53,484 nucleotides of DNA from Acidobacteriota bacterium. GTDB lineage: Bacteria > Acidobacteriota > Aminicenantia > UBA2199. Position numbers and translations under genes: made by a program. Positions 1 through 53,484 of this stretch are shown piece after piece. Below the pieces are notes generated by a model that did not search any database, was not told the DNA's origin, and was given only the letters and a program-made list of their open reading frames with translations. Location: positions 1 through 53,484 of the forward strand of contig JALOLC010000008.1 of assembly GCA_025456175.1 (NCBI GenBank), written 5' to 3'. Numbering within the stretch: the first letter of the stretch is position 1; every line of letters starts with the position of its first letter.

Positions 1-2
1 GC

Positions 3-791
3 GGCGAATTCGAGGTCGGCCCCACCTTCGTTAACCATATGCCGGGCGGGCAGTTGCCGCCCATGCTGAAATTCCCCCGCCTGGAGGTCAGCGGCATCGA
101 CCTGGCGCCCAACACCGAGGGCTTTGGCATCGTATTCAACTACAAGAACGTCGGCAACGGCGTCTTGCCCAAGGCCTCTGAAGCGCCGCTGAAGCCGAGT
201 TACCGTGTGCTCATCGACGGCAAGGAGACGGCGAGCGGCAATCTGTTCATCCCCGCCTTCGCCGCCCCGCCCGGCTGGGAGCAAAAGGGCTATTTCGGCG
301 GCTGGATCGTCCTGCCGAATGTTTATACCATAAACCCAGACTGGTTCATCGGAAACACGATTGTTGTCCACATCAACGAAAACAGGGCATTGGGGATGGA
401 TAGCCACTCCCTCGCCCTGCCGCTGAAGCCCATCGCCCTGAAGTATAAATTCGACCTGGTGCGGAACGGGATATCGCTCGATTGGAGCAAGCAGGTGCTG
501 ACGGTATACCTGCGGTTGGATGGCAATGTACCTTCCGGGAGGGAGTTGTTGGTCTATTGCGGGCGACATGCGACCGACGACGGCTACTTCCTTTCCCGGC
601 AGCCCGCCAAGCCAGGAACGTACGTGGTCAGCAAAAAAGTCGATTTTCCCTCGTATTACAATAAGGTGACCTTGTACCTGAATTCCTTCGTCACCCTTCC
701 GAGTGCGGAAAGAGCAGAGGACATGGACTACCGCAACCACTACACGATCAAGCTGGAATTCACGCGCCCCGATCCCAATCCGGTCATGTAG
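3..791 (+). CDS. hypothetical protein, 5' end cut by window edge
   Basis: The frame is open and GC3-rich from nt 3 (GEFEVGPTFVNH precedes the first ATG at 39). Stop TAG at 789-791. No motif recognised. Confidence 0.5.
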   Translation, partial: GEFEVGPTFVNHMPGGQLPPMLKFPRLEVSGIDLAPNTEGFGIVFNYKNVGNGVLPKASEAPLKPSYRVLIDGKETASGNLFIPAFAAPPGWEQKGYFGGWIVLPNVYTINPDWFIGNTIVVHINENRALGMDSHSLALPLKPIALKYKFDLVRNGISLDWSKQVLTVYLRLDGNVPSGRELLVYCGRHATDDGYFLSRQPAKPGTYVVSKKVDFPSYYNKVTLYLNSFVTLPSAERAEDMDYRNHYTIKLEFTRPDPNPVM

Positions 792-799
792 GAACACGG

Positions 800-826
800 A
801 GGATCGCCGCCGATCTTCTGCTTTTT
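800..826 (+). terminator. possible intrinsic terminator after first gene
   Basis: AGGATCG (800-806) pairs with CGATCTT (811-817) as a 7-bp stem including one G.U. It is followed by CTGCTTTTT. Confidence 0.3.
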
Positions 827-895
827 GACCGGCGCCGTGTCGCCGAGAGCGGCACGCCTCGCGCGCCCCTTATGCCCAGACAAGGAGACCCCGCG

Positions 896-1483
896 ATGAG
901 TGGTGAGAAGCACGCCCATCCGGCCGCAGAGCCGCTGCCCGGCCGCGTCCTGGAACAGACCGGCGTCGACGTCGCCCGCTGCTACCAGTGCGGCAAGTGC
1001 TCGGCCGGCTGCCCCCTGGCCGCGGAAATGGATTACCCTCCCAGCCAGATCATGCACCTGCTGCAGCTGGCAGGAGAGTTCCCCGAGTTCGCCGAGATGG
1101 CCCTGCGCTCGCACACCGCCTGGCTATGCCTGACCTGCGAGATCTGCTACTGCCGCTGCCCCATGGAACTCGACATCCCCAAGGTGATGGACGCCCTGCG
1201 CCACGAGGCGCTGCGGAAAAAAAAGGTCAACCCCAAGGCCAAGGACATCCTGGCCTTCCACCGCGCCTTTCTCGACTCGGTGAAACATACCGGCCGGCTT
1301 TTCGAGATGGGGCAGGTGGTCGACTACAAGCTGCGCAGCGGCCACTTCCTGCAGGACCTGCTGCAGGCGCCGTGGATGTTCCTGGTCGGCAAGCTGCACC
1401 TGTTGCCCGAACGCGTCCGCGACCGGCGCCAGCTGAAGCGGATATTCGCCAGAACCCTGAAGGCCAGGGAGAACCGCCCATGA
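896..1483 (+). CDS. hdrC: heterodisulfide reductase subunit C (HdrC)
   Basis: Two CX2CX2CX3CP motifs (CYQCGKCSAGCP, CLTCEICYCRCP). AAGGAG lies 8 nt before ATG 896. The stop overlaps the hdrB start (ATGA). Confidence 0.85.
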   Translation: MSGEKHAHPAAEPLPGRVLEQTGVDVARCYQCGKCSAGCPLAAEMDYPPSQIMHLLQLAGEFPEFAEMALRSHTAWLCLTCEICYCRCPMELDIPKVMDALRHEALRKKKVNPKAKDILAFHRAFLDSVKHTGRLFEMGQVVDYKLRSGHFLQDLLQAPWMFLVGKLHLLPERVRDRRQLKRIFARTLKARENRP

Positions 1484-2364
1484 AGACGGGTTTCTATCCC
1501 GGCTGCTCGATGAAGGGCTCGGCCCGCGAGTACAGTGAATCGCTCCTGGCCGTGGCCAGGGTGCTGGGCCGCGAGCTGCCCGAGGTCCCCGACTGGAACT
1601 GCTGCGGCGCCACCGCCGCCCACAACCTCGACCATGACCTGGCGCTGGCCCTGCCGGCGCGCATCCTGGCCGCCGCCGAAAAGAAGGGCATGGACGAGGT
1701 GCTGGTCCCCTGCGCCGCCTGCTACAGCCGCCTCAAGGTCACGCGCCATGAGCTGCTGGAGGACGAAAAACTAAGGCAACGGATATCGGGCTTGGTCGAA
1801 GCCGACTACCGCGGCTCGGCGAAGGTGGTGAACATCATCGAGTGGCTCGCCGCCGTCCCTGACCTGGAGAAGCTGGTAAAAAAACCCTTCCAGCGCAAGG
1901 TGGCCTGCTATTACGGCTGCCTGCTGGTGCGGCCGGCCGGCATCGTGGAATTCGACCGCCCCGAGGAGCCGCAGTCGATGGACCTGCTGATGGCGAAGCT
2001 CGGTGCCAAGCCCATCGACTGGGCCTTCAAGACCGAGTGCTGCGGCGCCGGCTTCTCGGTCTCGCGCACCGACCTGGTGGCCAAGCTGAGCGGCCTCATC
2101 CTCGAGGACGCCGTCTCGCGGGGCGCCGAGGCGGTCATCGTCGCCTGTCCCATGTGCCATCTCAACCTCGACCTGCGCCGGCCCAACATCGAGAAGCGAG
2201 CCGGAAAGAAATACGATATCCCGGTCATCTACATCACCCAGGTACTCGGCCTGGCCATGGGGCTGCCTCCGAAGAAACTGGGCCTGCAACGGCACAAGGT
2301 TGCAGTGAAATTCGCCCCGGCTGAATCCCCCGTGCCGGGGGTTTCAGCCAAGAGAGGGGCGTAA
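1480..2364 (+). CDS. hdrB: heterodisulfide reductase subunit B (HdrB)
   Basis: Two CCG-domain signatures (WNCCGATAAH, TECCGAGF). I start it at MKTGFYPGC. The upstream part of track ORF 988..2364 is an out-of-phase overlap with hdrC. Confidence 0.85.
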   Translation: MKTGFYPGCSMKGSAREYSESLLAVARVLGRELPEVPDWNCCGATAAHNLDHDLALALPARILAAAEKKGMDEVLVPCAACYSRLKVTRHELLEDEKLRQRISGLVEADYRGSAKVVNIIEWLAAVPDLEKLVKKPFQRKVACYYGCLLVRPAGIVEFDRPEEPQSMDLLMAKLGAKPIDWAFKTECCGAGFSVSRTDLVAKLSGLILEDAVSRGAEAVIVACPMCHLNLDLRRPNIEKRAGKKYDIPVIYITQVLGLAMGLPPKKLGLQRHKVAVKFAPAESPVPGVSAKRGA

Positions 2365-2365
2365 C

Positions 2366-4305
2366 ATGGCGCGCATCGGCGTATTTATCTGCCACTGCGG
2401 CGAGAACATCAGCGCCACCGTCGACGTCGTGAAAGTCGCTGCCGAGGCGGCCCGGATCCCGGGAGTGGCCCACAGCGTCGAGTACAAGTACATGTGCTCC
2501 GACCCCGGCCAGCAGCTGGTCAAGAACGCCATCAAAGAAAAGAACCTGACCGGCGTGGTGGTGGCCGCCTGCTCGCCGCGCATGCACGAGCCCACCTTCC
2601 GCCGCGCCTGCGCCGAGGCGGGGTTGAACCCCTTCCTCTGCGAGATGGCCAACATCCGCGAACACTGCTCCTGGGTGCACGAGAAGGGCGAAGCCACGAC
2701 GCAGAAGGCCCTGGACATCGTGCGCACCCTGGTGGCCAAGGTGAAGAAGAACAAGGCGCTCGAGCCCATCAAGGTGCCGGTGACCAAGACCGCGCTGGTC
2801 CTGGGCGGCGGCATCGCCGGCATCCAGGCCGCCCTGGACATCGCCAACTCGGGGCACAAGGTGATCCTGGTGGAGCAGGCGCCGTCGATCGGCGGCCACA
2901 TGTCGCAGCTATCGGAGACGTTCCCCACCCTCGACTGCTCGCAGTGCATCCTGACGCCGCGCATGGTCGAGGTGGCCCAGCACCCCAACATCACCCTCCA
3001 TTCTTATTCCGAGCTGGAGAGCCTGGACGGCTTCATCGGCAACTTCAAGGCGCGCATCCGCCGCAAGGCGCGCGGCCTCGACGAGAAGCTGTGCACCGGC
3101 TGCGGCCTGTGCATGCAGAAGTGTCCGACGAGGAAGATCCCCAGCGAATTCGACGCCGGGCTGGGCCTGCGTCCGGCCATCTACGTCCCGTTCCCCCAGG
3201 CGGTGCCCAACAAGCCGGTCATCGACCGCGAGCACTGCACCTATTACCGGACGGGGAAGTGCCGCCTCTGCGAGAAAGTCTGTCCCACCCAGGCCATCCG
3301 CTTCGGCCAGGAGGACGAGATCGTCGAGGCCGAGGTCGGCGCCGTGGTCGTGGCCACCGGCTTCGACATCAAGCACGGCGACTTCTTCCCCGAGTACGGC
3401 TACGGCAAGCACCAGGACGTCATCGACGGCCTGCAGTTCGAGCGGCTGGCCTCGGCCTCGGGGCCGACCCTGGGCGAGATCAGGCGGCCGTCGGACGGCA
3501 AGGTGCCCGAGACGGTGGTCTTCATCGCCTGCGCCGGCTCGCGCGACCCAGCCAAGGGCATCGAGTACTGCTCCAAGATCTGCTGCATGTACACAGCCAA
3601 GCACGCCATGCTCTACCGCCACAAGGTGCACCATGGCAAGCCCTATGTCTTCTACATGGACATCCGCGCCGGCGGCAAGATGTACGAGGAGTTCGTGCGC
3701 CGGGCCATGGAGGAGGACGGAGTGCAGTACGTGCGCGGCCGCGTCTCGCGCGTCTACGAGCGCAACGGCAGGCTGGTGGTCAAGGGCGTCGACACCCTGC
3801 TCGGCGCCCGGCCGCTGGAGATCGAGGCCGACCTGGTGGTGCTGGCCACCGCCGGCGTCGCCAACGCCGGCGCCGAGGAACTGGCCCAGAAGCTGCACGT
3901 CAGCTATGATGCCCACAAGTTCTACGCCGAAGCCCACCCCAAGCTGCGGCCGGTGGAGACCAACACCGCCGGCATCTTCCTGGCCGGCGCCTGCCAGGCG
4001 CCCAAGGACATCCCCGAGTCGGTGGCCCAGTCGACCGCCAGGCGCCGCCGGTTTATTCTTCCTGCGTCGGCTGCTTCCTCTGCCAGAGCGCCTGCCCCTA
4101 CCAGGCCATCGAGAAGGAGGAGTTCCGCGGCCGCGACGGGCAGGTGGTCAAGACCGTGGCCAAGGTCAACCCGGGCCTGTGCCAGGGCTGCGGCACCTGC
4201 GTGGCCTTCTGCCGCACCAAATCGATCGACATCCAGGGCTTCTCCCACGCGCAGGTCCATGCCGAGGTTCTGGCCCTGCTGGAACGAGGTGAACGCGATG
4301 GCTGA
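2366..4305 (+). CDS. hdrA: heterodisulfide reductase subunit A (HdrA), reading frame broken by -1 near 4040-4062
   Basis: CHCGENI motif, GGGIAGIQAALD FAD fold and inserted ferredoxin motifs (CTGCGLCMQKCP, CRLCEKVCP) are all present. The C-terminal 2x[4Fe-4S] domain (CVGCFLCQSACP...CQGCGTCVAFC) is readable only in the frame of nt 4063, ending at TGA 4303-4305. Length 1940 nt is 647 codons minus 1 nt. Confidence 0.8.
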
Positions 4306-4732
4306 TTTCAATCCCAAGATCGTGGCCTTCGTCTGCAACTGGTGCACCTACGCCGGCGCCGACCTCACCGGAACCAGCCGCATGAAGTACGCGCCGCAGG
4401 TCTCCATCGTCCGCTTCCCCTGCACCGGCCGCATCGATTTCATGCTGCTGCTCAAGGCCTTCGCCGGCGGCGCCGACGGCATCATCGTCTCGGGCTGCCA
4501 TCCCAACGACTGTCACTACAGCAGCGGCAACTTTCACGCCCGCCGGCGCTGGGTCGTCTTCCGCGGCCTCATGGACTTCCTGGGCATCGACGTGCGCCGC
4601 GTGCAATTCTCCTGGGTCTCGGCCGCCGAGGGGGCCAAGTGGGCCCAGCTGGTCAATGAGACCACCGATCGCATCCGCCGGCTCGGGCCGTTTGCCGATT
4701 ACCAGCGCCTGCGCGGCCAGGGCGTGGGCTAG
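4298..4732 (+). CDS. mvhD: MvhD/FlxD-like methyl-viologen-reducing hydrogenase delta subunit family protein
   Basis: MADFNPKIVAFVCNWCTY...FPCTGR...SGCHPNDCHY is the MvhD/FlpD pattern. Its ATG overlaps the frame-corrected hdrA stop (ATGGCTGA). Confidence 0.8.
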   Translation: MADFNPKIVAFVCNWCTYAGADLTGTSRMKYAPQVSIVRFPCTGRIDFMLLLKAFAGGADGIIVSGCHPNDCHYSSGNFHARRRWVVFRGLMDFLGIDVRRVQFSWVSAAEGAKWAQLVNETTDRIRRLGPFADYQRLRGQGVG

Positions 4733-4741
4733 GAGGCCGGA

Positions 4742-5542
4742 ATGCAGGCATTGCGGAGCAAGGCGCGCGAGCTGCTGGCAACGAAAACGGTCCAGGTGAT
4801 CATCGGCTACGCCAGCGGGGGCGGAGGCAGGGCGCGGGCGGTTTTCGTCCGCGAGGCCGCCAAGGCCGATGCCTTGGTCTTTGACGACTCCTGCCAGCAG
4901 AATCTGGCGGTGTATTTTTCGAAGCCCGAGGTGCGCAAGTTGGGCAAGGCGGCTCTGGTCGCCACCCCCGCCGCCTTGCGCGCCATCCTGCAGCTGGCGG
5001 CGGAGAACCAGATCGCCGAGGGCGAGCTGCTGGCCCTGGCCGTAGGCGGGGACGATGTCGTGCCGCTGGCGACGTTCGCCGCCATCGAGGCGCACGTGGC
5101 CGCCCGGGACGGCGATTGGAGCGCCGCCGAGAAGGAGGAGCTCCAAAAGTATGAAGCCATGGGCCTGGAGGAGCGCCGGCGCTTCTGGGAGGAGCAGTTC
5201 TCCCGCTGCCTCAAGTGCTACGCCTGCCGCGCCGCCTGCCCCCTGTGCTACTGCACGCGCTGCACGGTCGAGTGCAACCAGCCGCAGTGGATCCCGGTGC
5301 CGGCCCACGACCTGGGCAACCTGGAGTGGAACGTCATGCGCGCCATGCACCTGGCCGGCCGCTGCGTCGACTGCGGCGACTGCGGCCGCGCCTGCCCGGT
5401 GAACATCCCGCTGCACCTGCTGAACCGCAGGCTGATCCGCGAGGTCTTCACCGTTTTCGGCTCCCGCAGCGGCAGGTCCGCGAAAGGGGACAACGCCCTG
5501 TCGACGTTCAAGCCCAACGATCCCGAGGACTTCATCCAATGA
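4742..5542 (+). CDS. 4Fe-4S cluster protein (FlxC-like by position)
   Basis: Cys motifs CLKCYACRAACPLCYC and CVDCGDCGRACP. AGGAGG lies before the ATG. Confidence 0.65.
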   Translation: MQALRSKARELLATKTVQVIIGYASGGGGRARAVFVREAAKADALVFDDSCQQNLAVYFSKPEVRKLGKAALVATPAALRAILQLAAENQIAEGELLALAVGGDDVVPLATFAAIEAHVAARDGDWSAAEKEELQKYEAMGLEERRRFWEEQFSRCLKCYACRAACPLCYCTRCTVECNQPQWIPVPAHDLGNLEWNVMRAMHLAGRCVDCGDCGRACPVNIPLHLLNRRLIREVFTVFGSRSGRSAKGDNALSTFKPNDPEDFIQ

Positions 5543-6561
5543 ATTCCATGGAAAAGGATACCCGCTTGATCGGCCGCGAGGCCCTGGCCAAACTTTTTGC
5601 CCAATGGCTCGGCGAGGGCCGGCGCATCCTGGCGCCGAAACAGAGCAACGACAAGGTCGACTTCGCCGAGGTCGAGACGCCCGGCGAGGTCAGCCTCGAT
5701 CCGGTGCAGACCGGGCAATCGCCCAAAGGCGCCTTGTTCCCCCGGGTGGAGGAGCTCTTTTCGTTTCCAAGCCGGGACGGTCGGGTGGAACTGCGCGAGC
5801 GCGACCTGGCCGCCCTGAAGCCGACGGTGGTCTTCGGCCTCAGGCCCTGCGACGCCGCCGCCCTGGCCGCCCTGGCCGCCATCTTCAATTGGGATTCCGC
5901 TGACGCCCTGTTCTCGGCCCGCCTGGCCGCGCTGACCACTGTCGGCGTCGCCTGCAACCGCTGCGACGAATACTGCTTCTGTACCTCGCTGGGTGGCGGC
6001 CCCGGGGCCACCACCGGGAGCGATATCCTGCTGACCGACATGGGCGGCGGGGAATACCTGGCCGAAGTCATCAGCGAGAAGGGCCGGCAGGCGATCCAGG
6101 GCGCCGGGACTCTATTCCAGCCCGCGCTGGGTAAGGACAAGGAGAGCCGCCTGGCCAGGGTGGAGAAGGCATTCGACCTGGACAAGGTCAAGCCGGCCCT
6201 GGAAGCCTTGTTTGACGATGAGGCCTTCTGGGTGGAGCAGTCGCTGCGCTGCCTGGGCTGCGGCGCCTGCGCCTACGTCTGCCCCACCTGCGCCTGCTTC
6301 GACATCCAGGACGAGAATGGCCGGCGGCTGCGCTGCTGGGACTCCTGCGGCTTTGGGCTTTTCACCCTGCACACCTCGGGCCACAACCCGCGGCCGCTGC
6401 AGAGCCAGCGCTGGCGCCAGCGGCTGATGCACAAGTTTTCCTACATGCCCGAACGCCAGAGCGTTCTGGGCTGCGTGGGCTGCGGCCGCTGCTCGCGCGC
6501 CTGCCCGGTGGACATGAACATCCTCGAGCACCTGCGGGCCGTCGCGGAGGCGAAACCATGA
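5539..6561 (+). CDS. 4Fe-4S dicluster protein, sulfhydrogenase-beta/AsrA-like (FlxB-like)
   Basis: CLGCGACAYVCPTCAC and CVGCGRCSRACP. The start at MNSMEKD overlaps the upstream stop (ATGA). Confidence 0.7.
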   Translation: MNSMEKDTRLIGREALAKLFAQWLGEGRRILAPKQSNDKVDFAEVETPGEVSLDPVQTGQSPKGALFPRVEELFSFPSRDGRVELRERDLAALKPTVVFGLRPCDAAALAALAAIFNWDSADALFSARLAALTTVGVACNRCDEYCFCTSLGGGPGATTGSDILLTDMGGGEYLAEVISEKGRQAIQGAGTLFQPALGKDKESRLARVEKAFDLDKVKPALEALFDDEAFWVEQSLRCLGCGACAYVCPTCACFDIQDENGRRLRCWDSCGFGLFTLHTSGHNPRPLQSQRWRQRLMHKFSYMPERQSVLGCVGCGRCSRACPVDMNILEHLRAVAEAKP

Positions 6562-7397
6562 CGACAGCCGATGTCTTCAAGCCCTTCCTGATGCGCATCG
6601 ACAAGGTGACCGAGGAGACTCCCGATGTCCGCACCCTGCGCCTGGCGTTCCAGGATGAGCGGGAGGGCAGGGGATTCACCTTCCGCACCGGCCAATTCGG
6701 CGAGTACTCGGTGTTCGGCGAGGGGGAGTGCACCTTCTGCATCGCCTCGCCGCCCACGCGCCAGGGGTACATCGAGTGCACCTTCCGCAAGGCCGGCCGG
6801 GTGACGGGCGCCCTGGCCGACCTGGAGGCCGGCGAAACCATCGGCTTCCGCGGCCCCTACGGCAACGTCTTCCCCATCGACGAGTGGGAGAAAAAGAGCC
6901 TGCTGTTCATCGCCGGGGGCATCGCCCTGCCGCCCATGCGCAGCGTCATCTGGAACGTGCTGGACCTGCGCGACCGCTACCGGGACATCACCATCGTCTA
7001 CGGCGCGCGCACGGTCGCCGACCTGGTCTACAAATCCGAGCTGGCCGAATGGGAGAAGCGACCCGACGTCCGCCTGGTCGCCACCGTCGATCCGGGCGGC
7101 CAGACTCCCGACTGGAAGGGCGAGATCGGCTTCGTGCCGGCCGTGCTGGACAAGCTGGCCCCCGCCAGCCGCGATACGGTGGCTGTCGTCTGCGGCCCGC
7201 CGGTGATGATCAAGTTCACCTTCCCGGTGCTGGCCCGACTGGGCTTCGCCCCGGAGAAGATCTTCACCACCCTCGAGAACCGCATGAAGTGCGGTGTGGG
7301 GAAATGCGGCCGCTGCAACGTCGGCAAGCACTTCGTCTGCAAGGACGGGCCGGTGTTCACCTTCGCCCAGCTGCAGGAAATGCCGCAGGAGTACTGA
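6558..7397 (+). CDS. FAD/NAD(P)-binding oxidoreductase with C-terminal 2Fe-2S, sulfhydrogenase-gamma/AsrB-like (FlxA-like)
   Basis: FRTGQFGEY, FRGPYG and LLFIAGGIALPPMRS match a ferredoxin-reductase-type fold. C-terminal CGVGKCGRCNVGKHFVC. ATGA overlap with the upstream gene. Confidence 0.75.
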   Translation: MTTADVFKPFLMRIDKVTEETPDVRTLRLAFQDEREGRGFTFRTGQFGEYSVFGEGECTFCIASPPTRQGYIECTFRKAGRVTGALADLEAGETIGFRGPYGNVFPIDEWEKKSLLFIAGGIALPPMRSVIWNVLDLRDRYRDITIVYGARTVADLVYKSELAEWEKRPDVRLVATVDPGGQTPDWKGEIGFVPAVLDKLAPASRDTVAVVCGPPVMIKFTFPVLARLGFAPEKIFTTLENRMKCGVGKCGRCNVGKHFVCKDGPVFTFAQLQEMPQEY

Positions 7398-7452
7398 CGG
7401 CCGGCGCCGGCTGCGGGGAGGGAACGATGACGGCGAATGCCCAGGAGGCACG

Positions 7453-8823
7453 GTGAGGGCGACGCTGCCTCTGCGCCGCTTCCTGGCGCGCACGCTGACC
7501 CCGGCGCGCAGCTTCGTCATCAGCTTCCTGCTGGTCATTCTCGCCGGCACCGCGTTGCTGTTCCTGCCTGCCGCCGCGAGCCGCCAGCCGCTCGGCTTCG
7601 TCGATGCCCTGTTCACCTCGGCATCCGCCGTCTGCGTCACAGGGCTCACCGTGGTCGACGTGGGCCGCGACCTCTCCCTTTTCGGCCAGATCGTCACCCT
7701 CCTGTTGTTCCAGATCGGCGGCCTGGGCATCATCACCTTCTCGCTGGTGTTTTTCGGACAAATGGGGCGCAGCCTCTCGTTCCGCGGCCGCGAACTGCTG
7801 CAGAGCACCTTTCTGCATACGCCGCGGCGCGACTTCTTCCGTATCCTGCGCTTCGTGGTCGCCGGTACTTTTGCCATCGAGGCCATTGGCACCCTGTTGC
7901 TGTTCATCCGTTTCCTTGCCGATTTTCCTCCCGGGCAGGCTTTCCATCGCGCAATCTACCACGCGGTGTCGGCTTTCAACAACTGTGGCTACTCGCTTTT
8001 TTCGAACAGCCTGGCGAATTACCGCGATGACTGGATGGTCAACCTGGTGAACATCGTCCTGATTGTGACGGGCGGCTTGGGATTCATCGTCATATACGAA
8101 TTGCGCAATCGCTGGCGGGGCCGGCAGAAGCGCCTGTCGTTGCATGCCAAGGTGGTGATTTTGACCACCGCGGCGCTGATCGTCGGCGGCGCCCTTTTGT
8201 TTTATTTTTTCGAGTCCAACAACGTCCTGAAGGACACCGGCGGCTCGGGCCGGTTTCTGGCTTCACTGTTCCAGTCGGTCACGGCGCGCACCTGCGGCTT
8301 CAGCACCGTGGATGTCGCCGCCCTGACCAATGCCACCCTCCTGGTGCTGATGACGCTGATGTTCATCGGTGCCTCGCCGGGATCGACCGGGGGCGGCGTC
8401 AAGACCTCCAGCTTCGCCCTGCTGATGCTCATGATCTTCAACCGCCTGCGGGGACGCGACGGCGTGACCATCTTCAACCGCACCGTGCCGGCGGAGATCC
8501 TGGTGCGCACCGTCGCCATCGTCATCGCCTCGGCCTTGTCGGTGCTGGTCATCGCCTCGGTGCTGCTGCTGGCCGCCGGACACCCGGGGACCGACTTGCA
8601 GTCCAGCCGCGGCCTGTTCGTTGAATACGTTTTCGAAACGCTGTCGGCTTTCGGCACCGTCGGTCTGTCCATGAACGTCACGCCCGGACTCAACGACATC
8701 CAGAAGCTGGCCCTCACCCTGCTGATGTTCATCGGCCGGGTCGGGCCGCTCACCATGGCCTACGCCTGGTCATCGTCGAAGCGAGGATTGGTTTACGCCG
8801 AGGAAGCGGTGATGGTCGGTTAG
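7453..8823 (+). CDS. ktrB: TrkH/KtrB family K+ transporter membrane subunit
   Basis: Multi-TM protein with SPGSTGGGVKT and GLGIITFS filter-like loops. GTG 7453 lies 4 nt after AGGAGG (7443-7448). The track start at 7294 overlaps the previous gene. Confidence 0.8.
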   Translation: MRATLPLRRFLARTLTPARSFVISFLLVILAGTALLFLPAAASRQPLGFVDALFTSASAVCVTGLTVVDVGRDLSLFGQIVTLLLFQIGGLGIITFSLVFFGQMGRSLSFRGRELLQSTFLHTPRRDFFRILRFVVAGTFAIEAIGTLLLFIRFLADFPPGQAFHRAIYHAVSAFNNCGYSLFSNSLANYRDDWMVNLVNIVLIVTGGLGFIVIYELRNRWRGRQKRLSLHAKVVILTTAALIVGGALLFYFFESNNVLKDTGGSGRFLASLFQSVTARTCGFSTVDVAALTNATLLVLMTLMFIGASPGSTGGGVKTSSFALLMLMIFNRLRGRDGVTIFNRTVPAEILVRTVAIVIASALSVLVIASVLLLAAGHPGTDLQSSRGLFVEYVFETLSAFGTVGLSMNVTPGLNDIQKLALTLLMFIGRVGPLTMAYAWSSSKRGLVYAEEAVMVG

Positions 8824-8832
8824 GGAGGAAGC

Positions 8833-9480
8833 ATGAAACGCTGCGTTGTCATCGGTTTGGGAATTTTCGGAAACAACATCGTGCGCGAACTGGCCGACAA
8901 GGGCTTCGATGTCATCGCTGTCGACAAAAACAAGGAGGCCGTGCAGCAGGTCCGCGATTTGGCCAGCAAGGCCATCGTCGCCGACGGCACCGACAGGGGG
9001 ATCATGGACCAGATCGGCATCCACGAGGACGATACGGTCATCATCTCCTTCGGCGAGGACCTGGCCGCGGCCACCCTGATCACCCTGCACCTCAAACAGA
9101 TGGGGGTCAAGTCGATCATCGTCAAGGCCCCCAATGAGGAGCACCAGGTGATCCTGGAAAAGGTCGGCGCCACCGATGTGATCATCCCCGAAAAGGAGAT
9201 CGCCATCAAGGTGGCGCGCAGCCTCATCTCGCCGAACGTCTTCGACTACCTGCCGCTTTCCGAAAACTACATGATAACCGAGATGGCGCCGCCCGAGAGC
9301 TTCCTGGGCAAGAGCATTGCCGATTTGCAGCTGCGTTCTCAATACAACGTCATGGTCATCGCCATCAAGGACATTCTGACCGACAAGGTCTTTACCCTGC
9401 CGCCGGCCAACTTCATAGTCAAGGATGGCCAGGTGATGGTCGTGGTAGGCAAAGTGGACGACATCGAAAAGATCCGCTGA
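8833..9480 (+). CDS. ktrA: TrkA/KtrA RCK-domain K+ uptake regulatory subunit
   Basis: VIGLGIFGNNIVRELADKG Rossmann GxGxxG motif. 215 aa is KtrA size. GGGAGGA RBS. Confidence 0.8.
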   Translation: MKRCVVIGLGIFGNNIVRELADKGFDVIAVDKNKEAVQQVRDLASKAIVADGTDRGIMDQIGIHEDDTVIISFGEDLAAATLITLHLKQMGVKSIIVKAPNEEHQVILEKVGATDVIIPEKEIAIKVARSLISPNVFDYLPLSENYMITEMAPPESFLGKSIADLQLRSQYNVMVIAIKDILTDKVFTLPPANFIVKDGQVMVVVGKVDDIEKIR

Positions 9481-9530
9481 GCACGGCCACTTCGCCGCGC
9501 GTGGGGCTGTTTTTTTGCCTCGAATTGCTG

Positions 9531-9536
9531 TATAAT
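9531..9536 (+). promoter_or_regulatory. candidate -10 box (TATAAT, preceded by TG) for the EIIA gene
   Basis: gcTGTATAATaaag lies 20 nt upstream of ATG 9557. No convincing -35. Confidence 0.3.
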
Positions 9537-9556
9537 AAAGCCTACAAAGGAACCCG

Positions 9557-10021
9557 ATGCGTCTCTCTCAATACCTCGATCCCCAACTCATCATGCTGGA
9601 TCTGCCTGCTCCGAACAAAAGCGAGGCCCTAACCAAAATCGCTGTCCGCTTGGTCGAAAACAAGCTGATCGATGATTGCGATGAATTTTTGGCAGCTGTG
9701 AAAAAGCGCGAAAACCAAGGTTGCACGGCCATCGGTCATTGCCTGGCGATCCCCCATGCCCGTTCCAAGACTCTGAAGAAGATCGTCATCGTCATGGCAA
9801 GATTGCGTGCCGGCATCGATTTTGGCGCCGAGGACGGCGAACCGGTGCGGCTGGTCTTCCTGCTCGGGACCCCGGAGGACAAGGCGGGGGAATATCTGAA
9901 GGTGTTGGCCCGCCTGTCCAAGCTGCTCAAGGAGAACGGGCTGCGGGGGGACCTGCTCAAGGCCGCGTCTGCCGTCGAAGTGCTGGAGCTGCTGGAGAAG
10001 GCCGAAAGCAAGCTGTCCTGA
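9557..10021 (+). CDS. PTS EIIA type-2 domain protein (PtsN/EIIA-Ntr-like)
   Basis: 154 aa with the LAIPHAR active-site His context and the typical EIIA-2 layout. Confidence 0.7.
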   Translation: MRLSQYLDPQLIMLDLPAPNKSEALTKIAVRLVENKLIDDCDEFLAAVKKRENQGCTAIGHCLAIPHARSKTLKKIVIVMARLRAGIDFGAEDGEPVRLVFLLGTPEDKAGEYLKVLARLSKLLKENGLRGDLLKAASAVEVLELLEKAESKLS

Positions 10022-10058
10022 CGTTCGGCGACCCAAGCCGCCGGGTCCCAAGTCCGCC

Positions 10059-12041
10059 CTAAAGGTCCATGCGGATCGGCAGCGTCACCGAAGCGATCTC
10101 GTCCCAGTGCAGCTGGCGCTGGATGGCGAAGGCCGTCTCATTGTGCAGTATCTTGTGGTAGAACTTCTCGCGGCGAAAGGTCAGCTTGCCGGTGAAGACG
10201 GTGGAGCGGTGGAATTCGGACTTGATGTCCTTGCACAGCTGGGTGGCGGTTTCCACCACGTCGGTGCCCACGGCATGGCGCCAGTCGGAGGCGAAGCCCA
10301 AATGGCGCGCCAGGTCGACGTACTTCTGCAGGGTGGCCTTCGACGCCTCCTCCAGGTTCTTCAGCTCCTCGGCCCCCTTGAACGAGCCCGAATCGACCAC
10401 GGCCACCGAGGCGAAGATGAAGTTCTTGTAGAGGTTGGGGAAGTTGCGGATCACCGAGAGCACGGTGTGCACGCCGAAGCCGTTGAACTCGCTGACCAGC
10501 TGGATGGCGGTCATCTCCTGGGGATTGGGCGTCTCCGCGTTGGCCTTGCGGCTGGTGGGGATGTCCAGCAGCAGGTCGTCCAGCTGGCGCACCGCCTTCT
10601 TCACGTTGGCGTAATGCCGGCGGATCAGGAAACAGATGGCGACCAGCGTGCCGGTGATCAATAACGTCATCCATCCGCCCTCGCTGAATTTCTCGTAGCT
10701 GGTAATGATCAAAATAGTGAAGCAGAGAACGAGGCCGACAAGATGGATGGGCAGATGCCGGCGCCACTGCGTTTCCCGGCGGCGGTTTTGGATGTAGTAT
10801 TTGGACATGCCCAGCTGCGAGATGGAGAAGGTGAGAAACACGTTGATGGCGTACATGGTCACCAGGCTGGAGATCGAGCCGCGGGTATAAAGCAGGAGCA
10901 GGATCGAGGCGCCGCCCATGAGCAGGATGCCGTTGTGCATGGTCAGGCGCTGCGAGAGCGAGGCGAAGCGGTGGGGCAGCCAGGAGTCGATGGCCATGTT
11001 GGCCATGATGCGCGGGCCGTCGATGAAGCCGGCCTGGGCGGCCACGAACAGCAGGGCGCCCTCGGAGAGGATGGTGACCAGCGCCAGGCCATAGCCGAAC
11101 GACCAGTTGCCGTACAGGGCATTGGCCAGGATGGCGTTCAGCGTCTTGCCCTCTCCCGGGGCGACCTTGAGCAGCAGGTAGCAGAAGAAAAGGCCGCTGG
11201 CGGTGAAGGCCAGGGATACGGCCATGTAGAGCATGGTCTTCTTGCCGGTTTGCACCTTGGGCTCGCGCAGGATCTGCATGCCGTTGGCCACGGCCTCGAT
11301 GCCGGTGTAGGTTCCAGCCCCCATGGAATAGGCGCGCAGGAAAAGCGCCAGCATGCCCAGTCCGCCCAGGGTGGTCAGGCCCGAGTTGAAATCGTTGCGG
11401 ATGCCGTGCGCCACCGGCCCGATCTGCGGCAGGTGCGACAGGATGCCGTAGCCGATCATGAAGACATGGGTGACGACGAAGACGATGAAGATCGGCGCCA
11501 GAATGGTCACCGACTCCTTGACCCCGCGCAGGTTGAGCACGATCAGCAGCAGGATGAGGAACAACTCGAAGAATATCTTGTACTCGTGCAATCCCATGGG
11601 CAGGAAGCTGAAAATGGCGTCGCCGCAGGCGGCGATGGAGACGGTGATGGTCAGCATGTAGTCGACCAGCAGGGCGGTGCCCGACACGAGACCGGACTTG
11701 GGTCCCAGGGTGTGGGTGGCCACGATGTAGCCGCCGCCGCCGTGGGGAAAGTGCTCGATGATGCGTGAGTACGAGTACGAAATGATGAAAACGGTCAGCG
11801 AGGTGGCCAGGGCCAGGAAAATGGCCAGGTAGGTGTGCTGGCCCAGGGCGCGGAAGGCCTCCTCGGGTCCGTAGGAGGAGGAGGAGAGGCCGTCGGCGCC
11901 GAGGCCGATCCAGGCCAGCAGCGGCACCAGCGAGAGCTTGTGGAAGATGGAGGGGTCCTTGATGTTGCGCGGGGCGCCGACCACCGTCTGGCGCACCTTT
12001 TCCAGGAGCGTATCGTGTTCGTTTGAACCGTTCTGTGCCAT
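10059..12041 (-). CDS. KimA-like APC-superfamily K+ transporter with cytoplasmic C-terminal domain
   Basis: YSRIIEHFPHGGGGYIVATHTLGPKSGLVSGTALLVDYMLTITVSIAACGDAI and the C-terminal KILHNETAFAIQ...TLPIRM closely recall B. subtilis KimA as I remember it. AAGGA is 6 nt before the second ATG (12041). The first ATG is at 12047. Confidence 0.65.
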   Translation of the reverse strand: MAQNGSNEHDTLLEKVRQTVVGAPRNIKDPSIFHKLSLVPLLAWIGLGADGLSSSSYGPEEAFRALGQHTYLAIFLALATSLTVFIISYSYSRIIEHFPHGGGGYIVATHTLGPKSGLVSGTALLVDYMLTITVSIAACGDAIFSFLPMGLHEYKIFFELFLILLLIVLNLRGVKESVTILAPIFIVFVVTHVFMIGYGILSHLPQIGPVAHGIRNDFNSGLTTLGGLGMLALFLRAYSMGAGTYTGIEAVANGMQILREPKVQTGKKTMLYMAVSLAFTASGLFFCYLLLKVAPGEGKTLNAILANALYGNWSFGYGLALVTILSEGALLFVAAQAGFIDGPRIMANMAIDSWLPHRFASLSQRLTMHNGILLMGGASILLLLYTRGSISSLVTMYAINVFLTFSISQLGMSKYYIQNRRRETQWRRHLPIHLVGLVLCFTILIITSYEKFSEGGWMTLLITGTLVAICFLIRRHYANVKKAVRQLDDLLLDIPTSRKANAETPNPQEMTAIQLVSEFNGFGVHTVLSVIRNFPNLYKNFIFASVAVVDSGSFKGAEELKNLEEASKATLQKYVDLARHLGFASDWRHAVGTDVVETATQLCKDIKSEFHRSTVFTGKLTFRREKFYHKILHNETAFAIQRQLHWDEIASVTLPIRMDL

Positions 12042-12102
12042 AGCCATTCCTTATTGTTGATTGCCAAGGCGGGCAGGGTATCCAGCCTCGAAGATAATAC
12101 TA

Positions 12103-12131
12103 ATTTTACGCTCAACCCCGCGTTCTGTCAA
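12103..12131 (-). promoter_or_regulatory. sigma70-type promoter of the KimA-like gene
   Basis: Minus strand reads TTGACA (12131-12126), a 17-nt spacer, then TAAAAT (12108-12103). The leader is about 55 nt. Confidence 0.6.
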
Positions 12132-12272
12132 ATCACCGGGGCCGCGCGGCGCAGTTGACAGCCCATATTCTTTATGATACTGAATGAGTGGGCAAGGTCG
12201 CTCACGGCTGCTGTCAGGAATCAGAAAGGAGAAGTCGGCGATGATGTGTTGCGGGCGGCAGGAGGCGGGGCC

Positions 12273-14174
12273 ATGGAAAACGAACATCAGAGTACCTTAA
12301 AAAAGAAGATCCAGATCCTGTTCCAGCTCGGGAAATGGCCCGACGTGGTCAAGCTTTGCGAGTCCTACGGCGAGAGCTACGGCAAGGACATGGAGATCGA
12401 CCTGATCCGCTTCAAGTGCCAGCGCCACATGGGCATCCCGGCGGCGGAGTCGAAGCCGGAAACGGAGGCGGGCAAGAGCGCGGCGGCGGAAAAGGCTCCC
12501 CCGCGAGAATCCGCCCGCGCCGCTGGGGATGACGTCGATCCGACCATCCCGCTCATCCCGCCCACGATCTCCGACGAGTTGGCTTCGAGCGGCGGGGAAA
12601 AAGCAGCGTATGATTATTCGCCCGAGCCCGACGAGGTGGATATCGGCGACCCTTTCGCTGACAACGAACTGGCCATCAGCGATCCTTTCGCCGACAGTGA
12701 ACCCGGACTGCGCCTGGCCCCTGAGGGGCCTCCGGTCCACATCTCCGAGAGCGAACCCGCTGCCGCCGAACCCATGGTGGGTCCCTCGTCACTGGAAATG
12801 GAAAGCCCGGACGCCGCCGACAGCCAGCCCGCGGACGGTGACAGCGAGCCCGACTTCGCGAACATGGGATCCTTGACCATCGATGCCGAGCCCGAGCTTT
12901 TACCGGCGGCGGCATTGCCGGAGCGTGCCGCGCCCGCTATGGAAGAAGTTGCGCCCACGAAACCCGATGATCCTTCGCGAATGACCTCCGGCCGCGTCGA
13001 GGTGCTTGCGGAGCGCGTGGAGGAAAAGCGGGCGCCCTCGGCTCCGTTTGTGGAGGAGGAAGCTCCCCGGCCGCGCGCTTCGATGTTCACGCCGGCTCCC
13101 GAGAAGGAGGCGCCGCCAAGAAGGAAACCCTTCACCATCAAGCTGGCGCTGCTGATCGTCCTGCCGCTGCTTTTCGCCATTGCCCTGTGGCTGGCCCTTT
13201 CGGGGAAGCTTAATCTCGGCGGCGATGAACCGCCGCCGGCTCCGGAGCCGGCGGTTGAACGCCCGCTCCCCCGCCGCGTGCGCCCGCCCAAGACGGTTGT
13301 TACGCCTGACGCGGCGGCCCAGGCCGCAGCGCAACAGGCGGAGCAGGAAAAAACTTTCTCTGAAAAGCTCAAACAGGCGGAAGCGCTGAACCAGCAGGGG
13401 GATCTGCTCAACGCCTGGGCAGCGCTCCTGGAGGCCAAGAAGATCAAGGTGACCGAGCCGCTGCAGAAGCTCGAAGAGCAGCTGGCCCTGAAGATGAGCG
13501 AAGCCCGGGCGGCGGCCAAGAAAGTGACCGAGACCGTCAAGAGCGAATATGACAGGGAGATCGAGGCGCTGGCCAAAGCCAGGGAAGCCAACACGATCGC
13601 CGGCTGGCAGGACTTTCTGCGCGCGTACCCTCAGAGCGAGTCGGCGTCCCAGGCCCAGGCGCGGATTGGCGCGCTGGAAAAAAAGGCCCAGGAGGAGGCC
13701 CAGCAGCTGCTGCTGCAGCGAATCCGGCAGGCGCAGAAGGTCAGGATGCGCTCCACGCCGCTGAATCTGAGCCAGGCTGAACTCTCCGCACTACCGGGCC
13801 TCTCCGCCCGACCGCCCACCCAGTTCGAGGCGCATCCGCACGGCGGCGTAACGGTGGTGCTCGACCTTAGCGCCGGGCTGATGTGGTCGCTTTACGACAA
13901 GCCCATGGCCTATGACAAGGCCCGCTGGTGGGCCAACCGGGTTACGGCCGGCTACAGCGGCTGGAGGCTGCCGACCGTCGAGGAAGCACTGGCGCTGCTG
14001 CAGATGGACAAGGGCCGGTACGCCGGCCTGGCCGATTTTTCCGTCTGGACCTGCGACGGGGTCAGCAACCAGCCGCGCAGCGCCTGGGTGCTGCGGCTGC
14101 CCGCCGGGCAGTTCGTCGTCGCTCCCTACAGCCAGATGAGCTATGTCTGGGCCGTGCGCAGCGCTGTCAAATAG
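12273..14174 (+). CDS. single-pass membrane protein with acidic/Pro-rich N-terminal region, coiled-coil segment and C-terminal DUF1566 (Lcl C-terminal)-like domain
   Basis: AGGAGG lies 7 nt before ATG 12273. TM segment LALLIVLPLLFAIALWLAL. C-terminal ...WRLPTVEEALALL...WTCD... resembles DUF1566. Confidence 0.55.
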   Translation: MENEHQSTLKKKIQILFQLGKWPDVVKLCESYGESYGKDMEIDLIRFKCQRHMGIPAAESKPETEAGKSAAAEKAPPRESARAAGDDVDPTIPLIPPTISDELASSGGEKAAYDYSPEPDEVDIGDPFADNELAISDPFADSEPGLRLAPEGPPVHISESEPAAAEPMVGPSSLEMESPDAADSQPADGDSEPDFANMGSLTIDAEPELLPAAALPERAAPAMEEVAPTKPDDPSRMTSGRVEVLAERVEEKRAPSAPFVEEEAPRPRASMFTPAPEKEAPPRRKPFTIKLALLIVLPLLFAIALWLALSGKLNLGGDEPPPAPEPAVERPLPRRVRPPKTVVTPDAAAQAAAQQAEQEKTFSEKLKQAEALNQQGDLLNAWAALLEAKKIKVTEPLQKLEEQLALKMSEARAAAKKVTETVKSEYDREIEALAKAREANTIAGWQDFLRAYPQSESASQAQARIGALEKKAQEEAQQLLLQRIRQAQKVRMRSTPLNLSQAELSALPGLSARPPTQFEAHPHGGVTVVLDLSAGLMWSLYDKPMAYDKARWWANRVTAGYSGWRLPTVEEALALLQMDKGRYAGLADFSVWTCDGVSNQPRSAWVLRLPAGQFVVAPYSQMSYVWAVRSAVK

Positions 14175-14213
14175 CGGCGCGGGGCTACCCGGCAATTTGT
14201 GCGCGCAACGGCC

Positions 14214-15068
14214 ATGAAATTCGTCGGCGCCCATGTCAGCGCGGCCGGAGGGGTGGAAAACGCCCCGCTCAACGCCCGGCGCATCGGCGCCCGCGCTTTC
14301 GCCCTTTTCACCAAGAATCAGAAGCAATGGCAGGCCAAACCGCTGGAGGCGGAAGGCATCGCCGCCTTCAAGAAAAACCTGGCTGCCGCGGGCATCGCCC
14401 CCCGCCATGTCCTGCCCCACGACAGCTACCTGATCAACCTCGGCCATCCCGCTGCCGCGCAGCGGAATAAATCGGTCATGGCGCTGCTGGATGAGGCGCG
14501 CCGGACCGAACAGCTCGGGCTGCCTTTCCTGAATTTCCACCCCGGCAGCCACCTGGGGGAGTTGAGCGATGAGCAGTGCCTGGATTTCGTGGCCGCAGGC
14601 ATGAGGACCATACTTTCCGAAACCTCCGGGGTCGGGCTGCTGGTCGAGGGCACGTCGGGGCAGGGGAACCACGTGGGCCATCGTTTCGAGCACCTGGCCC
14701 GGATCCTGGAGCGGGTCGGCGCTGCGGAGCGCTGCGGCGTCTGCCTCGATACCTGCCACCTGTTCGCTGCCGGCTATGACATCCGCAGCGCCGAGGCCTA
14801 CGAGGCGACCATGGGGCGCTTCGATGCCATCATCGGCCGCCGCTTCCTGCGCGCCGCCCACCTGAACGACGCCAAGGCGGAGCTGGGCAGCCGCAAGGAC
14901 CGCCACGACAGCATAGGCAAGGGAAAGCTTGGGCTCGAGGCCTTTCGCCTGCTGATGAACGATCCCCGCTTCGACGACCTGCCCCTGATCCTGGAGACGA
15001 TCGACGAGAGCCTGTGGCCGGCCGAGATCGAGCTCCTCAATTCGCTGGTGGACGGGCGCGCTTCCTGA
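14214..15068 (+). CDS. nfo: deoxyribonuclease IV (endonuclease IV)
   Basis: MKFVGAHVSAAGG...FALFTKNQKQW...LPHDSYLINLGHP...LNFHPGSH...CLDTCHLFAAGYD...HLNDAK...DRHDSIG...PLILET is collinear with E. coli Nfo. Confidence 0.9.
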   Translation: MKFVGAHVSAAGGVENAPLNARRIGARAFALFTKNQKQWQAKPLEAEGIAAFKKNLAAAGIAPRHVLPHDSYLINLGHPAAAQRNKSVMALLDEARRTEQLGLPFLNFHPGSHLGELSDEQCLDFVAAGMRTILSETSGVGLLVEGTSGQGNHVGHRFEHLARILERVGAAERCGVCLDTCHLFAAGYDIRSAEAYEATMGRFDAIIGRRFLRAAHLNDAKAELGSRKDRHDSIGKGKLGLEAFRLLMNDPRFDDLPLILETIDESLWPAEIELLNSLVDGRAS

Positions 15069-15128
15069 GCCCTTACCGGCTTCCTGACCGCATGGCGGGG
15101 AGCTTGGGAATTCTCCCGGGGAATTCCA

Positions 15129-15157
15129 TTGAAAATCGGCGAGATTGATTGTATTAT
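15129..15157 (+). promoter_or_regulatory. sigma70-type promoter, leaderless layout (SBP gene)
   Basis: TTGAAA (15129-15134), a 17-nt spacer, TATTAT (15152-15157), then 8 nt to ATG 15166. No SD. Confidence 0.55.
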
Positions 15158-15165
15158 ACTTGCGC

Positions 15166-16668
15166 ATGACCCGATGGCGCCATGGCCGCCTCCTTCTGTT
15201 CCTGATCGCCTTCATCCCCCTGGTCGGGGCGGAGCCGCCGGTAGTCTACCTGCGCTTTTCCGACGCGATCACCCTGGATCCGGGCAAGGCCGAGGAGTTT
15301 TATTCCCAGGAGGTCATATTCAATGTCTTCGAAAACCTGGTGCGCCTGCGCCCGGAGGGGATGGAGGCGGAGCCGTGCCTGGCCGAGCGCTGGCAGATGC
15401 GGGAGAACGGCCGGCGCTGGGTCTTCACCCTGCGCCGCGGCGTGAAGTTCCACAACGGCAAGGCGTTCAACGCCCGGGCCGTCGTGTATTCGTTCCAAAG
15501 GAGGATCGCCCGGCGGACGGGCGAGTACGCCTCCTTCGGCCGCATCTTCCCGTACATCGAGGATGTCCGGGCCCTGGACGACTGGACGGTGGAATTCCTC
15601 CTCTCCCGGCCCCACAGCCAGTTCCTGCTCGCCCTCGTCGACCAGCGCGCCTGCATCGTGGCGCCGGGGGCCATGGACAATCCCTTGTTCAAGCCCGTCG
15701 GCACCGGTCCCTTCGTGCTCTCCGAGTGGGTCCGCGGCCGCTCCATCGTGCTGGACCGCTTTGCCGGCTACTGGCAGCCGCCAGTCGGGCTGGCCCGGAT
15801 CATCTTCCGCTACGAGCCCAACACGGCGCTGCGGCTCACGCAGATCAAGAACCACAGCGCCGACATCAATTTCATCCGCTCGGCCAAGGAATACGAGGAG
15901 CTGATCGGACGGAAGGACGTGGCGATCATCTCCGAGCCCAAGCTGAGCACCCAGTACCTGGGTTTCAACTGCCGGCGGCCGCCCTTCTCCTCGTTGCCCG
16001 TGCGGAAGGCCTTCTTCCACCTCCTGAACAAGGAAATTTTGGTCAAGCGCATCTTCCAGAATTTCGCCGTTCCGGCCGCCGGCATGCTGCCGCCGCGCAT
16101 GCCTGGTTATGACGCCGGGATCGGGCGGGACGACTTCAATCCGGGGAAAGCCCGCCAGCTCCTGGCCCAGGCCGGCTGGAGGTCGGGTTTCTCCGTCTCG
16201 CTGTATCTTCCCGAGGGGCAGTTCGGACTCGAAGACCTGGCCTGGATGATCATCGCCAACGCCCGCCTGGTCGGCGTCACGGTCAAGGCCGTCACGCTCC
16301 CACTCGGCGCGATGATCCAGGCCGTGAGGGACGGTGAGCCCGACCTGTTCACCCTGGGATGGGGCTACACCGCCGACCCGGGGATATTCATGAATCCGCT
16401 CTTCCTCTTCAGCTCCGGCGGCAGCCGCAGCATCATGACGGCCAGTCCCGAGTTCACCCGCCTGCTGGTCCAGGCGGAGGAGACGGAGGACCCCCAGCGG
16501 CGCAACGGGATTTACTCCGCCGCCCAGCGCCGCCTGCAGGAGGACATGCCGCTCATCCCGCTGTTCTACCTCAACCACGTCCTGGCCTGCAGCCGGCGGC
16601 TGCGCAACCTGCGCCTGAATCCCTTCGGCTTCATCCTCTTCAAGGAGGTCAGCGTGGCGGCCGAGTAG
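15166..16668 (+). CDS. ABC transporter substrate-binding protein, family 5 (peptide/nickel type)
   Basis: Signal peptide MTRWRHGRLLLFLIAFIPLVGA. SBP_bac_5-like ...DPGKA...NLVRL...WTFTLRRGVKFHNG... Confidence 0.75.
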   Translation: MTRWRHGRLLLFLIAFIPLVGAEPPVVYLRFSDAITLDPGKAEEFYSQEVIFNVFENLVRLRPEGMEAEPCLAERWQMRENGRRWVFTLRRGVKFHNGKAFNARAVVYSFQRRIARRTGEYASFGRIFPYIEDVRALDDWTVEFLLSRPHSQFLLALVDQRACIVAPGAMDNPLFKPVGTGPFVLSEWVRGRSIVLDRFAGYWQPPVGLARIIFRYEPNTALRLTQIKNHSADINFIRSAKEYEELIGRKDVAIISEPKLSTQYLGFNCRRPPFSSLPVRKAFFHLLNKEILVKRIFQNFAVPAAGMLPPRMPGYDAGIGRDDFNPGKARQLLAQAGWRSGFSVSLYLPEGQFGLEDLAWMIIANARLVGVTVKAVTLPLGAMIQAVRDGEPDLFTLGWGYTADPGIFMNPLFLFSSGGSRSIMTASPEFTRLLVQAEETEDPQRRNGIYSAAQRRLQEDMPLIPLFYLNHVLACSRRLRNLRLNPFGFILFKEVSVAAE

Positions 16669-16692
16669 CCGTCCGTCCTGTCCGCGGGGATC

Positions 16693-18360
16693 CTACCCTG
16701 CCTGGGATCGCCCCCTGCGCTTACGCCAGGCCAGCCAGACCATGAGCACGGTGAGCAGGATCAGGCCGACGAACATGGCGCGCGCGCCCCAAAGATAGGG
16801 GTGACGGCTTTTTTCCTCGCCCTTCATCAAAAACTTGGCGATGGCCTCCTGGTAGGTCCAGGCGCCCAGCACCACCAGCATGTATACCGGCGTGACGTAT
16901 TTCAGGATGAATTTGAAGATTTTCGGCACTTTCAGGTCGGCGCCCAGGTGCATTTGCTCCCAGCCCTTCTTGACGCCGAAGATCCAGGAAAAAATGATGA
17001 TCTCGATGGTGGCGAAGACGACCAGGCCGAAGGTGCCGGCCCAGAAGTCGAGCTCATCCAGGAAGCCGAATTTGAAGAAAGCGACCACCAGGACCGCGCA
17101 GGCGGCCAAGACGGCGAATACGGCGTTGACCGCTTTTTCGCGCCGCCACTTGAATTCGTCTTCCAGGAACGCCACGGCCGGCGAAGTCATGGCCACCGAC
17201 GAAGTGATGCCGGCGATGAAGAGCAGGAAGAACCACATGGCCCCGAAGACCTGGCCCAGGGGGATCTTCTGGAAGATGACCGGCATCGACTGGAAGCCCA
17301 GGTTGAAGGCGCCCTCGCTGGCGATGAGCTTGGTCTCAACCACGCCGAAGAAAGCCACGGCCACCGGGATGGCGATGGTGCCGCCCAGGATGACTTCGGC
17401 GAATTCGTTGGTCATGGAGGTGGAGAGGCCGTTGAGGGTGACGTCGTCCTTCTCGCGTAAATAAGAGGCGTAGGTGTTGATGATTCCTTGTCCGAGGCTG
17501 AGGGTGAAGAAGATTTGCCCGGCCGCCACCAGCCAGACCGTCGCTTTGCTGAGCTGGCTGAAGTCGGGGTTCCACATGTACGCCAGGCCTGACGAGACCG
17601 AAGAGACTCCCGTCGGCGGCGTGCCCAGAGTGAGGACGCGTACGACCAGGATGGCGGCGAAGGCGAACAGGATCGGCATGCCGATCTTGGCCAGCACCTC
17701 GATCCCCTTGGATATTCCCTTGCGCAGGAAATAATAGTTGATCGAAAGGGTGAGGGCGAAGAAGAAGATGATCGGCAGCCAGGAGGCGAAGAACTGGTTG
17801 TGCTCGATGCCCTGGAAGCCGCGCAGGAACTGGCCCATGGCCTCGCGCGTGGTCAGGCCGAAGTACTTGCCGGTGCCCGAGAACCAGGCAAAGCCCAGGG
17901 TCCAGGATTCGATGAAATTGTAGTAGATGACGATGGTGAAGGGCAGGGAGATGCCCAGGGCGCCGATGTACTTGGCCGCCGGGTGCTTCCACATCAGGGC
18001 GAACATGCCCGGCGTGGTGCCGTGGCCGTGGACGCCGCCGTGGCGGCCCATCGACCACTCCACCCACATCAGCGGGATGCCCAGGAAGAGCAGGGCGCAG
18101 AAATAGGGGATCATGAAGGCGCCGCCGCCGTTGGCCGCCGCCTTGACCGGGAAGCGCAGGAAGTTCCCCAGGCCGATGGCGTTGCCGGCCATGGCCAGGA
18201 TCAGGCCGATGCGCGAAGCCCACTGGGCGCGGCCGCCGCTTTCCGTTCTTTTCTTCTTGGCCAGCAGCACGCGGCTGAAGCAGTAGATGGTCAGCAGCAG
18301 GATCACTCCCCAGGCGGTGGCCATGAAGATCCAGCCCCACAGCGATGGTCCTTGGTTCAT
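16693..18360 (-). CDS. sodium-dependent transporter, NSS (SNF) family
   Basis: NAIGLGNFLRFPVKAAANGGGAFMIPY signature and about 12 TM segments. Confidence 0.85.
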   Translation of the reverse strand: MNQGPSLWGWIFMATAWGVILLLTIYCFSRVLLAKKKRTESGGRAQWASRIGLILAMAGNAIGLGNFLRFPVKAAANGGGAFMIPYFCALLFLGIPLMWVEWSMGRHGGVHGHGTTPGMFALMWKHPAAKYIGALGISLPFTIVIYYNFIESWTLGFAWFSGTGKYFGLTTREAMGQFLRGFQGIEHNQFFASWLPIIFFFALTLSINYYFLRKGISKGIEVLAKIGMPILFAFAAILVVRVLTLGTPPTGVSSVSSGLAYMWNPDFSQLSKATVWLVAAGQIFFTLSLGQGIINTYASYLREKDDVTLNGLSTSMTNEFAEVILGGTIAIPVAVAFFGVVETKLIASEGAFNLGFQSMPVIFQKIPLGQVFGAMWFFLLFIAGITSSVAMTSPAVAFLEDEFKWRREKAVNAVFAVLAACAVLVVAFFKFGFLDELDFWAGTFGLVVFATIEIIIFSWIFGVKKGWEQMHLGADLKVPKIFKFILKYVTPVYMLVVLGAWTYQEAIAKFLMKGEEKSRHPYLWGARAMFVGLILLTVLMVWLAWRKRRGRSQAG

Positions 18361-18384
18361 GTGCGTCCTCCTCGGTTAAGGAAG

Positions 18385-18413
18385 ATTGTAAAAAAGAAAA
18401 GTGAATTAGTCAA
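18385..18413 (-). promoter_or_regulatory. sigma70-type promoter of NSS gene
   Basis: Minus strand reads TTGACT (18413-18408), a 17-nt spacer, then TACAAT (18390-18385). GAGGAGG RBS lies before ATG 18360. Confidence 0.6.
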
Positions 18414-18572
18414 TCCGCAGGCTCGCCGATCCAAGTACAAGGTGGGAGGGAAAATCCTGAATCAATCGCTCAGAATTTCTTGAATAAACCCTCGCGTGGG
18501 CAATCCGGGCACCGCGCTCGGTCGCCGGCCTTGCCGGCCACTATTTGCCGTCTGCCGTACACCCAGTCTGGG

Positions 18573-20087
18573 CTAGTGGATCTCTTCCAGGGACAACTCC
18601 AGCTTCTCCATGAGGCGCATGACCGGGCAGGTTCCCCCTTCCCGGGCATAGGCGCTGAATTCACTCGCGACTCCGCCGCTGTCGGTGAGGATGCCCCAGG
18701 AGGATTCGGGTTCGAGCAGCAGCGGCAGCAGCAGGCGGGCGCGCTGCGGCAGCCAAGCCACCACGTCGCCCGGCTGCAGCCCGACCTTTGCCGTGGTCCG
18801 CTCCAGGTCGAACTCGGGCTTGGGGCTCTCCTCCTCGATGCGCCCGGTCGCATGCAGCACGCGGTATCTCTCTACCACAGCCTCGGCCGGGGCGGTGAGC
18901 CGGAACAGCTGCACCTGGTGGCGACGGAGCAGGGCGACGAGCCCGGTTTCGCTGCCCGGGATGATGTAGGCCGCGGGCAGGCTGACGCTCTTCTTGACCT
19001 TGACCAGCGGTTCGAAGCGCCCCCATTCGCGGACCTCGGCCCGCCATTCCTCCAGGTTGAAGACGGGGACGGCGATCGTGGGCCGAGCGGGATCGGGGAA
19101 ATAGTCCATGCGTACCAGGGCGCGCTCGCCGGGGGCGATCTCCCGGAGAAGCCGCGCGCGGGCGGAGCGCACCATGGCCAGGATCTCGCCGCCGCGCTCG
19201 GCGGCGGTCTTCAGGAAGGCGGTCATGGCGCTGAGTTGCGTCGCGGTGCGCCGATCGAGCATGTTTTCCACGCTGCCGTAGCGCTTGCCCTCGAGGATGA
19301 AAGCCAGGGTGTTGTAGATGCCCAGGCCCTGGCGGCCGTCGTCGATGTCGGTGGTTGAGAAACGCACGCGATCGTTCTCGACCGGGGCGCCGACCAGGTA
19401 GGGGAAGAAGATGAATCCGTCCCGGGTTACTTTTTCCTTCATGGCCGGGTAGAAAACGTCCTGGCTGAAGGCGCGGATGGCGGCGTCGATGTTCAGGTTG
19501 CTCAAGGCTCCCAGCATCTCGTCGGCGTTCTTGACCGCTCCCTGGCCGACCCACCACGTGGACACCGCGCCGTATTCGTGGACGTCGAGGACGATCTCGG
19601 GGAACCATTGCTGGAACAGGTGGTGCAGGGCGAGGGTCTCGGGCTCGCTGAGCAGGACATGGTTGCGGTTCAGGTCGCGGCCATTGGCGTTGCGCCGCTG
19701 CTTCAGTTCCGCGCCGTCGGGGTTGGCGCAGGGAACCAGGATCAGGTCGAGCTTCTCCAGCACGGCCTGGCCGTCGCGCAGCAGGCCGGCGGCGAGTTTC
19801 AGCGCAGCCTCCTTGCCAGAGGCCTCGTCGCCGTGCTGCTGGCAGAAGATGAGAACGATGGGCTTCTGCTCCCGCCGGCCGGCGAATTTCCCCTTGGAGA
19901 AAAACAGGGCCGGGATCTCGCGTTTCTGCACCGACCTGCCGATCGGCGTCATGGAGACGAGGGGACTGGAGGCGTCCAGTTTTCGCAGCATGGCCATCAT
20001 GTCGTCATGGCGGGTCAGCGGCTGGGTTTGGCCGCCGAGAGCCAGCGCCAGTACCAGGACGATGAACCCGCTGATTGATTTTTTCAT
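18573..20087 (-). CDS. M14 family zinc carboxypeptidase (secreted)
   Basis: Signal peptide MKKSISGFIVLVLALALG. QQHGDEASG (HxxE), DLNRNH and VHEYG zinc/catalytic motifs. Confidence 0.8.
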   Translation of the reverse strand: MKKSISGFIVLVLALALGGQTQPLTRHDDMMAMLRKLDASSPLVSMTPIGRSVQKREIPALFFSKGKFAGRREQKPIVLIFCQQHGDEASGKEAALKLAAGLLRDGQAVLEKLDLILVPCANPDGAELKQRRNANGRDLNRNHVLLSEPETLALHHLFQQWFPEIVLDVHEYGAVSTWWVGQGAVKNADEMLGALSNLNIDAAIRAFSQDVFYPAMKEKVTRDGFIFFPYLVGAPVENDRVRFSTTDIDDGRQGLGIYNTLAFILEGKRYGSVENMLDRRTATQLSAMTAFLKTAAERGGEILAMVRSARARLLREIAPGERALVRMDYFPDPARPTIAVPVFNLEEWRAEVREWGRFEPLVKVKKSVSLPAAYIIPGSETGLVALLRRHQVQLFRLTAPAEAVVERYRVLHATGRIEEESPKPEFDLERTTAKVGLQPGDVVAWLPQRARLLLPLLLEPESSWGILTDSGGVASEFSAYAREGGTCPVMRLMEKLELSLEEIH

Positions 20088-21565
20088 GCCGCCTCCCTTG
20101 CCTTGCGCCGCTTCCAGAAGAGGTAACCGGGGATGCCCAGGGCCACCAGCAGCAGGCCGAACAGTGAATTGATCAGCGGCGCCTGGCCGCTCAGGTAGTG
20201 GGAGACGTCGGAATACAGGGTGAACACGACATAGATCATGGCGAAGACGATGAAAACCGCCGGCACGACCGGGTAACCCCACACGCGGTATGGCCGCTCG
20301 CGCTCGGGCATCGTTTTGCGCAGGACGATGACGCTCAGAGCGGCGGCGGCGTAAAATATCCAGGAAACGAAGATCAGCATGTCGGTCAGCTGGTCGAAGG
20401 TGCCGCTCAGGATCAGCACGCAGGTCCAAATGCACTGGGCGACCAGCGAGGGGCCGGGCGTGCGGAAGCGGGGATGCACGGCGCTCAGCTTGCGGAAGAA
20501 CAGCCGCTCGCGGGCCATGGCGTAGTAAACGCGTGCCGACATCATCAGCGTGCCGTTGACCGTGCCGAAGGTGGAGATCATGATGGCCACGGCGATCAGG
20601 CTGCCGCCCCAGGAGCCCAGGAAGGAGGAGGCCACGTCGGTGGCCACCAGGTAAGAGCCGCCGCCGGCTTCGGCGGCCAGGTAGCGGGCGCCCATGACCT
20701 TGGCCGGGATGATGTAGAAGTAGGCCAGGTTGGTCAGCACATAGACGGTGATGAAAGTGGCGGTGGCGATGAACATGGCCCGCGGCAGGTTGCGCTGCGG
20801 GTCGCGGATCTCGCCGGCGATGTAGGTGACGTTGATCCAGCCGTCGTAGGCCCAGAAGGCCCCAGCCATGGCCACGATGAAGGCTAGGAAAATGGGGGTG
20901 GCGCCGTTGCTGAAGTTCACGCCCGACTGGGTGAAATGGGCCACGTCGCCGTTGCCGACGGCGAAGGCCAGGGCGACGATGGTCAGGATGGCGGCGATCT
21001 TCAGGGCGGTGAAGAAGACCTGCACGGCGGCGCCCAGGCGCACGCCCAGGTAGTTGATCACGGTCAGGAACACGATGAGCAGGATGGTGCTGCCCTTGAG
21101 GCCGATGAACTTGAAGGGAGTGATGTCGCCCATCCAGGGAATGTGCAGGGCGAAGGCCTCCCAGGCCGGCCCCAGGCGCGGGAACTTGAAAAAATGGCCC
21201 AGCGAGTCGGAGAAGACGTAGGCGATGGAGGCGATGGAACCGGTCTGGATGACGATGAAAACGGCCCAACCGTAGAGGTAGCCGGCGAAATCCCCGAAGC
21301 TGCGGTTGAAGTAGACGTACTGGCCGCCGGCCTCGGGGAACATGCCCGCGATCTCGGCGATGCTCAAGACCCCGAAGAGGGTCATCAGGCCGGCGACGAC
21401 CCATACCGCCAGCAGCAGGAGCGGCGACTCGAGCTGGGCGGCCATCAGGCCGGGCTTCTTGAAGATGCCCGAGCCGATGACCGAGCCGATGGCGAAGGCG
21501 ACGGCGGCGATCAGTCCGATCTGGCGCAGCAGCTCGACGGGTTGCTTCGTTTCCCCATTGTCCAT
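20084..21565 (-). CDS. APC family amino acid permease
   Basis: 12-TM protein with AIGSVIGSGIFKKPG and FPEAGGQYVY motifs. Its stop overlaps the M14 start (ATGA). Confidence 0.8.
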   Translation of the reverse strand: MDNGETKQPVELLRQIGLIAAVAFAIGSVIGSGIFKKPGLMAAQLESPLLLLAVWVVAGLMTLFGVLSIAEIAGMFPEAGGQYVYFNRSFGDFAGYLYGWAVFIVIQTGSIASIAYVFSDSLGHFFKFPRLGPAWEAFALHIPWMGDITPFKFIGLKGSTILLIVFLTVINYLGVRLGAAVQVFFTALKIAAILTIVALAFAVGNGDVAHFTQSGVNFSNGATPIFLAFIVAMAGAFWAYDGWINVTYIAGEIRDPQRNLPRAMFIATATFITVYVLTNLAYFYIIPAKVMGARYLAAEAGGGSYLVATDVASSFLGSWGGSLIAVAIMISTFGTVNGTLMMSARVYYAMARERLFFRKLSAVHPRFRTPGPSLVAQCIWTCVLILSGTFDQLTDMLIFVSWIFYAAAALSVIVLRKTMPERERPYRVWGYPVVPAVFIVFAMIYVVFTLYSDVSHYLSGQAPLINSLFGLLLVALGIPGYLFWKRRKAREAA

Positions 21566-21613
21566 TTTTACCTCGTTTTTAGCCCGGGCGCTGGCGGATT
21601 TGGTTTGAAAAGC

Positions 21614-21642
21614 ATTATAGGGAGATGAGGGATAAAAATCAA
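21614..21642 (-). promoter_or_regulatory. sigma70-type promoter of APC-M14 operon
   Basis: Minus strand reads TTGATT (21642-21637), a 17-nt spacer, then TATAAT (21619-21614). Confidence 0.5.
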
Positions 21643-21660
21643 TGGCAATAAAGCCAAAGT

Positions 21661-21701
21661 AAAAAAGTTAAAGCAGCGTAGGAGCGGTTCGCGAACCGCC
21701 C
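21661..21701 (-). terminator. possible clpA terminator
   Basis: Perfect 16-nt palindrome GCGGTTCGCGAACCGC (21684-21699) lies 7 nt past the clpA stop. A TTTTTT run follows about 17 nt downstream on the minus strand. Confidence 0.4.
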
Positions 21702-21706
21702 TTACA

Positions 21707-24010
21707 CTATTTCGCCTTTCGCCTTTTGCCCTGCCCTCTGTCTGCGATCTTGATCGCCAGCTCGTCCTTGACGACGTCGATGCGGGCCAGGCCCCCGTCC
21801 CTCAGGCGTCCGAACAGAACTTCGTCGACAAAGGGGTTCTTGATCTTTTCCTGGACCAGCCGCGACACTTCGCGGGCGCCGAAAATCCGGGAGAAGCCGC
21901 GCCTGGCCACCCAGGCAACGGCGGCCGGGCTGACGCGCAGGGCGACCCCTTTCTCCTTGAGCTGCTGGCTGAACTCGCCGAGCATTCTTGCCACGATGCG
22001 CGCCACCACGGCTTCGTCCAGGTTCCTGAAGGTGATTACGGCGTCGAGGCGATTGCGGAACTCGGGGGAGAAAAGCTTTTCCAGCGCCATGGCCACGGCT
22101 CCGGAGACGGGTTCGTTCTGGAAGCCGACCGCGGCCCGGCCCAGTTCCTTGGCCCCGGCGTTCGAGGTCATGATCAGCACCACGTTGCGGAAGTCGGCCT
22201 TGCGGCCGCTGTTGTCGGTCAGGGTGGCGTAGTCCATCACCTGCAGCAGGGTGTTGAAGATATCGGCGTGGGCCTTCTCGATCTCGTCCAGCAGCAGGAC
22301 GGCATAGGGCGCCTTGCGCACCGCATCGGTCAGCAGCCCGCCCTCCTCGTAACCGACATAGCCTGGCGGGGAGCCGACCAGGCGCGACACGGTGTGCTTC
22401 TCCTGGTACTCGCTCATGTCGAAGCGCAGCAGCGGCACGCCCAGAACATCGGCGAGCTGCCGGGCCAGCTCGGTCTTGCCCACGCCGGTGGGGCCGACAA
22501 AGAGGAACTTGGCCACCGGCTTGTCATTGTCACGGAATCCGGCCCGCGAGCGTTTGATGGCCCAGGCCGCCTTGGCCACCGCCTCGTCCTGGCCGAAGAT
22601 GCGCGACTTCAGCTCCTGCTCCAGGCGCTGCAGGTCGCGGTTCTCCGCCGTCGAAACGCTGCGGCGCGGGATCTTGGCCATGCTGGAAACGACCTGCTCG
22701 ACGGCATCGACAGCGATGGCCACCGGTCCCGCCTTGGCGGGAGCCTTCATGCGCGCCAGCGCCCCGGCCTCGTCGATGACGTCGATGGCCTTGTCGGGAA
22801 GGAAGCGGTCGTTGATGTATTTGCCCGACAGCTCGGCGGCGGCGCGCAGCACCTCGTCGGCGTAGGTCACCTGGTGGTATTCCTCGTAGCGGCGGCGCAG
22901 GCCGCGCAGGATCTCGTACGTCTCGGCGATCGACGGTTCGGAAATCTCGATCTTCTGGAAGCGGCGCGAGAGGGCCCGGTCCTTTTCAAAGTATTTCTTG
23001 TATTCCTCGTGGGTGGTGGTGCCGATGCAGCGCAGCCGGCCCTGGGTCAGGACCGGCTTCAGGATGTTGGCCGCATCCAGCGAGCCTCCCGAGACGGCGC
23101 CGGCGCCGATGATGGCGTGGACCTCGTCGATGAAGAGCACGGCGTTCGCTTCGCCCTGCAGCGCCGCCAGCACCTTCTTCAGCCGCTCCTCGAAGTCGCC
23201 GCGGTAGCGCGTGCCGGCCAGCAGCCCCCCCAGGTCCAGGGCGTAGATGCGGATATCCTTCAGCGCCGGCGGCACCTTGCCCTGGACCACGCGCTGGGCC
23301 AGCCCCTCGGTGATGGCCGTCTTGCCCACGCCGGCATCGCCGACATGGATCGGGTTGTTCTTGAAGCGGCGGCAAAGCACCTGCAGCGTGCGCTCCAGGA
23401 TCTCCTCGCGGCCGATCAACGGCTCGCTCTCCCCGGCGCGGGCCTTGTCGGTCAGCTCGCGGGTGAATTGCTGCAGGATCCCCTCGCCCCGGGGGAGAGG
23501 GGACTGCCTTGGACTGCCCTTGCCCGCGGGCAGGGCCTCGGATCTGCCGGCCGCCGGCTCGGCGGCGCCGCTGCCGCCCTCGTCCATGCCGTGAGAAATC
23601 ACCCGGAGCAGGGTGAAGCGGCTGATCCCCTCGCGCTGCAGCAGGTAGGCGGCGAACGACTCCTTTTCCTCGAGCAGGGCGGCGTAGAGGTCGCCGATCT
23701 CCAGGAGCTTCTTCTCGGCGGCCAGGGAGTGCACCACCGCCCGCTCCATCAGGTCCTGGAAGCCGAGGGAAGGGGTGGGATCGTCCTTGGCCGCCTTGGG
23801 CACGCGCTCGTTCAGGTAGGTTTCCAGCTCCTTTTTCATGAGCTCGACGTTGCCGCCGCAGCGGTCGATGATGCCGGCGCCGGAGGCGAAGAAGAGCGAC
23901 GCGTAGAAGATGTGCTCCGCGGTCAGGTACTCGTGGCGGCGGCCGCGGGCGTCGGCGAAGGCCACGGCCAGGATGCGGTTCAGCTCCTCCTGGATCTCCA
24001 TCTTGTCCAT
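21707..24010 (-). CDS. clpA: ATP-dependent Clp protease ATP-binding subunit ClpA
   Basis: Clp N-domain, two AAA+ modules (GDAGVGKT, GPTGVGKT), 767 aa. Confidence 0.9.
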   Translation of the reverse strand: MDKMEIQEELNRILAVAFADARGRRHEYLTAEHIFYASLFFASGAGIIDRCGGNVELMKKELETYLNERVPKAAKDDPTPSLGFQDLMERAVVHSLAAEKKLLEIGDLYAALLEEKESFAAYLLQREGISRFTLLRVISHGMDEGGSGAAEPAAGRSEALPAGKGSPRQSPLPRGEGILQQFTRELTDKARAGESEPLIGREEILERTLQVLCRRFKNNPIHVGDAGVGKTAITEGLAQRVVQGKVPPALKDIRIYALDLGGLLAGTRYRGDFEERLKKVLAALQGEANAVLFIDEVHAIIGAGAVSGGSLDAANILKPVLTQGRLRCIGTTTHEEYKKYFEKDRALSRRFQKIEISEPSIAETYEILRGLRRRYEEYHQVTYADEVLRAAAELSGKYINDRFLPDKAIDVIDEAGALARMKAPAKAGPVAIAVDAVEQVVSSMAKIPRRSVSTAENRDLQRLEQELKSRIFGQDEAVAKAAWAIKRSRAGFRDNDKPVAKFLFVGPTGVGKTELARQLADVLGVPLLRFDMSEYQEKHTVSRLVGSPPGYVGYEEGGLLTDAVRKAPYAVLLLDEIEKAHADIFNTLLQVMDYATLTDNSGRKADFRNVVLIMTSNAGAKELGRAAVGFQNEPVSGAVAMALEKLFSPEFRNRLDAVITFRNLDEAVVARIVARMLGEFSQQLKEKGVALRVSPAAVAWVARRGFSRIFGAREVSRLVQEKIKNPFVDEVLFGRLRDGGLARIDVVKDELAIKIADRGQGKRRKAK

Positions 24011-24019
24011 GATCGCGCC

Positions 24020-24343
24020 TCAGGCCTCCTCAAAGGTGCACTGCAGGGGGAACTCCTGCTCGCGGGCCAGCGTCAGGACCCGGGCGACCTTGGTGCGGGC
24101 GATGTCGTAACTGTAGACGCCGCAGACGCCGCTGCCGCGGCGGTGGACGTCAAGCATGATGCGCCGGGCCTCGCGGGCCGGCTTTTGGAAAACGGCGACC
24201 AGCACGTCGATCACGAACTCCATGGTGGTGAAGTGGTCGTTGTGCAGCAGGACGCGGTACATGCGGGGCGGCCGAAGTTCAGTATTTTCCTGCGCTTGCG
24301 TATCGGGATCGCTCTCGAAATTGAATTGATTTTCTCTGGCCAT
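24020..24343 (-). CDS. clpS: ATP-dependent Clp protease adaptor ClpS
   Basis: YRVLLHNDHFTTMEFVIDVL core. Start set at MARENQ (24343) because the promoter -10 overlaps the upstream in-frame ATGs. Confidence 0.85.
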   Translation of the reverse strand: MARENQFNFESDPDTQAQENTELRPPRMYRVLLHNDHFTTMEFVIDVLVAVFQKPAREARRIMLDVHRRGSGVCGVYSYDIARTKVARVLTLAREQEFPLQCTFEEA

Positions 24344-24365
24344 CGGCGTCTCGCTCGTCGCCTGC

Positions 24366-24394
24366 ATTCTATCCGAATCCCCCGGAGGTGTCAA
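24366..24394 (-). promoter_or_regulatory. sigma70-type promoter of clpS-clpA
   Basis: Minus strand reads TTGACA (24394-24389), a 17-nt spacer, then TAGAAT (24371-24366). Confidence 0.6.
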
Positions 24395-24427
24395 TGAAAG
24401 CGGATGCTTTGTGTCAGAACTTGGTTC

Positions 24428-24636
24428 ACGGTGTACGGTAGACGGTGTAAGGCAAGAAACGAAAACAAGATTCGCCGTACGTCGTACTGTTCAGGGGGGA
24501 CGGTAAATACCTGAAGCAAACTGCGCAAGACAGCGAGGAATGTCATTCCCTCCCACCGACTATTTCATGGTCAGTCGTGAACCGAGCTCACTTTTTTTCT
24601 TTACCGTCAACCGTTTGCCGTCAACCGTATACCGAG
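24428..24636. repeat. ACGGTNN / ACCGTNN heptamer arms separated by about 150 nt
   Basis: Left arm ACGGTGT ACGGTAG ACGGTGT (24428-24448). Right arm TACCGTC AACCGTT TGCCGTC AACCGTA TACCGAG (24602-24636). The arms are complementary in ACGGT/ACCGT blocks. Confidence 0.6.
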
Positions 24637-24655
24637 CTCAAAAGCGTGTCGGGTC

Positions 24656-24683
24656 TTGAAATAATAATTCCATTGTCTATAAT
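24656..24683 (+). promoter_or_regulatory. sigma70-type promoter
   Basis: TTGAAA (24656-24661), a 16-nt spacer, then TATAAT (24678-24683). GGTGAGGTG RBS lies before ATG 24703. Confidence 0.55.
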
Positions 24684-24702
24684 CTTCCCGGTGAGGTGCA
24701 GA

Positions 24703-26034
24703 ATGAAAAAAAGCCTTATTTTGCTCTTGTGCGGATTGCTGCTCGGCGCCGCCGCGGCCTGGGCGGTGATCCACTTCGTCGTTCCGCGCTGGGACCGCTC
24801 GGCCGTGGACAACACCTTCTGGCAGGTGGCCTCCCGGCTGGACCAGGGCGGCGAAGCCTTTGCCTACTTCCATGCCGAGGAGGTCGGCAAGGCGGCCATG
24901 ACCATCCTCGACAGCCTGAAGCGGAACGCGACCGCGCTGCCCGCTGCGCAGCAATCCCAGGCCAGGCAGGGCCTGGGCATGCTGGAACTGATGCTCAAGG
25001 GCTACGGCTTGGACGAGCTCAGCGGCCTCGGCTTCAGCTCTTTCGCCGTCAGGCCCGGCTTGCACCGCGTCCGCGTCGTGCTCCACCACCGCCCGGGACG
25101 CGACAAGGGGCTGATCTGGAACATGACCGGCCCGGCGCCGCGGCCCCTGGACGAACTGGAGCTGCTCCCCGCCGGCACGGCCCTGGCTCTCATCTCCGAC
25201 TACAACCTGGTCAAGCTGATCGAGTGGGCGGGCCGGATCGGCCCGATGATGGGCACCCAGGGCCAGTCCGATGCCCCGGCCCCCGGCGCCGACCAGGCCA
25301 TGGCCATGATCAAGGCCGGGCTGCAGGCGGCCGGCATCGACTCCGACCGCCTGTTCAAGTCGTACGGCGGCCGCCTGGGATTCCTGCTGGTGCTCGACCC
25401 GGAAAAGAGGGTGACGCTGCCGGCACAGGGCAAGCCCCTGTCGATTCCCGAGCCGGCGTTCGCCCTGCTCATGCGCGTCAACGACAACTACCTGTTCGAT
25501 ACCCTCAAGGCCAAGCTGGCCGCCCTGGGGCAGCCCAAAATCAGCGAGGAGGGGGGGATGAGGAAAATCGCCTTCCCGCCGCTGCCCGCCCCCTTCCCCC
25601 TGGAGCCGGCCATCGTCCAGAAGGGCGAGTGGCTGCTGGTGGCCTCGCGGCCAGCCCTCGCCGACGAGATGCTCGGCAAAAAGACGCCGCGCCTGAGCGC
25701 CGGCGCCGATTTCAAGGCCATCGCCACCAAGGCCCCCACCCTTGGCAACGGTTTCAGCTATGCCAGCCCGGTGCTGCTGCGCCTGGTCGCCCAGGTCTTG
25801 CGCGAGAACAAGGGCGGGCTGCAGCCGGAGTCGGCGCTGCAGAAGATCACGTCGCTTCTCGACGCCAACAAGGGGCTGTACTGGGTGGTGGAGAACTCCA
25901 GCCAGGGGCTGACCTACACGTTCAACCATGGCTTCGAGATCTCCTCCCTGCCCGCGCTGGTCGAGGCCTTCGTCGAGATCGCCGCCGCGAAGGCGAAGGA
26001 GAAAGCGGCGGCCGCGGTGCCGGCAGAGGAATAG
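24703..26034 (+). CDS. hypothetical membrane-anchored protein
   Basis: N-terminal anchor MKKSLILLLCGLLLGAAAAWAV. No catalytic motif recognised. Confidence 0.6.
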   Translation: MKKSLILLLCGLLLGAAAAWAVIHFVVPRWDRSAVDNTFWQVASRLDQGGEAFAYFHAEEVGKAAMTILDSLKRNATALPAAQQSQARQGLGMLELMLKGYGLDELSGLGFSSFAVRPGLHRVRVVLHHRPGRDKGLIWNMTGPAPRPLDELELLPAGTALALISDYNLVKLIEWAGRIGPMMGTQGQSDAPAPGADQAMAMIKAGLQAAGIDSDRLFKSYGGRLGFLLVLDPEKRVTLPAQGKPLSIPEPAFALLMRVNDNYLFDTLKAKLAALGQPKISEEGGMRKIAFPPLPAPFPLEPAIVQKGEWLLVASRPALADEMLGKKTPRLSAGADFKAIATKAPTLGNGFSYASPVLLRLVAQVLRENKGGLQPESALQKITSLLDANKGLYWVVENSSQGLTYTFNHGFEISSLPALVEAFVEIAAAKAKEKAAAAVPAEE

Positions 26035-26157
26035 CGACGCCGTGACGGGCAAGGAGGAAGCAGGGACAAGCCGGCACGAACTCGAACTGGCGCCGCCGCG
26101 CCTTATTCATCGCTCCGCGCTTGGCAACGAAGGCTCTGCATCTTTCCAAGGTGGCCG

Positions 26158-26856
26158 ATGAAAACCCTGATTGCCATGCTGCTGCTCCCTTTGTCCCTGA
26201 TCCTGGCGGCCCAGGAGGAGCCGCTCGTTGCCGCCGATTCCCAGGATCAGGGGGCGTTTTTTTTCGAAGCCACCAGCCAGTATCTTTCCTTCGCCCTCGC
26301 TGACCTGGACGGAGCGGGGATCATTGGCAATGCCGACCAGGTGTTCTTTCTCCCCCGGATCAGGCCCAGCCTGGGCCTGGGTTTCGGCTTCGGCCGCCGC
26401 TTCCGCTCGGGGCTCTGGGCGGTCACCTACCTGGTCTCCGGACACGACGCCGACTTCCAGGCGCGGGAGAGCACAGCCGTGTCGCGCCTGGTCCAGGTCC
26501 ACTCGCGCATTTTCCTGAACCGCGCCTCGAGACTGCGGCCCTTTCTTCACGTGGGGCTCAGTTTTCCCTGGCTGAAAGTTCGCGACAATGTTGCCGACGG
26601 CAACGGCGTATTGCACGATGCCACCTACGCGGGCGTGGGCGTCAACGGCGGCGCCGGCCTTCTGGCTCCGCTCTCCTCGCGCATGTTCTTCAGCGCCAGC
26701 CTGGTCTGCCGCTACCTGGGCTACCTCTATGCCTATGGCCCGGTGAAGGGGATCGACGTGACCGATCTTTTCGACGGTGTGAGCGGCCCGCGCCACCGCC
26801 GTTTCCTGCGGGCTCCGGTCGTCGCGCTCGAATTAAGCTTGGGCTATGAGTTATAG
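26158..26856 (+). CDS. outer-membrane beta-barrel protein (small porin-like)
   Basis: Signal peptide MKTLIAMLLLPLSLILAAQ and alternating-hydrophobic beta-strand pattern. Confidence 0.55.
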   Translation: MKTLIAMLLLPLSLILAAQEEPLVAADSQDQGAFFFEATSQYLSFALADLDGAGIIGNADQVFFLPRIRPSLGLGFGFGRRFRSGLWAVTYLVSGHDADFQARESTAVSRLVQVHSRIFLNRASRLRPFLHVGLSFPWLKVRDNVADGNGVLHDATYAGVGVNGGAGLLAPLSSRMFFSASLVCRYLGYLYAYGPVKGIDVTDLFDGVSGPRHRRFLRAPVVALELSLGYEL

Positions 26857-26942
26857 TGACAAGTAACAAGTGACAAGTGACAAGGAAAAATGCAATTTCA
26901 AATGGATGTTCATGTCATTGCGGTTCCTCGTCACTCGTCACT
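26856..26942. repeat. GTGACAA-heptamer hairpin element, copy 1
   Basis: GTGACAA GTAACAA GTGACAA GTGACAA GGAA, then a 36-nt loop, then TTCCTCGTCACTCGTCACT. 17 of 19 stem positions are Watson-Crick. Confidence 0.8.
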
Positions 26943-26949
26943 GAAGAGA

Positions 26950-26978
26950 TTGCCATTCCGGTCCGGCCCGGATAAAAT
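26950..26978 (+). promoter_or_regulatory. sigma70-type promoter
   Basis: TTGCCA (26950-26955), a 17-nt spacer, then TAAAAT (26973-26978). Confidence 0.5.
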
Positions 26979-26997
26979 GATTCCAAGGTAAAGACCT

Positions 26998-27687
26998 ATG
27001 GCCAATTGCCTGAACTGCGGGGCGCCACTGACCGGAACGCTGCTGGTGTGCGATTATTGCAAGACCCGCCAGGATGTTGACCTGGCGGTGGTCCACCGCT
27101 TCACCGTCGAGACGCCCAGGTCGGCTCGGGTCTGCCCGCGCTGCCATATTCCCCTGCAGACCGTCGACCTGAGGCTGAAGGAGAAATTCCTGATCGAGCG
27201 CTGCGAGCGCTGCCTGGGCCTGTTTTTTGATCCCGGCGAGCTGGAGGCTTTCCTGGAGACGGCGGTGACCAACGTCCATGCCATTGATCCCCAGCGACTC
27301 AACGAGGTGCAGAGCGTCAAGCGCAACCACGAGTACCCGGTCAGCTACATCGACTGCCCGGTCTGCCGCCGGCTGATGAACCGCATCAACATCGGCTCGC
27401 GCAGCGGCGTCATCGCCGACCAGTGCCGCAACCACGGCCTCTGGCTCGACGGCGGCGAGTTGCGCCAGATCATGGAGTGGATGAAGGCGGGGGGCGGGCT
27501 GGTGCAGAGGGAGAAGGAGCTGGAAATGGCCAGGCTGGAGCTCGAGCAGGAGAAGAAGAAACTGCAGTTCGGCAGGATCGACCAGGCCTTCTTCCATACC
27601 CGTCCCGAGCCTGAGCGCAGGGACCTCGAACTGGACGTCCTGCCGCTGATCGGCAGATTGCTGAAGCGGATCTTTCGCAGGGAATAA
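26998..27687 (+). CDS. zinc-ribbon (zf-TFIIB-like, two copies) domain protein with coiled-coil tail
   Basis: CLNCGAPL...CDYC, CPRCHIPL...CERCLGLFFDPGELE and CPVCRRLM...CRNHGLWLDGGEL. Confidence 0.6.
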   Translation: MANCLNCGAPLTGTLLVCDYCKTRQDVDLAVVHRFTVETPRSARVCPRCHIPLQTVDLRLKEKFLIERCERCLGLFFDPGELEAFLETAVTNVHAIDPQRLNEVQSVKRNHEYPVSYIDCPVCRRLMNRINIGSRSGVIADQCRNHGLWLDGGELRQIMEWMKAGGGLVQREKELEMARLELEQEKKKLQFGRIDQAFFHTRPEPERRDLELDVLPLIGRLLKRIFRRE

Positions 27688-27709
27688 TTACTTTACAAAA
27701 GGAGGGGGG

Positions 27710-28930
27710 ATGAAAAAAAGCGCTTTTTATTTCCTGATGGGCATGGCCATCGCCTGGGGATGTGGCGTGACGTTTGGCCAGACCCCGGGGGAGACGGCCA
27801 ACCTGCTGTCGCTGCAGGAGGGGACGCTGCCGGTGGTGGAACCCGAGTGCTATTCTGGCTGGACGATCGAGGCGCTGCTCGACGACAGCGCAACGTCGGG
27901 CTGGGCCTGCACGGAAAACAAAACCAAGAACAACGTCTTCGTATTCGAAATGGTGGCGGCGGCCACGCTCGAGCGCTTCGAGTTCGATACCGCCAGCATC
28001 GACGAGGATGGGGCCGGGGCAAAGGACGTAATGGTCGAAGTCTCCGCCGTGAACAAGGCGTCGGGCTTCCAGTCCGTCCTGCAGGCCAGCCTGGCGGCCA
28101 AGGCCGACCGCCAGTCGTTCAGGGCGGCCAAGCCGGTCAGCGGCCGCTGGGTGCGGCTGACGGTAAAAAACAACCAGGGCAACGCTTCGTGGACCGAACT
28201 GTTCGCCTTCCGCGGCTTCGGCGTCAGGCCCGCCGCCGTGCCGCCGGCGGGAAACGTTTCCGGCACCTACGAATCCACCTACTCCAAGTTTCACCTGCGC
28301 CAGCAGGGAACGGCGCTGCAGGGTTGCTACGAGTCCAACGAGGGCCTGCTCGACGGCACCATCGAGGGGCGGGTGATGAAGCTCACCTGGCGCGAGAGCG
28401 AGGCCAAGGGCCCGGCCGTGATGGTCTTTGCCGCGGACGGCAGAAGTTTCCGCGGCTACTGGTGGCGCGAGGGAGCGGCCGACCAGGCGCCTCACGGCCG
28501 CTGGGACGGCGACAAGCTTGGCGACGCGGTCGGCGGCTGCCCGCACTGGTCGGGCTCGCTGGGCGGCGAGGTAAAAAAGAAGCTGCTCAGCGAGGGGCGG
28601 GCGCGCGTCTACGGCATTCTCTTCGACACCGACTCGGCCGTCATCCGTTCCGAGTCCAGGCCGGTCATCGACGAGGTCCTGGGCGTGCTCAAAAGCGAAC
28701 CGGGCTGGAAAGTGACCATCGAGGGGCACACCGACTCGACCGGCAACGCCGGCCACAACCTCACCCTTTCGCAGCAGCGGGCCGACTCGGTCAAGGCCTT
28801 CCTGGTGGCCGGGGGCATCGACGGCAACCGGCTGAAGACGAAAGGCTTCGGCGCCGGCAAGCCGGTCGCCGACAACGCCAGCGAGCTGGGCCGCGCCCAG
28901 AACCGCCGCGTGGAGCTGGTCAGGGAATAG
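27710..28930 (+). CDS. OmpA-family peptidoglycan-binding protein with N-terminal sugar-binding-like (discoidin-type) domain
   Basis: Signal peptide. C-terminal TIEGHTDSTGNAGHNLTLSQQRADSVKAFL...NRRVELV OmpA_C motif. Confidence 0.75.
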   Translation: MKKSAFYFLMGMAIAWGCGVTFGQTPGETANLLSLQEGTLPVVEPECYSGWTIEALLDDSATSGWACTENKTKNNVFVFEMVAAATLERFEFDTASIDEDGAGAKDVMVEVSAVNKASGFQSVLQASLAAKADRQSFRAAKPVSGRWVRLTVKNNQGNASWTELFAFRGFGVRPAAVPPAGNVSGTYESTYSKFHLRQQGTALQGCYESNEGLLDGTIEGRVMKLTWRESEAKGPAVMVFAADGRSFRGYWWREGAADQAPHGRWDGDKLGDAVGGCPHWSGSLGGEVKKKLLSEGRARVYGILFDTDSAVIRSESRPVIDEVLGVLKSEPGWKVTIEGHTDSTGNAGHNLTLSQQRADSVKAFLVAGGIDGNRLKTKGFGAGKPVADNASELGRAQNRRVELVRE

Positions 28931-28942
28931 AAAGGAAAGGAC

Positions 28943-29043
28943 TCGGTATACGGTGGACGGTTGACGGCGGGCGGCAGCAGCGATCCTCGAACTAGAGCGG
29001 TGAATGGCAATGACCGTAAACCGTGTACCGTAAACCGTAGGCC
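28943..29043. repeat. ACGGTNN-heptamer hairpin element
   Basis: TCGGTAT ACGGTGG ACGGTTG ACGGCGG GCGGCAG faces GACCGTA AACCGTG TACCGTA AACCGTA. 4-5-bp helices are separated by 2x2 mismatches. Confidence 0.65.
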
Positions 29044-29119
29044 AAGCTTTGATGAATCGCGGTATTGATTTTCGGCGGCGTTTGTCCTACCATGGCTCTT
29101 TTCAAGACGGAGGAAGGCC

Positions 29120-29770
29120 TTGAACGTAATCGACCTGACCCGGTTCATCAGCAGGACCATGCCGGTGTTTCCGGGCACCGAGCCGCCGCGCCTGGAAGAG
29201 TCATTCACCATCGAGCGCAACGGCTTTGCCGAGAAAACGCTCCACCTCGTCTCGCATACCGGCACCCACATCGACGCCCCCGGCCATATCCTTCCCGGAG
29301 CCATTCGCCTCGACGGTTTTCCCGCCGGCCGCTTCCTGGGGCCGGGCGTCGTTCTGGACGCCTCGGCCGTACGCGGGCGACATGTTGAAATCGGCGATAT
29401 CGCGGCGGATGAACCACGGCTGCGCCGGGCCGACTTCGCCTTGTTGCACACGGGGTGGGCCAGGCACTGGGGCGCGGCCGAATACTTCGGTTCCTATCCG
29501 GTCCTTGCGCCTGCCGCCGCGCAGTGGCTGGCCGCCATGGAGCTCAAGGGTTTCGGCGTGGACGCCATCTCGGCCGACGAGGTCGAATCGTCCGCCCTGC
29601 CCGTCCACCGGGCGCTGTTCGCCAGGAACATGCTGATCATCGAGAATCTGGCCGACCTGGGGCCATTGCTCGGCAAGGAATTCATCTTCTCCTGCCTGCC
29701 GTTGAAGATCGCCGATGCCGACGGCTCGCCAATAAGGGCAGTGGCTATGCTGGACTTGCTGACGAAGTGA
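29120..29770 (+). CDS. cyclase family protein (kynurenine formamidase-like)
   Basis: HTGTHIDAPGH motif. TTG start lies 6 nt after GGAGG. Confidence 0.75.
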   Translation: MNVIDLTRFISRTMPVFPGTEPPRLEESFTIERNGFAEKTLHLVSHTGTHIDAPGHILPGAIRLDGFPAGRFLGPGVVLDASAVRGRHVEIGDIAADEPRLRRADFALLHTGWARHWGAAEYFGSYPVLAPAAAQWLAAMELKGFGVDAISADEVESSALPVHRALFARNMLIIENLADLGPLLGKEFIFSCLPLKIADADGSPIRAVAMLDLLTK

Positions 29771-29776
29771 CCCGTA

Positions 29777-29872
29777 CTCGGTGTAGGGTGCAAGGTGCAA
29801 GGTGAAGATGCTTATTGGATTTCTTGTCCTGTCTTTCCACCTGGCACCTTCTACCTTACACCCTGTGCCGAG
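29777..29872. repeat. GGTGCAA-heptamer hairpin element
   Basis: GGTGTAG GGTGCAA GGTGCAA GGTGAAG faces GCACCTT CTACCTT ACACCCT. The stem covers 28 positions: 22 WC, 4 G.U, 2 mismatches. Confidence 0.75.
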
Positions 29873-29880
29873 AACGCTGT

Positions 29881-30705
29881 TTACTTCCTGACCCTGCCTC
29901 TGACGTTGCGGATATCGACCTCGCCGCTGCCGGCATCCTCGATGGTGACGTCCTTTTCCACGCCGTCGATTACGATGTTGCCTGAGCCGTCGTCGATCCG
30001 CACCGAGCCGCGGACTCCGCGCAGATCGATCTCGCCGGAGCCGTCGTCAACGACGACGTCGCCGCCGGCGTTCTTCAGCTCGATGTCGCCCGAGCCGTCC
30101 TCGATCTCGACATGGCCGGCAATGTCAGACAGATCCAGGCCGCCGGAACCGTCTTCGATCTCCACCGCGCCCTTGACGTTGGCCAGCCGCAGGTCGCCGG
30201 AGCCGTCCACGATTTTCACCGGACCCGCGATCTCATCCAGCATCGCGTCTCCCGATCCGTCATTCAGGTCCAGGCTCCCGCCCAGGGAATTGATCGTGAC
30301 ATTCCCCGAGCCGTCCTCCACGCTGAGGTTCATGCTGCGCGGCAGGCTGACATCGAGGTCGATGCGGGCTTCCCGGCCGCCGAAAAGCTTGTCCAGGAAG
30401 AATTTCTCATCGATCTTGGCCAGCAGCACGGCTTCGGAGCCGGTCTTTTCGAGCTTCAGTATGACGTTCTCCTTTCTGAATTCCGCAAGCTCGCCCATGC
30501 CGATGCCCTTCACGCGAAGCATGGCAGTGACCTCGATGCGCTGCAGCCCTTCCTTCCCCTGGACTTTCAGGTAGCCGGCCCCGCAATCGATGCGCATGGC
30601 CCTGCAGCCCGACGCATCCAGCGTCAGCGTCTCCCGGCTCTCCGCCGCCTGGACCGTTGCCAGTAAAAACAGGAATATCAGGCAAAATAAAGTCGTTTTC
30701 TTCAT
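29881..30705 (-). CDS. DUF4097-like beta-solenoid repeat protein (putative adhesin), secreted
   Basis: Signal peptide MKKTTLFCLIFLFLLATVQA. About 8 repeats of the form ...V.I.DGSGDI.L... GAGGAGG RBS lies before ATG 30705. Confidence 0.7.
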   Translation of the reverse strand: MKKTTLFCLIFLFLLATVQAAESRETLTLDASGCRAMRIDCGAGYLKVQGKEGLQRIEVTAMLRVKGIGMGELAEFRKENVILKLEKTGSEAVLLAKIDEKFFLDKLFGGREARIDLDVSLPRSMNLSVEDGSGNVTINSLGGSLDLNDGSGDAMLDEIAGPVKIVDGSGDLRLANVKGAVEIEDGSGGLDLSDIAGHVEIEDGSGDIELKNAGGDVVVDDGSGEIDLRGVRGSVRIDDGSGNIVIDGVEKDVTIEDAGSGEVDIRNVRGRVRK

Positions 30706-30812
30706 GGCAGCCTCCTCAATAGTAAACAAACGCATTGGCAAGGCAAAAAGTTCGCCGCCTGCCGCCTATCTTGAACCGGGAACCGTGTTCAGGAGATGCC
30801 CCTGGCAAATCC

Positions 30813-31832
30813 CTAGGTTGAAATCCCCTGCATGCCCGAAAACTTGTCCTTTGCCAGAAGCGACCATGACAGCGCGCCGCAATAGCCGCTCAGCCTGGAT
30901 GCGGCCACGATCGCTTCCGGGGAACGCGACGAATTGCGGGTCGGGAACTCGCCAAGGAGCAGCGGCCGGTCGAGGCCCAGCTCCGCCACCGGCTGTTCCA
31001 GCGGTGCCACGCTATCCCAGCGGTCGTACCAATGCACCTGGTAGAAGTCGAGACCGCAGCCGCGCACCAGGGGCAGGCCGGCGGCGTTGCCCAGGCCGAC
31101 GGTGGCGAGATGATCGCTATGGCGGTGAACCAGGCGGGCCACTCTCCGGATGAAGCGGCGCATGGCCGGGAAGGAGACGGCGGGCCCGATGCTCCCCCCG
31201 CCCCAGCCGCGGGTGGCCCACTCGGGCTCGTTGATGATGTCCCAGGCCAGGATGGCCGCTGAGCGGCCATAGCGCTTCAGGAGCGGGGCGAGCACCCGCC
31301 GGCGCAGGGCCAGCTGCTTGTAGGTGTTGGTGATGACCCTGCTCCTGCCGCCGGTCTGCACGCCGTTGAACATGGAGGCGGAGTCGAACCAGAGGAAATC
31401 GAACAGCACGAAAACCACCTGCATCTCCTCACGGACCACGGCCTCCAGTGCGCAGTCGATGTCGCTGAACAAGCGCTCGTCGGGCCCGAGCGGCGTTCCC
31501 GCCCTGCTGAAGCGGATGCCGGCGCGGCCGTCGCAGAAAAGGAACCAGCGGACGACGCGGGCGCCGCGTTCCCGCAGGGCGCGCAAATGGCGGCGCAGGT
31601 CTTCCTGCTTTCCGGGACTGGCCAGTCCGCCTGCCGGGCTCCAGGCATTGGCGCCGAAGTCGTTGCCGTAGGAGAGCCAGGGGAGGTTGGCTCCCTCGAG
31701 GAAGGGCAGGGGGGCGTCCTGGCCCCTTTTGACCAGGGCGGGAGGGGGCGCCGCCGGCGCACGGAATAGCCTTCTCCAGGCCCGGTAGCAGCGCAGCCGC
31801 AGGATGAAAAAATACTTGAGCAGGACACTCAC
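30813..31832 (-). CDS. glycoside hydrolase, GH5-like TIM barrel (tentative)
   Basis: WDIINEPEW (acid/base NEP) and LLLGEFP (nucleophile-like). GTG start. Confidence 0.5.
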   Translation of the reverse strand: MSVLLKYFFILRLRCYRAWRRLFRAPAAPPPALVKRGQDAPLPFLEGANLPWLSYGNDFGANAWSPAGGLASPGKQEDLRRHLRALRERGARVVRWFLFCDGRAGIRFSRAGTPLGPDERLFSDIDCALEAVVREEMQVVFVLFDFLWFDSASMFNGVQTGGRSRVITNTYKQLALRRRVLAPLLKRYGRSAAILAWDIINEPEWATRGWGGGSIGPAVSFPAMRRFIRRVARLVHRHSDHLATVGLGNAAGLPLVRGCGLDFYQVHWYDRWDSVAPLEQPVAELGLDRPLLLGEFPTRNSSRSPEAIVAASRLSGYCGALSWSLLAKDKFSGMQGIST

Positions 31833-31838
31833 GGCCGC

Positions 31839-31867
31839 ATTGTAGGCGAAGAAGCCGTGGTTATCAA
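31839..31867 (-). promoter_or_regulatory. sigma70-type promoter, leaderless layout
   Basis: Minus strand reads TTGATA (31867-31862), a 17-nt spacer, TACAAT (31844-31839), then 6 nt to GTG 31832. Confidence 0.5.
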
Positions 31868-31876
31868 GAAGCGATT

Positions 31877-31995
31877 CAAGGGAAGAGAGAGGGAAAGCAG
31901 AGGGAAGACAGAGTGAAAGAAAAAGAGGTGTCAGCGGAGCTTTTTTGGGCTCCAGATTCCCTCTCTCGCTTCTGTCTTCCCCTTGTTTCTCTGAG
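31877..31995. repeat. polypurine / polypyrimidine inverted repeat
   Basis: 31878-31928 is 48/51 purine and 31957-31992 is 33/36 pyrimidine. Two perfect 11-bp complementarities: 31885-95 with 31957-67, and 31902-12 with 31971-81. Confidence 0.7.
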
Positions 31996-32009
31996 TATCG
32001 CCTGGATCA

Positions 32010-32038
32010 TTGGTTCCGGACGTGAAGTAAGGTAGAAT
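32010..32038 (+). promoter_or_regulatory. sigma70-type promoter, leaderless layout (M16 gene)
   Basis: TTGGTT (32010-32015), a 17-nt spacer, TAGAAT (32033-32038), then 6 nt to ATG 32045. Confidence 0.5.
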
Positions 32039-32044
32039 GACTTC

Positions 32045-34624
32045 ATGCATATCGATATCCCGTTCCAGAAGTACGTCCTGGAGAACGGCCTGACGCTGAT
32101 CGTCCACGAGGACCGCAAGGCGCCGATCGTGGCCTGCAACGTCTGGTACCATGTCGGCTCGAAGAACGAGAAACCGGGCCGCACCGGCTTCGCCCATCTC
32201 TTCGAGCACCTGATGTTCAACTACTTCGAGAATGTGCCCACGCCCGCCTGCGACCTGGCCTTGTGGCTGGAATCGGACCGCATGGGCCATCTCCAGGGCG
32301 CCGTCAGCCAGGCCAAGCTGGATGAGCAGCGGGGGGTGGTGCAGAACGAGAAGCGCCAGTACGACAACGAGCCCTACAATGTCGCCGAGGAGCTCATCGC
32401 CAAGGCCTGCTTCCCGGCCGGCCATCCCTATTCCTGGACGGTGATCGGCTCCATGGCTGACCTGCAGGCGGCCACCCTGCAGGATGTCCACCAGTGGTTC
32501 GCCACCCATTACGGTCCCAACAATGCCGTGATCGTTATCTGCGGCGACATGGACGCCCAGACGGCACTGGCCAAGGTCAAACGCTATTTCGGCGACATCC
32601 CGCCCGGCCCGCCCGTCGCCCGTTATGAGGCCTGGATCGCCAAGCGCAGCGGCGAGCAGCGGCAAGCGGTGGAGGACCGCGTTCCCCAGGCCCGGATCAT
32701 GAAGATCTGGAACGCGCCCCAGGCCTTCAGCGCCGAGAACGACCAGCTGGGGCTGGCCGCGCAGCTGCTGGGCTCGGGCAAGACCTCGCGCCTGTACAAG
32801 CGCCTGGTCTACGATGACCAGATCGCCACCGACGTGGCGGTCTACGTTGATACGCGGGAGATCGCCGGGCTGTTCACCATCCAGGCCGACGTCAAGCCCG
32901 GGGTGGAGATCGCCGTGGTGGAGCAGGCCATTGATGAGGAGATGAAGCGCTTCCTGGCGTCCGGCCCCCAGCAGAAGGAGCTGGACAAGGTGCGCATGCA
33001 GTGCCTGGCGCGTTTCGTCCGCGGCTGCGAGCGCATTGGCGGCTTCGGCGGCAAGTCGGACATCCTCGCCCGCAGCCAGGTATTCGGCAGCAGCCCCGAC
33101 GCCTACCGCCGCACCCTGGAGAACATCGCAGCGGCCACGCCGGCCTTGATCAGGGAGGCCGCCGTCCGCTGGCTCTCCGACGGCGTCTACGTGCTGGAGA
33201 TCCGCCCTTATCCCGAGCTGGCCGCAGGCCGGGAGACGGTGGACCGCAGCCGCCTGCCCGAACCGGGTCCGGCGCCCGCCGTGCAGTTTCCCGAGTTCCG
33301 GCGCTTCACCCTGGACAACGGCCTGAAGGTCATGCTGGTCGAGCGTCATGCCGTCCCCATGGTCCGCCTGAACCTGGTCCTGGACGCGGGCTTTGCCACC
33401 GACCAGACGGGGATCGCCGGCACGGCCGAGCTGGCCATGGCCATGCTCGACGAGGGGACGACCCGGCGCAGCGCCCTGCAGATCAGCGAGGAGCTGGCAC
33501 TGCTCGGCGCCGGGCTGGGGACTGGCTCCGACCTGGACACCTCCGTGGTGTCGCTCTCCTCGCTGAAGGAGAAGCTCGATGCCGCCCTGGACATCTACGC
33601 CGACGTGATCCTGGACCCGCAGTTCCCGGAAGCCGATTTCCAGCGGCTGTTGAAGCTGCAGATCGCCCAGATCCAGCAGGAAAAGAGCTCGCCGTTCTCC
33701 ATGGCCTTGCGCGTCCTGCCCAGGCTGCTGTACGGATCCGGGCACGCCTACGGTACCCCCTTCAGCGGCACCGGCTACGAGGACTCGCTGGCCAGGCTGA
33801 CCCGCAGGGAGACGGTCGCCTTCCACCAGGCCTGGTTCAAGCCCGACCATGCCACGCTGGTGATTGTGGGCGCGACGACGGTCGGGGAGATGAAGCCCAG
33901 GTTGGAGAGGCTGTTCCAGGGCTGGCGCCCGGGGCCGATCCCGCCGAAGAACATCGCCGCCGTTGTCCCGCGCGCCCGGCCGGCCGTCTACATCATCGAC
34001 AAGCCCGCCTCACCCCAGTCGGTGGTCATCGCCGGCCAGCTGGCGCCTTCCTCGGCCGATCCCGAGCGCATCGCCATGGAGACCATGAACTTCATCCTCG
34101 GCGGCGACTTCGTCTCGCGCTTGAACATGAACATCCGCGAGGAGAAGCACTGGAGCTATGGCGCCGGCTCCTTCTTGTCCGGCGCCCGCGGCCAGCAGCC
34201 GTTCATCGCCTATGCCCCGGTGCAGGGCGACAAGACCCGGGAGACGATGGTGGAAATCCGCAAGGAGCTTGAGGGCATGCTGGGCCAGAAGCCGATCACC
34301 CAGGATGAATTCGCCAATGCCAAGAAAAGCCAGACCCTGCAGCTGCCGGGCTACTGGGAGACAATGGCGGCCGTAGAGGGGTCCCTGGTCGAGATGGTGC
34401 GCTACGGGCTGCCCGATGATTATTACCAGCGCTATCCCCAGCGGGTGCTCCAGCTGCAGGTTGCCGACCTGGACCGCGCCGCGCGCAAGGTCATCCATCC
34501 CGAGAACCTGGTTTGGGTGGTGGTCGGCGATCGGACCCTGATCGAGCCGCCGATTCGCGAACTCGGCTATGGCGAAGTCTTCGTCATCGACAGCGACGGC
34601 CAGCCGTCCAGCAAGCAACAGTGA
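32045..34624 (+). CDS. M16 family (pitrilysin/insulinase) zinc peptidase, fused double-module form
   Basis: HLFEHLMF (HxxEH) inverted zinc motif. 859 aa with two M16 halves. Confidence 0.85.
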   Translation: MHIDIPFQKYVLENGLTLIVHEDRKAPIVACNVWYHVGSKNEKPGRTGFAHLFEHLMFNYFENVPTPACDLALWLESDRMGHLQGAVSQAKLDEQRGVVQNEKRQYDNEPYNVAEELIAKACFPAGHPYSWTVIGSMADLQAATLQDVHQWFATHYGPNNAVIVICGDMDAQTALAKVKRYFGDIPPGPPVARYEAWIAKRSGEQRQAVEDRVPQARIMKIWNAPQAFSAENDQLGLAAQLLGSGKTSRLYKRLVYDDQIATDVAVYVDTREIAGLFTIQADVKPGVEIAVVEQAIDEEMKRFLASGPQQKELDKVRMQCLARFVRGCERIGGFGGKSDILARSQVFGSSPDAYRRTLENIAAATPALIREAAVRWLSDGVYVLEIRPYPELAAGRETVDRSRLPEPGPAPAVQFPEFRRFTLDNGLKVMLVERHAVPMVRLNLVLDAGFATDQTGIAGTAELAMAMLDEGTTRRSALQISEELALLGAGLGTGSDLDTSVVSLSSLKEKLDAALDIYADVILDPQFPEADFQRLLKLQIAQIQQEKSSPFSMALRVLPRLLYGSGHAYGTPFSGTGYEDSLARLTRRETVAFHQAWFKPDHATLVIVGATTVGEMKPRLERLFQGWRPGPIPPKNIAAVVPRARPAVYIIDKPASPQSVVIAGQLAPSSADPERIAMETMNFILGGDFVSRLNMNIREEKHWSYGAGSFLSGARGQQPFIAYAPVQGDKTRETMVEIRKELEGMLGQKPITQDEFANAKKSQTLQLPGYWETMAAVEGSLVEMVRYGLPDDYYQRYPQRVLQLQVADLDRAARKVIHPENLVWVVVGDRTLIEPPIRELGYGEVFVIDSDGQPSSKQQ

Positions 34625-34708
34625 AAAGTAAATGGTGAAAAGAAAGAGGGGCTGAAAGATTTCGGTGAAAATTACCCTGCATTTCACTTTTCACTATTCA
34701 CTTTTCAC
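34621..34708. repeat. GTGAAAA-heptamer hairpin element
   Basis: GTGAAAA GTAAATG GTGAAAA G faces TTTCACT TTTCACT ATTCACT TTTCACC. 22 positions: 20 WC, 1 G.U, 1 A.C. The first GTGA contains the M16 stop. Confidence 0.8.
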
Positions 34709-34765
34709 CAGGCAAATGAACTTATTTCCCCAGGAACTCGTTCATTTAATGAACCAGGAGGCAAC

Positions 34766-35254
34766 ATGACCGATACCAAGGATCTGCGGGCAAGAATGGC
34801 GGCACTGGCCGGTGGGGCCGTACTCGTCCTGCTGGGCGTGCTGTTCCTGCTGAATAATTTCTACCATTTTCTGGACATCCGGCGCACCTGGCCTCTCTTT
34901 ATGCTGATCCCGGTGATCCCCTTGGCCATCCAATGGATTGAGAAGGGCAGGGCCGCGGCCGGGGCCGTGATTCCGATCACGATCCTGACCTTTTATTGCG
35001 GCCATTTCCTGTGGCTGGCCCATTCGTCTTGGGCGGCAGCCGGTACCTCCTGGCCCAACTACCTGATCGGTCCGGGGCTGGGCTTCCTGTTCCTGTTCCT
35101 GATCGAGCGCCGGGCGGGGCTGCTCGTTCCCGCGTTCGTCCTGCTCGGACTGGGCACGGCCTTCTACAGCGGCATTTACGGCAGTTCCCTGCCGCTGGGC
35201 GGGTTTCTGGTGCTGGCCGGTGTTATCCTGGTGATCGGAAGCAGGAAAAGTTAA
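34766..35254 (+). CDS. hypothetical integral membrane protein (4-5 TM)
   Basis: Hydrophobic segments throughout. AGGAGG lies 5 nt before the ATG. Confidence 0.6.
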   Translation: MTDTKDLRARMAALAGGAVLVLLGVLFLLNNFYHFLDIRRTWPLFMLIPVIPLAIQWIEKGRAAAGAVIPITILTFYCGHFLWLAHSSWAAAGTSWPNYLIGPGLGFLFLFLIERRAGLLVPAFVLLGLGTAFYSGIYGSSLPLGGFLVLAGVILVIGSRKS

Positions 35255-35288
35255 GATAAGCGGATTGTCTGCTGCTTGCCAAGAATTG

Positions 35289-35317
35289 TTGTAGACAAAA
35301 AGTTCTTTTTGTATTAT
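35289..35317 (+). promoter_or_regulatory. candidate promoter of structured leader / small ORF
   Basis: TTGTAG (35289-35294), a 17-nt spacer, then TATTAT (35312-35317), preceded by TG. Confidence 0.4.
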
Positions 35318-35323
35318 AGATTG

Positions 35324-35452
35324 GGGGAGTTCTTTGACAGGGATGACTGAGTCATGCAGAACGGTTGAGAGCCCGGCTCGATGAACCCGTGCCAACCTTC
35401 CCGGCGCCCCGCCGGGAAAGGTGGAAACGCCTTTCACCAGGGAGGTGAAGCC
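35324..35452 (+). promoter_or_regulatory. structured 5' leader, unclassified
   Basis: 13-nt palindrome ATGACTGAGTCAT (35343-35355). 9-bp GC hairpin at 35398-35418. 7-bp bulged hairpin at 35420-35438, abutting the SD GGGAGG. Confidence 0.4.
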
Positions 35453-35698
35453 ATGACGGAAGTTACCTTTTTTGAAGATTTTCATTGCTTTGAATATCAC
35501 ACGCCGCAAGGTGCCGCGCAGCGCTTCCGCTATTACCTCTATTCCCCGGTATACGAGCGCATCCCGTTTTTCATCACGATATTAACGCAGGGGGAGTTCG
35601 CTCAGGAAAAAGTGACCTACTCCAGCGATTTTATCCCTTGTAGACTGGCTCGCCACTTGCAGGGCTTGAAGCGAACTGAAGTGACAAGTGAGGAGTGA
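35453..35698 (+). CDS. small hypothetical protein (81 aa), atypical composition
   Basis: GGGAGGTGA RBS lies 4 nt before the ATG. AT-rich third positions, unlike the neighbours. No homology recognised. Confidence 0.4.
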   Translation: MTEVTFFEDFHCFEYHTPQGAAQRFRYYLYSPVYERIPFFITILTQGEFAQEKVTYSSDFIPCRLARHLQGLKRTEVTSEE

Positions 35699-35774
35699 CA
35701 AGTGACAAGAAAGAAAAGGAAAACGGGTGAACGATTGATTTGATGCTGTTCCTCGTCACTGGTTACTTGTCACT
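35680..35774. repeat. GTGACAA-heptamer hairpin element, copy 2
   Basis: GTGACAA GTGAGGA GTGACAA GTGACAA faces GTTCCTCGTCACTGGTTACTTGTCACT. A 10-bp and a 9-bp helix flank a 4x4 internal loop. Confidence 0.8.
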
Positions 35775-37962
35775 ATTCTTGATCCAGAACTTTCCTGATC
35801 ACCTGCAGCATCTCCGGCATGGTGTAGGGCTTGGCCACGAACTCGCGGACGCCGCTGGCCAGGATGGATTCCTTCAGCGCCGCCTCGACGAAGCCCGATA
35901 TCAGGATGATCCTGGTGCCGGGATTGTCGCTGAGGATCGAGCGGCTGACGGCGGCGCCGTTGATCTTGGGCAGATCCATGTCGGTGATGACCAGTTGGAT
36001 GTCGCCGCGATGGCGGCGGTAGCGCTCCAGGGCCTCCAGGCCGTCACGGGCCACCAGGATGTGATAACCATAGTCATGCAGCACCGAGCAAAACAGTTCG
36101 CGGAGGTCTTCCTCGTCCTCGATCACCAGGATGGTCTCGCTGCCGCCGGTAACGGGCGGGGCTTCCTGGCCGCCCTGGGGCGCCAGCAGGTCCTGGCGCT
36201 CCGATGCCGGGAAAAAAAGGGAGAATGAGGAGCCCTTGCCGAGCTGGCTGTCGACCTCGATGAAGCCCTTGTGCGCCTGGACGACCCCGTAGACGACGGC
36301 CAGCCCCAGCCCCGTGCCCCGGCCCCGCCCCTTGGTGGAGAAAAAGGGCTCGAAGATGCGGTCACGGGTCTTCTCATCCATGCCCACCCCGGTGTCGCTG
36401 ACAAAAATGCGGACCAGGCGCTTGCCCGCTGCGGCGGGGAAGCGCGAAGCGATGGCGCTGCCGTCAATCAGGTCAGCGCCGATCTCCAGCCTGCCGGTGC
36501 CGGCCATGGCGTCACGGGCATTGATGCACAGGTTGAGCAGGGCCTGGTGCAGTTGGCTCGGGTCCATCCAGACCGGGGGCAGCTCGCTCGGGCAGGAAAA
36601 GCGGATATCCATGGTGCGGGGAAAGGTGACGCGCAGCATCTTGACCAGTTCGCTGACCATCTCCTGGAGACGCAGGGCGCGGAAATCGGCCTCGGATTTG
36701 CTGGCAAAGGTCAGGATCTGCCTGACCATGGCGCTGCCGCGTTCGGCGGCCTCGTGGATCGTATGCAGCGCGCTTTGCGCCGTGGGCTGGCCCTGCAGCT
36801 TGTCCGCCAGGAGCGCGGCGTGGCCGCTGATGATCGAGATGATGTTGTTGAAATCGTGGGCGATGCCGCCGGCCAGCGTGCCCAGGCTTTCCAGCTTCTG
36901 GTTCTGGCGGATCTCGGCTTCGAGGATGCGGTGCTCCTCCTCACTGCGCTGACGCTCGGAGATGTCGAGGCAGGTCAGCACCCGCACCTCGCGTCCGCGG
37001 TAGGGGATGGTCTTGCTCCGGCTTTCGACCGGTATGATCCTGCCGTCCCGCCCCTTGACCCGGTGCTCAAAGGAAGCGGTCGAATCGGATTGGGCGAGGA
37101 TGATGGCGGCGGATTCCGCTTCCATGAACTCGCTGAGCGGGCGGCCGATGAGCTCGCGGGCCTCGCAGCCGAGCATGCGGGCCAGGATGGAATTGGCGTC
37201 GATGATGACGCCGTTTTCGCTCAGGCACAGCCCTTCGATGGTCGACTCGGCCAGGAGGCGGAAACGCGTCTCGCTCTCGCGCAGCGCCGCTTCGGTCTGC
37301 AGCCGCTCGTCTACCTCGCGCTGCAGCATTTCGTTGCTGGCGCGCAGTTCCCGCTCGTTCCGCCTGGCCAGGGCGATATGGTGCATGAGATCGCTGGCCA
37401 AGAGGCGCACCGGGACGGCGGCCAGCAAAAAGAAAGCCGTGATCGTGAGCAGAGCGAAGATGCTCGTGTCCAAGGGCCTCGACCAGTGGATCCAGCCGTT
37501 GATCTCCAACAGGATGATGGCCACGGCCGAGAGCCAGGACAGCACGACGATGGCCAGGAATTCCTTCGGCCGCAGCAGCAGGCCGCCGCCGGCAATGATC
37601 ACCGGATAGAGCAATGCTCCCAGGTCGTGGATGCCGCCGCCGATGTAGAGCACGATGGAAATGAGGAAGAGCGCGAACAGGAAGGTCAGGAAAATGGCCA
37701 GGCGGACGCGGCCCCGGCGCAGGGGGATCTGCAGCAGCAGGAACACGGCGGCGCCGGCGGCGATCACCGCCGGTTTCCCCGGCTCCCTGGCCGCGAGGGC
37801 GGCGATGGCCGTCAGCCCGATGGCGATGAATCCGAACCAGAGGATCGTGCTCAAGACCTTGGCGAGCCGATCGTTCTCCTCGTCGCCGCAGCGGGGCGGG
37901 GCAAGTACGCCGCCCAGCCATTTCGCCATGCCGGATGCCGGTTTTTCCCTTGTTGTGCCCAT
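35773..37962 (-). CDS. hybrid sensor histidine kinase (TM region, PAS, HisKA, HATPase, C-terminal receiver)
   Basis: H-box IAHDFNN, G-box GTGLGLAVV, receiver ILVIEDEEDL...DMDLPKINGA. About 6 N-terminal TM segments. Confidence 0.85.
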   Translation of the reverse strand: MGTTREKPASGMAKWLGGVLAPPRCGDEENDRLAKVLSTILWFGFIAIGLTAIAALAAREPGKPAVIAAGAAVFLLLQIPLRRGRVRLAIFLTFLFALFLISIVLYIGGGIHDLGALLYPVIIAGGGLLLRPKEFLAIVVLSWLSAVAIILLEINGWIHWSRPLDTSIFALLTITAFFLLAAVPVRLLASDLMHHIALARRNERELRASNEMLQREVDERLQTEAALRESETRFRLLAESTIEGLCLSENGVIIDANSILARMLGCEARELIGRPLSEFMEAESAAIILAQSDSTASFEHRVKGRDGRIIPVESRSKTIPYRGREVRVLTCLDISERQRSEEEHRILEAEIRQNQKLESLGTLAGGIAHDFNNIISIISGHAALLADKLQGQPTAQSALHTIHEAAERGSAMVRQILTFASKSEADFRALRLQEMVSELVKMLRVTFPRTMDIRFSCPSELPPVWMDPSQLHQALLNLCINARDAMAGTGRLEIGADLIDGSAIASRFPAAAGKRLVRIFVSDTGVGMDEKTRDRIFEPFFSTKGRGRGTGLGLAVVYGVVQAHKGFIEVDSQLGKGSSFSLFFPASERQDLLAPQGGQEAPPVTGGSETILVIEDEEDLRELFCSVLHDYGYHILVARDGLEALERYRRHRGDIQLVITDMDLPKINGAAVSRSILSDNPGTRIILISGFVEAALKESILASGVREFVAKPYTMPEMLQVIRKVLDQE

Positions 37963-37995
37963 GTGGGTCGCCTCTGAACATTCAGTGGCCCACCC

Positions 37996-38024
37996 ATTCT
38001 AGAAGCCCGGGAAAGGATTGTCAA
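37996..38024 (-). promoter_or_regulatory. sigma70-type promoter of histidine kinase gene
   Basis: Minus strand reads TTGACA (38024-38019), a 17-nt spacer, then TAGAAT (38001-37996). Confidence 0.6.
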
Positions 38025-38234
38025 CTCGGTCCAAAACGCGGGATGGCGATCAGCGAATCATGGATCTGGCAGCCGGTCGTTTTAAATGGATTGTAACGTC
38101 GGATAGGACAACGCAGCGCAGGATCAATCTTGCCAGGTTGCTCCTAGGCCCCTTTTTTCAATTTGTCTCCGTCCAATCACTTCCGAAGAGCTTCATATGG
38201 AGGAGCCCAGGAGCATATCTCGCCTGGCGCTGAT

Positions 38235-38263
38235 TTGCATTTCGCCTGCATTGTCATTATCAT
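38235..38263 (+). promoter_or_regulatory. sigma70-type promoter of small lipoprotein gene
   Basis: TTGCAT (38235-38240), a 17-nt spacer, then TATCAT (38258-38263). GGAGG RBS lies before ATG 38303. Confidence 0.5.
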
Positions 38264-38302
38264 GGCGATCAGGATACGGCTCAATGCCATCCGGAGGCGG
38301 AA

Positions 38303-38590
38303 ATGAAAAAGTTCATCGTGTTGTTTTTCATTGTCGTTCTGCTGTTTTCGTGCGCTCCCGGGCCGAACCGGCTGGCGAAGACGGCCAATCCCGAGGGGAA
38401 AGTAGCCGGCTTCTGGCAGGGTTTGTGGCACGGCCTGATCGCCCCCATCACGTTCATCGTATCCCTTTTCAGCAGCAAGGTCGCTCTCTATGAAGTGCAC
38501 AACAACGGCGGCTGGTACAATTTCGGTTTCGTGCTGGGCGCCGGGTTGTTCCTCAGCGGCGGCATCCTGGGCCGCAAGAAAAAGAAGTGA
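38303..38590 (+). CDS. small membrane lipoprotein, hypothetical
   Basis: Lipobox LLFSC after the signal peptide, two further hydrophobic segments, and a KKKK tail. Confidence 0.6.
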   Translation: MKKFIVLFFIVVLLFSCAPGPNRLAKTANPEGKVAGFWQGLWHGLIAPITFIVSLFSSKVALYEVHNNGGWYNFGFVLGAGLFLSGGILGRKKKK

Positions 38591-38705
38591 CGAGTGACAA
38601 GTGACGGGGTTTGAACGAACCTTCGTGACGCGTGACAAGGAAGAAAAACGTCTTTATTTCGATCGATGGGTATTTCTCGTCACTCGTTGCTTGTCACTTG
38701 TCACT
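38586..38705. repeat. GTGACAA-heptamer hairpin element, copy 3
   Basis: 38586-38608 pairs with 38683-38705 (19 WC plus 4 G.U over 23 positions). The loop carries an extra CGTGACG CGTGACA AGGAAGAAAAA arm. Confidence 0.8.
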
Positions 38706-38748
38706 GAGATCAGAGATCTTCTTGCAATGAAGTAGAATAAGCGGCGTT

Positions 38749-40212
38749 CTATTTCCTGACCGGGAGCAGCGCCCGCAGTCGCCCCAGGTCCTCCTTCTTC
38801 ACGACGCGCAGGACGAAGAGCAGCGCGACGAATCCTCCCAGCAGGGCGAAGCGGTGCCACGTCTCCAGGCCGACCCGATAATAGAGGAAATAATAGGACA
38901 GGCCGGTGACGGCAACGACGCCCAGGATCTTCGCCAGTTTTCCGTATTCATAGGGGATGGGATAGAATTTCCGCGCAACAAAGTGAAGGCCGGCGGCCAT
39001 GACCAGGTAGCTGGCCAGTACGGCCAGCGCAGCGCCGCTGATGCCCAGGCGCGGGATGAGCAGCAGGTTGGCCAGGACGTTGACCAGGGCCCCGGCGCCG
39101 GTGATCAGCGGGAAATACTTGGTTTTTTCTGCGATATAGAACCCGGCCTGCAGGTTGACGTAGATGCCGTTGAAGAGATAGGCCAGAAGGATGATCGGCA
39201 CCACGACCAATCCGGGGAGGAATTGCCCGGCGATGAGCGAGCGGCCGGGGGCGAACTCCCAGCCGGCGGCAAGGTCGATGAACAGGGAAACGACCAGCCA
39301 CAGCAGGCTCGCTGCCAGGACGAAGAGGGTCATCACCCTGGCGAACATCTCCCGCGCGTTCTTCTCACGGGCATTGTTCAGGAAGAACGGCTGCCAGGCG
39401 TACTGGAACATGGAGACCACCAGCATCATGAAGATGCCGAGCTTGTGGCCGGTCTGGTAGAGCCCAAGCGTATCGGCATCGGTCAGGGCCAGGACGATGG
39501 GACGGTCGATGACCTGGATCATGATCGAAGCCAGGCTGGCGGGGAGGTAGGGGAGGCCGAAGCGCAGCATCCGCCGCAGGAGGGGCCCCTGGATCCTGCG
39601 GCCGAGCCGGGCCCAGGTCTCAGGCAGCAGGGCCAGGAAGGTCGCGGCCGAGGCGATGAGGTTGGCGGCGAAGATGGCCTCGATGCCCATGCGGAACTTG
39701 ACGAAAAAGAGGAGGTTGAGCCCCAGGTTGAGCAGGATGTTGCCCAGCTTGATGAAGGCGAATTTTTTCGCCTTGCGCTCCAGGCGCAGGTTGGCGAAGG
39801 GAATCAGGGCCAGGGTGTCGAAGAGCAGGATGAAGATGGTGTAGTAGACCAAGCGGGCGTATCCGGCGGGGACCTCCATCAGGCCCACGAAGGGATGGCG
39901 CAGCAGCAAGAGCGCCGCGCTCAGAATCAGGGTACTCATGACGACGGCGAGATAGGCGGTGGAAAACGTGATCTTCTTTTCCCCGGGCTCGGCCAGGGAG
40001 CTGTATTTCATGAAGGCGGCGTCCATGCCGTAGATATACACGATATTCAGGAACGCCAGGTAGGCGTAAACGTTGGTATAGATGCCCATGTCCCCGGGCG
40101 AGATGAAATGCGTATAGAAGGGGACGAGCAGGAAGCCGAGAAAGCGGCCGATGATGGTGGAAATGCCGTAGATCGCCGTGTCCCTGCCCAGTTCCTTTAT
40201 CTTTTCAATCAT
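38749..40212 (-). CDS. polysaccharide/oligosaccharide flippase, MOP superfamily (Wzx-like)
   Basis: About 14 TM segments. N-terminus MIEKIKELGRDTAIYGISTIIGRFLGFLLVPFYT is typical of Wzx/PST family proteins. Confidence 0.7.
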   Translation of the reverse strand: MIEKIKELGRDTAIYGISTIIGRFLGFLLVPFYTHFISPGDMGIYTNVYAYLAFLNIVYIYGMDAAFMKYSSLAEPGEKKITFSTAYLAVVMSTLILSAALLLLRHPFVGLMEVPAGYARLVYYTIFILLFDTLALIPFANLRLERKAKKFAFIKLGNILLNLGLNLLFFVKFRMGIEAIFAANLIASAATFLALLPETWARLGRRIQGPLLRRMLRFGLPYLPASLASIMIQVIDRPIVLALTDADTLGLYQTGHKLGIFMMLVVSMFQYAWQPFFLNNAREKNAREMFARVMTLFVLAASLLWLVVSLFIDLAAGWEFAPGRSLIAGQFLPGLVVVPIILLAYLFNGIYVNLQAGFYIAEKTKYFPLITGAGALVNVLANLLLIPRLGISGAALAVLASYLVMAAGLHFVARKFYPIPYEYGKLAKILGVVAVTGLSYYFLYYRVGLETWHRFALLGGFVALLFVLRVVKKEDLGRLRALLPVRK

Positions 40213-41366
40213 TAGAAAATGTCTCCTTGCCAGAGCCTGGCGCAGAATTGCTGCCAGGGAATAATTTGAATTCCGTTTTGGAGTTTCCTGGGGAAAGGAT
40301 CCCGCGAAACAATGAAATACTGGCGGCATTTTTCTTCCTGGCTGAACAGATGCAGCCCTTTGGTCCGCTCTCCCGCGTGATCGGATGATTTGATTTCGAT
40401 TGCCGCCTCTCCATCGCCAATGAGCAGGTCGACTTCAGCGCCGTTGGTTGTCCGCCAGAATGACAGTTCCAGATTTTTTTGGCTGTAATGGTTGTAAGCC
40501 CAGCACTCCTGCAGGATGAAATGCTCAAAAGCCCGGCCGTATTCATTCGTGCCCGGAGTGAGCGAACGGTAATTCAAGAGGCCGCTGACAATGCCGACAT
40601 CGAAAAAATAAAACTTGGCCGTATCGATCAGTCGCCGTTTTTTTGATTGTTTCCAGGGGAGTAGCCGTTTGCCCAGCAAAGTGTCTTCAAGGATCTGATA
40701 ATATTCACGGATAATCTTAGCCGAAACACCCGCTTCACGGGCGGCGTTGGAATAGTTCAGCAGCATACCGTTGGTCAAGGCCGCGGATTTAAGGAAAAGG
40801 CTGAAAGCGGGGAGATTGCGGGTCAGCGCTTCAGCCTGGATTTCCTCTTTCAGATAATCGTTGATGTATGCTTGCAGGTCCATGTGGAAATCGGAAGATA
40901 AATAATGGGCAGGAACGAGACCTGAACATAACGCTTTGTCCAAGTCCAATTGGCTGCCGATTTCCTTGCTTACTAATGGGAATAACTCATAGCGCCAGGC
41001 GCGGCCTCCCAAAAGACCGGTGTTGCCGCGTTTCAGTTTACGGGCACTCGAACCTGAAAGTATAAATTGATAGTGTTTATTTTCGATAAGCCAGTGGATT
41101 TCGTCCATCAGCTGCGGAATCTTTTGCACCTCGTCAATAACGATTGTTTTTCGTGTTTGGGCGGCGATCATTTGCCGAAGTTCCTTGGGGTTTTGGCTCA
41201 GACGCAAAAAAAGATCGAAGTCGAGTAGGTCAATCCAAAAAGCGTTGGCGAATTGTTGGCGTAGAAGTGTGGTTTTGCCGGTTTTGCGCGCTCCCCACAA
41301 AAAGGCGGACTGTCCCGCCGGCAGTTTGATGTTTAAAAATCTGGGCAGGATTTTTTTATTATTCAT
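40212..41366 (-). CDS. AAA family ATPase (AAA_14 / DUF4143 type)
   Basis: Walker A GARKTGKTT, Walker B TIVIDEVQ. Its stop overlaps the flippase start (TAATG). Low GC. Confidence 0.7.
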   Translation of the reverse strand: MNNKKILPRFLNIKLPAGQSAFLWGARKTGKTTLLRQQFANAFWIDLLDFDLFLRLSQNPKELRQMIAAQTRKTIVIDEVQKIPQLMDEIHWLIENKHYQFILSGSSARKLKRGNTGLLGGRAWRYELFPLVSKEIGSQLDLDKALCSGLVPAHYLSSDFHMDLQAYINDYLKEEIQAEALTRNLPAFSLFLKSAALTNGMLLNYSNAAREAGVSAKIIREYYQILEDTLLGKRLLPWKQSKKRRLIDTAKFYFFDVGIVSGLLNYRSLTPGTNEYGRAFEHFILQECWAYNHYSQKNLELSFWRTTNGAEVDLLIGDGEAAIEIKSSDHAGERTKGLHLFSQEEKCRQYFIVSRDPFPRKLQNGIQIIPWQQFCARLWQGDIF

Positions 41367-41372
41367 ACACCA

Positions 41373-41401
41373 ATGATATGATAATCTGCCCGGCAAGTCA
41401 A
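41373..41401 (-). promoter_or_regulatory. sigma70-type promoter, leaderless layout (AAA ATPase)
   Basis: Minus strand reads TTGACT (41401-41396), a 17-nt spacer, TATCAT (41378-41373), then 6 nt to ATG 41366. Confidence 0.55.
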
Positions 41402-41451
41402 ATTATCTGCGATAATCCGCCCATCAAGACAAATTATCCGCGATATGCCGG
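41380..41451. repeat. 2.3 tandem copies of a 31-bp unit rich in GATAAT/ATTATC hexamers
   Basis: Unit 1 is GATAATCTGCCCGGCAAGTCAAATTATCTGC (41380-41410). Unit 2 is GATAATCCGCCCATCAAGACAAATTATCCGC (41411-41441), 26/31 identical. A partial third unit follows. Confidence 0.75.
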
Positions 41452-41566
41452 CTTTCATTATTTGTTTTGTTTTTTGCATACCTCTTTTTTGTATTTGAGT
41501 TGTCCTTATTTTTTGGTTTTATGCGATCAGGTAGGGCCGCGGTTGTCGCGCCTCATATGCTGTCTT

Positions 41567-41595
41567 TTGACATCTATGCAGAAATCGGTTATAAA
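41567..41595 (+). promoter_or_regulatory. sigma70-type promoter of glnN
   Basis: TTGACA (41567-41572), a 17-nt spacer, then TATAAA (41590-41595). The leader opens with a 7-bp hairpin GATTTCG/CGAAATC. Confidence 0.6.
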
Positions 41596-41673
41596 ACGAT
41601 TTCGACTCGCCGAAATCCTAGAAGATTGTCGTGGGGAAAACCGCAGAAATTTAATTGGGATAGGGAAGGAAAA

Positions 41674-43761
41674 ATGAACGAAAAGTTTGCCAGCCATGTG
41701 TTTGGCCTGGAGAAACTGCAACAGACCCTGCCGCCGCAGATTTTCAAAAAGTTCAACCGTACGGTCGACCAGAAAAAAACTCTCGATGCCGACGTGGCGG
41801 AAGCGGTGGCCCATGCGATCAAAAAGTGGGCCGAGCATCTGGGTGTCACCCATTTTACGCATTGGTTCATGCCGTTGACCGGATTGACCGCCGGCAAGCA
41901 GAATACCTTCCTGGAATGGGAGGGTAACCGCAAGATCATTTCCTGTTTTTCCGGGCGCGACCTGATCAAGGGGGAGCCGGATGCTTCGTCATTCCCGCAC
42001 GGCGGTATGCGCTCGACCTTTGAGGCCCGCGGCTACACGGCCTGGGATCCCTGTTCTCCGGTCTTCGCGGTCAAAAGCCGCAAGAATTGCGTCCTCTTCA
42101 TCCCCTCGGTCTTTTATGGTTACAATGGTTGTGTTTTGGATAAAAAAACACCGCTGCTGCGTTCGTTGCGGTTGATCAATGATATTTCGCTTACTATACT
42201 CACCAAGTTCAACCTGCGGGCCCAATGGGTGAAAAACATGGTCGGCGCCGAGCAGGAGTTTTTTCTGATCTATGAAAAGGACTACCAGCAACGTCCCGAC
42301 CTGAAAACCGTCGGCCGGCTGATTTTCGGCGCCCGACCCCCAAGGGGGCAGCAGATGGGCGACCATTATTTTGGCGCCATTCCCGAAGCGGTGCTGCACT
42401 TCCTCGAGGATGTGGAGGAAGAGGCTTTGAACCTGGGCATTCCGGTTAAAACCCGCCATAACGAGGTGGCTCCCAACCAATTTGAAATTGCTCCACTTTA
42501 CGAGGAAGCCAACATCGCCGCCGATCATAACCAGTTGTTAATGGACCTGTTGATTCGTATCGCCCGTAATCATGGCATGGTCTGTTTGTTGCATGAGAAG
42601 CCCTTTGCTTTTTTTAATGGCAGCGGCAAACACATTAACTGGTCGTTAATGGATAGTCAGGGACGGAACTTGTTCACTCCTGGCGATAATAAAAACTCAC
42701 GGCTGGTATTTTTGAGTTTTTTAGCCGGGTTTATCTGCGGTATGAACCGCTATCATGATCTGTTGCAGGCGGTGCTGGCTTCCCCAGGAAACGAGCTGCG
42801 TTTGGGTGGCCATGAAGCGCCCCCGGCCATCATTTCTATCTTTTTGGGCGATGAATTGCAAGGAGTGATCGATGATCCCCAGGCCTTCATTACCGGTAGA
42901 TTTCGTAAATCGAAAATGGTACGCTTCGAAGAATTCGTGCCGGCGATTCTCCATGATCTCTCTGACCGCAACCGTACTTCACCCGTGGCATTTACCGGCA
43001 ACAAGTTCGAGTTTCGGATGCCCGGATCATCGGCTTCAATGGCTTTTCCGATCTCTGTGATCAATCTGCTTGTAGCCGCCGGTTTGACGGAAGTATACAA
43101 GGCCATAGAGAAGACTCGGGACGAAAAGGCGTTGGTTCATAAACTGCAGCATATCATCAGGGAAAACTCGGGTATAATTTTTGCCGGAGATAACTATAAC
43201 TCAGATTGGCATAGGGAAGCCCGCCGGCGGGGGTTGTTCATTCCGGTTTCGGTACCTGAGACGGTTGACCGTTTGCAGGAAGAAAAAAACATACGTTTGT
43301 TCGAAACATTCGACATACTTTCACGGGAAGAGATCAAGGCTAGAGCCGATATCAAGATCGAAATCTATGTCAAAACCGTGGAAATGGAATTGCGTGTCGC
43401 CCGTAATCTTTTGCGTGTCTATATTATTCCGGCGGCGCTTAAGAACCAAGCTATGCTTCTCGAAGCGATCCGCAAGTTTCCCCGGGAAATTCTGGCCAAG
43501 AAGCCGGCCATGCTAAAAAAGCAGCTTGCTTTCATCGCCAAATTCACTGAAAAGATCAACCGGTCAATGGAAATGGTATCTTTGCTGGATGAGGATAATG
43601 ACAAACTGAAAGAAGGAGATGATCGCACGCGAGCTCAATTTTGCACCAAGTTCATCCGGCCGCATTTGGCAGATGCGGCTATCCTGGTGGAGAAGATCGA
43701 AGAACGGGTGGACCGTGATTTCTGGAAGCTGCCGCGGGTGACCGACATCCTGTTCAGATAA
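41674..43761 (+). CDS. glnN: glutamine synthetase type III
   Basis: 695 aa with KTRHNEVAPNQFEIAP, NGSGKHINWS and LGGHEAPPAIIS motifs. GGAAGGA RBS. Low GC. Confidence 0.85.
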   Translation: MNEKFASHVFGLEKLQQTLPPQIFKKFNRTVDQKKTLDADVAEAVAHAIKKWAEHLGVTHFTHWFMPLTGLTAGKQNTFLEWEGNRKIISCFSGRDLIKGEPDASSFPHGGMRSTFEARGYTAWDPCSPVFAVKSRKNCVLFIPSVFYGYNGCVLDKKTPLLRSLRLINDISLTILTKFNLRAQWVKNMVGAEQEFFLIYEKDYQQRPDLKTVGRLIFGARPPRGQQMGDHYFGAIPEAVLHFLEDVEEEALNLGIPVKTRHNEVAPNQFEIAPLYEEANIAADHNQLLMDLLIRIARNHGMVCLLHEKPFAFFNGSGKHINWSLMDSQGRNLFTPGDNKNSRLVFLSFLAGFICGMNRYHDLLQAVLASPGNELRLGGHEAPPAIISIFLGDELQGVIDDPQAFITGRFRKSKMVRFEEFVPAILHDLSDRNRTSPVAFTGNKFEFRMPGSSASMAFPISVINLLVAAGLTEVYKAIEKTRDEKALVHKLQHIIRENSGIIFAGDNYNSDWHREARRRGLFIPVSVPETVDRLQEEKNIRLFETFDILSREEIKARADIKIEIYVKTVEMELRVARNLLRVYIIPAALKNQAMLLEAIRKFPREILAKKPAMLKKQLAFIAKFTEKINRSMEMVSLLDEDNDKLKEGDDRTRAQFCTKFIRPHLADAAILVEKIEERVDRDFWKLPRVTDILFR

Positions 43762-43774
43762 TAGCGAACGATAC

Positions 43775-43871
43775 ATGTTGGCGGTAGTGGTCGTGTTAGC
43801 AACTGGCAATAAACCGAAATCTCGATAGAACTTAAAAAGGTTCTTCCTGACACTAACACCAACACCAACAC
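43775..43871. repeat. hexamer-periodic weak inverted repeat (GGTNGT / CACCAA)
   Basis: GTTGGC GGTAGT GGTCGT GTTAGC faces CACTAA CACCAA CACCAA CAC. About 4 of every 6 positions pair. Confidence 0.45.
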
Positions 43872-43877
43872 TTTTGC

Positions 43878-43883
43878 TACAAT
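43878..43883 (+). promoter_or_regulatory. -10 box, leaderless layout (C69 gene)
   Basis: TACAAT, then 6 nt to ATG 43890. No good -35 and no SD. Confidence 0.4.
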
Positions 43884-43889
43884 AGGCTC

Positions 43890-45548
43890 ATGAAAAAACC
43901 AATCTCCGCACTGGCGCTCATAGGATTGTCTGTTTTTATCCTGGCGGCGTGCCTCCCCGGCGCCGACGACGAGGGCTGCACCGTGATCGCGGTGGGCAAG
44001 AAGGCCTCCGCCGACGGCTCCGTGATCCTCTCCCACACCGACGCCGGCCCCGATTCGCGCATCTTCGTCGTGCCCGCGGCCAGGCACGAGCCGAACGCCA
44101 AGGCGCCGGTGCACTGGGGCATCCAGGACCCGTCCCGGCCGCTCCGCGATGACGGCGAGGTCCTGGGAACCATCCCGCAGGTTTCGGAAACCTACGCCTA
44201 CATCCACTCGGCCTACCCGCACATGAACGAGCATCAGCTGGCCATTGCCGAGAGCACCATCAACCAGCGCCCTGAGCTCGTGGCCACGCGCGAGAACGGC
44301 AAGCAGATCATGACCGTCGAGCAGGCCGAGATCTTCGCCCTGCAGCGCTGCAAAAAGGCGCGCGCCGCCGTCGAGCTCATCGGCGCGCTCATGGAGACCT
44401 ACGGTTTTCTCCCTTCCAGCGGCGACGGCGCCGAGGACCTGGTCATCGGCGACCCGGACGAGGCCTGGGTCATGGAGATCTTCGGCGTCGGCCCGGGCTG
44501 GACGCCGGATAGCGGCAAGCCGGGGGCCATCTGGGCCGCGCAGCGCCTCGGCGACGACCAGGCCCTGGTCATCCCCAACTGGAGCATCATCAAGGAGATC
44601 CGGGCCGAAGACAGGGAGAACTTCATGGTCTCGGCCAACTACATGCGCGAAGCCATCGAGCGCGGCTGGTACGACCCGGCCGCCGGCAGGCCCTTCATCT
44701 GGCAGGACGTCTACGCCCCGCTGCCGGTGGAGTTTGCCACCAGCCGCTTCTGGCTGTTCTACAGCACCTTCATGCCCAGCCGGGCCCAGTGGCCTCAAAG
44801 AAAGCTGGAGCAGAACCCGATGGCCACGATCAATCCCTATCACCAGATCGTCGAGCCCCTTTCGCTATACCCTTTTTCCGCCGTCCCGGAAAAAAAGATC
44901 TCCCTGGCCGACGTGATCGCCTTCCAGCGTTCGGTCTTTGCCGGCACGATCTACGATTTCACCGCCCAGCCGCAGTGGCTGGTCAGCGACGGCAAGGGCG
45001 GCAGCAAGGTCAGCCCCCTGGCCACGCCGTTCCCCGGCAGTGAATTGCGCGCGCTGCTCAAGCTGAGCAACCGCCGCCCGGTAGCCCGCCACCGCGGGCA
45101 CTACGGCATGGTCTGCCAGCTGCGTTCCTGGCTGCCCGCCGCCGTCGGCGGCGTGTACTGGGTCTACCAGGATAATCCCTACATCAGCCCCTACGTGCCG
45201 GTCTACGCCGGCTGCACCGACACGGGGCCGAGCTACCAGGAATTCGACCCGGAGAAATACAGCGACCGCTCGGCGCGCTGGACCATCGACATGGTCGACA
45301 ACCTCTGCAACCTGCGCTTCCAGGACGCGTCCCGCGAGGTCCAGGCCCTGCGCCGGCCGTTCGAGGACAGGATCTTTGCCGACCAGGAAAAGATCGAAAA
45401 AGAGGCCCTGCGCCTGCATGGCGCCGATCCGCGCCGGGCCAGGGCCTTCCTCACCCGCTACTGCCGCGGGCTGATGGAGCAGGTGCCGCCGCTCTACATC
45501 GCCATCCGCAACCGCCTGATCACCCTGTTCACCAACAACCGCGAGTAA
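43890..45548 (+). CDS. C69 family dipeptidase (lipoprotein)
   Basis: Signal/lipobox ...ILAAC followed by GCTVIAVG (N-terminal nucleophile Cys). Confidence 0.75.
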   Translation: MKKPISALALIGLSVFILAACLPGADDEGCTVIAVGKKASADGSVILSHTDAGPDSRIFVVPAARHEPNAKAPVHWGIQDPSRPLRDDGEVLGTIPQVSETYAYIHSAYPHMNEHQLAIAESTINQRPELVATRENGKQIMTVEQAEIFALQRCKKARAAVELIGALMETYGFLPSSGDGAEDLVIGDPDEAWVMEIFGVGPGWTPDSGKPGAIWAAQRLGDDQALVIPNWSIIKEIRAEDRENFMVSANYMREAIERGWYDPAAGRPFIWQDVYAPLPVEFATSRFWLFYSTFMPSRAQWPQRKLEQNPMATINPYHQIVEPLSLYPFSAVPEKKISLADVIAFQRSVFAGTIYDFTAQPQWLVSDGKGGSKVSPLATPFPGSELRALLKLSNRRPVARHRGHYGMVCQLRSWLPAAVGGVYWVYQDNPYISPYVPVYAGCTDTGPSYQEFDPEKYSDRSARWTIDMVDNLCNLRFQDASREVQALRRPFEDRIFADQEKIEKEALRLHGADPRRARAFLTRYCRGLMEQVPPLYIAIRNRLITLFTNNRE

Positions 45549-45612
45549 AAGAAATGGCATTGCTGGAACTTATCCGGTTCCGGCAACGTCCTATCTGCCT
45601 GAGGAGGTACCG

Positions 45613-47019
45613 ATGAAATCCGTGAAAAAAGCTGTTGCCTTCTTCGCCATTTTCATTTACTTGGCGCTGGCGGCCAGGGGCGACGATGCCTTTGCCTTTC
45701 CGCAAACCCCGCAGGGGCGGCGCGTTGCCGCGTACTTCGCCGCCTTCAACGCGGCCGATGAGGCTGTCATGGCCGCCTTCCTGAGAGACAATTTCAGCCT
45801 GGAGGCGCTGAAGCGGGCCACGCTGGAGCAGCGAATGGCCCGCTACCGCAGCCTTAAGAAAGAAGCGAAACGGCTGACTCCCGAAAAACTGCTCCCTGGC
45901 GCGGCAGACGCGCTCGGTTTCCTGGTGCGTGACGGGCAGGGGGAATTGCTGGAGTTCACCTTCCAGTTCGTGAAGGACGCCGAGGGGCGCATCGCCTCGA
46001 TCCTGGGCGCCCCGATCGACCCTGAGAACGCGGCAGAGCTGGCGGGCCCGTCCCTGGGCCGCGACGAGGTCCTGGCGCGGATCCGGGCCGAGCTGGACAA
46101 GAGGTCGCGCGCCGACCTTTTCTCCGGGGTGGTGCTGGTGGCCCAGGGCGAGCAGGTGGTGCTGCATGAAGCCCGTGGCATGGCCAGTCTGGAATACGGG
46201 GCCGCCAACCGTCCCGACACGCGCTTCAACCTGGGGTCAATCAACAAGTTATTCACCCGGGTGGCCATCGGCCAGCTGGCTGAAAAGGGGCGTCTCTCCC
46301 TGGAGGACACGATCGGAAAATTTCTGCCCGCTTATCCCAACCGCGACGCGGCGGCCAGGGTCACGGTGCGGCAACTGCTGGACATGACCTCGGGAATCGG
46401 TGATTTTTTCGGAAAGAAATACGAGGATACCCCAAAAAACCGCATCCGCATCCTGGAAGACTACCTGCAGCTTTTCGCCTCGGACGCGCTGCTTTTTCCC
46501 CCGGGCAGCCAGCGGCGCTATTCCAACGGCGGCTACGTCGTCCTGGGGCTGATCGTGGAAAAGGCGTCGGGACAAAGTTATTACGATTATGTCCGGGAGC
46601 ATATCTGCATCCCGGCCGGCATGACCGCGACCGGGCATTTCGACGCCGATGTGCCCTTGGAAAATGTGGCCAGCGGCTATACCCGGAATTGGGACGACGC
46701 TGAACATGAAAAGGAGCCCCGGCGCAACAATATGTACACTCGGCCGGCGCGGGGAAGTTCGGCCGGCGGCGGCTACTCGACCGCGCTGGACCTGTTTCGC
46801 TTTTCCCGGGCACTGCGGGCGGGAAAATTGCTGGGGTCTCTCGGCCAGGAGTGGTTTGCCGGCCCGCAGGCCTATGCCGGCGGCGCGCCGGGCATCAACG
46901 CCGAACTGGACATGGATCCGGTCCCCGGCTGGACCGTGGCGGTCGTGGGCAACTACGACCCGCCCGCCGCCATGGCGCTGGCGCAAAAAATCGCGGTTCT
47001 GCTCAGACGCATGCGTTGA
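45613..47019 (+). CDS. serine hydrolase, beta-lactamase/S12 family, with N-terminal extra domain
   Basis: SINK (SxxK) and YSN motifs, plus a signal peptide. GAGGAGG RBS. Confidence 0.75.
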   Translation: MKSVKKAVAFFAIFIYLALAARGDDAFAFPQTPQGRRVAAYFAAFNAADEAVMAAFLRDNFSLEALKRATLEQRMARYRSLKKEAKRLTPEKLLPGAADALGFLVRDGQGELLEFTFQFVKDAEGRIASILGAPIDPENAAELAGPSLGRDEVLARIRAELDKRSRADLFSGVVLVAQGEQVVLHEARGMASLEYGAANRPDTRFNLGSINKLFTRVAIGQLAEKGRLSLEDTIGKFLPAYPNRDAAARVTVRQLLDMTSGIGDFFGKKYEDTPKNRIRILEDYLQLFASDALLFPPGSQRRYSNGGYVVLGLIVEKASGQSYYDYVREHICIPAGMTATGHFDADVPLENVASGYTRNWDDAEHEKEPRRNNMYTRPARGSSAGGGYSTALDLFRFSRALRAGKLLGSLGQEWFAGPQAYAGGAPGINAELDMDPVPGWTVAVVGNYDPPAAMALAQKIAVLLRRMR

Positions 47020-47050
47020 GAAGAACCTCCGCTGGCGGGTGTGGCGCCCG

Positions 47051-47536
47051 TCAGTATTGGTCGAGGTGATTGAACTCGGCGTTTTCCATCCAGGTCTGCG
47101 GCCGGGAGACCAGCTCCAGGACGTGCTCCAGGAGGAATTCGTGGCGCTTCTCCTCCTCGGCGATGAGGAAGAACATCTTCTGCACCCTGGGATCGGTGCT
47201 TTCGCGGGCTTTTTCCATGTAGAAACGGAAACTCTGGCTCTCGATCTCCTTTGCCTTGCGATAGAGGTCGATTTGGGTGGTTGGCAGGTCGTCCCAGTTC
47301 TTTTCTTCCCTGAGCTTGTGGAAAATACTCTTGGCCATGCTGAGGATGGGGGTGGACTCCAGCTCCACCTTGGACGACTCTTTCAGTTTCTGCAGGACCA
47401 GGAAATGCTTGGCCTCGTCCGCCGCCAGCTGGCCAAGGACTTCCCTCATGCCGGCGTTCGTTGTTTTCGCGGCCAGCTGCCGGTAATACGCCTCGCCGTC
47501 TTTTTCAATCTGCATGGCCAGGTCGAATGCGTTCAT
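47051..47536 (-). CDS. ferritin-like (rubrerythrin-type) diiron domain protein
   Basis: Two ExxH motifs (DEAKH, EEKRH). AGGAGG lies before ATG 47536. The longer track ORF 47051..47845 runs through the promoter. Confidence 0.65.
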   Translation of the reverse strand: MNAFDLAMQIEKDGEAYYRQLAAKTTNAGMREVLGQLAADEAKHFLVLQKLKESSKVELESTPILSMAKSIFHKLREEKNWDDLPTTQIDLYRKAKEIESQSFRFYMEKARESTDPRVQKMFFLIAEEEKRHEFLLEHVLELVSRPQTWMENAEFNHLDQY

Positions 47537-47557
47537 GGCCCCTCCTGCTCGGAGACC

Positions 47558-47586
47558 ATTGTATGAGATTGCCGCGGGGCTGTCAA
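47558..47586 (-). promoter_or_regulatory. sigma70-type promoter of ferritin-like gene
   Basis: Minus strand reads TTGACA (47586-47581), a 17-nt spacer, then TACAAT (47563-47558). Confidence 0.6.
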
Positions 47587-47613
47587 TCGGCCGCCTTCCG
47601 CTTGGACGCTGCT

Positions 47614-48899
47614 TCAGCGCGTCGACCAGCTGCGGGTAGTGAGGGTGAAGCCGGCCACCGTGAAGATGCCGACCATCAGCGGACTGCAGAACAGCGTGAA
47701 GGCCAGGGCGTAGGGGAACTCCCGGCCGCCCTCGATGCGGATGAAGTAGAGCATGTAGAGGAAGCCGAAAAGCACGGTGGAGGCCAGGGCGCGCATGAGG
47801 AATTCGCCGTTGGCCAGGCCGCTGGCCAGAATGGCGTAGAACCACACCAGATGCAGCAGGACCAGCACCGACGTGCTGATGAACTCCAGCACCGGCCAGA
47901 TGCGGTTGCCCTGGCGGTTGCGATGGAACATCAGGGTCGTGAACACGATGCTTTCGCGGATGTTGCTCCGTGCCCAGCGGGTGAGCATCTTCAGGATTTT
48001 ACCGCCGGTCTCCGGGACCCGGGTGCGGGCGACCGCCGTGCGCTGGAATGCGGTGCCCTGGCCGAGGCGCAGGAAAAAGTTGGCCAGGCTGCGGTCCTCG
48101 CCGTACGAGCAGGGGCGGCCGAGGAATGTCTGGTCGCGCCAGGCGTCCATCACGCGGCGGAGCACGCTGGTGCGATAGGCGGAGAAGGCCCCCGAGGTGC
48201 AGAAGACGCTGGAGAAGGTCGACTCGATGGCCCGGGTGAAATCGAAGGCCATGGCGAAGTTGACGTCGAGCATGCGGGTGAGGAGGTTGGCTTCGCGGTT
48301 GAGGATGCGGATGCGGCCGGTGACGGCTCCCAGGCGCGGGCAGAGCAGCAAAGGGGCGACCAGCTCGCGGATGGCGTCGGGCGCCACCTCGGTGTCCGAA
48401 TCCACGGTGACCACGATCGGGGTATCGCAGCGCAGGAAGGCCTCATGGAGCGCCCGGCGCTTGCCCCGGTTCTCGGGGAAGCGGATGACTTCCATTCTTC
48501 CCGGAAAACACCCCTGGGCGCGAAGCAGCTGCCGGTGGGTGTCGTCCCGCGAGCCGTCATCCACGGCGATGATCCGCAGCCGCGTGGCCGGGTAGTCGCT
48601 GGCAACGATCGAGGCCACGGTGGAGAAGACCGCGGCGCCCTCATTGTAGGCGGGGAGAACGACGGTCAGGGGCGGCCATTCGCTCACCTGGTGCGAGTCC
48701 TGCGGCCGGTAGCGGAACCAGAACCAGGTGCGCCAGACCAGCGATCCCAGGAAGATGCCCGTGGTGGTGAGCAGGAGTAGGCGCAGGAAGCCGACCAGGC
48801 CAGCAGCGCCGCTCCGGCCAGGATGATCCCCAGGCGGAAGAGCGGTTCCCAGCGGTCCCAGGAATTGCGTGTGGAGCGGTCACCGGAAGGGAGGCTCAT
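47614..48899 (-). CDS. processive family-2 glycosyltransferase (HasA/NodC/chitin-synthase-like), frame broken by -1 near 48795-48815
   Basis: DDGSRD, DSD, YGEDRSL and LTRWARS (QxxRW-type) motifs. An N-terminal TM segment is split between ATG 48899 (MSLPSGDRSTRNSWDRWEPLFRLGIILAGAALLA) and the main frame (LVGFLRLLLLTTTGIFLGSLVWRTWFWFRYRP). Length 1286 nt is 429 codons minus 1 nt. Confidence 0.7.
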
Positions 48900-50461
48900 G
48901 GCAGGTTGACGTAGCCCAGGGCCTTCAGCTTTTCGAGGTGGCGGCGGGCGGGAGCCCCCGTTCGCAGGCCGCGGCGGGCGAACGCGGCCCGCCACAGGGT
49001 GAGGGATTCCTCGAACTGCCGTCGCAGCATCGGTTCCTGGCGGAAAAGGACGCCGGGCGGGATGGCGGAGAGCTTGCGGGAACTGTCCAGCCGCAGGTCG
49101 TAGTACTCGCGGGTCTCCTCGCCCGTTTTCGGGTTGCGGTTGAGAATGAACTGGAAAGGCCAGCGGATCACGGAGCAGCGGTCCAGGACCGCTGCCGGGG
49201 CGAAGGTGAAGGAGACGAGCGGGCTCTCCCCGGTCCGCTGGCGGCGCAGGTCCCTCAAGGAGACGCCGGCGGGTGGAAGCGGAGAGGCCTCAATGGCCAG
49301 CGCCTCGAGCAGCCAGGGGGCGATCGCGGTTAGGCCCACGGGCTGGGCGAAGCGGCGGGGAGCCTCAGCGGGCAAGCGCACGATCAGGGGCACATGGATG
49401 AATTGGCGGTTCAGGTAGCGCGCGTGGCCCCAGTAGCCCTCGCGCTCGCCCAGTCCCTCGCCGTGGTCGGCGAAGATGACCACGGCGGTGCGGCCGGCCG
49501 CGGGGGAGCGCTCCAGGGCGCGCAAGAGCCGGCCCAGCTGGCGGTCAAGATACTCGATCTCGCGCCGGTACTGCTCCAGGGCCGCGCGCGCCGTGAGTAT
49601 CGGGATCACCTGGAAAAGTTGGATCTCCCCGGGGACGCGGCAGCGGATGAACGCGCTGCCTTCGGAGCCGCGCAGCAGGTGCGAGCCGCCGTAGTGCTCC
49701 GCGGAGTATTCCAAATTCTGCAGCTCCTGCAGCGTCCCGTTTTGCGCCTGCAGGCGGCGGATGATCGACCGCAGGCGCAGCCGGTGCGTTCCCGGGGCCA
49801 ACGCCAGGCGCAGGCGCACGAAAGCGCCGGTATAGGCATTGAAGGCGGCGACGGGCTGTTGGTCGAGCTCGATGGTGAAACGGCCCTCGGCTCCCGGCGC
49901 GGCGTACGGCGTGTGGGGATCGGAATAGTGGACAAAAAGGAGGGACTTCTTGTTCTTGAAATGCTCCAGCCGCGTGACGGCCATGTCGGTCACCTGCGCT
50001 GCGGGGATAAAGAAGTGCTCGCCACCCTCGGGCGGCTCGGAGAAGTGACGAAAGCCGCGGGCGAAGCCCGTGGCGGCCGAGAGCGTGCCCAGGGAGACGA
50101 TCCCGGCGGTGTCCCAGCCGCGGCGCTGCAGCACCTGCTGCAGCAACGGCTGGCGGCCGTCGTAGACCGACTCGTTGCCGAACACCCCGAGCTGGTGGGG
50201 CAGCTGCCCGCTGAAAGCGGCCAGGTGGGCAGGCAGGGTCTGGGGAATGGGTGAATAGGCGTTGGCGAAAACCCAGGAGCCGGCGGCGAAGCGGCGCAGC
50301 TCGGGGGTCCAGGCGCGGCCGCCTTGGCCCAGGTCCAGGAAATCGGCGCGCGTCGTGTCCAGTGATATCAGCAGCACGTTCTCGATCCGCGGCGTGGCCG
50401 AGCAGGCGGGGAGCAGGATAAGCAGGTAGAGGAGGGGCAATGAACGCAACCAGTTTGTCAT
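48896..50461 (-). CDS. sulfatase-family (alkaline phosphatase superfamily) hydrolase/transferase, lipoprotein
   Basis: Lipobox LLPAC, then LISLDTTRAD, HYSDPHTPY and FADHGEGLGE motifs. Confidence 0.7.
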   Translation of the reverse strand: MTNWLRSLPLLYLLILLPACSATPRIENVLLISLDTTRADFLDLGQGGRAWTPELRRFAAGSWVFANAYSPIPQTLPAHLAAFSGQLPHQLGVFGNESVYDGRQPLLQQVLQRRGWDTAGIVSLGTLSAATGFARGFRHFSEPPEGGEHFFIPAAQVTDMAVTRLEHFKNKKSLLFVHYSDPHTPYAAPGAEGRFTIELDQQPVAAFNAYTGAFVRLRLALAPGTHRLRLRSIIRRLQAQNGTLQELQNLEYSAEHYGGSHLLRGSEGSAFIRCRVPGEIQLFQVIPILTARAALEQYRREIEYLDRQLGRLLRALERSPAAGRTAVVIFADHGEGLGEREGYWGHARYLNRQFIHVPLIVRLPAEAPRRFAQPVGLTAIAPWLLEALAIEASPLPPAGVSLRDLRRQRTGESPLVSFTFAPAAVLDRCSVIRWPFQFILNRNPKTGEETREYYDLRLDSSRKLSAIPPGVLFRQEPMLRRQFEESLTLWRAAFARRGLRTGAPARRHLEKLKALGYVNLP

Positions 50462-50470
50462 GAGACAGCG

Positions 50471-50476
50471 ATTATA
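50471..50476 (-). promoter_or_regulatory. -10 box, near-leaderless layout (sulfatase-family gene)
   Basis: Minus strand reads TATAAT, then 9 nt to ATG 50461. No SD. Confidence 0.4.
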
Positions 50477-50591
50477 GCGCAGAATGCCTCCGTGAAAAAA
50501 CACAGCCTTGAGAAACACTCCCGACCCATGCTCGGGTTCTGCCCGCTCTGTGCGATCAGAACCGGGATCGGTTATTTTATCGCCGTTCCGC

Positions 50592-52712
50592 TCACTTCTC
50601 CTCGGACAGCAAACCGCGGCTGCGCAGCAGCGGCTCGATTTTCGGTTCGGCGCCGCGGAAGCGCTTGTACAGCGTCGGCGCGTCCTCGGTGCCCAGCTTG
50701 GCCAGGATGTTCTCGCGGAAGGAGGTCGCCGTGGACCGGTCGAAAATCCCCTTTTCCTTGAAGGCCTCGTAGGCATCCTTGTCGAGCACCCCGGACCAGA
50801 TGTAGCTGTAATAGCCGGCCGCGTAGCCCGAGATCATGTGGTTGAAGTAGGGGGTGCGGTAGCGCGGCTCGATGGCCGGGATCAAGCCCAGGGCGTTCAA
50901 GGCCCCGGCTTCGAAGCTGCGCACGTCGACGATCTCGCCTCCTCTCACCGTGTGCCAGGCCATGTCCAGGAGCGAGGCGGCCAGGTACTCGACCGTCTCG
51001 AACCCCTGGTTGAACAGGCTGCTGGCTTTCAGCTTTTCCACCAGCGCCGGCGGGATCACTTCGCCGGTCTGGTGGTGACGGGCATAAAGCGTGAGCAGTT
51101 CGGGCTCCAGGGCCCAGTTCTCCATGATCTGTGAGGGCAGCTCCACGGCGTCGCGGGGCACGCTGCGGCCGCGGTAGACGCCGTCGGCGAACAGGGTGCT
51201 CAGCGCGTGGCCGAATTCATGGAAAAACGTGCTGACCTCGTCGATGCTCAGCAGCGAGGGGGCGCCGGCGGCGGGGCGGGTGAAATTGCACACGATGGTG
51301 GAGATCGGCGCCACGCGCTTGCCCTTCTCGTAATACTCGCGCCGCAGGCCACCCGACCAGGCGCCGCCGCGCTTGCCTGGGCGCGGGTGGAAGTCCATGT
51401 AGAGCAGGCCGACGTGGCGGCCATCGGACTCCTTCACTTCGTAAACCTTGACCTCCGGGTGATAGACCGGCAGCTTGTCCAGCTTGGCGAATTGCAGGCC
51501 GTAAAGCTTCTCGCACAGGGTGAAGATCCCCTGCATCACGTTCTCCAGAGCGAAATAGGGGCGCAGGGCCGAGTCGTCGAAGGCGTATTTCTCCTGGCGC
51601 AGCTTCTCGGCGTAATGCCACCAGTCCCACGAGGCCAGCTGGAAACCGCCCTTTTCGCGGTCGATGATGGCCTGCATCTCGGCCGCTTCCTGGGAGGCGC
51701 GCTGCAGCGCCGGCGACCACAGCTTCTGCAGGAAGGTCATGACCGTGGCCGGGTCCTTGGCCATGCGCTCCTCCAGGACGAAGTGGGCGTAGGTCGGGTA
51801 GCCGAGCAGCTTGGCGCGCTCGGCGCGCAGGGCGATGATCTTCTTGACGATCTCCTTGTTGTCGTTCTCGTTGCCGCGGTCGCCGCGCATGAAATAGGCG
51901 CGGTGCAGCTGCTCGCGCAGGTCGCGGCGCGCCGAGTACTGCAGGAAGGGGGTCAGCGACGGCACCTGGGCGGTATAGACCCACTTGCCGTCCAGCTTGA
52001 GCTGCCTGGCCGCGTCGGCGCCCATGGCGCGCACGCTCTCGGGCAGGCCGGCCAGCCCCTCGGGCGAGTCGATGACGATGCGCGAGGAATTGGTCTCGGC
52101 CAGCAGGTTCTCGCCGAACTTCAGCCCCAGCAGGGACAGCTCGGCGTTGAGCTGGCGCAGGCGGGCTTTGCCGGCGGCGTCCAGCAGGGCGCCGCTGCGG
52201 ATGAAGCCCTTGTAGGTGTTCTCCAGGAGAAAGCTCTCCTCCGGGGTGAGCGCGAGCTTCGCGCGGCCGTCGTAGACCGCCTTGACGCGGGCGAACAGCT
52301 TCTCGTTCAGGCTGATGTTGTCCTGATGCGCCGACAACAGGGGCGACACATCGCGGGCGATGGCCTGCAGGTCGGGGCTGGTCTCGGCGCCCAGCAGCGC
52401 GTAGAAGACGGCGCCGACGTCGCTGAGGAAGATGCCGCCGTGGTCCATGGCGGCGATGGTGTTGGCGAAGGTCGGCACTTTCCTGCTCTGGGCGATGGCG
52501 TCGATCTCGGCCTGGTGCTTCTTCATCCCTTCCTTGAAGGCGGGCAGGTAGTGCTCCTTGGTTATGCGGTCGAACGGCGGCACCTGGAACGGCGTGGTGT
52601 ACGCCTTAAAAAAAGGATTGTCCTTCTGCTGGGCCTGGGCAGCGGCCGGCTCCATTGCCAGCAGCGCGAATACCGCCAGGATGCCGATGATGGCCAGAGG
52701 TCTTTTTTTCAT
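50592..52712 (-). CDS. dcp: M3 family metallopeptidase (peptidyl-dipeptidase Dcp-like), secreted
   Basis: HEFGHAL zinc motif, signal peptide, 706 aa. Confidence 0.85.
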   Translation of the reverse strand: MKKRPLAIIGILAVFALLAMEPAAAQAQQKDNPFFKAYTTPFQVPPFDRITKEHYLPAFKEGMKKHQAEIDAIAQSRKVPTFANTIAAMDHGGIFLSDVGAVFYALLGAETSPDLQAIARDVSPLLSAHQDNISLNEKLFARVKAVYDGRAKLALTPEESFLLENTYKGFIRSGALLDAAGKARLRQLNAELSLLGLKFGENLLAETNSSRIVIDSPEGLAGLPESVRAMGADAARQLKLDGKWVYTAQVPSLTPFLQYSARRDLREQLHRAYFMRGDRGNENDNKEIVKKIIALRAERAKLLGYPTYAHFVLEERMAKDPATVMTFLQKLWSPALQRASQEAAEMQAIIDREKGGFQLASWDWWHYAEKLRQEKYAFDDSALRPYFALENVMQGIFTLCEKLYGLQFAKLDKLPVYHPEVKVYEVKESDGRHVGLLYMDFHPRPGKRGGAWSGGLRREYYEKGKRVAPISTIVCNFTRPAAGAPSLLSIDEVSTFFHEFGHALSTLFADGVYRGRSVPRDAVELPSQIMENWALEPELLTLYARHHQTGEVIPPALVEKLKASSLFNQGFETVEYLAASLLDMAWHTVRGGEIVDVRSFEAGALNALGLIPAIEPRYRTPYFNHMISGYAAGYYSYIWSGVLDKDAYEAFKEKGIFDRSTATSFRENILAKLGTEDAPTLYKRFRGAEPKIEPLLRSRGLLSEEK

Positions 52713-52748
52713 GGGGATGTCCCTCCTGAGAGAATAGAGTGAAGTAAA

Positions 52749-52777
52749 TTTATAGCTGTTGTCCGGGCGAATGTCAA
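52749..52777 (-). promoter_or_regulatory. sigma70-type promoter of dcp
   Basis: Minus strand reads TTGACA (52777-52772), a 17-nt spacer, then TATAAA (52754-52749). GGAGGG RBS. Confidence 0.6.
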
Positions 52778-52837
52778 ATAATTCCCCCTTGGATCCATGT
52801 TTCTGCTACTATGGAGCATGGGCAACGGAGAACGATC

Positions 52838-53484
52838 ATGCCGGTAACCAGGCTGGGCGAGCGAGGCGATTTCCCGGCGGTAGAGCGGGCCGGGCGCGGC
52901 GGCCTGCTGGCTTTCGGTGGCGACCTGTCGCCGCGGCGCCTGCTGCGCGCCTACGGCCGGGGGATCTTTCCGTGGTACGAGGAGGGCCAGCCTGTCCTGT
53001 GGTGGTCGCCCGCTCCGCGTTGTGTCCTTTTTCCCGGAGAGTTTCACGCCGGGGCCAGCCTGAAAAAAGTCCTGCGCCGCGGCGATTTCCGCTTCACATT
53101 CGACAAGGCATTCGCCGTCGTGATCGAGGCCTGCGCCCTGCCGCGCCCCGGCCAGCCCGGAACCTGGATCACCCCGGACATGAGGGCCGCGTATGTCGAT
53201 CTTCATCGCCTGGGCTACGGCCATTCCCTCGAGGTCTGGCGCGGCGAGAAGCTGGCCGGCGGTCTCTATGGCGTCTCCCTGGGACGCTGCTTCTTCGCCG
53301 AGTCGATGTTCCACTTCGAGAGCAACGCCTCCAAGGCCGCCCTGGCCGTCCTGGCCGCGACGCTGGCCAGGATGGACTGCGTCGTCATCGACTGCCAGGT
53401 GCCGGCCCCGCATCTGGCTGCCTGGGGCGCCCGCTGCATTCCTCGCCGCCGCTATCTCGAGCTCGTGCGTGCCGGGCTGCGCTA
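52838..53484 (+). CDS. aat: leucyl/phenylalanyl-tRNA--protein transferase, 3' end cut by window edge
   Basis: My own translation gives MPVTRLGERGDFPAVERAGRGGLLAFGGDLSPRRLLRAYGRGIFPWYEEGQPVLWWSPAPRCVLFP...GTWITPDMRAAYVDLHRLGYGHSLEVW...GGLYGVSLGRCFFAESMF. It is not in the ORF track because no stop is reached. Confidence 0.8.
   Translation, partial: MPVTRLGERGDFPAVERAGRGGLLAFGGDLSPRRLLRAYGRGIFPWYEEGQPVLWWSPAPRCVLFPGEFHAGASLKKVLRRGDFRFTFDKAFAVVIEACALPRPGQPGTWITPDMRAAYVDLHRLGYGHSLEVWRGEKLAGGLYGVSLGRCFFAESMFHFESNASKAALAVLAATLARMDCVVIDCQVPAPHLAAWGARCIPRRRYLELVRAGLR

Follow-up and report, generated by a model that had tools for sequence, protein, structure and literature searches.

A palindrome of heptad arrays at the stop codons of two convergent genes belongs to a dispersed extragenic family

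The hairpin at positions 35680-35774 of the window (the whole stretch of 53,484 nucleotides that was analysed) is real, and it is a 95-bp copy of a dispersed extragenic palindrome family. The first-pass annotation had suggested that it is a bidirectional terminator whose folding depends on translation, the stop codons of two convergent genes being placed in its arms. We found that the location of both stops in the element is a trait of the family and as such no evidence for a special translation-gated switch. The reading that we prefer, to which we give a probability of roughly 0.55, is that the heptad-array palindrome acts as a non-canonical bidirectional terminator or 3'-end insulator, evolving by slippage, recombination and dispersal. 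The element and its surroundings comprise the following features:

35349..35459, plus strand: SAM-I riboswitch aptamer (RF00162, 57.7 bits)
35453..35698, plus strand: 81-codon ORF (plus stop) for a conserved small protein of unknown function
35680..35709, plus strand: left arm, heptads AGTGACA, AGTGAGG, AGTGACA and AGTGACA followed by AG
35710..35746, unstranded: spacer or loop, purine-rich at its 5' end (AAAGAAAAGGAAAAC)
35747..35774, plus strand: right arm, heptads TGTTCCT, CGTCACT, GGTTACT and TGTCACT
35773..37962, minus strand: hybrid histidine kinase with PAS, HisKA, HATPase_c and receiver domains, oriented convergently to the small ORF, stop TAG at 35775-35773

On the minus strand the right arm reads AGTGACA, AGTAACC, AGTGACG and AGGAACA, and the 3' piece of the spacer, GATGCTG, which leads into the right arm as GATGCTGTTYCTCGTCAC, is also conserved in L122 and L127, in the elements orthologous to this one. 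The sequence details given in the first-pass annotation were borne out by inspection: the left arm holds four TGA triplets (35682, 35689, 35696 and 35703) at a spacing of 7 nt and in all three frames, the third of which (35696-35698) ends the ORF at 35453-35698; the kinase ends with TAG (35775-35773) and continues into TGACAAGTAACCAGTGACGAGG; 35680-35689 and 35765-35774 are exact reverse complements, and 35694-35702 pairs with 35752-35760 with one A.C. The further statement that both stops lie inside the element is correct for the TGA of the small ORF, whereas only two of the three bases of the kinase TAG fall within the arm.

An inverted-repeat search delimited the arms as 35680-35707 and 35747-35774, each of 28 nt, 79% complementary and with 39 nt between them, and TRF reported a period of 7 with 4.4 copies at 35679-35709, together with sister arrays of like period at 26855, 34682, 38586 and 38679. 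Allowing at most one mismatch, GTGACAAGTGA matched 12 times in the window against 0.41 expected, a count that none of 100 shuffles reached. The typical arm of the family is a short tandem array of three to four units of the heptad AGTGACR. No Rfam covariance model matched the element at its gathering score, and at E values up to 10 the sole match was a miRNA precursor model (13.5 bits, E = 7.2), which we attribute to chance.

The same part of the window carries further repeat-armed palindromes, all listed without strand:

24425..24635: pair E, two ACGGTNN arrays in inverted orientation, separated by about 145 nt, between divergent genes
26855..26942: sister copy A, a GTGACAA palindrome; the stop TAG of the upstream ORF (26854-26856) overlaps the first heptad
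28944..29040: palindrome F, heptad ACGGTNN, after an OmpA-family gene
29780..29868: palindrome G, GGTGCAA-type heptads, between convergent genes
31879..31995: palindrome H, arms of 11-nt units (GGGAAGAGAGA)
34620..34709: sister copy B, a GTGAAAA variant, whose first heptad holds the stop TGA of an M16 peptidase (34622-34624)
38586..38705: sister copy D; the stop TGA of a 95-aa ORF (38588-38590) is the TGA of the first heptad

Four GTGA-type copies therefore lie within 12 kb of window sequence, the three sister copies having spacers of 44-78 nt, and 15 kb of the window hold these four together with four palindromes of other units, so that at least four unrelated units (GTGACAA/GTGAAAA, ACGGTNN, GGTGCAA and the 11-mer) are found side by side. 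Promoter-like sites occur directly past the right arms of sister copy A (26950-26978, 10 of 12 matches) and of the ACGGTNN pair E.

The origin of the in-array stops is the composition of the heptad. Each unit carries a TGA and 7 mod 3 = 1, so that stops arise in all three frames and on both strands, and an array of at least three units consequently ends any gene that abuts or enters it within the first three heptads; by this rule the present copy holds the stops of both convergent genes. Across about 50 copies, around half of the gene ends that face an arm have their stop inside or overlapping the array, at stop-to-arm offsets of -2, -5, -12 or -19 (the last three similarly frequent), and in about a third the offset is +1 to +8 nt, the range from -19 to +8 nt covering some 85% of such gene ends. 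In 48 of the 55 family members scored by crude strand calls, at least one of the neighbouring genes has its end towards an arm, and by crude ORF calls only seven of the 55 lie between divergent genes. The stops in the arms are accordingly a generic by-product of a TGA-containing unit, about half of the roughly 50 members being alike in this respect.

The small protein illustrates the effect on coding sequence. The public gene call gives an identical 81-aa product, and its 43 homologues are mostly of 71-72 aa; the protein of the window has a C-terminal extension of about 10 aa (GLKRTEVTSEE), the last five codons of which lie in heptads, and this extension is not conserved and simply reads into the array. 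Upstream, the SAM-I aptamer, which was also found in L122 and L127, has the Shine-Dalgarno sequence within the 3' strand of P4 and the AUG (35453) within that of P1, from which translation of the small ORF is predicted to be under an OFF switch. The sequence of the window, whose public contig is JAOQIB010004198.1 of GCA_025490975.1, is 63% GC and encodes an HdrA-MvhD fusion, typical of anaerobes.

Comparison of orthologous loci showed that the gap between the small ORF and the kinase contains a repeat array in all five more distant relatives examined (L122, L123, L125, L127 and L128). In L122, L123 and L127 it is a repeat-armed palindrome; in L125 and L128 arrays are present and no inverted pair was seen in the gap. 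The heptad in the gap differs among relatives and the position of the stop shifts: in L123, L125, L127 and L128 the small ORF stops short of the array by 3 to about 30 nt, and only in the window lineage and L122 does it end within the array. Since the stop ranges among orthologues from within the array to about 30 nt upstream of it, the stop-in-arm arrangement is not conserved.

Turnover is also seen between strains that are 96-98.5% identical, in the form of a 38-nt heptad indel, presence or absence of an element, and a swap to another heptad family. At copy D the window has 38 nt more than strains L134 and L135, flanked by GTGACG direct repeats, and this indel inside the array is the sole direct-repeat-flanked change among the strains compared. 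Sites E, F, G and H show presence/absence and replacement between strains that are 98.5% identical in their flanks: in strain L136 the region of pair E is unrelated sequence without heptads, palindrome F is absent (the stop and the next ATG being 13 nt apart), the site of palindrome G has a GTGACAA/GTGACGA palindrome instead, and palindrome H is represented by its left array only; sister copy A is identical in this strain. The replaced tracts include diverged flanking codons, pointing to allelic recombination and not to fresh insertion, and the presence/absence between strains shows that single copies can be dispensed with. A composite (AAATTCC)n element, loop included, occurs at non-orthologous sites in L125 and L128, and in L125 the 11-nt unit family of palindrome H sits between OmpA and cyclase genes. 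The element family is not conserved as a fixed regulatory sequence.

Beyond these relatives, hairpins of the form (AGTGACR)n...(YGTCACT)n are found in many phyla, mostly in Pyrinomonadaceae. The paired architecture was present in 47 of 120 genome loci, from many phyla, sampled by a 15-mer scan, and three to four units was the commonest array length in this sample. A tblastn search of these 120 loci with proteins of the window produced distant hits only. Some elements have a second heptad family, GTGAATC, nested within their loops, and perfect palindromes exist among the copies (L030, 34/34; L060, 30/30). In Blastocatellia the ATG of the next gene often lies 3-26 nt beyond the arm; a promoter in the right arm driving this gene was considered and rejected, no -10-like hexamer at the right spacing being visible by eye.

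Candidate origins for the dispersal were also examined. The exact paired pattern had no match in IMG/VR, and the 15-mer gave 96 loci there, mostly single matches; some viral contigs do carry elements, but the inverted partner was present in 15 of the 96 viral loci versus 47 of the 120 genome loci, and a viral origin was rejected. A search for a transposon parent, covering the L001 arrays and a subset of the window ORFs, likewise yielded none: the arrays of L001, about 2 kb apart, flank ordinary genes and each lies in a small hairpin of its own. The Pfam and NCBIfam scan of a subset of the window ORFs revealed no transposase. As to MITE or foldback features, inverted arms are present and no consistent target-site duplication was seen.

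At the RNA level, the element has a folding energy of -31.3 kcal/mol on the plus strand (z -2.2) and of -30.0 kcal/mol on the minus strand (z -3.2), and for each strand 2 of 200 shuffles folded as well. The pairing register put forward in the first-pass annotation is dominant for the minus-strand RNA (P ~1.0) and minor for the plus-strand RNA (P ~0.08), for which the predicted stem joins 35694-35706 with 35762-35774 (P ~0.9). The idea that a ribosome at the stop melts the hairpin agrees with the model to the extent that blocking a 30-nt footprint at either stop would remove the main stem, with predicted energies going from -36.1 to -17.8 and from -33.1 to -15.2 kcal/mol for the two stops. What is left in these blocked folds, at the latter two values, is weak and unrelated structure with no alternative helix, and the element does not display the mutually exclusive terminator and anti-terminator of a leader-peptide-type attenuator.

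The claim of a bidirectional terminator is retained in part. A long hairpin stands exactly between two convergent stops and the flanks of the family are of the bidirectional type, with 41% A upstream and 39% T downstream family-wide compared to a background of about 20%, as in bidirectional terminators; the canonical intrinsic type, however, is contradicted by the missing consensus-scan call, the weak U-tracts and the 39-nt loop. As criteria for a canonical Rho-independent terminator we took a stem that is rich in GC and spans 5-15 bp, a loop of 3-8 nt and, immediately past the stem, a U-tract with 5 or more U in 8 nt. The stem is here imperfect (79%) and AU-rich, with a length of up to about 28 nt; it is followed by the tails AUUCUUGA on the plus strand and UUCAGUUC on the minus strand, and the sequence following the stem (AUUCUUGAUC and UUCAGUUCGC, respectively) provides no good U-tract. 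The consensus terminator scan of positions 24000-40000 returned 14 sites, none of which was at the element or at any heptad palindrome, and canonical motifs in this region are not commoner than in shuffled sequence (14 vs 12.9). Among 36 oriented family members, sense-strand mismatches comprised 45 G.U and 42 A.C, with no excess of the former, and complementarity in register was 86% compared to 82% when shifted by 7 nt, a difference too weak for covariation; the lack of a G.U excess and the weak register preference together amount to no RNA-specific covariation signal. Stem-loops mark 3' ends in both Rho-independent and Rho-dependent termination across bacterial clades (PMC13613805).

In the reading that we prefer, the element, when transcribed from either side, would fold immediately past the stop codon into a hairpin with an energy between about -30 and -36 kcal/mol, which would define and protect the 3' end of the mRNA and may serve as a pause or termination site or as a block to exonucleases; the long stem could also be a substrate of RNase III. 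In this way the element would keep the convergent transcripts from running antisense into the opposite gene. A role at 3' ends is favoured by the gene ends that face most copies, the A-rich and T-rich flanks, the promoter-like sites past the right arms of copy A and pair E, canonical terminator motifs being no commoner here than in shuffled sequence, and the repeat array in the orthologous gap of the relatives examined. The family itself would turn over by heptad slippage, by homologous recombination between alleles and by dispersal of whole elements, in part as documented by the strain comparisons. The short distance between arm and ATG in Blastocatellia counts against a terminator role, since strong termination there would be harmful. 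The position of the heptad pair E of the window, between divergent genes, and the dispensability of single copies between strains also count against it.

A translation-gated bidirectional terminator, which would terminate only when no ribosome occupies the in-arm stop, so that read-through is set by translation, and in which translation of the small ORF is itself under the control of the SAM riboswitch, seems to us improbable. Both stops are located within the arms or at their edge, the main stem is lost in silico when a 30-nt footprint is blocked at one stop or the other, and the Shine-Dalgarno sequence and AUG of the small ORF are sequestered by the aptamer, so that its translation should be conditional. 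In leader-peptide attenuators the position of the ribosome at the stop codon does decide the choice of hairpin, and terminator efficiency varies with the stop-to-hairpin distance. However, the stop-in-arm arrangement follows from the heptad composition alone and recurs in about half of the family at every frame offset; in the orthologous gap the stop is inside the array only in the window lineage and L122 and precedes it in four relatives, homologues do not share the C-terminal tail by which the ORF enters the array, no anti-terminator structure is evident, the U-tracts are weak and termination itself is only presumed. We give as little credence to a joint reading in which a foldback mobile family that spreads horizontally across phyla and re-terminates genes is combined with a SAM-coupled, ribosome-gated terminator at this locus. 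For the family, the arms could have evolved stops in three frames both ways in order to land on the 3' ends of genes; for the locus, translation of the small ORF could open the hairpin and allow transcription antisense into the kinase gene, by which the level of SAM would be coupled to kinase expression.

It is possible, although we consider it doubtful, that the element is a palindromic repeat of selfish or mutational origin, not selected for any function at the site. Its heptad arrays would then have arisen and spread through slippage during replication, template switching at fold-backs, recombination or some mobilising enzyme, and would be tolerated at gene ends because of their stops in every frame and both orientations. 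This would account for the indel, the presence/absence and the heptad-family replacement between strains 96-98.5% identical, for the different heptads that fill the orthologous gap in relatives, for the GTGAATC heptads nested inside loops, for whole composite elements with their loops at non-orthologous loci and for the perfect palindromes of L030 and L060, and the mismatches show no G.U/A.C asymmetry. It also agrees with the work of Mrazek and co-workers, as summarised in PMC4679880, in which heptanucleotides emerge as the commonest class of long simple repeats in prokaryotes and slippage of the polymerase is given as their cause. On the other hand, the gap between small ORF and kinase has an array in every relative examined and a palindrome in most, suggesting that the structure is needed; the A-rich and T-rich flanks are strand-asymmetric and the family is depleted between divergent genes; the scanned window ORFs and the L001 arrays gave no transposase, target-site duplication or full-length parent; and the replaced tracts with diverged flanking codons point to allelic recombination. 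The symmetry of the mismatches between RNA strands also fits a site acting at the DNA level, for a nucleoid-associated or global regulator of the IHF/HU type or for gyrase, as do the annotation of the paired repeats of Geobacter metallireducens as putative global-regulator sites (PMC2700814) and the location of one window pair between divergent promoters. This we regard as very unlikely: at least four unrelated units within 15 kb, differing between orthologous sites and strains, are hard to fit to one sequence-specific protein, and neither the tight association with stop codons nor the A/T asymmetry of the flanks is expected for a nucleoid-protein site.

With these results, what looked like a one-off regulatory curiosity becomes an example of a general class that is still poorly understood and had been noted separately in Xanthomonas, Geobacter and cyanobacteria under three interpretations (G-quadruplex, IHF/HU site and regulator-binding repeat). 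What the data add is a simple rule for in-element stops, namely a TGA in a unit whose length is no multiple of 3, together with the occurrence of AGTGACR hairpins in many phyla, where about half of the arm-facing gene ends terminate inside the array, and the turnover of elements between strains while the site stays occupied. The elements alter the C-termini of proteins (from 71 to 81 aa here) and break metagenome assemblies. If they do work as terminators or 3'-end hairpins in lineages without canonical terminators, terminator predictors and operon calls must include them.

Among known systems, bidirectional intrinsic terminators serve two convergent genes with one hairpin, with an A-tract upstream and a T-tract downstream, as is reported from SEnd-seq work in E. 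coli; in canonical ones the stem is short and GC-rich, the loop measures 3-8 nt and the U-tract is clear. The A/T flanks are alike at the family level, whereas the present copy has an AU-rich stem and a 39-nt loop. The REP, BIME and REPIN elements of Enterobacteria and Pseudomonas are likewise extragenic palindromes, present in large numbers downstream of genes and between the cistrons of operons. Once transcribed, they form hairpins that stabilise the mRNA upstream and may attenuate transcription, and strains differ in the copies that they carry; a REP less than about 15 nt from a stop codon is reported to influence the ribosome that terminates there (Liang, Rudd and Deutscher, 2015). A REP, however, consists of one imperfect palindrome of 20-40 nt, has a conserved GTAG head and is mobilised by a RAYT transposase; the arms described here are built of AGTGACR heptads in tandem and lack the GTAG head, and the scanned subset of window ORFs contained no RAYT. 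The literature on STRR hairpins and on REP elements near stops offered nothing directly usable.

Besides the cyanobacterial STRR heptamers, TAACTGA direct repeats have been reported in Beggiatoaceae, Cyanobacteria and Bacteroidetes; in forward orientation they close every one of the three frames, so that an overlap with an ORF can occur only at its end (MacGregor, 2015, PMC4679880). They share with our elements the intergenic tandem heptanucleotides and the patchy cross-phylum distribution, but are mainly direct arrays just upstream of start codons; TAACTGA has a single inverted example in the Maribeggiatoa genome and was proposed to bind a post-transcriptional regulator, not to form a hairpin (PMC4679880).

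Paired inverted heptamer arrays by stop codons have already been described, in Xanthomonas and Geobacter, their function being left open there. The genome of Geobacter metallireducens has 24, 21 and 8 pairs of opposite-strand tandem octa-/heptanucleotide repeats, called putative IHF/HU sites, some with insertion sequences at fixed distances (Aklujkar et al., 2009, PMC2700814). Its Gmet_I classes 1-3 resemble our family in their tandem units (7-9 nt, 3-5 copies), opposite-strand pairs and variable spacing, with tens of copies and several classes per genome, and the class 3 unit MTYCTGA contains a TGA too. They differ in their other unit sequences, in that no relation to stop codons was reported there, and in the fixed-distance insertion sequences, which are not seen here. 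In Xanthomonas, GGGAATC heptamers prefer four units and form 70-75 inverted pairs per genome, intergenic, less than 50 nt from a stop codon or overlapping it and depleted between divergent ORFs, with transcript starts and stops commoner than at control repeats, and the counterpart unit in Nostoc is GGGGAYT (Rehm et al., 2015, PMC4692102). Our element has the same build, that is a 7-nt unit in about 3-5 copies (arrays of about four units), a facing partner array on the opposite strand and a stop-adjacent intergenic placement, and its family is similarly depleted between divergent ORFs. Unlike the G-rich unit of Xanthomonas and Nostoc, which was read as a G-quadruplex, GTGACAA forms no G4 and carries a stop, and here several unit families coexist in one genome and their turnover is documented at the level of strains.

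Element C, a hairpin of AGTGACR heptads at 35680-35774, lies between a small ORF (35453-35698) and a convergent kinase gene:

35349-35459, plus strand: SAM-I riboswitch (57.7 bits), with the Shine-Dalgarno in P4 and the AUG in P1
35680-35707 and 35747-35774: arms of element C from the repeat search (28 nt, 79% complementary, 39 nt between)
35773-37962, minus strand: hybrid histidine kinase gene (PAS, HisKA, HATPase_c and receiver domains)

The four TGA triplets described in the first-pass annotation are present at 35682, 35689, 35696 and 35703, and the third does end the small ORF, whose public gene call has the identical 81-aa product. The kinase likewise stops at TAG 35775-35773, and both proposed pairings were found, 35680-35689 being the exact complement of 35765-35774 and 35694-35702 matching 35752-35760 with one A.C. 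As a fold, however, this register is predicted to dominate only in the minus-strand RNA; in the plus-strand RNA the pairing of 35694-35706 with 35762-35774 is favored (P about 0.9); tandem arms permit more than one register. The hairpin's stability moderately exceeds that of shuffled sequence, with folding energies of -31.3 kcal/mol (z -2.2) on the plus and -30.0 kcal/mol (z -3.2) on the minus strand. The heptad motif has 12 matches in the window against 0.41 expected, a count reached in 0/100 shuffles; element C matched no Rfam family. We favor, with a probability of about 0.55, the reading of element C as a 3′-end hairpin or non-canonical bidirectional terminator-insulator between two convergent genes, built from a labile repeat family.

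The position of the stops follows from the repeat itself. Because every 7-nt unit holds a TGA, three consecutive units offer this stop in frames 0, 1 and 2 and, the array being inverted, stops also occur in all frames of the other strand; identical frame logic has been pointed out for TAACTGA repeats (PMC4679880). Across about 55 family members, the facing gene's stop was found in similar numbers at offsets -5, -12 and -19 from the arm (the TGA of heptad 1, 2 or 3), and other stops at -1 or -2, mostly where a TAG merges with the first AG; all these offsets jointly comprise about half of the facing-gene stops, and in about another third the stop is 1-8 nt upstream of the arm. The small ORF itself is a direct case of a gene end running into heptads: its product (MTEVTFFEDFHCFEYHTPQGAAQRFRYYLYSPVYERIP..., no Pfam match) is a small protein of a conserved 43-member family, mostly of 71-72 aa, and carries in the window a non-conserved tail, GLKRTEVTSEE, of which the last five codons are heptad sequence. 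Each of the sister copies A, B and D also has the upstream gene's stop in or overlapping its first heptad, and these copies share one 15-kb part of the window with palindromes of other units (E-H):

26855-26942: copy A; upstream stop TAG 26854-26856 overlaps the first heptad
34620-34709: copy B, a GTGAAAA variant; upstream stop TGA 34622-34624 within the first heptad
38586-38705: copy D; upstream stop TGA 38588-38590 within the first heptad
24425-24635: palindrome E, ACGGTNN units
28944-29040: palindrome F, ACGGTNN units
29780-29868: palindrome G, GGTGCAA units
31879-31995: palindrome H, 11-mer units

The first-pass annotation had proposed that the hairpin, holding both stops, acts as a terminator gated by translation. 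Such gating would be physically reasonable, given that a 30-nt footprint at either stop is predicted to abolish the main stem, with a change in folding energy from -36.1 to -17.8 kcal/mol in one case and from -33.1 to -15.2 kcal/mol in the other, and translation of the small ORF should be conditional under control of the SAM-I riboswitch, because the P4 and P1 strands of the aptamer hold its Shine-Dalgarno and AUG. The comparative data, however, speak against selection for a stop in the arm. Among the more distant relatives, L122, L123 and L127 keep the gene order (M16 peptidase, LiaF-like protein, small ORF, convergent kinase, 95-99-aa ORF), L125 has only the small ORF and kinase core in common with the window, and the L128 contig stops short of the kinase; the aptamer reaches its gathering score in L122 and L127 and not in L123, L125 or L128. 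The gap 3′ of the small ORF holds tandem-unit arrays in all five, but the units differ: GTGACRA in L122 and L127, true orthologues that have the loop-to-arm piece GATGCTGTTYCTCGTCAC in common with the window; GTTCGAN in L123; AGACGTT and other arrays in L125 and L128, for which the stretch read showed no inverted partner. The array encloses the small-ORF stop in the window lineage and L122 alone, and elsewhere this stop lies 3 to about 30 nt upstream; the kinase stop falls within the arm or is fused to it in the window, L122 and L127, adjoins it in L123 and is about 18 nt off in L125. Because both stop positions shift among relatives, the stop in the arm is no conserved design feature, and we consider translational gating improbable.

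For a terminator-like role of the hairpin, the composition of the family flanks counts as evidence, with 41% A in the 10 nt before the left arm and 39% T in the 10 nt after the right arm (background about 20%). A-rich upstream and T-rich downstream flanks are a mark of bidirectional terminators. Also in favor are the depletion of family copies between divergent genes (7/55), strong promoter-like sites directly after the right arms of A and E, and canonical terminator motifs at chance level in the region (14 vs 12.9). Hairpins occur at transcript 3′ ends in many clades, for Rho-independent and Rho-dependent termination alike (PMC13613805), and analogous Xanthomonas repeats exceed control repeats as transcript start/stop points (PMC4692102). 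Against this role count the weak U-tracts, 39-nt loop and imperfect stem of element C, the lack of a G.U over A.C asymmetry on the sense strand of family members (45 vs 42), their small in-register complementarity advantage (86% vs 82%), and the next ATG in Blastocatellia, often merely 3-26 nt beyond the arm. With the ATG so near, such Blastocatellia copies must permit read-through, and they may be attenuators, RNase III/stability sites or translational-coupling hairpins. At several Blastocatellia/Pyrinomonadaceae loci (for instance L037 6196-6215, L046, L048, L080, L097) the palindrome is the entire intercistronic spacer, and the ATG at this distance often has a recurring U-rich context (CTGTTCTTATG, CTGCTCTTATG) without a Shine-Dalgarno sequence. 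Downstream of the ClpA stop in the window lies a GC-rich canonical hairpin (GGGCGGTTCGCGAACCGCTCC; 21664-21719, minus strand) that has a T-rich tail and is itself preceded by three TTTCGCC heptads, so ordinary terminators are in use at some genes of this organism.

The lability of the repeats was seen in the close strains L134, L135 and L136, whose flanking DNA is 96-98.5% identical to the window. Elements A and C are unchanged; D comes in two lengths, 38 nt apart, the variable segment being flanked by GTGACG direct repeats, and both forms keep the TGA stop of the ORF. Palindrome F is missing in L136, leaving 13 nt from stop to next ATG, and the G site there carries a GTGACAA/GTGACGA palindrome in place of GGTGCAA units, the cyclase running two heptads into the array (C-terminus ...ASDK*). 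Unrelated heptad-free sequence replaces E, and H has lost one arm. Since the replaced tracts take in a few strongly diverged flanking codons, allelic recombination is indicated, not fresh insertion. Whole elements do disperse, as a composite (AAATTCC)n element, loop included, is found at non-orthologous sites of L125 and L128. Intergenic regions in these relatives (L128 4217-4726, also L131 and L132; L125 1590-2000 and 7164-7527) are dense with tandem heptad arrays of at least five kinds, among them CGTGATT, AGACGTT, CGTGACG, AAATTCC paired with the inverted GGAATTT, and CTGACAC. One composite block, 150-385 nt long, is found again at non-orthologous loci (77-87% identity). Several small-ORF metagenome contigs (L128-L133) stop about 450-510 nt past the small ORF, in or just beyond the array cluster; heptad repeats may be breakpoints of short-read assemblies.

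Scanning one genome per species with GTGACAAGTGACAAG gave at least 120 loci. Pyrinomonadaceae and Blastocatellia predominate among the matches listed, which also include Clostridia, Verrucomicrobiota, Planctomycetota, Chloroflexota, Bacteroidota, Armatimonadota and Terriglobia; an inverted array follows within 160 nt in 47/120 of the loci listed. Arrays of 3-4 units are most frequent, and the palindrome is perfect in some copies. In many Pyrinomonadaceae copies the loop contains a nested second heptad family, GTGAATC; at L015, L041, L044, L046, L065 and L080 a (GTGAATC)n...(GATTCAC)n palindrome lies inside the (GTGACRA)n loop, which suggests that one hairpin element inserted into another or that the structure grew in steps.

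Elsewhere in the window, slightly more than two tandem copies of a 31-nt unit (41380-41445), each with palindromic half-sites GATAAT-N16-ATTATC, lie directly 5′ of a 764-aa glutamine-synthetase-like gene (41467-43761) and look like a duplicated operator. A 138-nt in-frame stretch of the M16 peptidase gene (33675-33812) is missing in the public contig L121 (GCA_025490975.1), elsewhere 99.96-100% identical; either a strain indel or a difference in assembly may account for this. The HdrA-like protein fused to an MvhD/VhuD-like domain (2366-4732) and the origin of one relative in a hydrocarbon metagenome (ERZ922796) suggest an uncultured anaerobe.

REP/BIME elements, STRR heptamers and TAACTGA repeats are functional analogues of element C. 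Element C belongs to an already described kind of repeat, to which the rule for stop codons, the occurrence of a single unit in many phyla and the turnover between strains are useful additions. The closest description is that of the paired inverted heptameric repeats of Xanthomonas, with four units preferred, 70-75 inverted pairs per genome and positions that adjoin or overlap stop codons (PMC4692102); also close are the 'global regulator sites' described in G. metallireducens, which consist of paired tandem repeats (PMC2700814).
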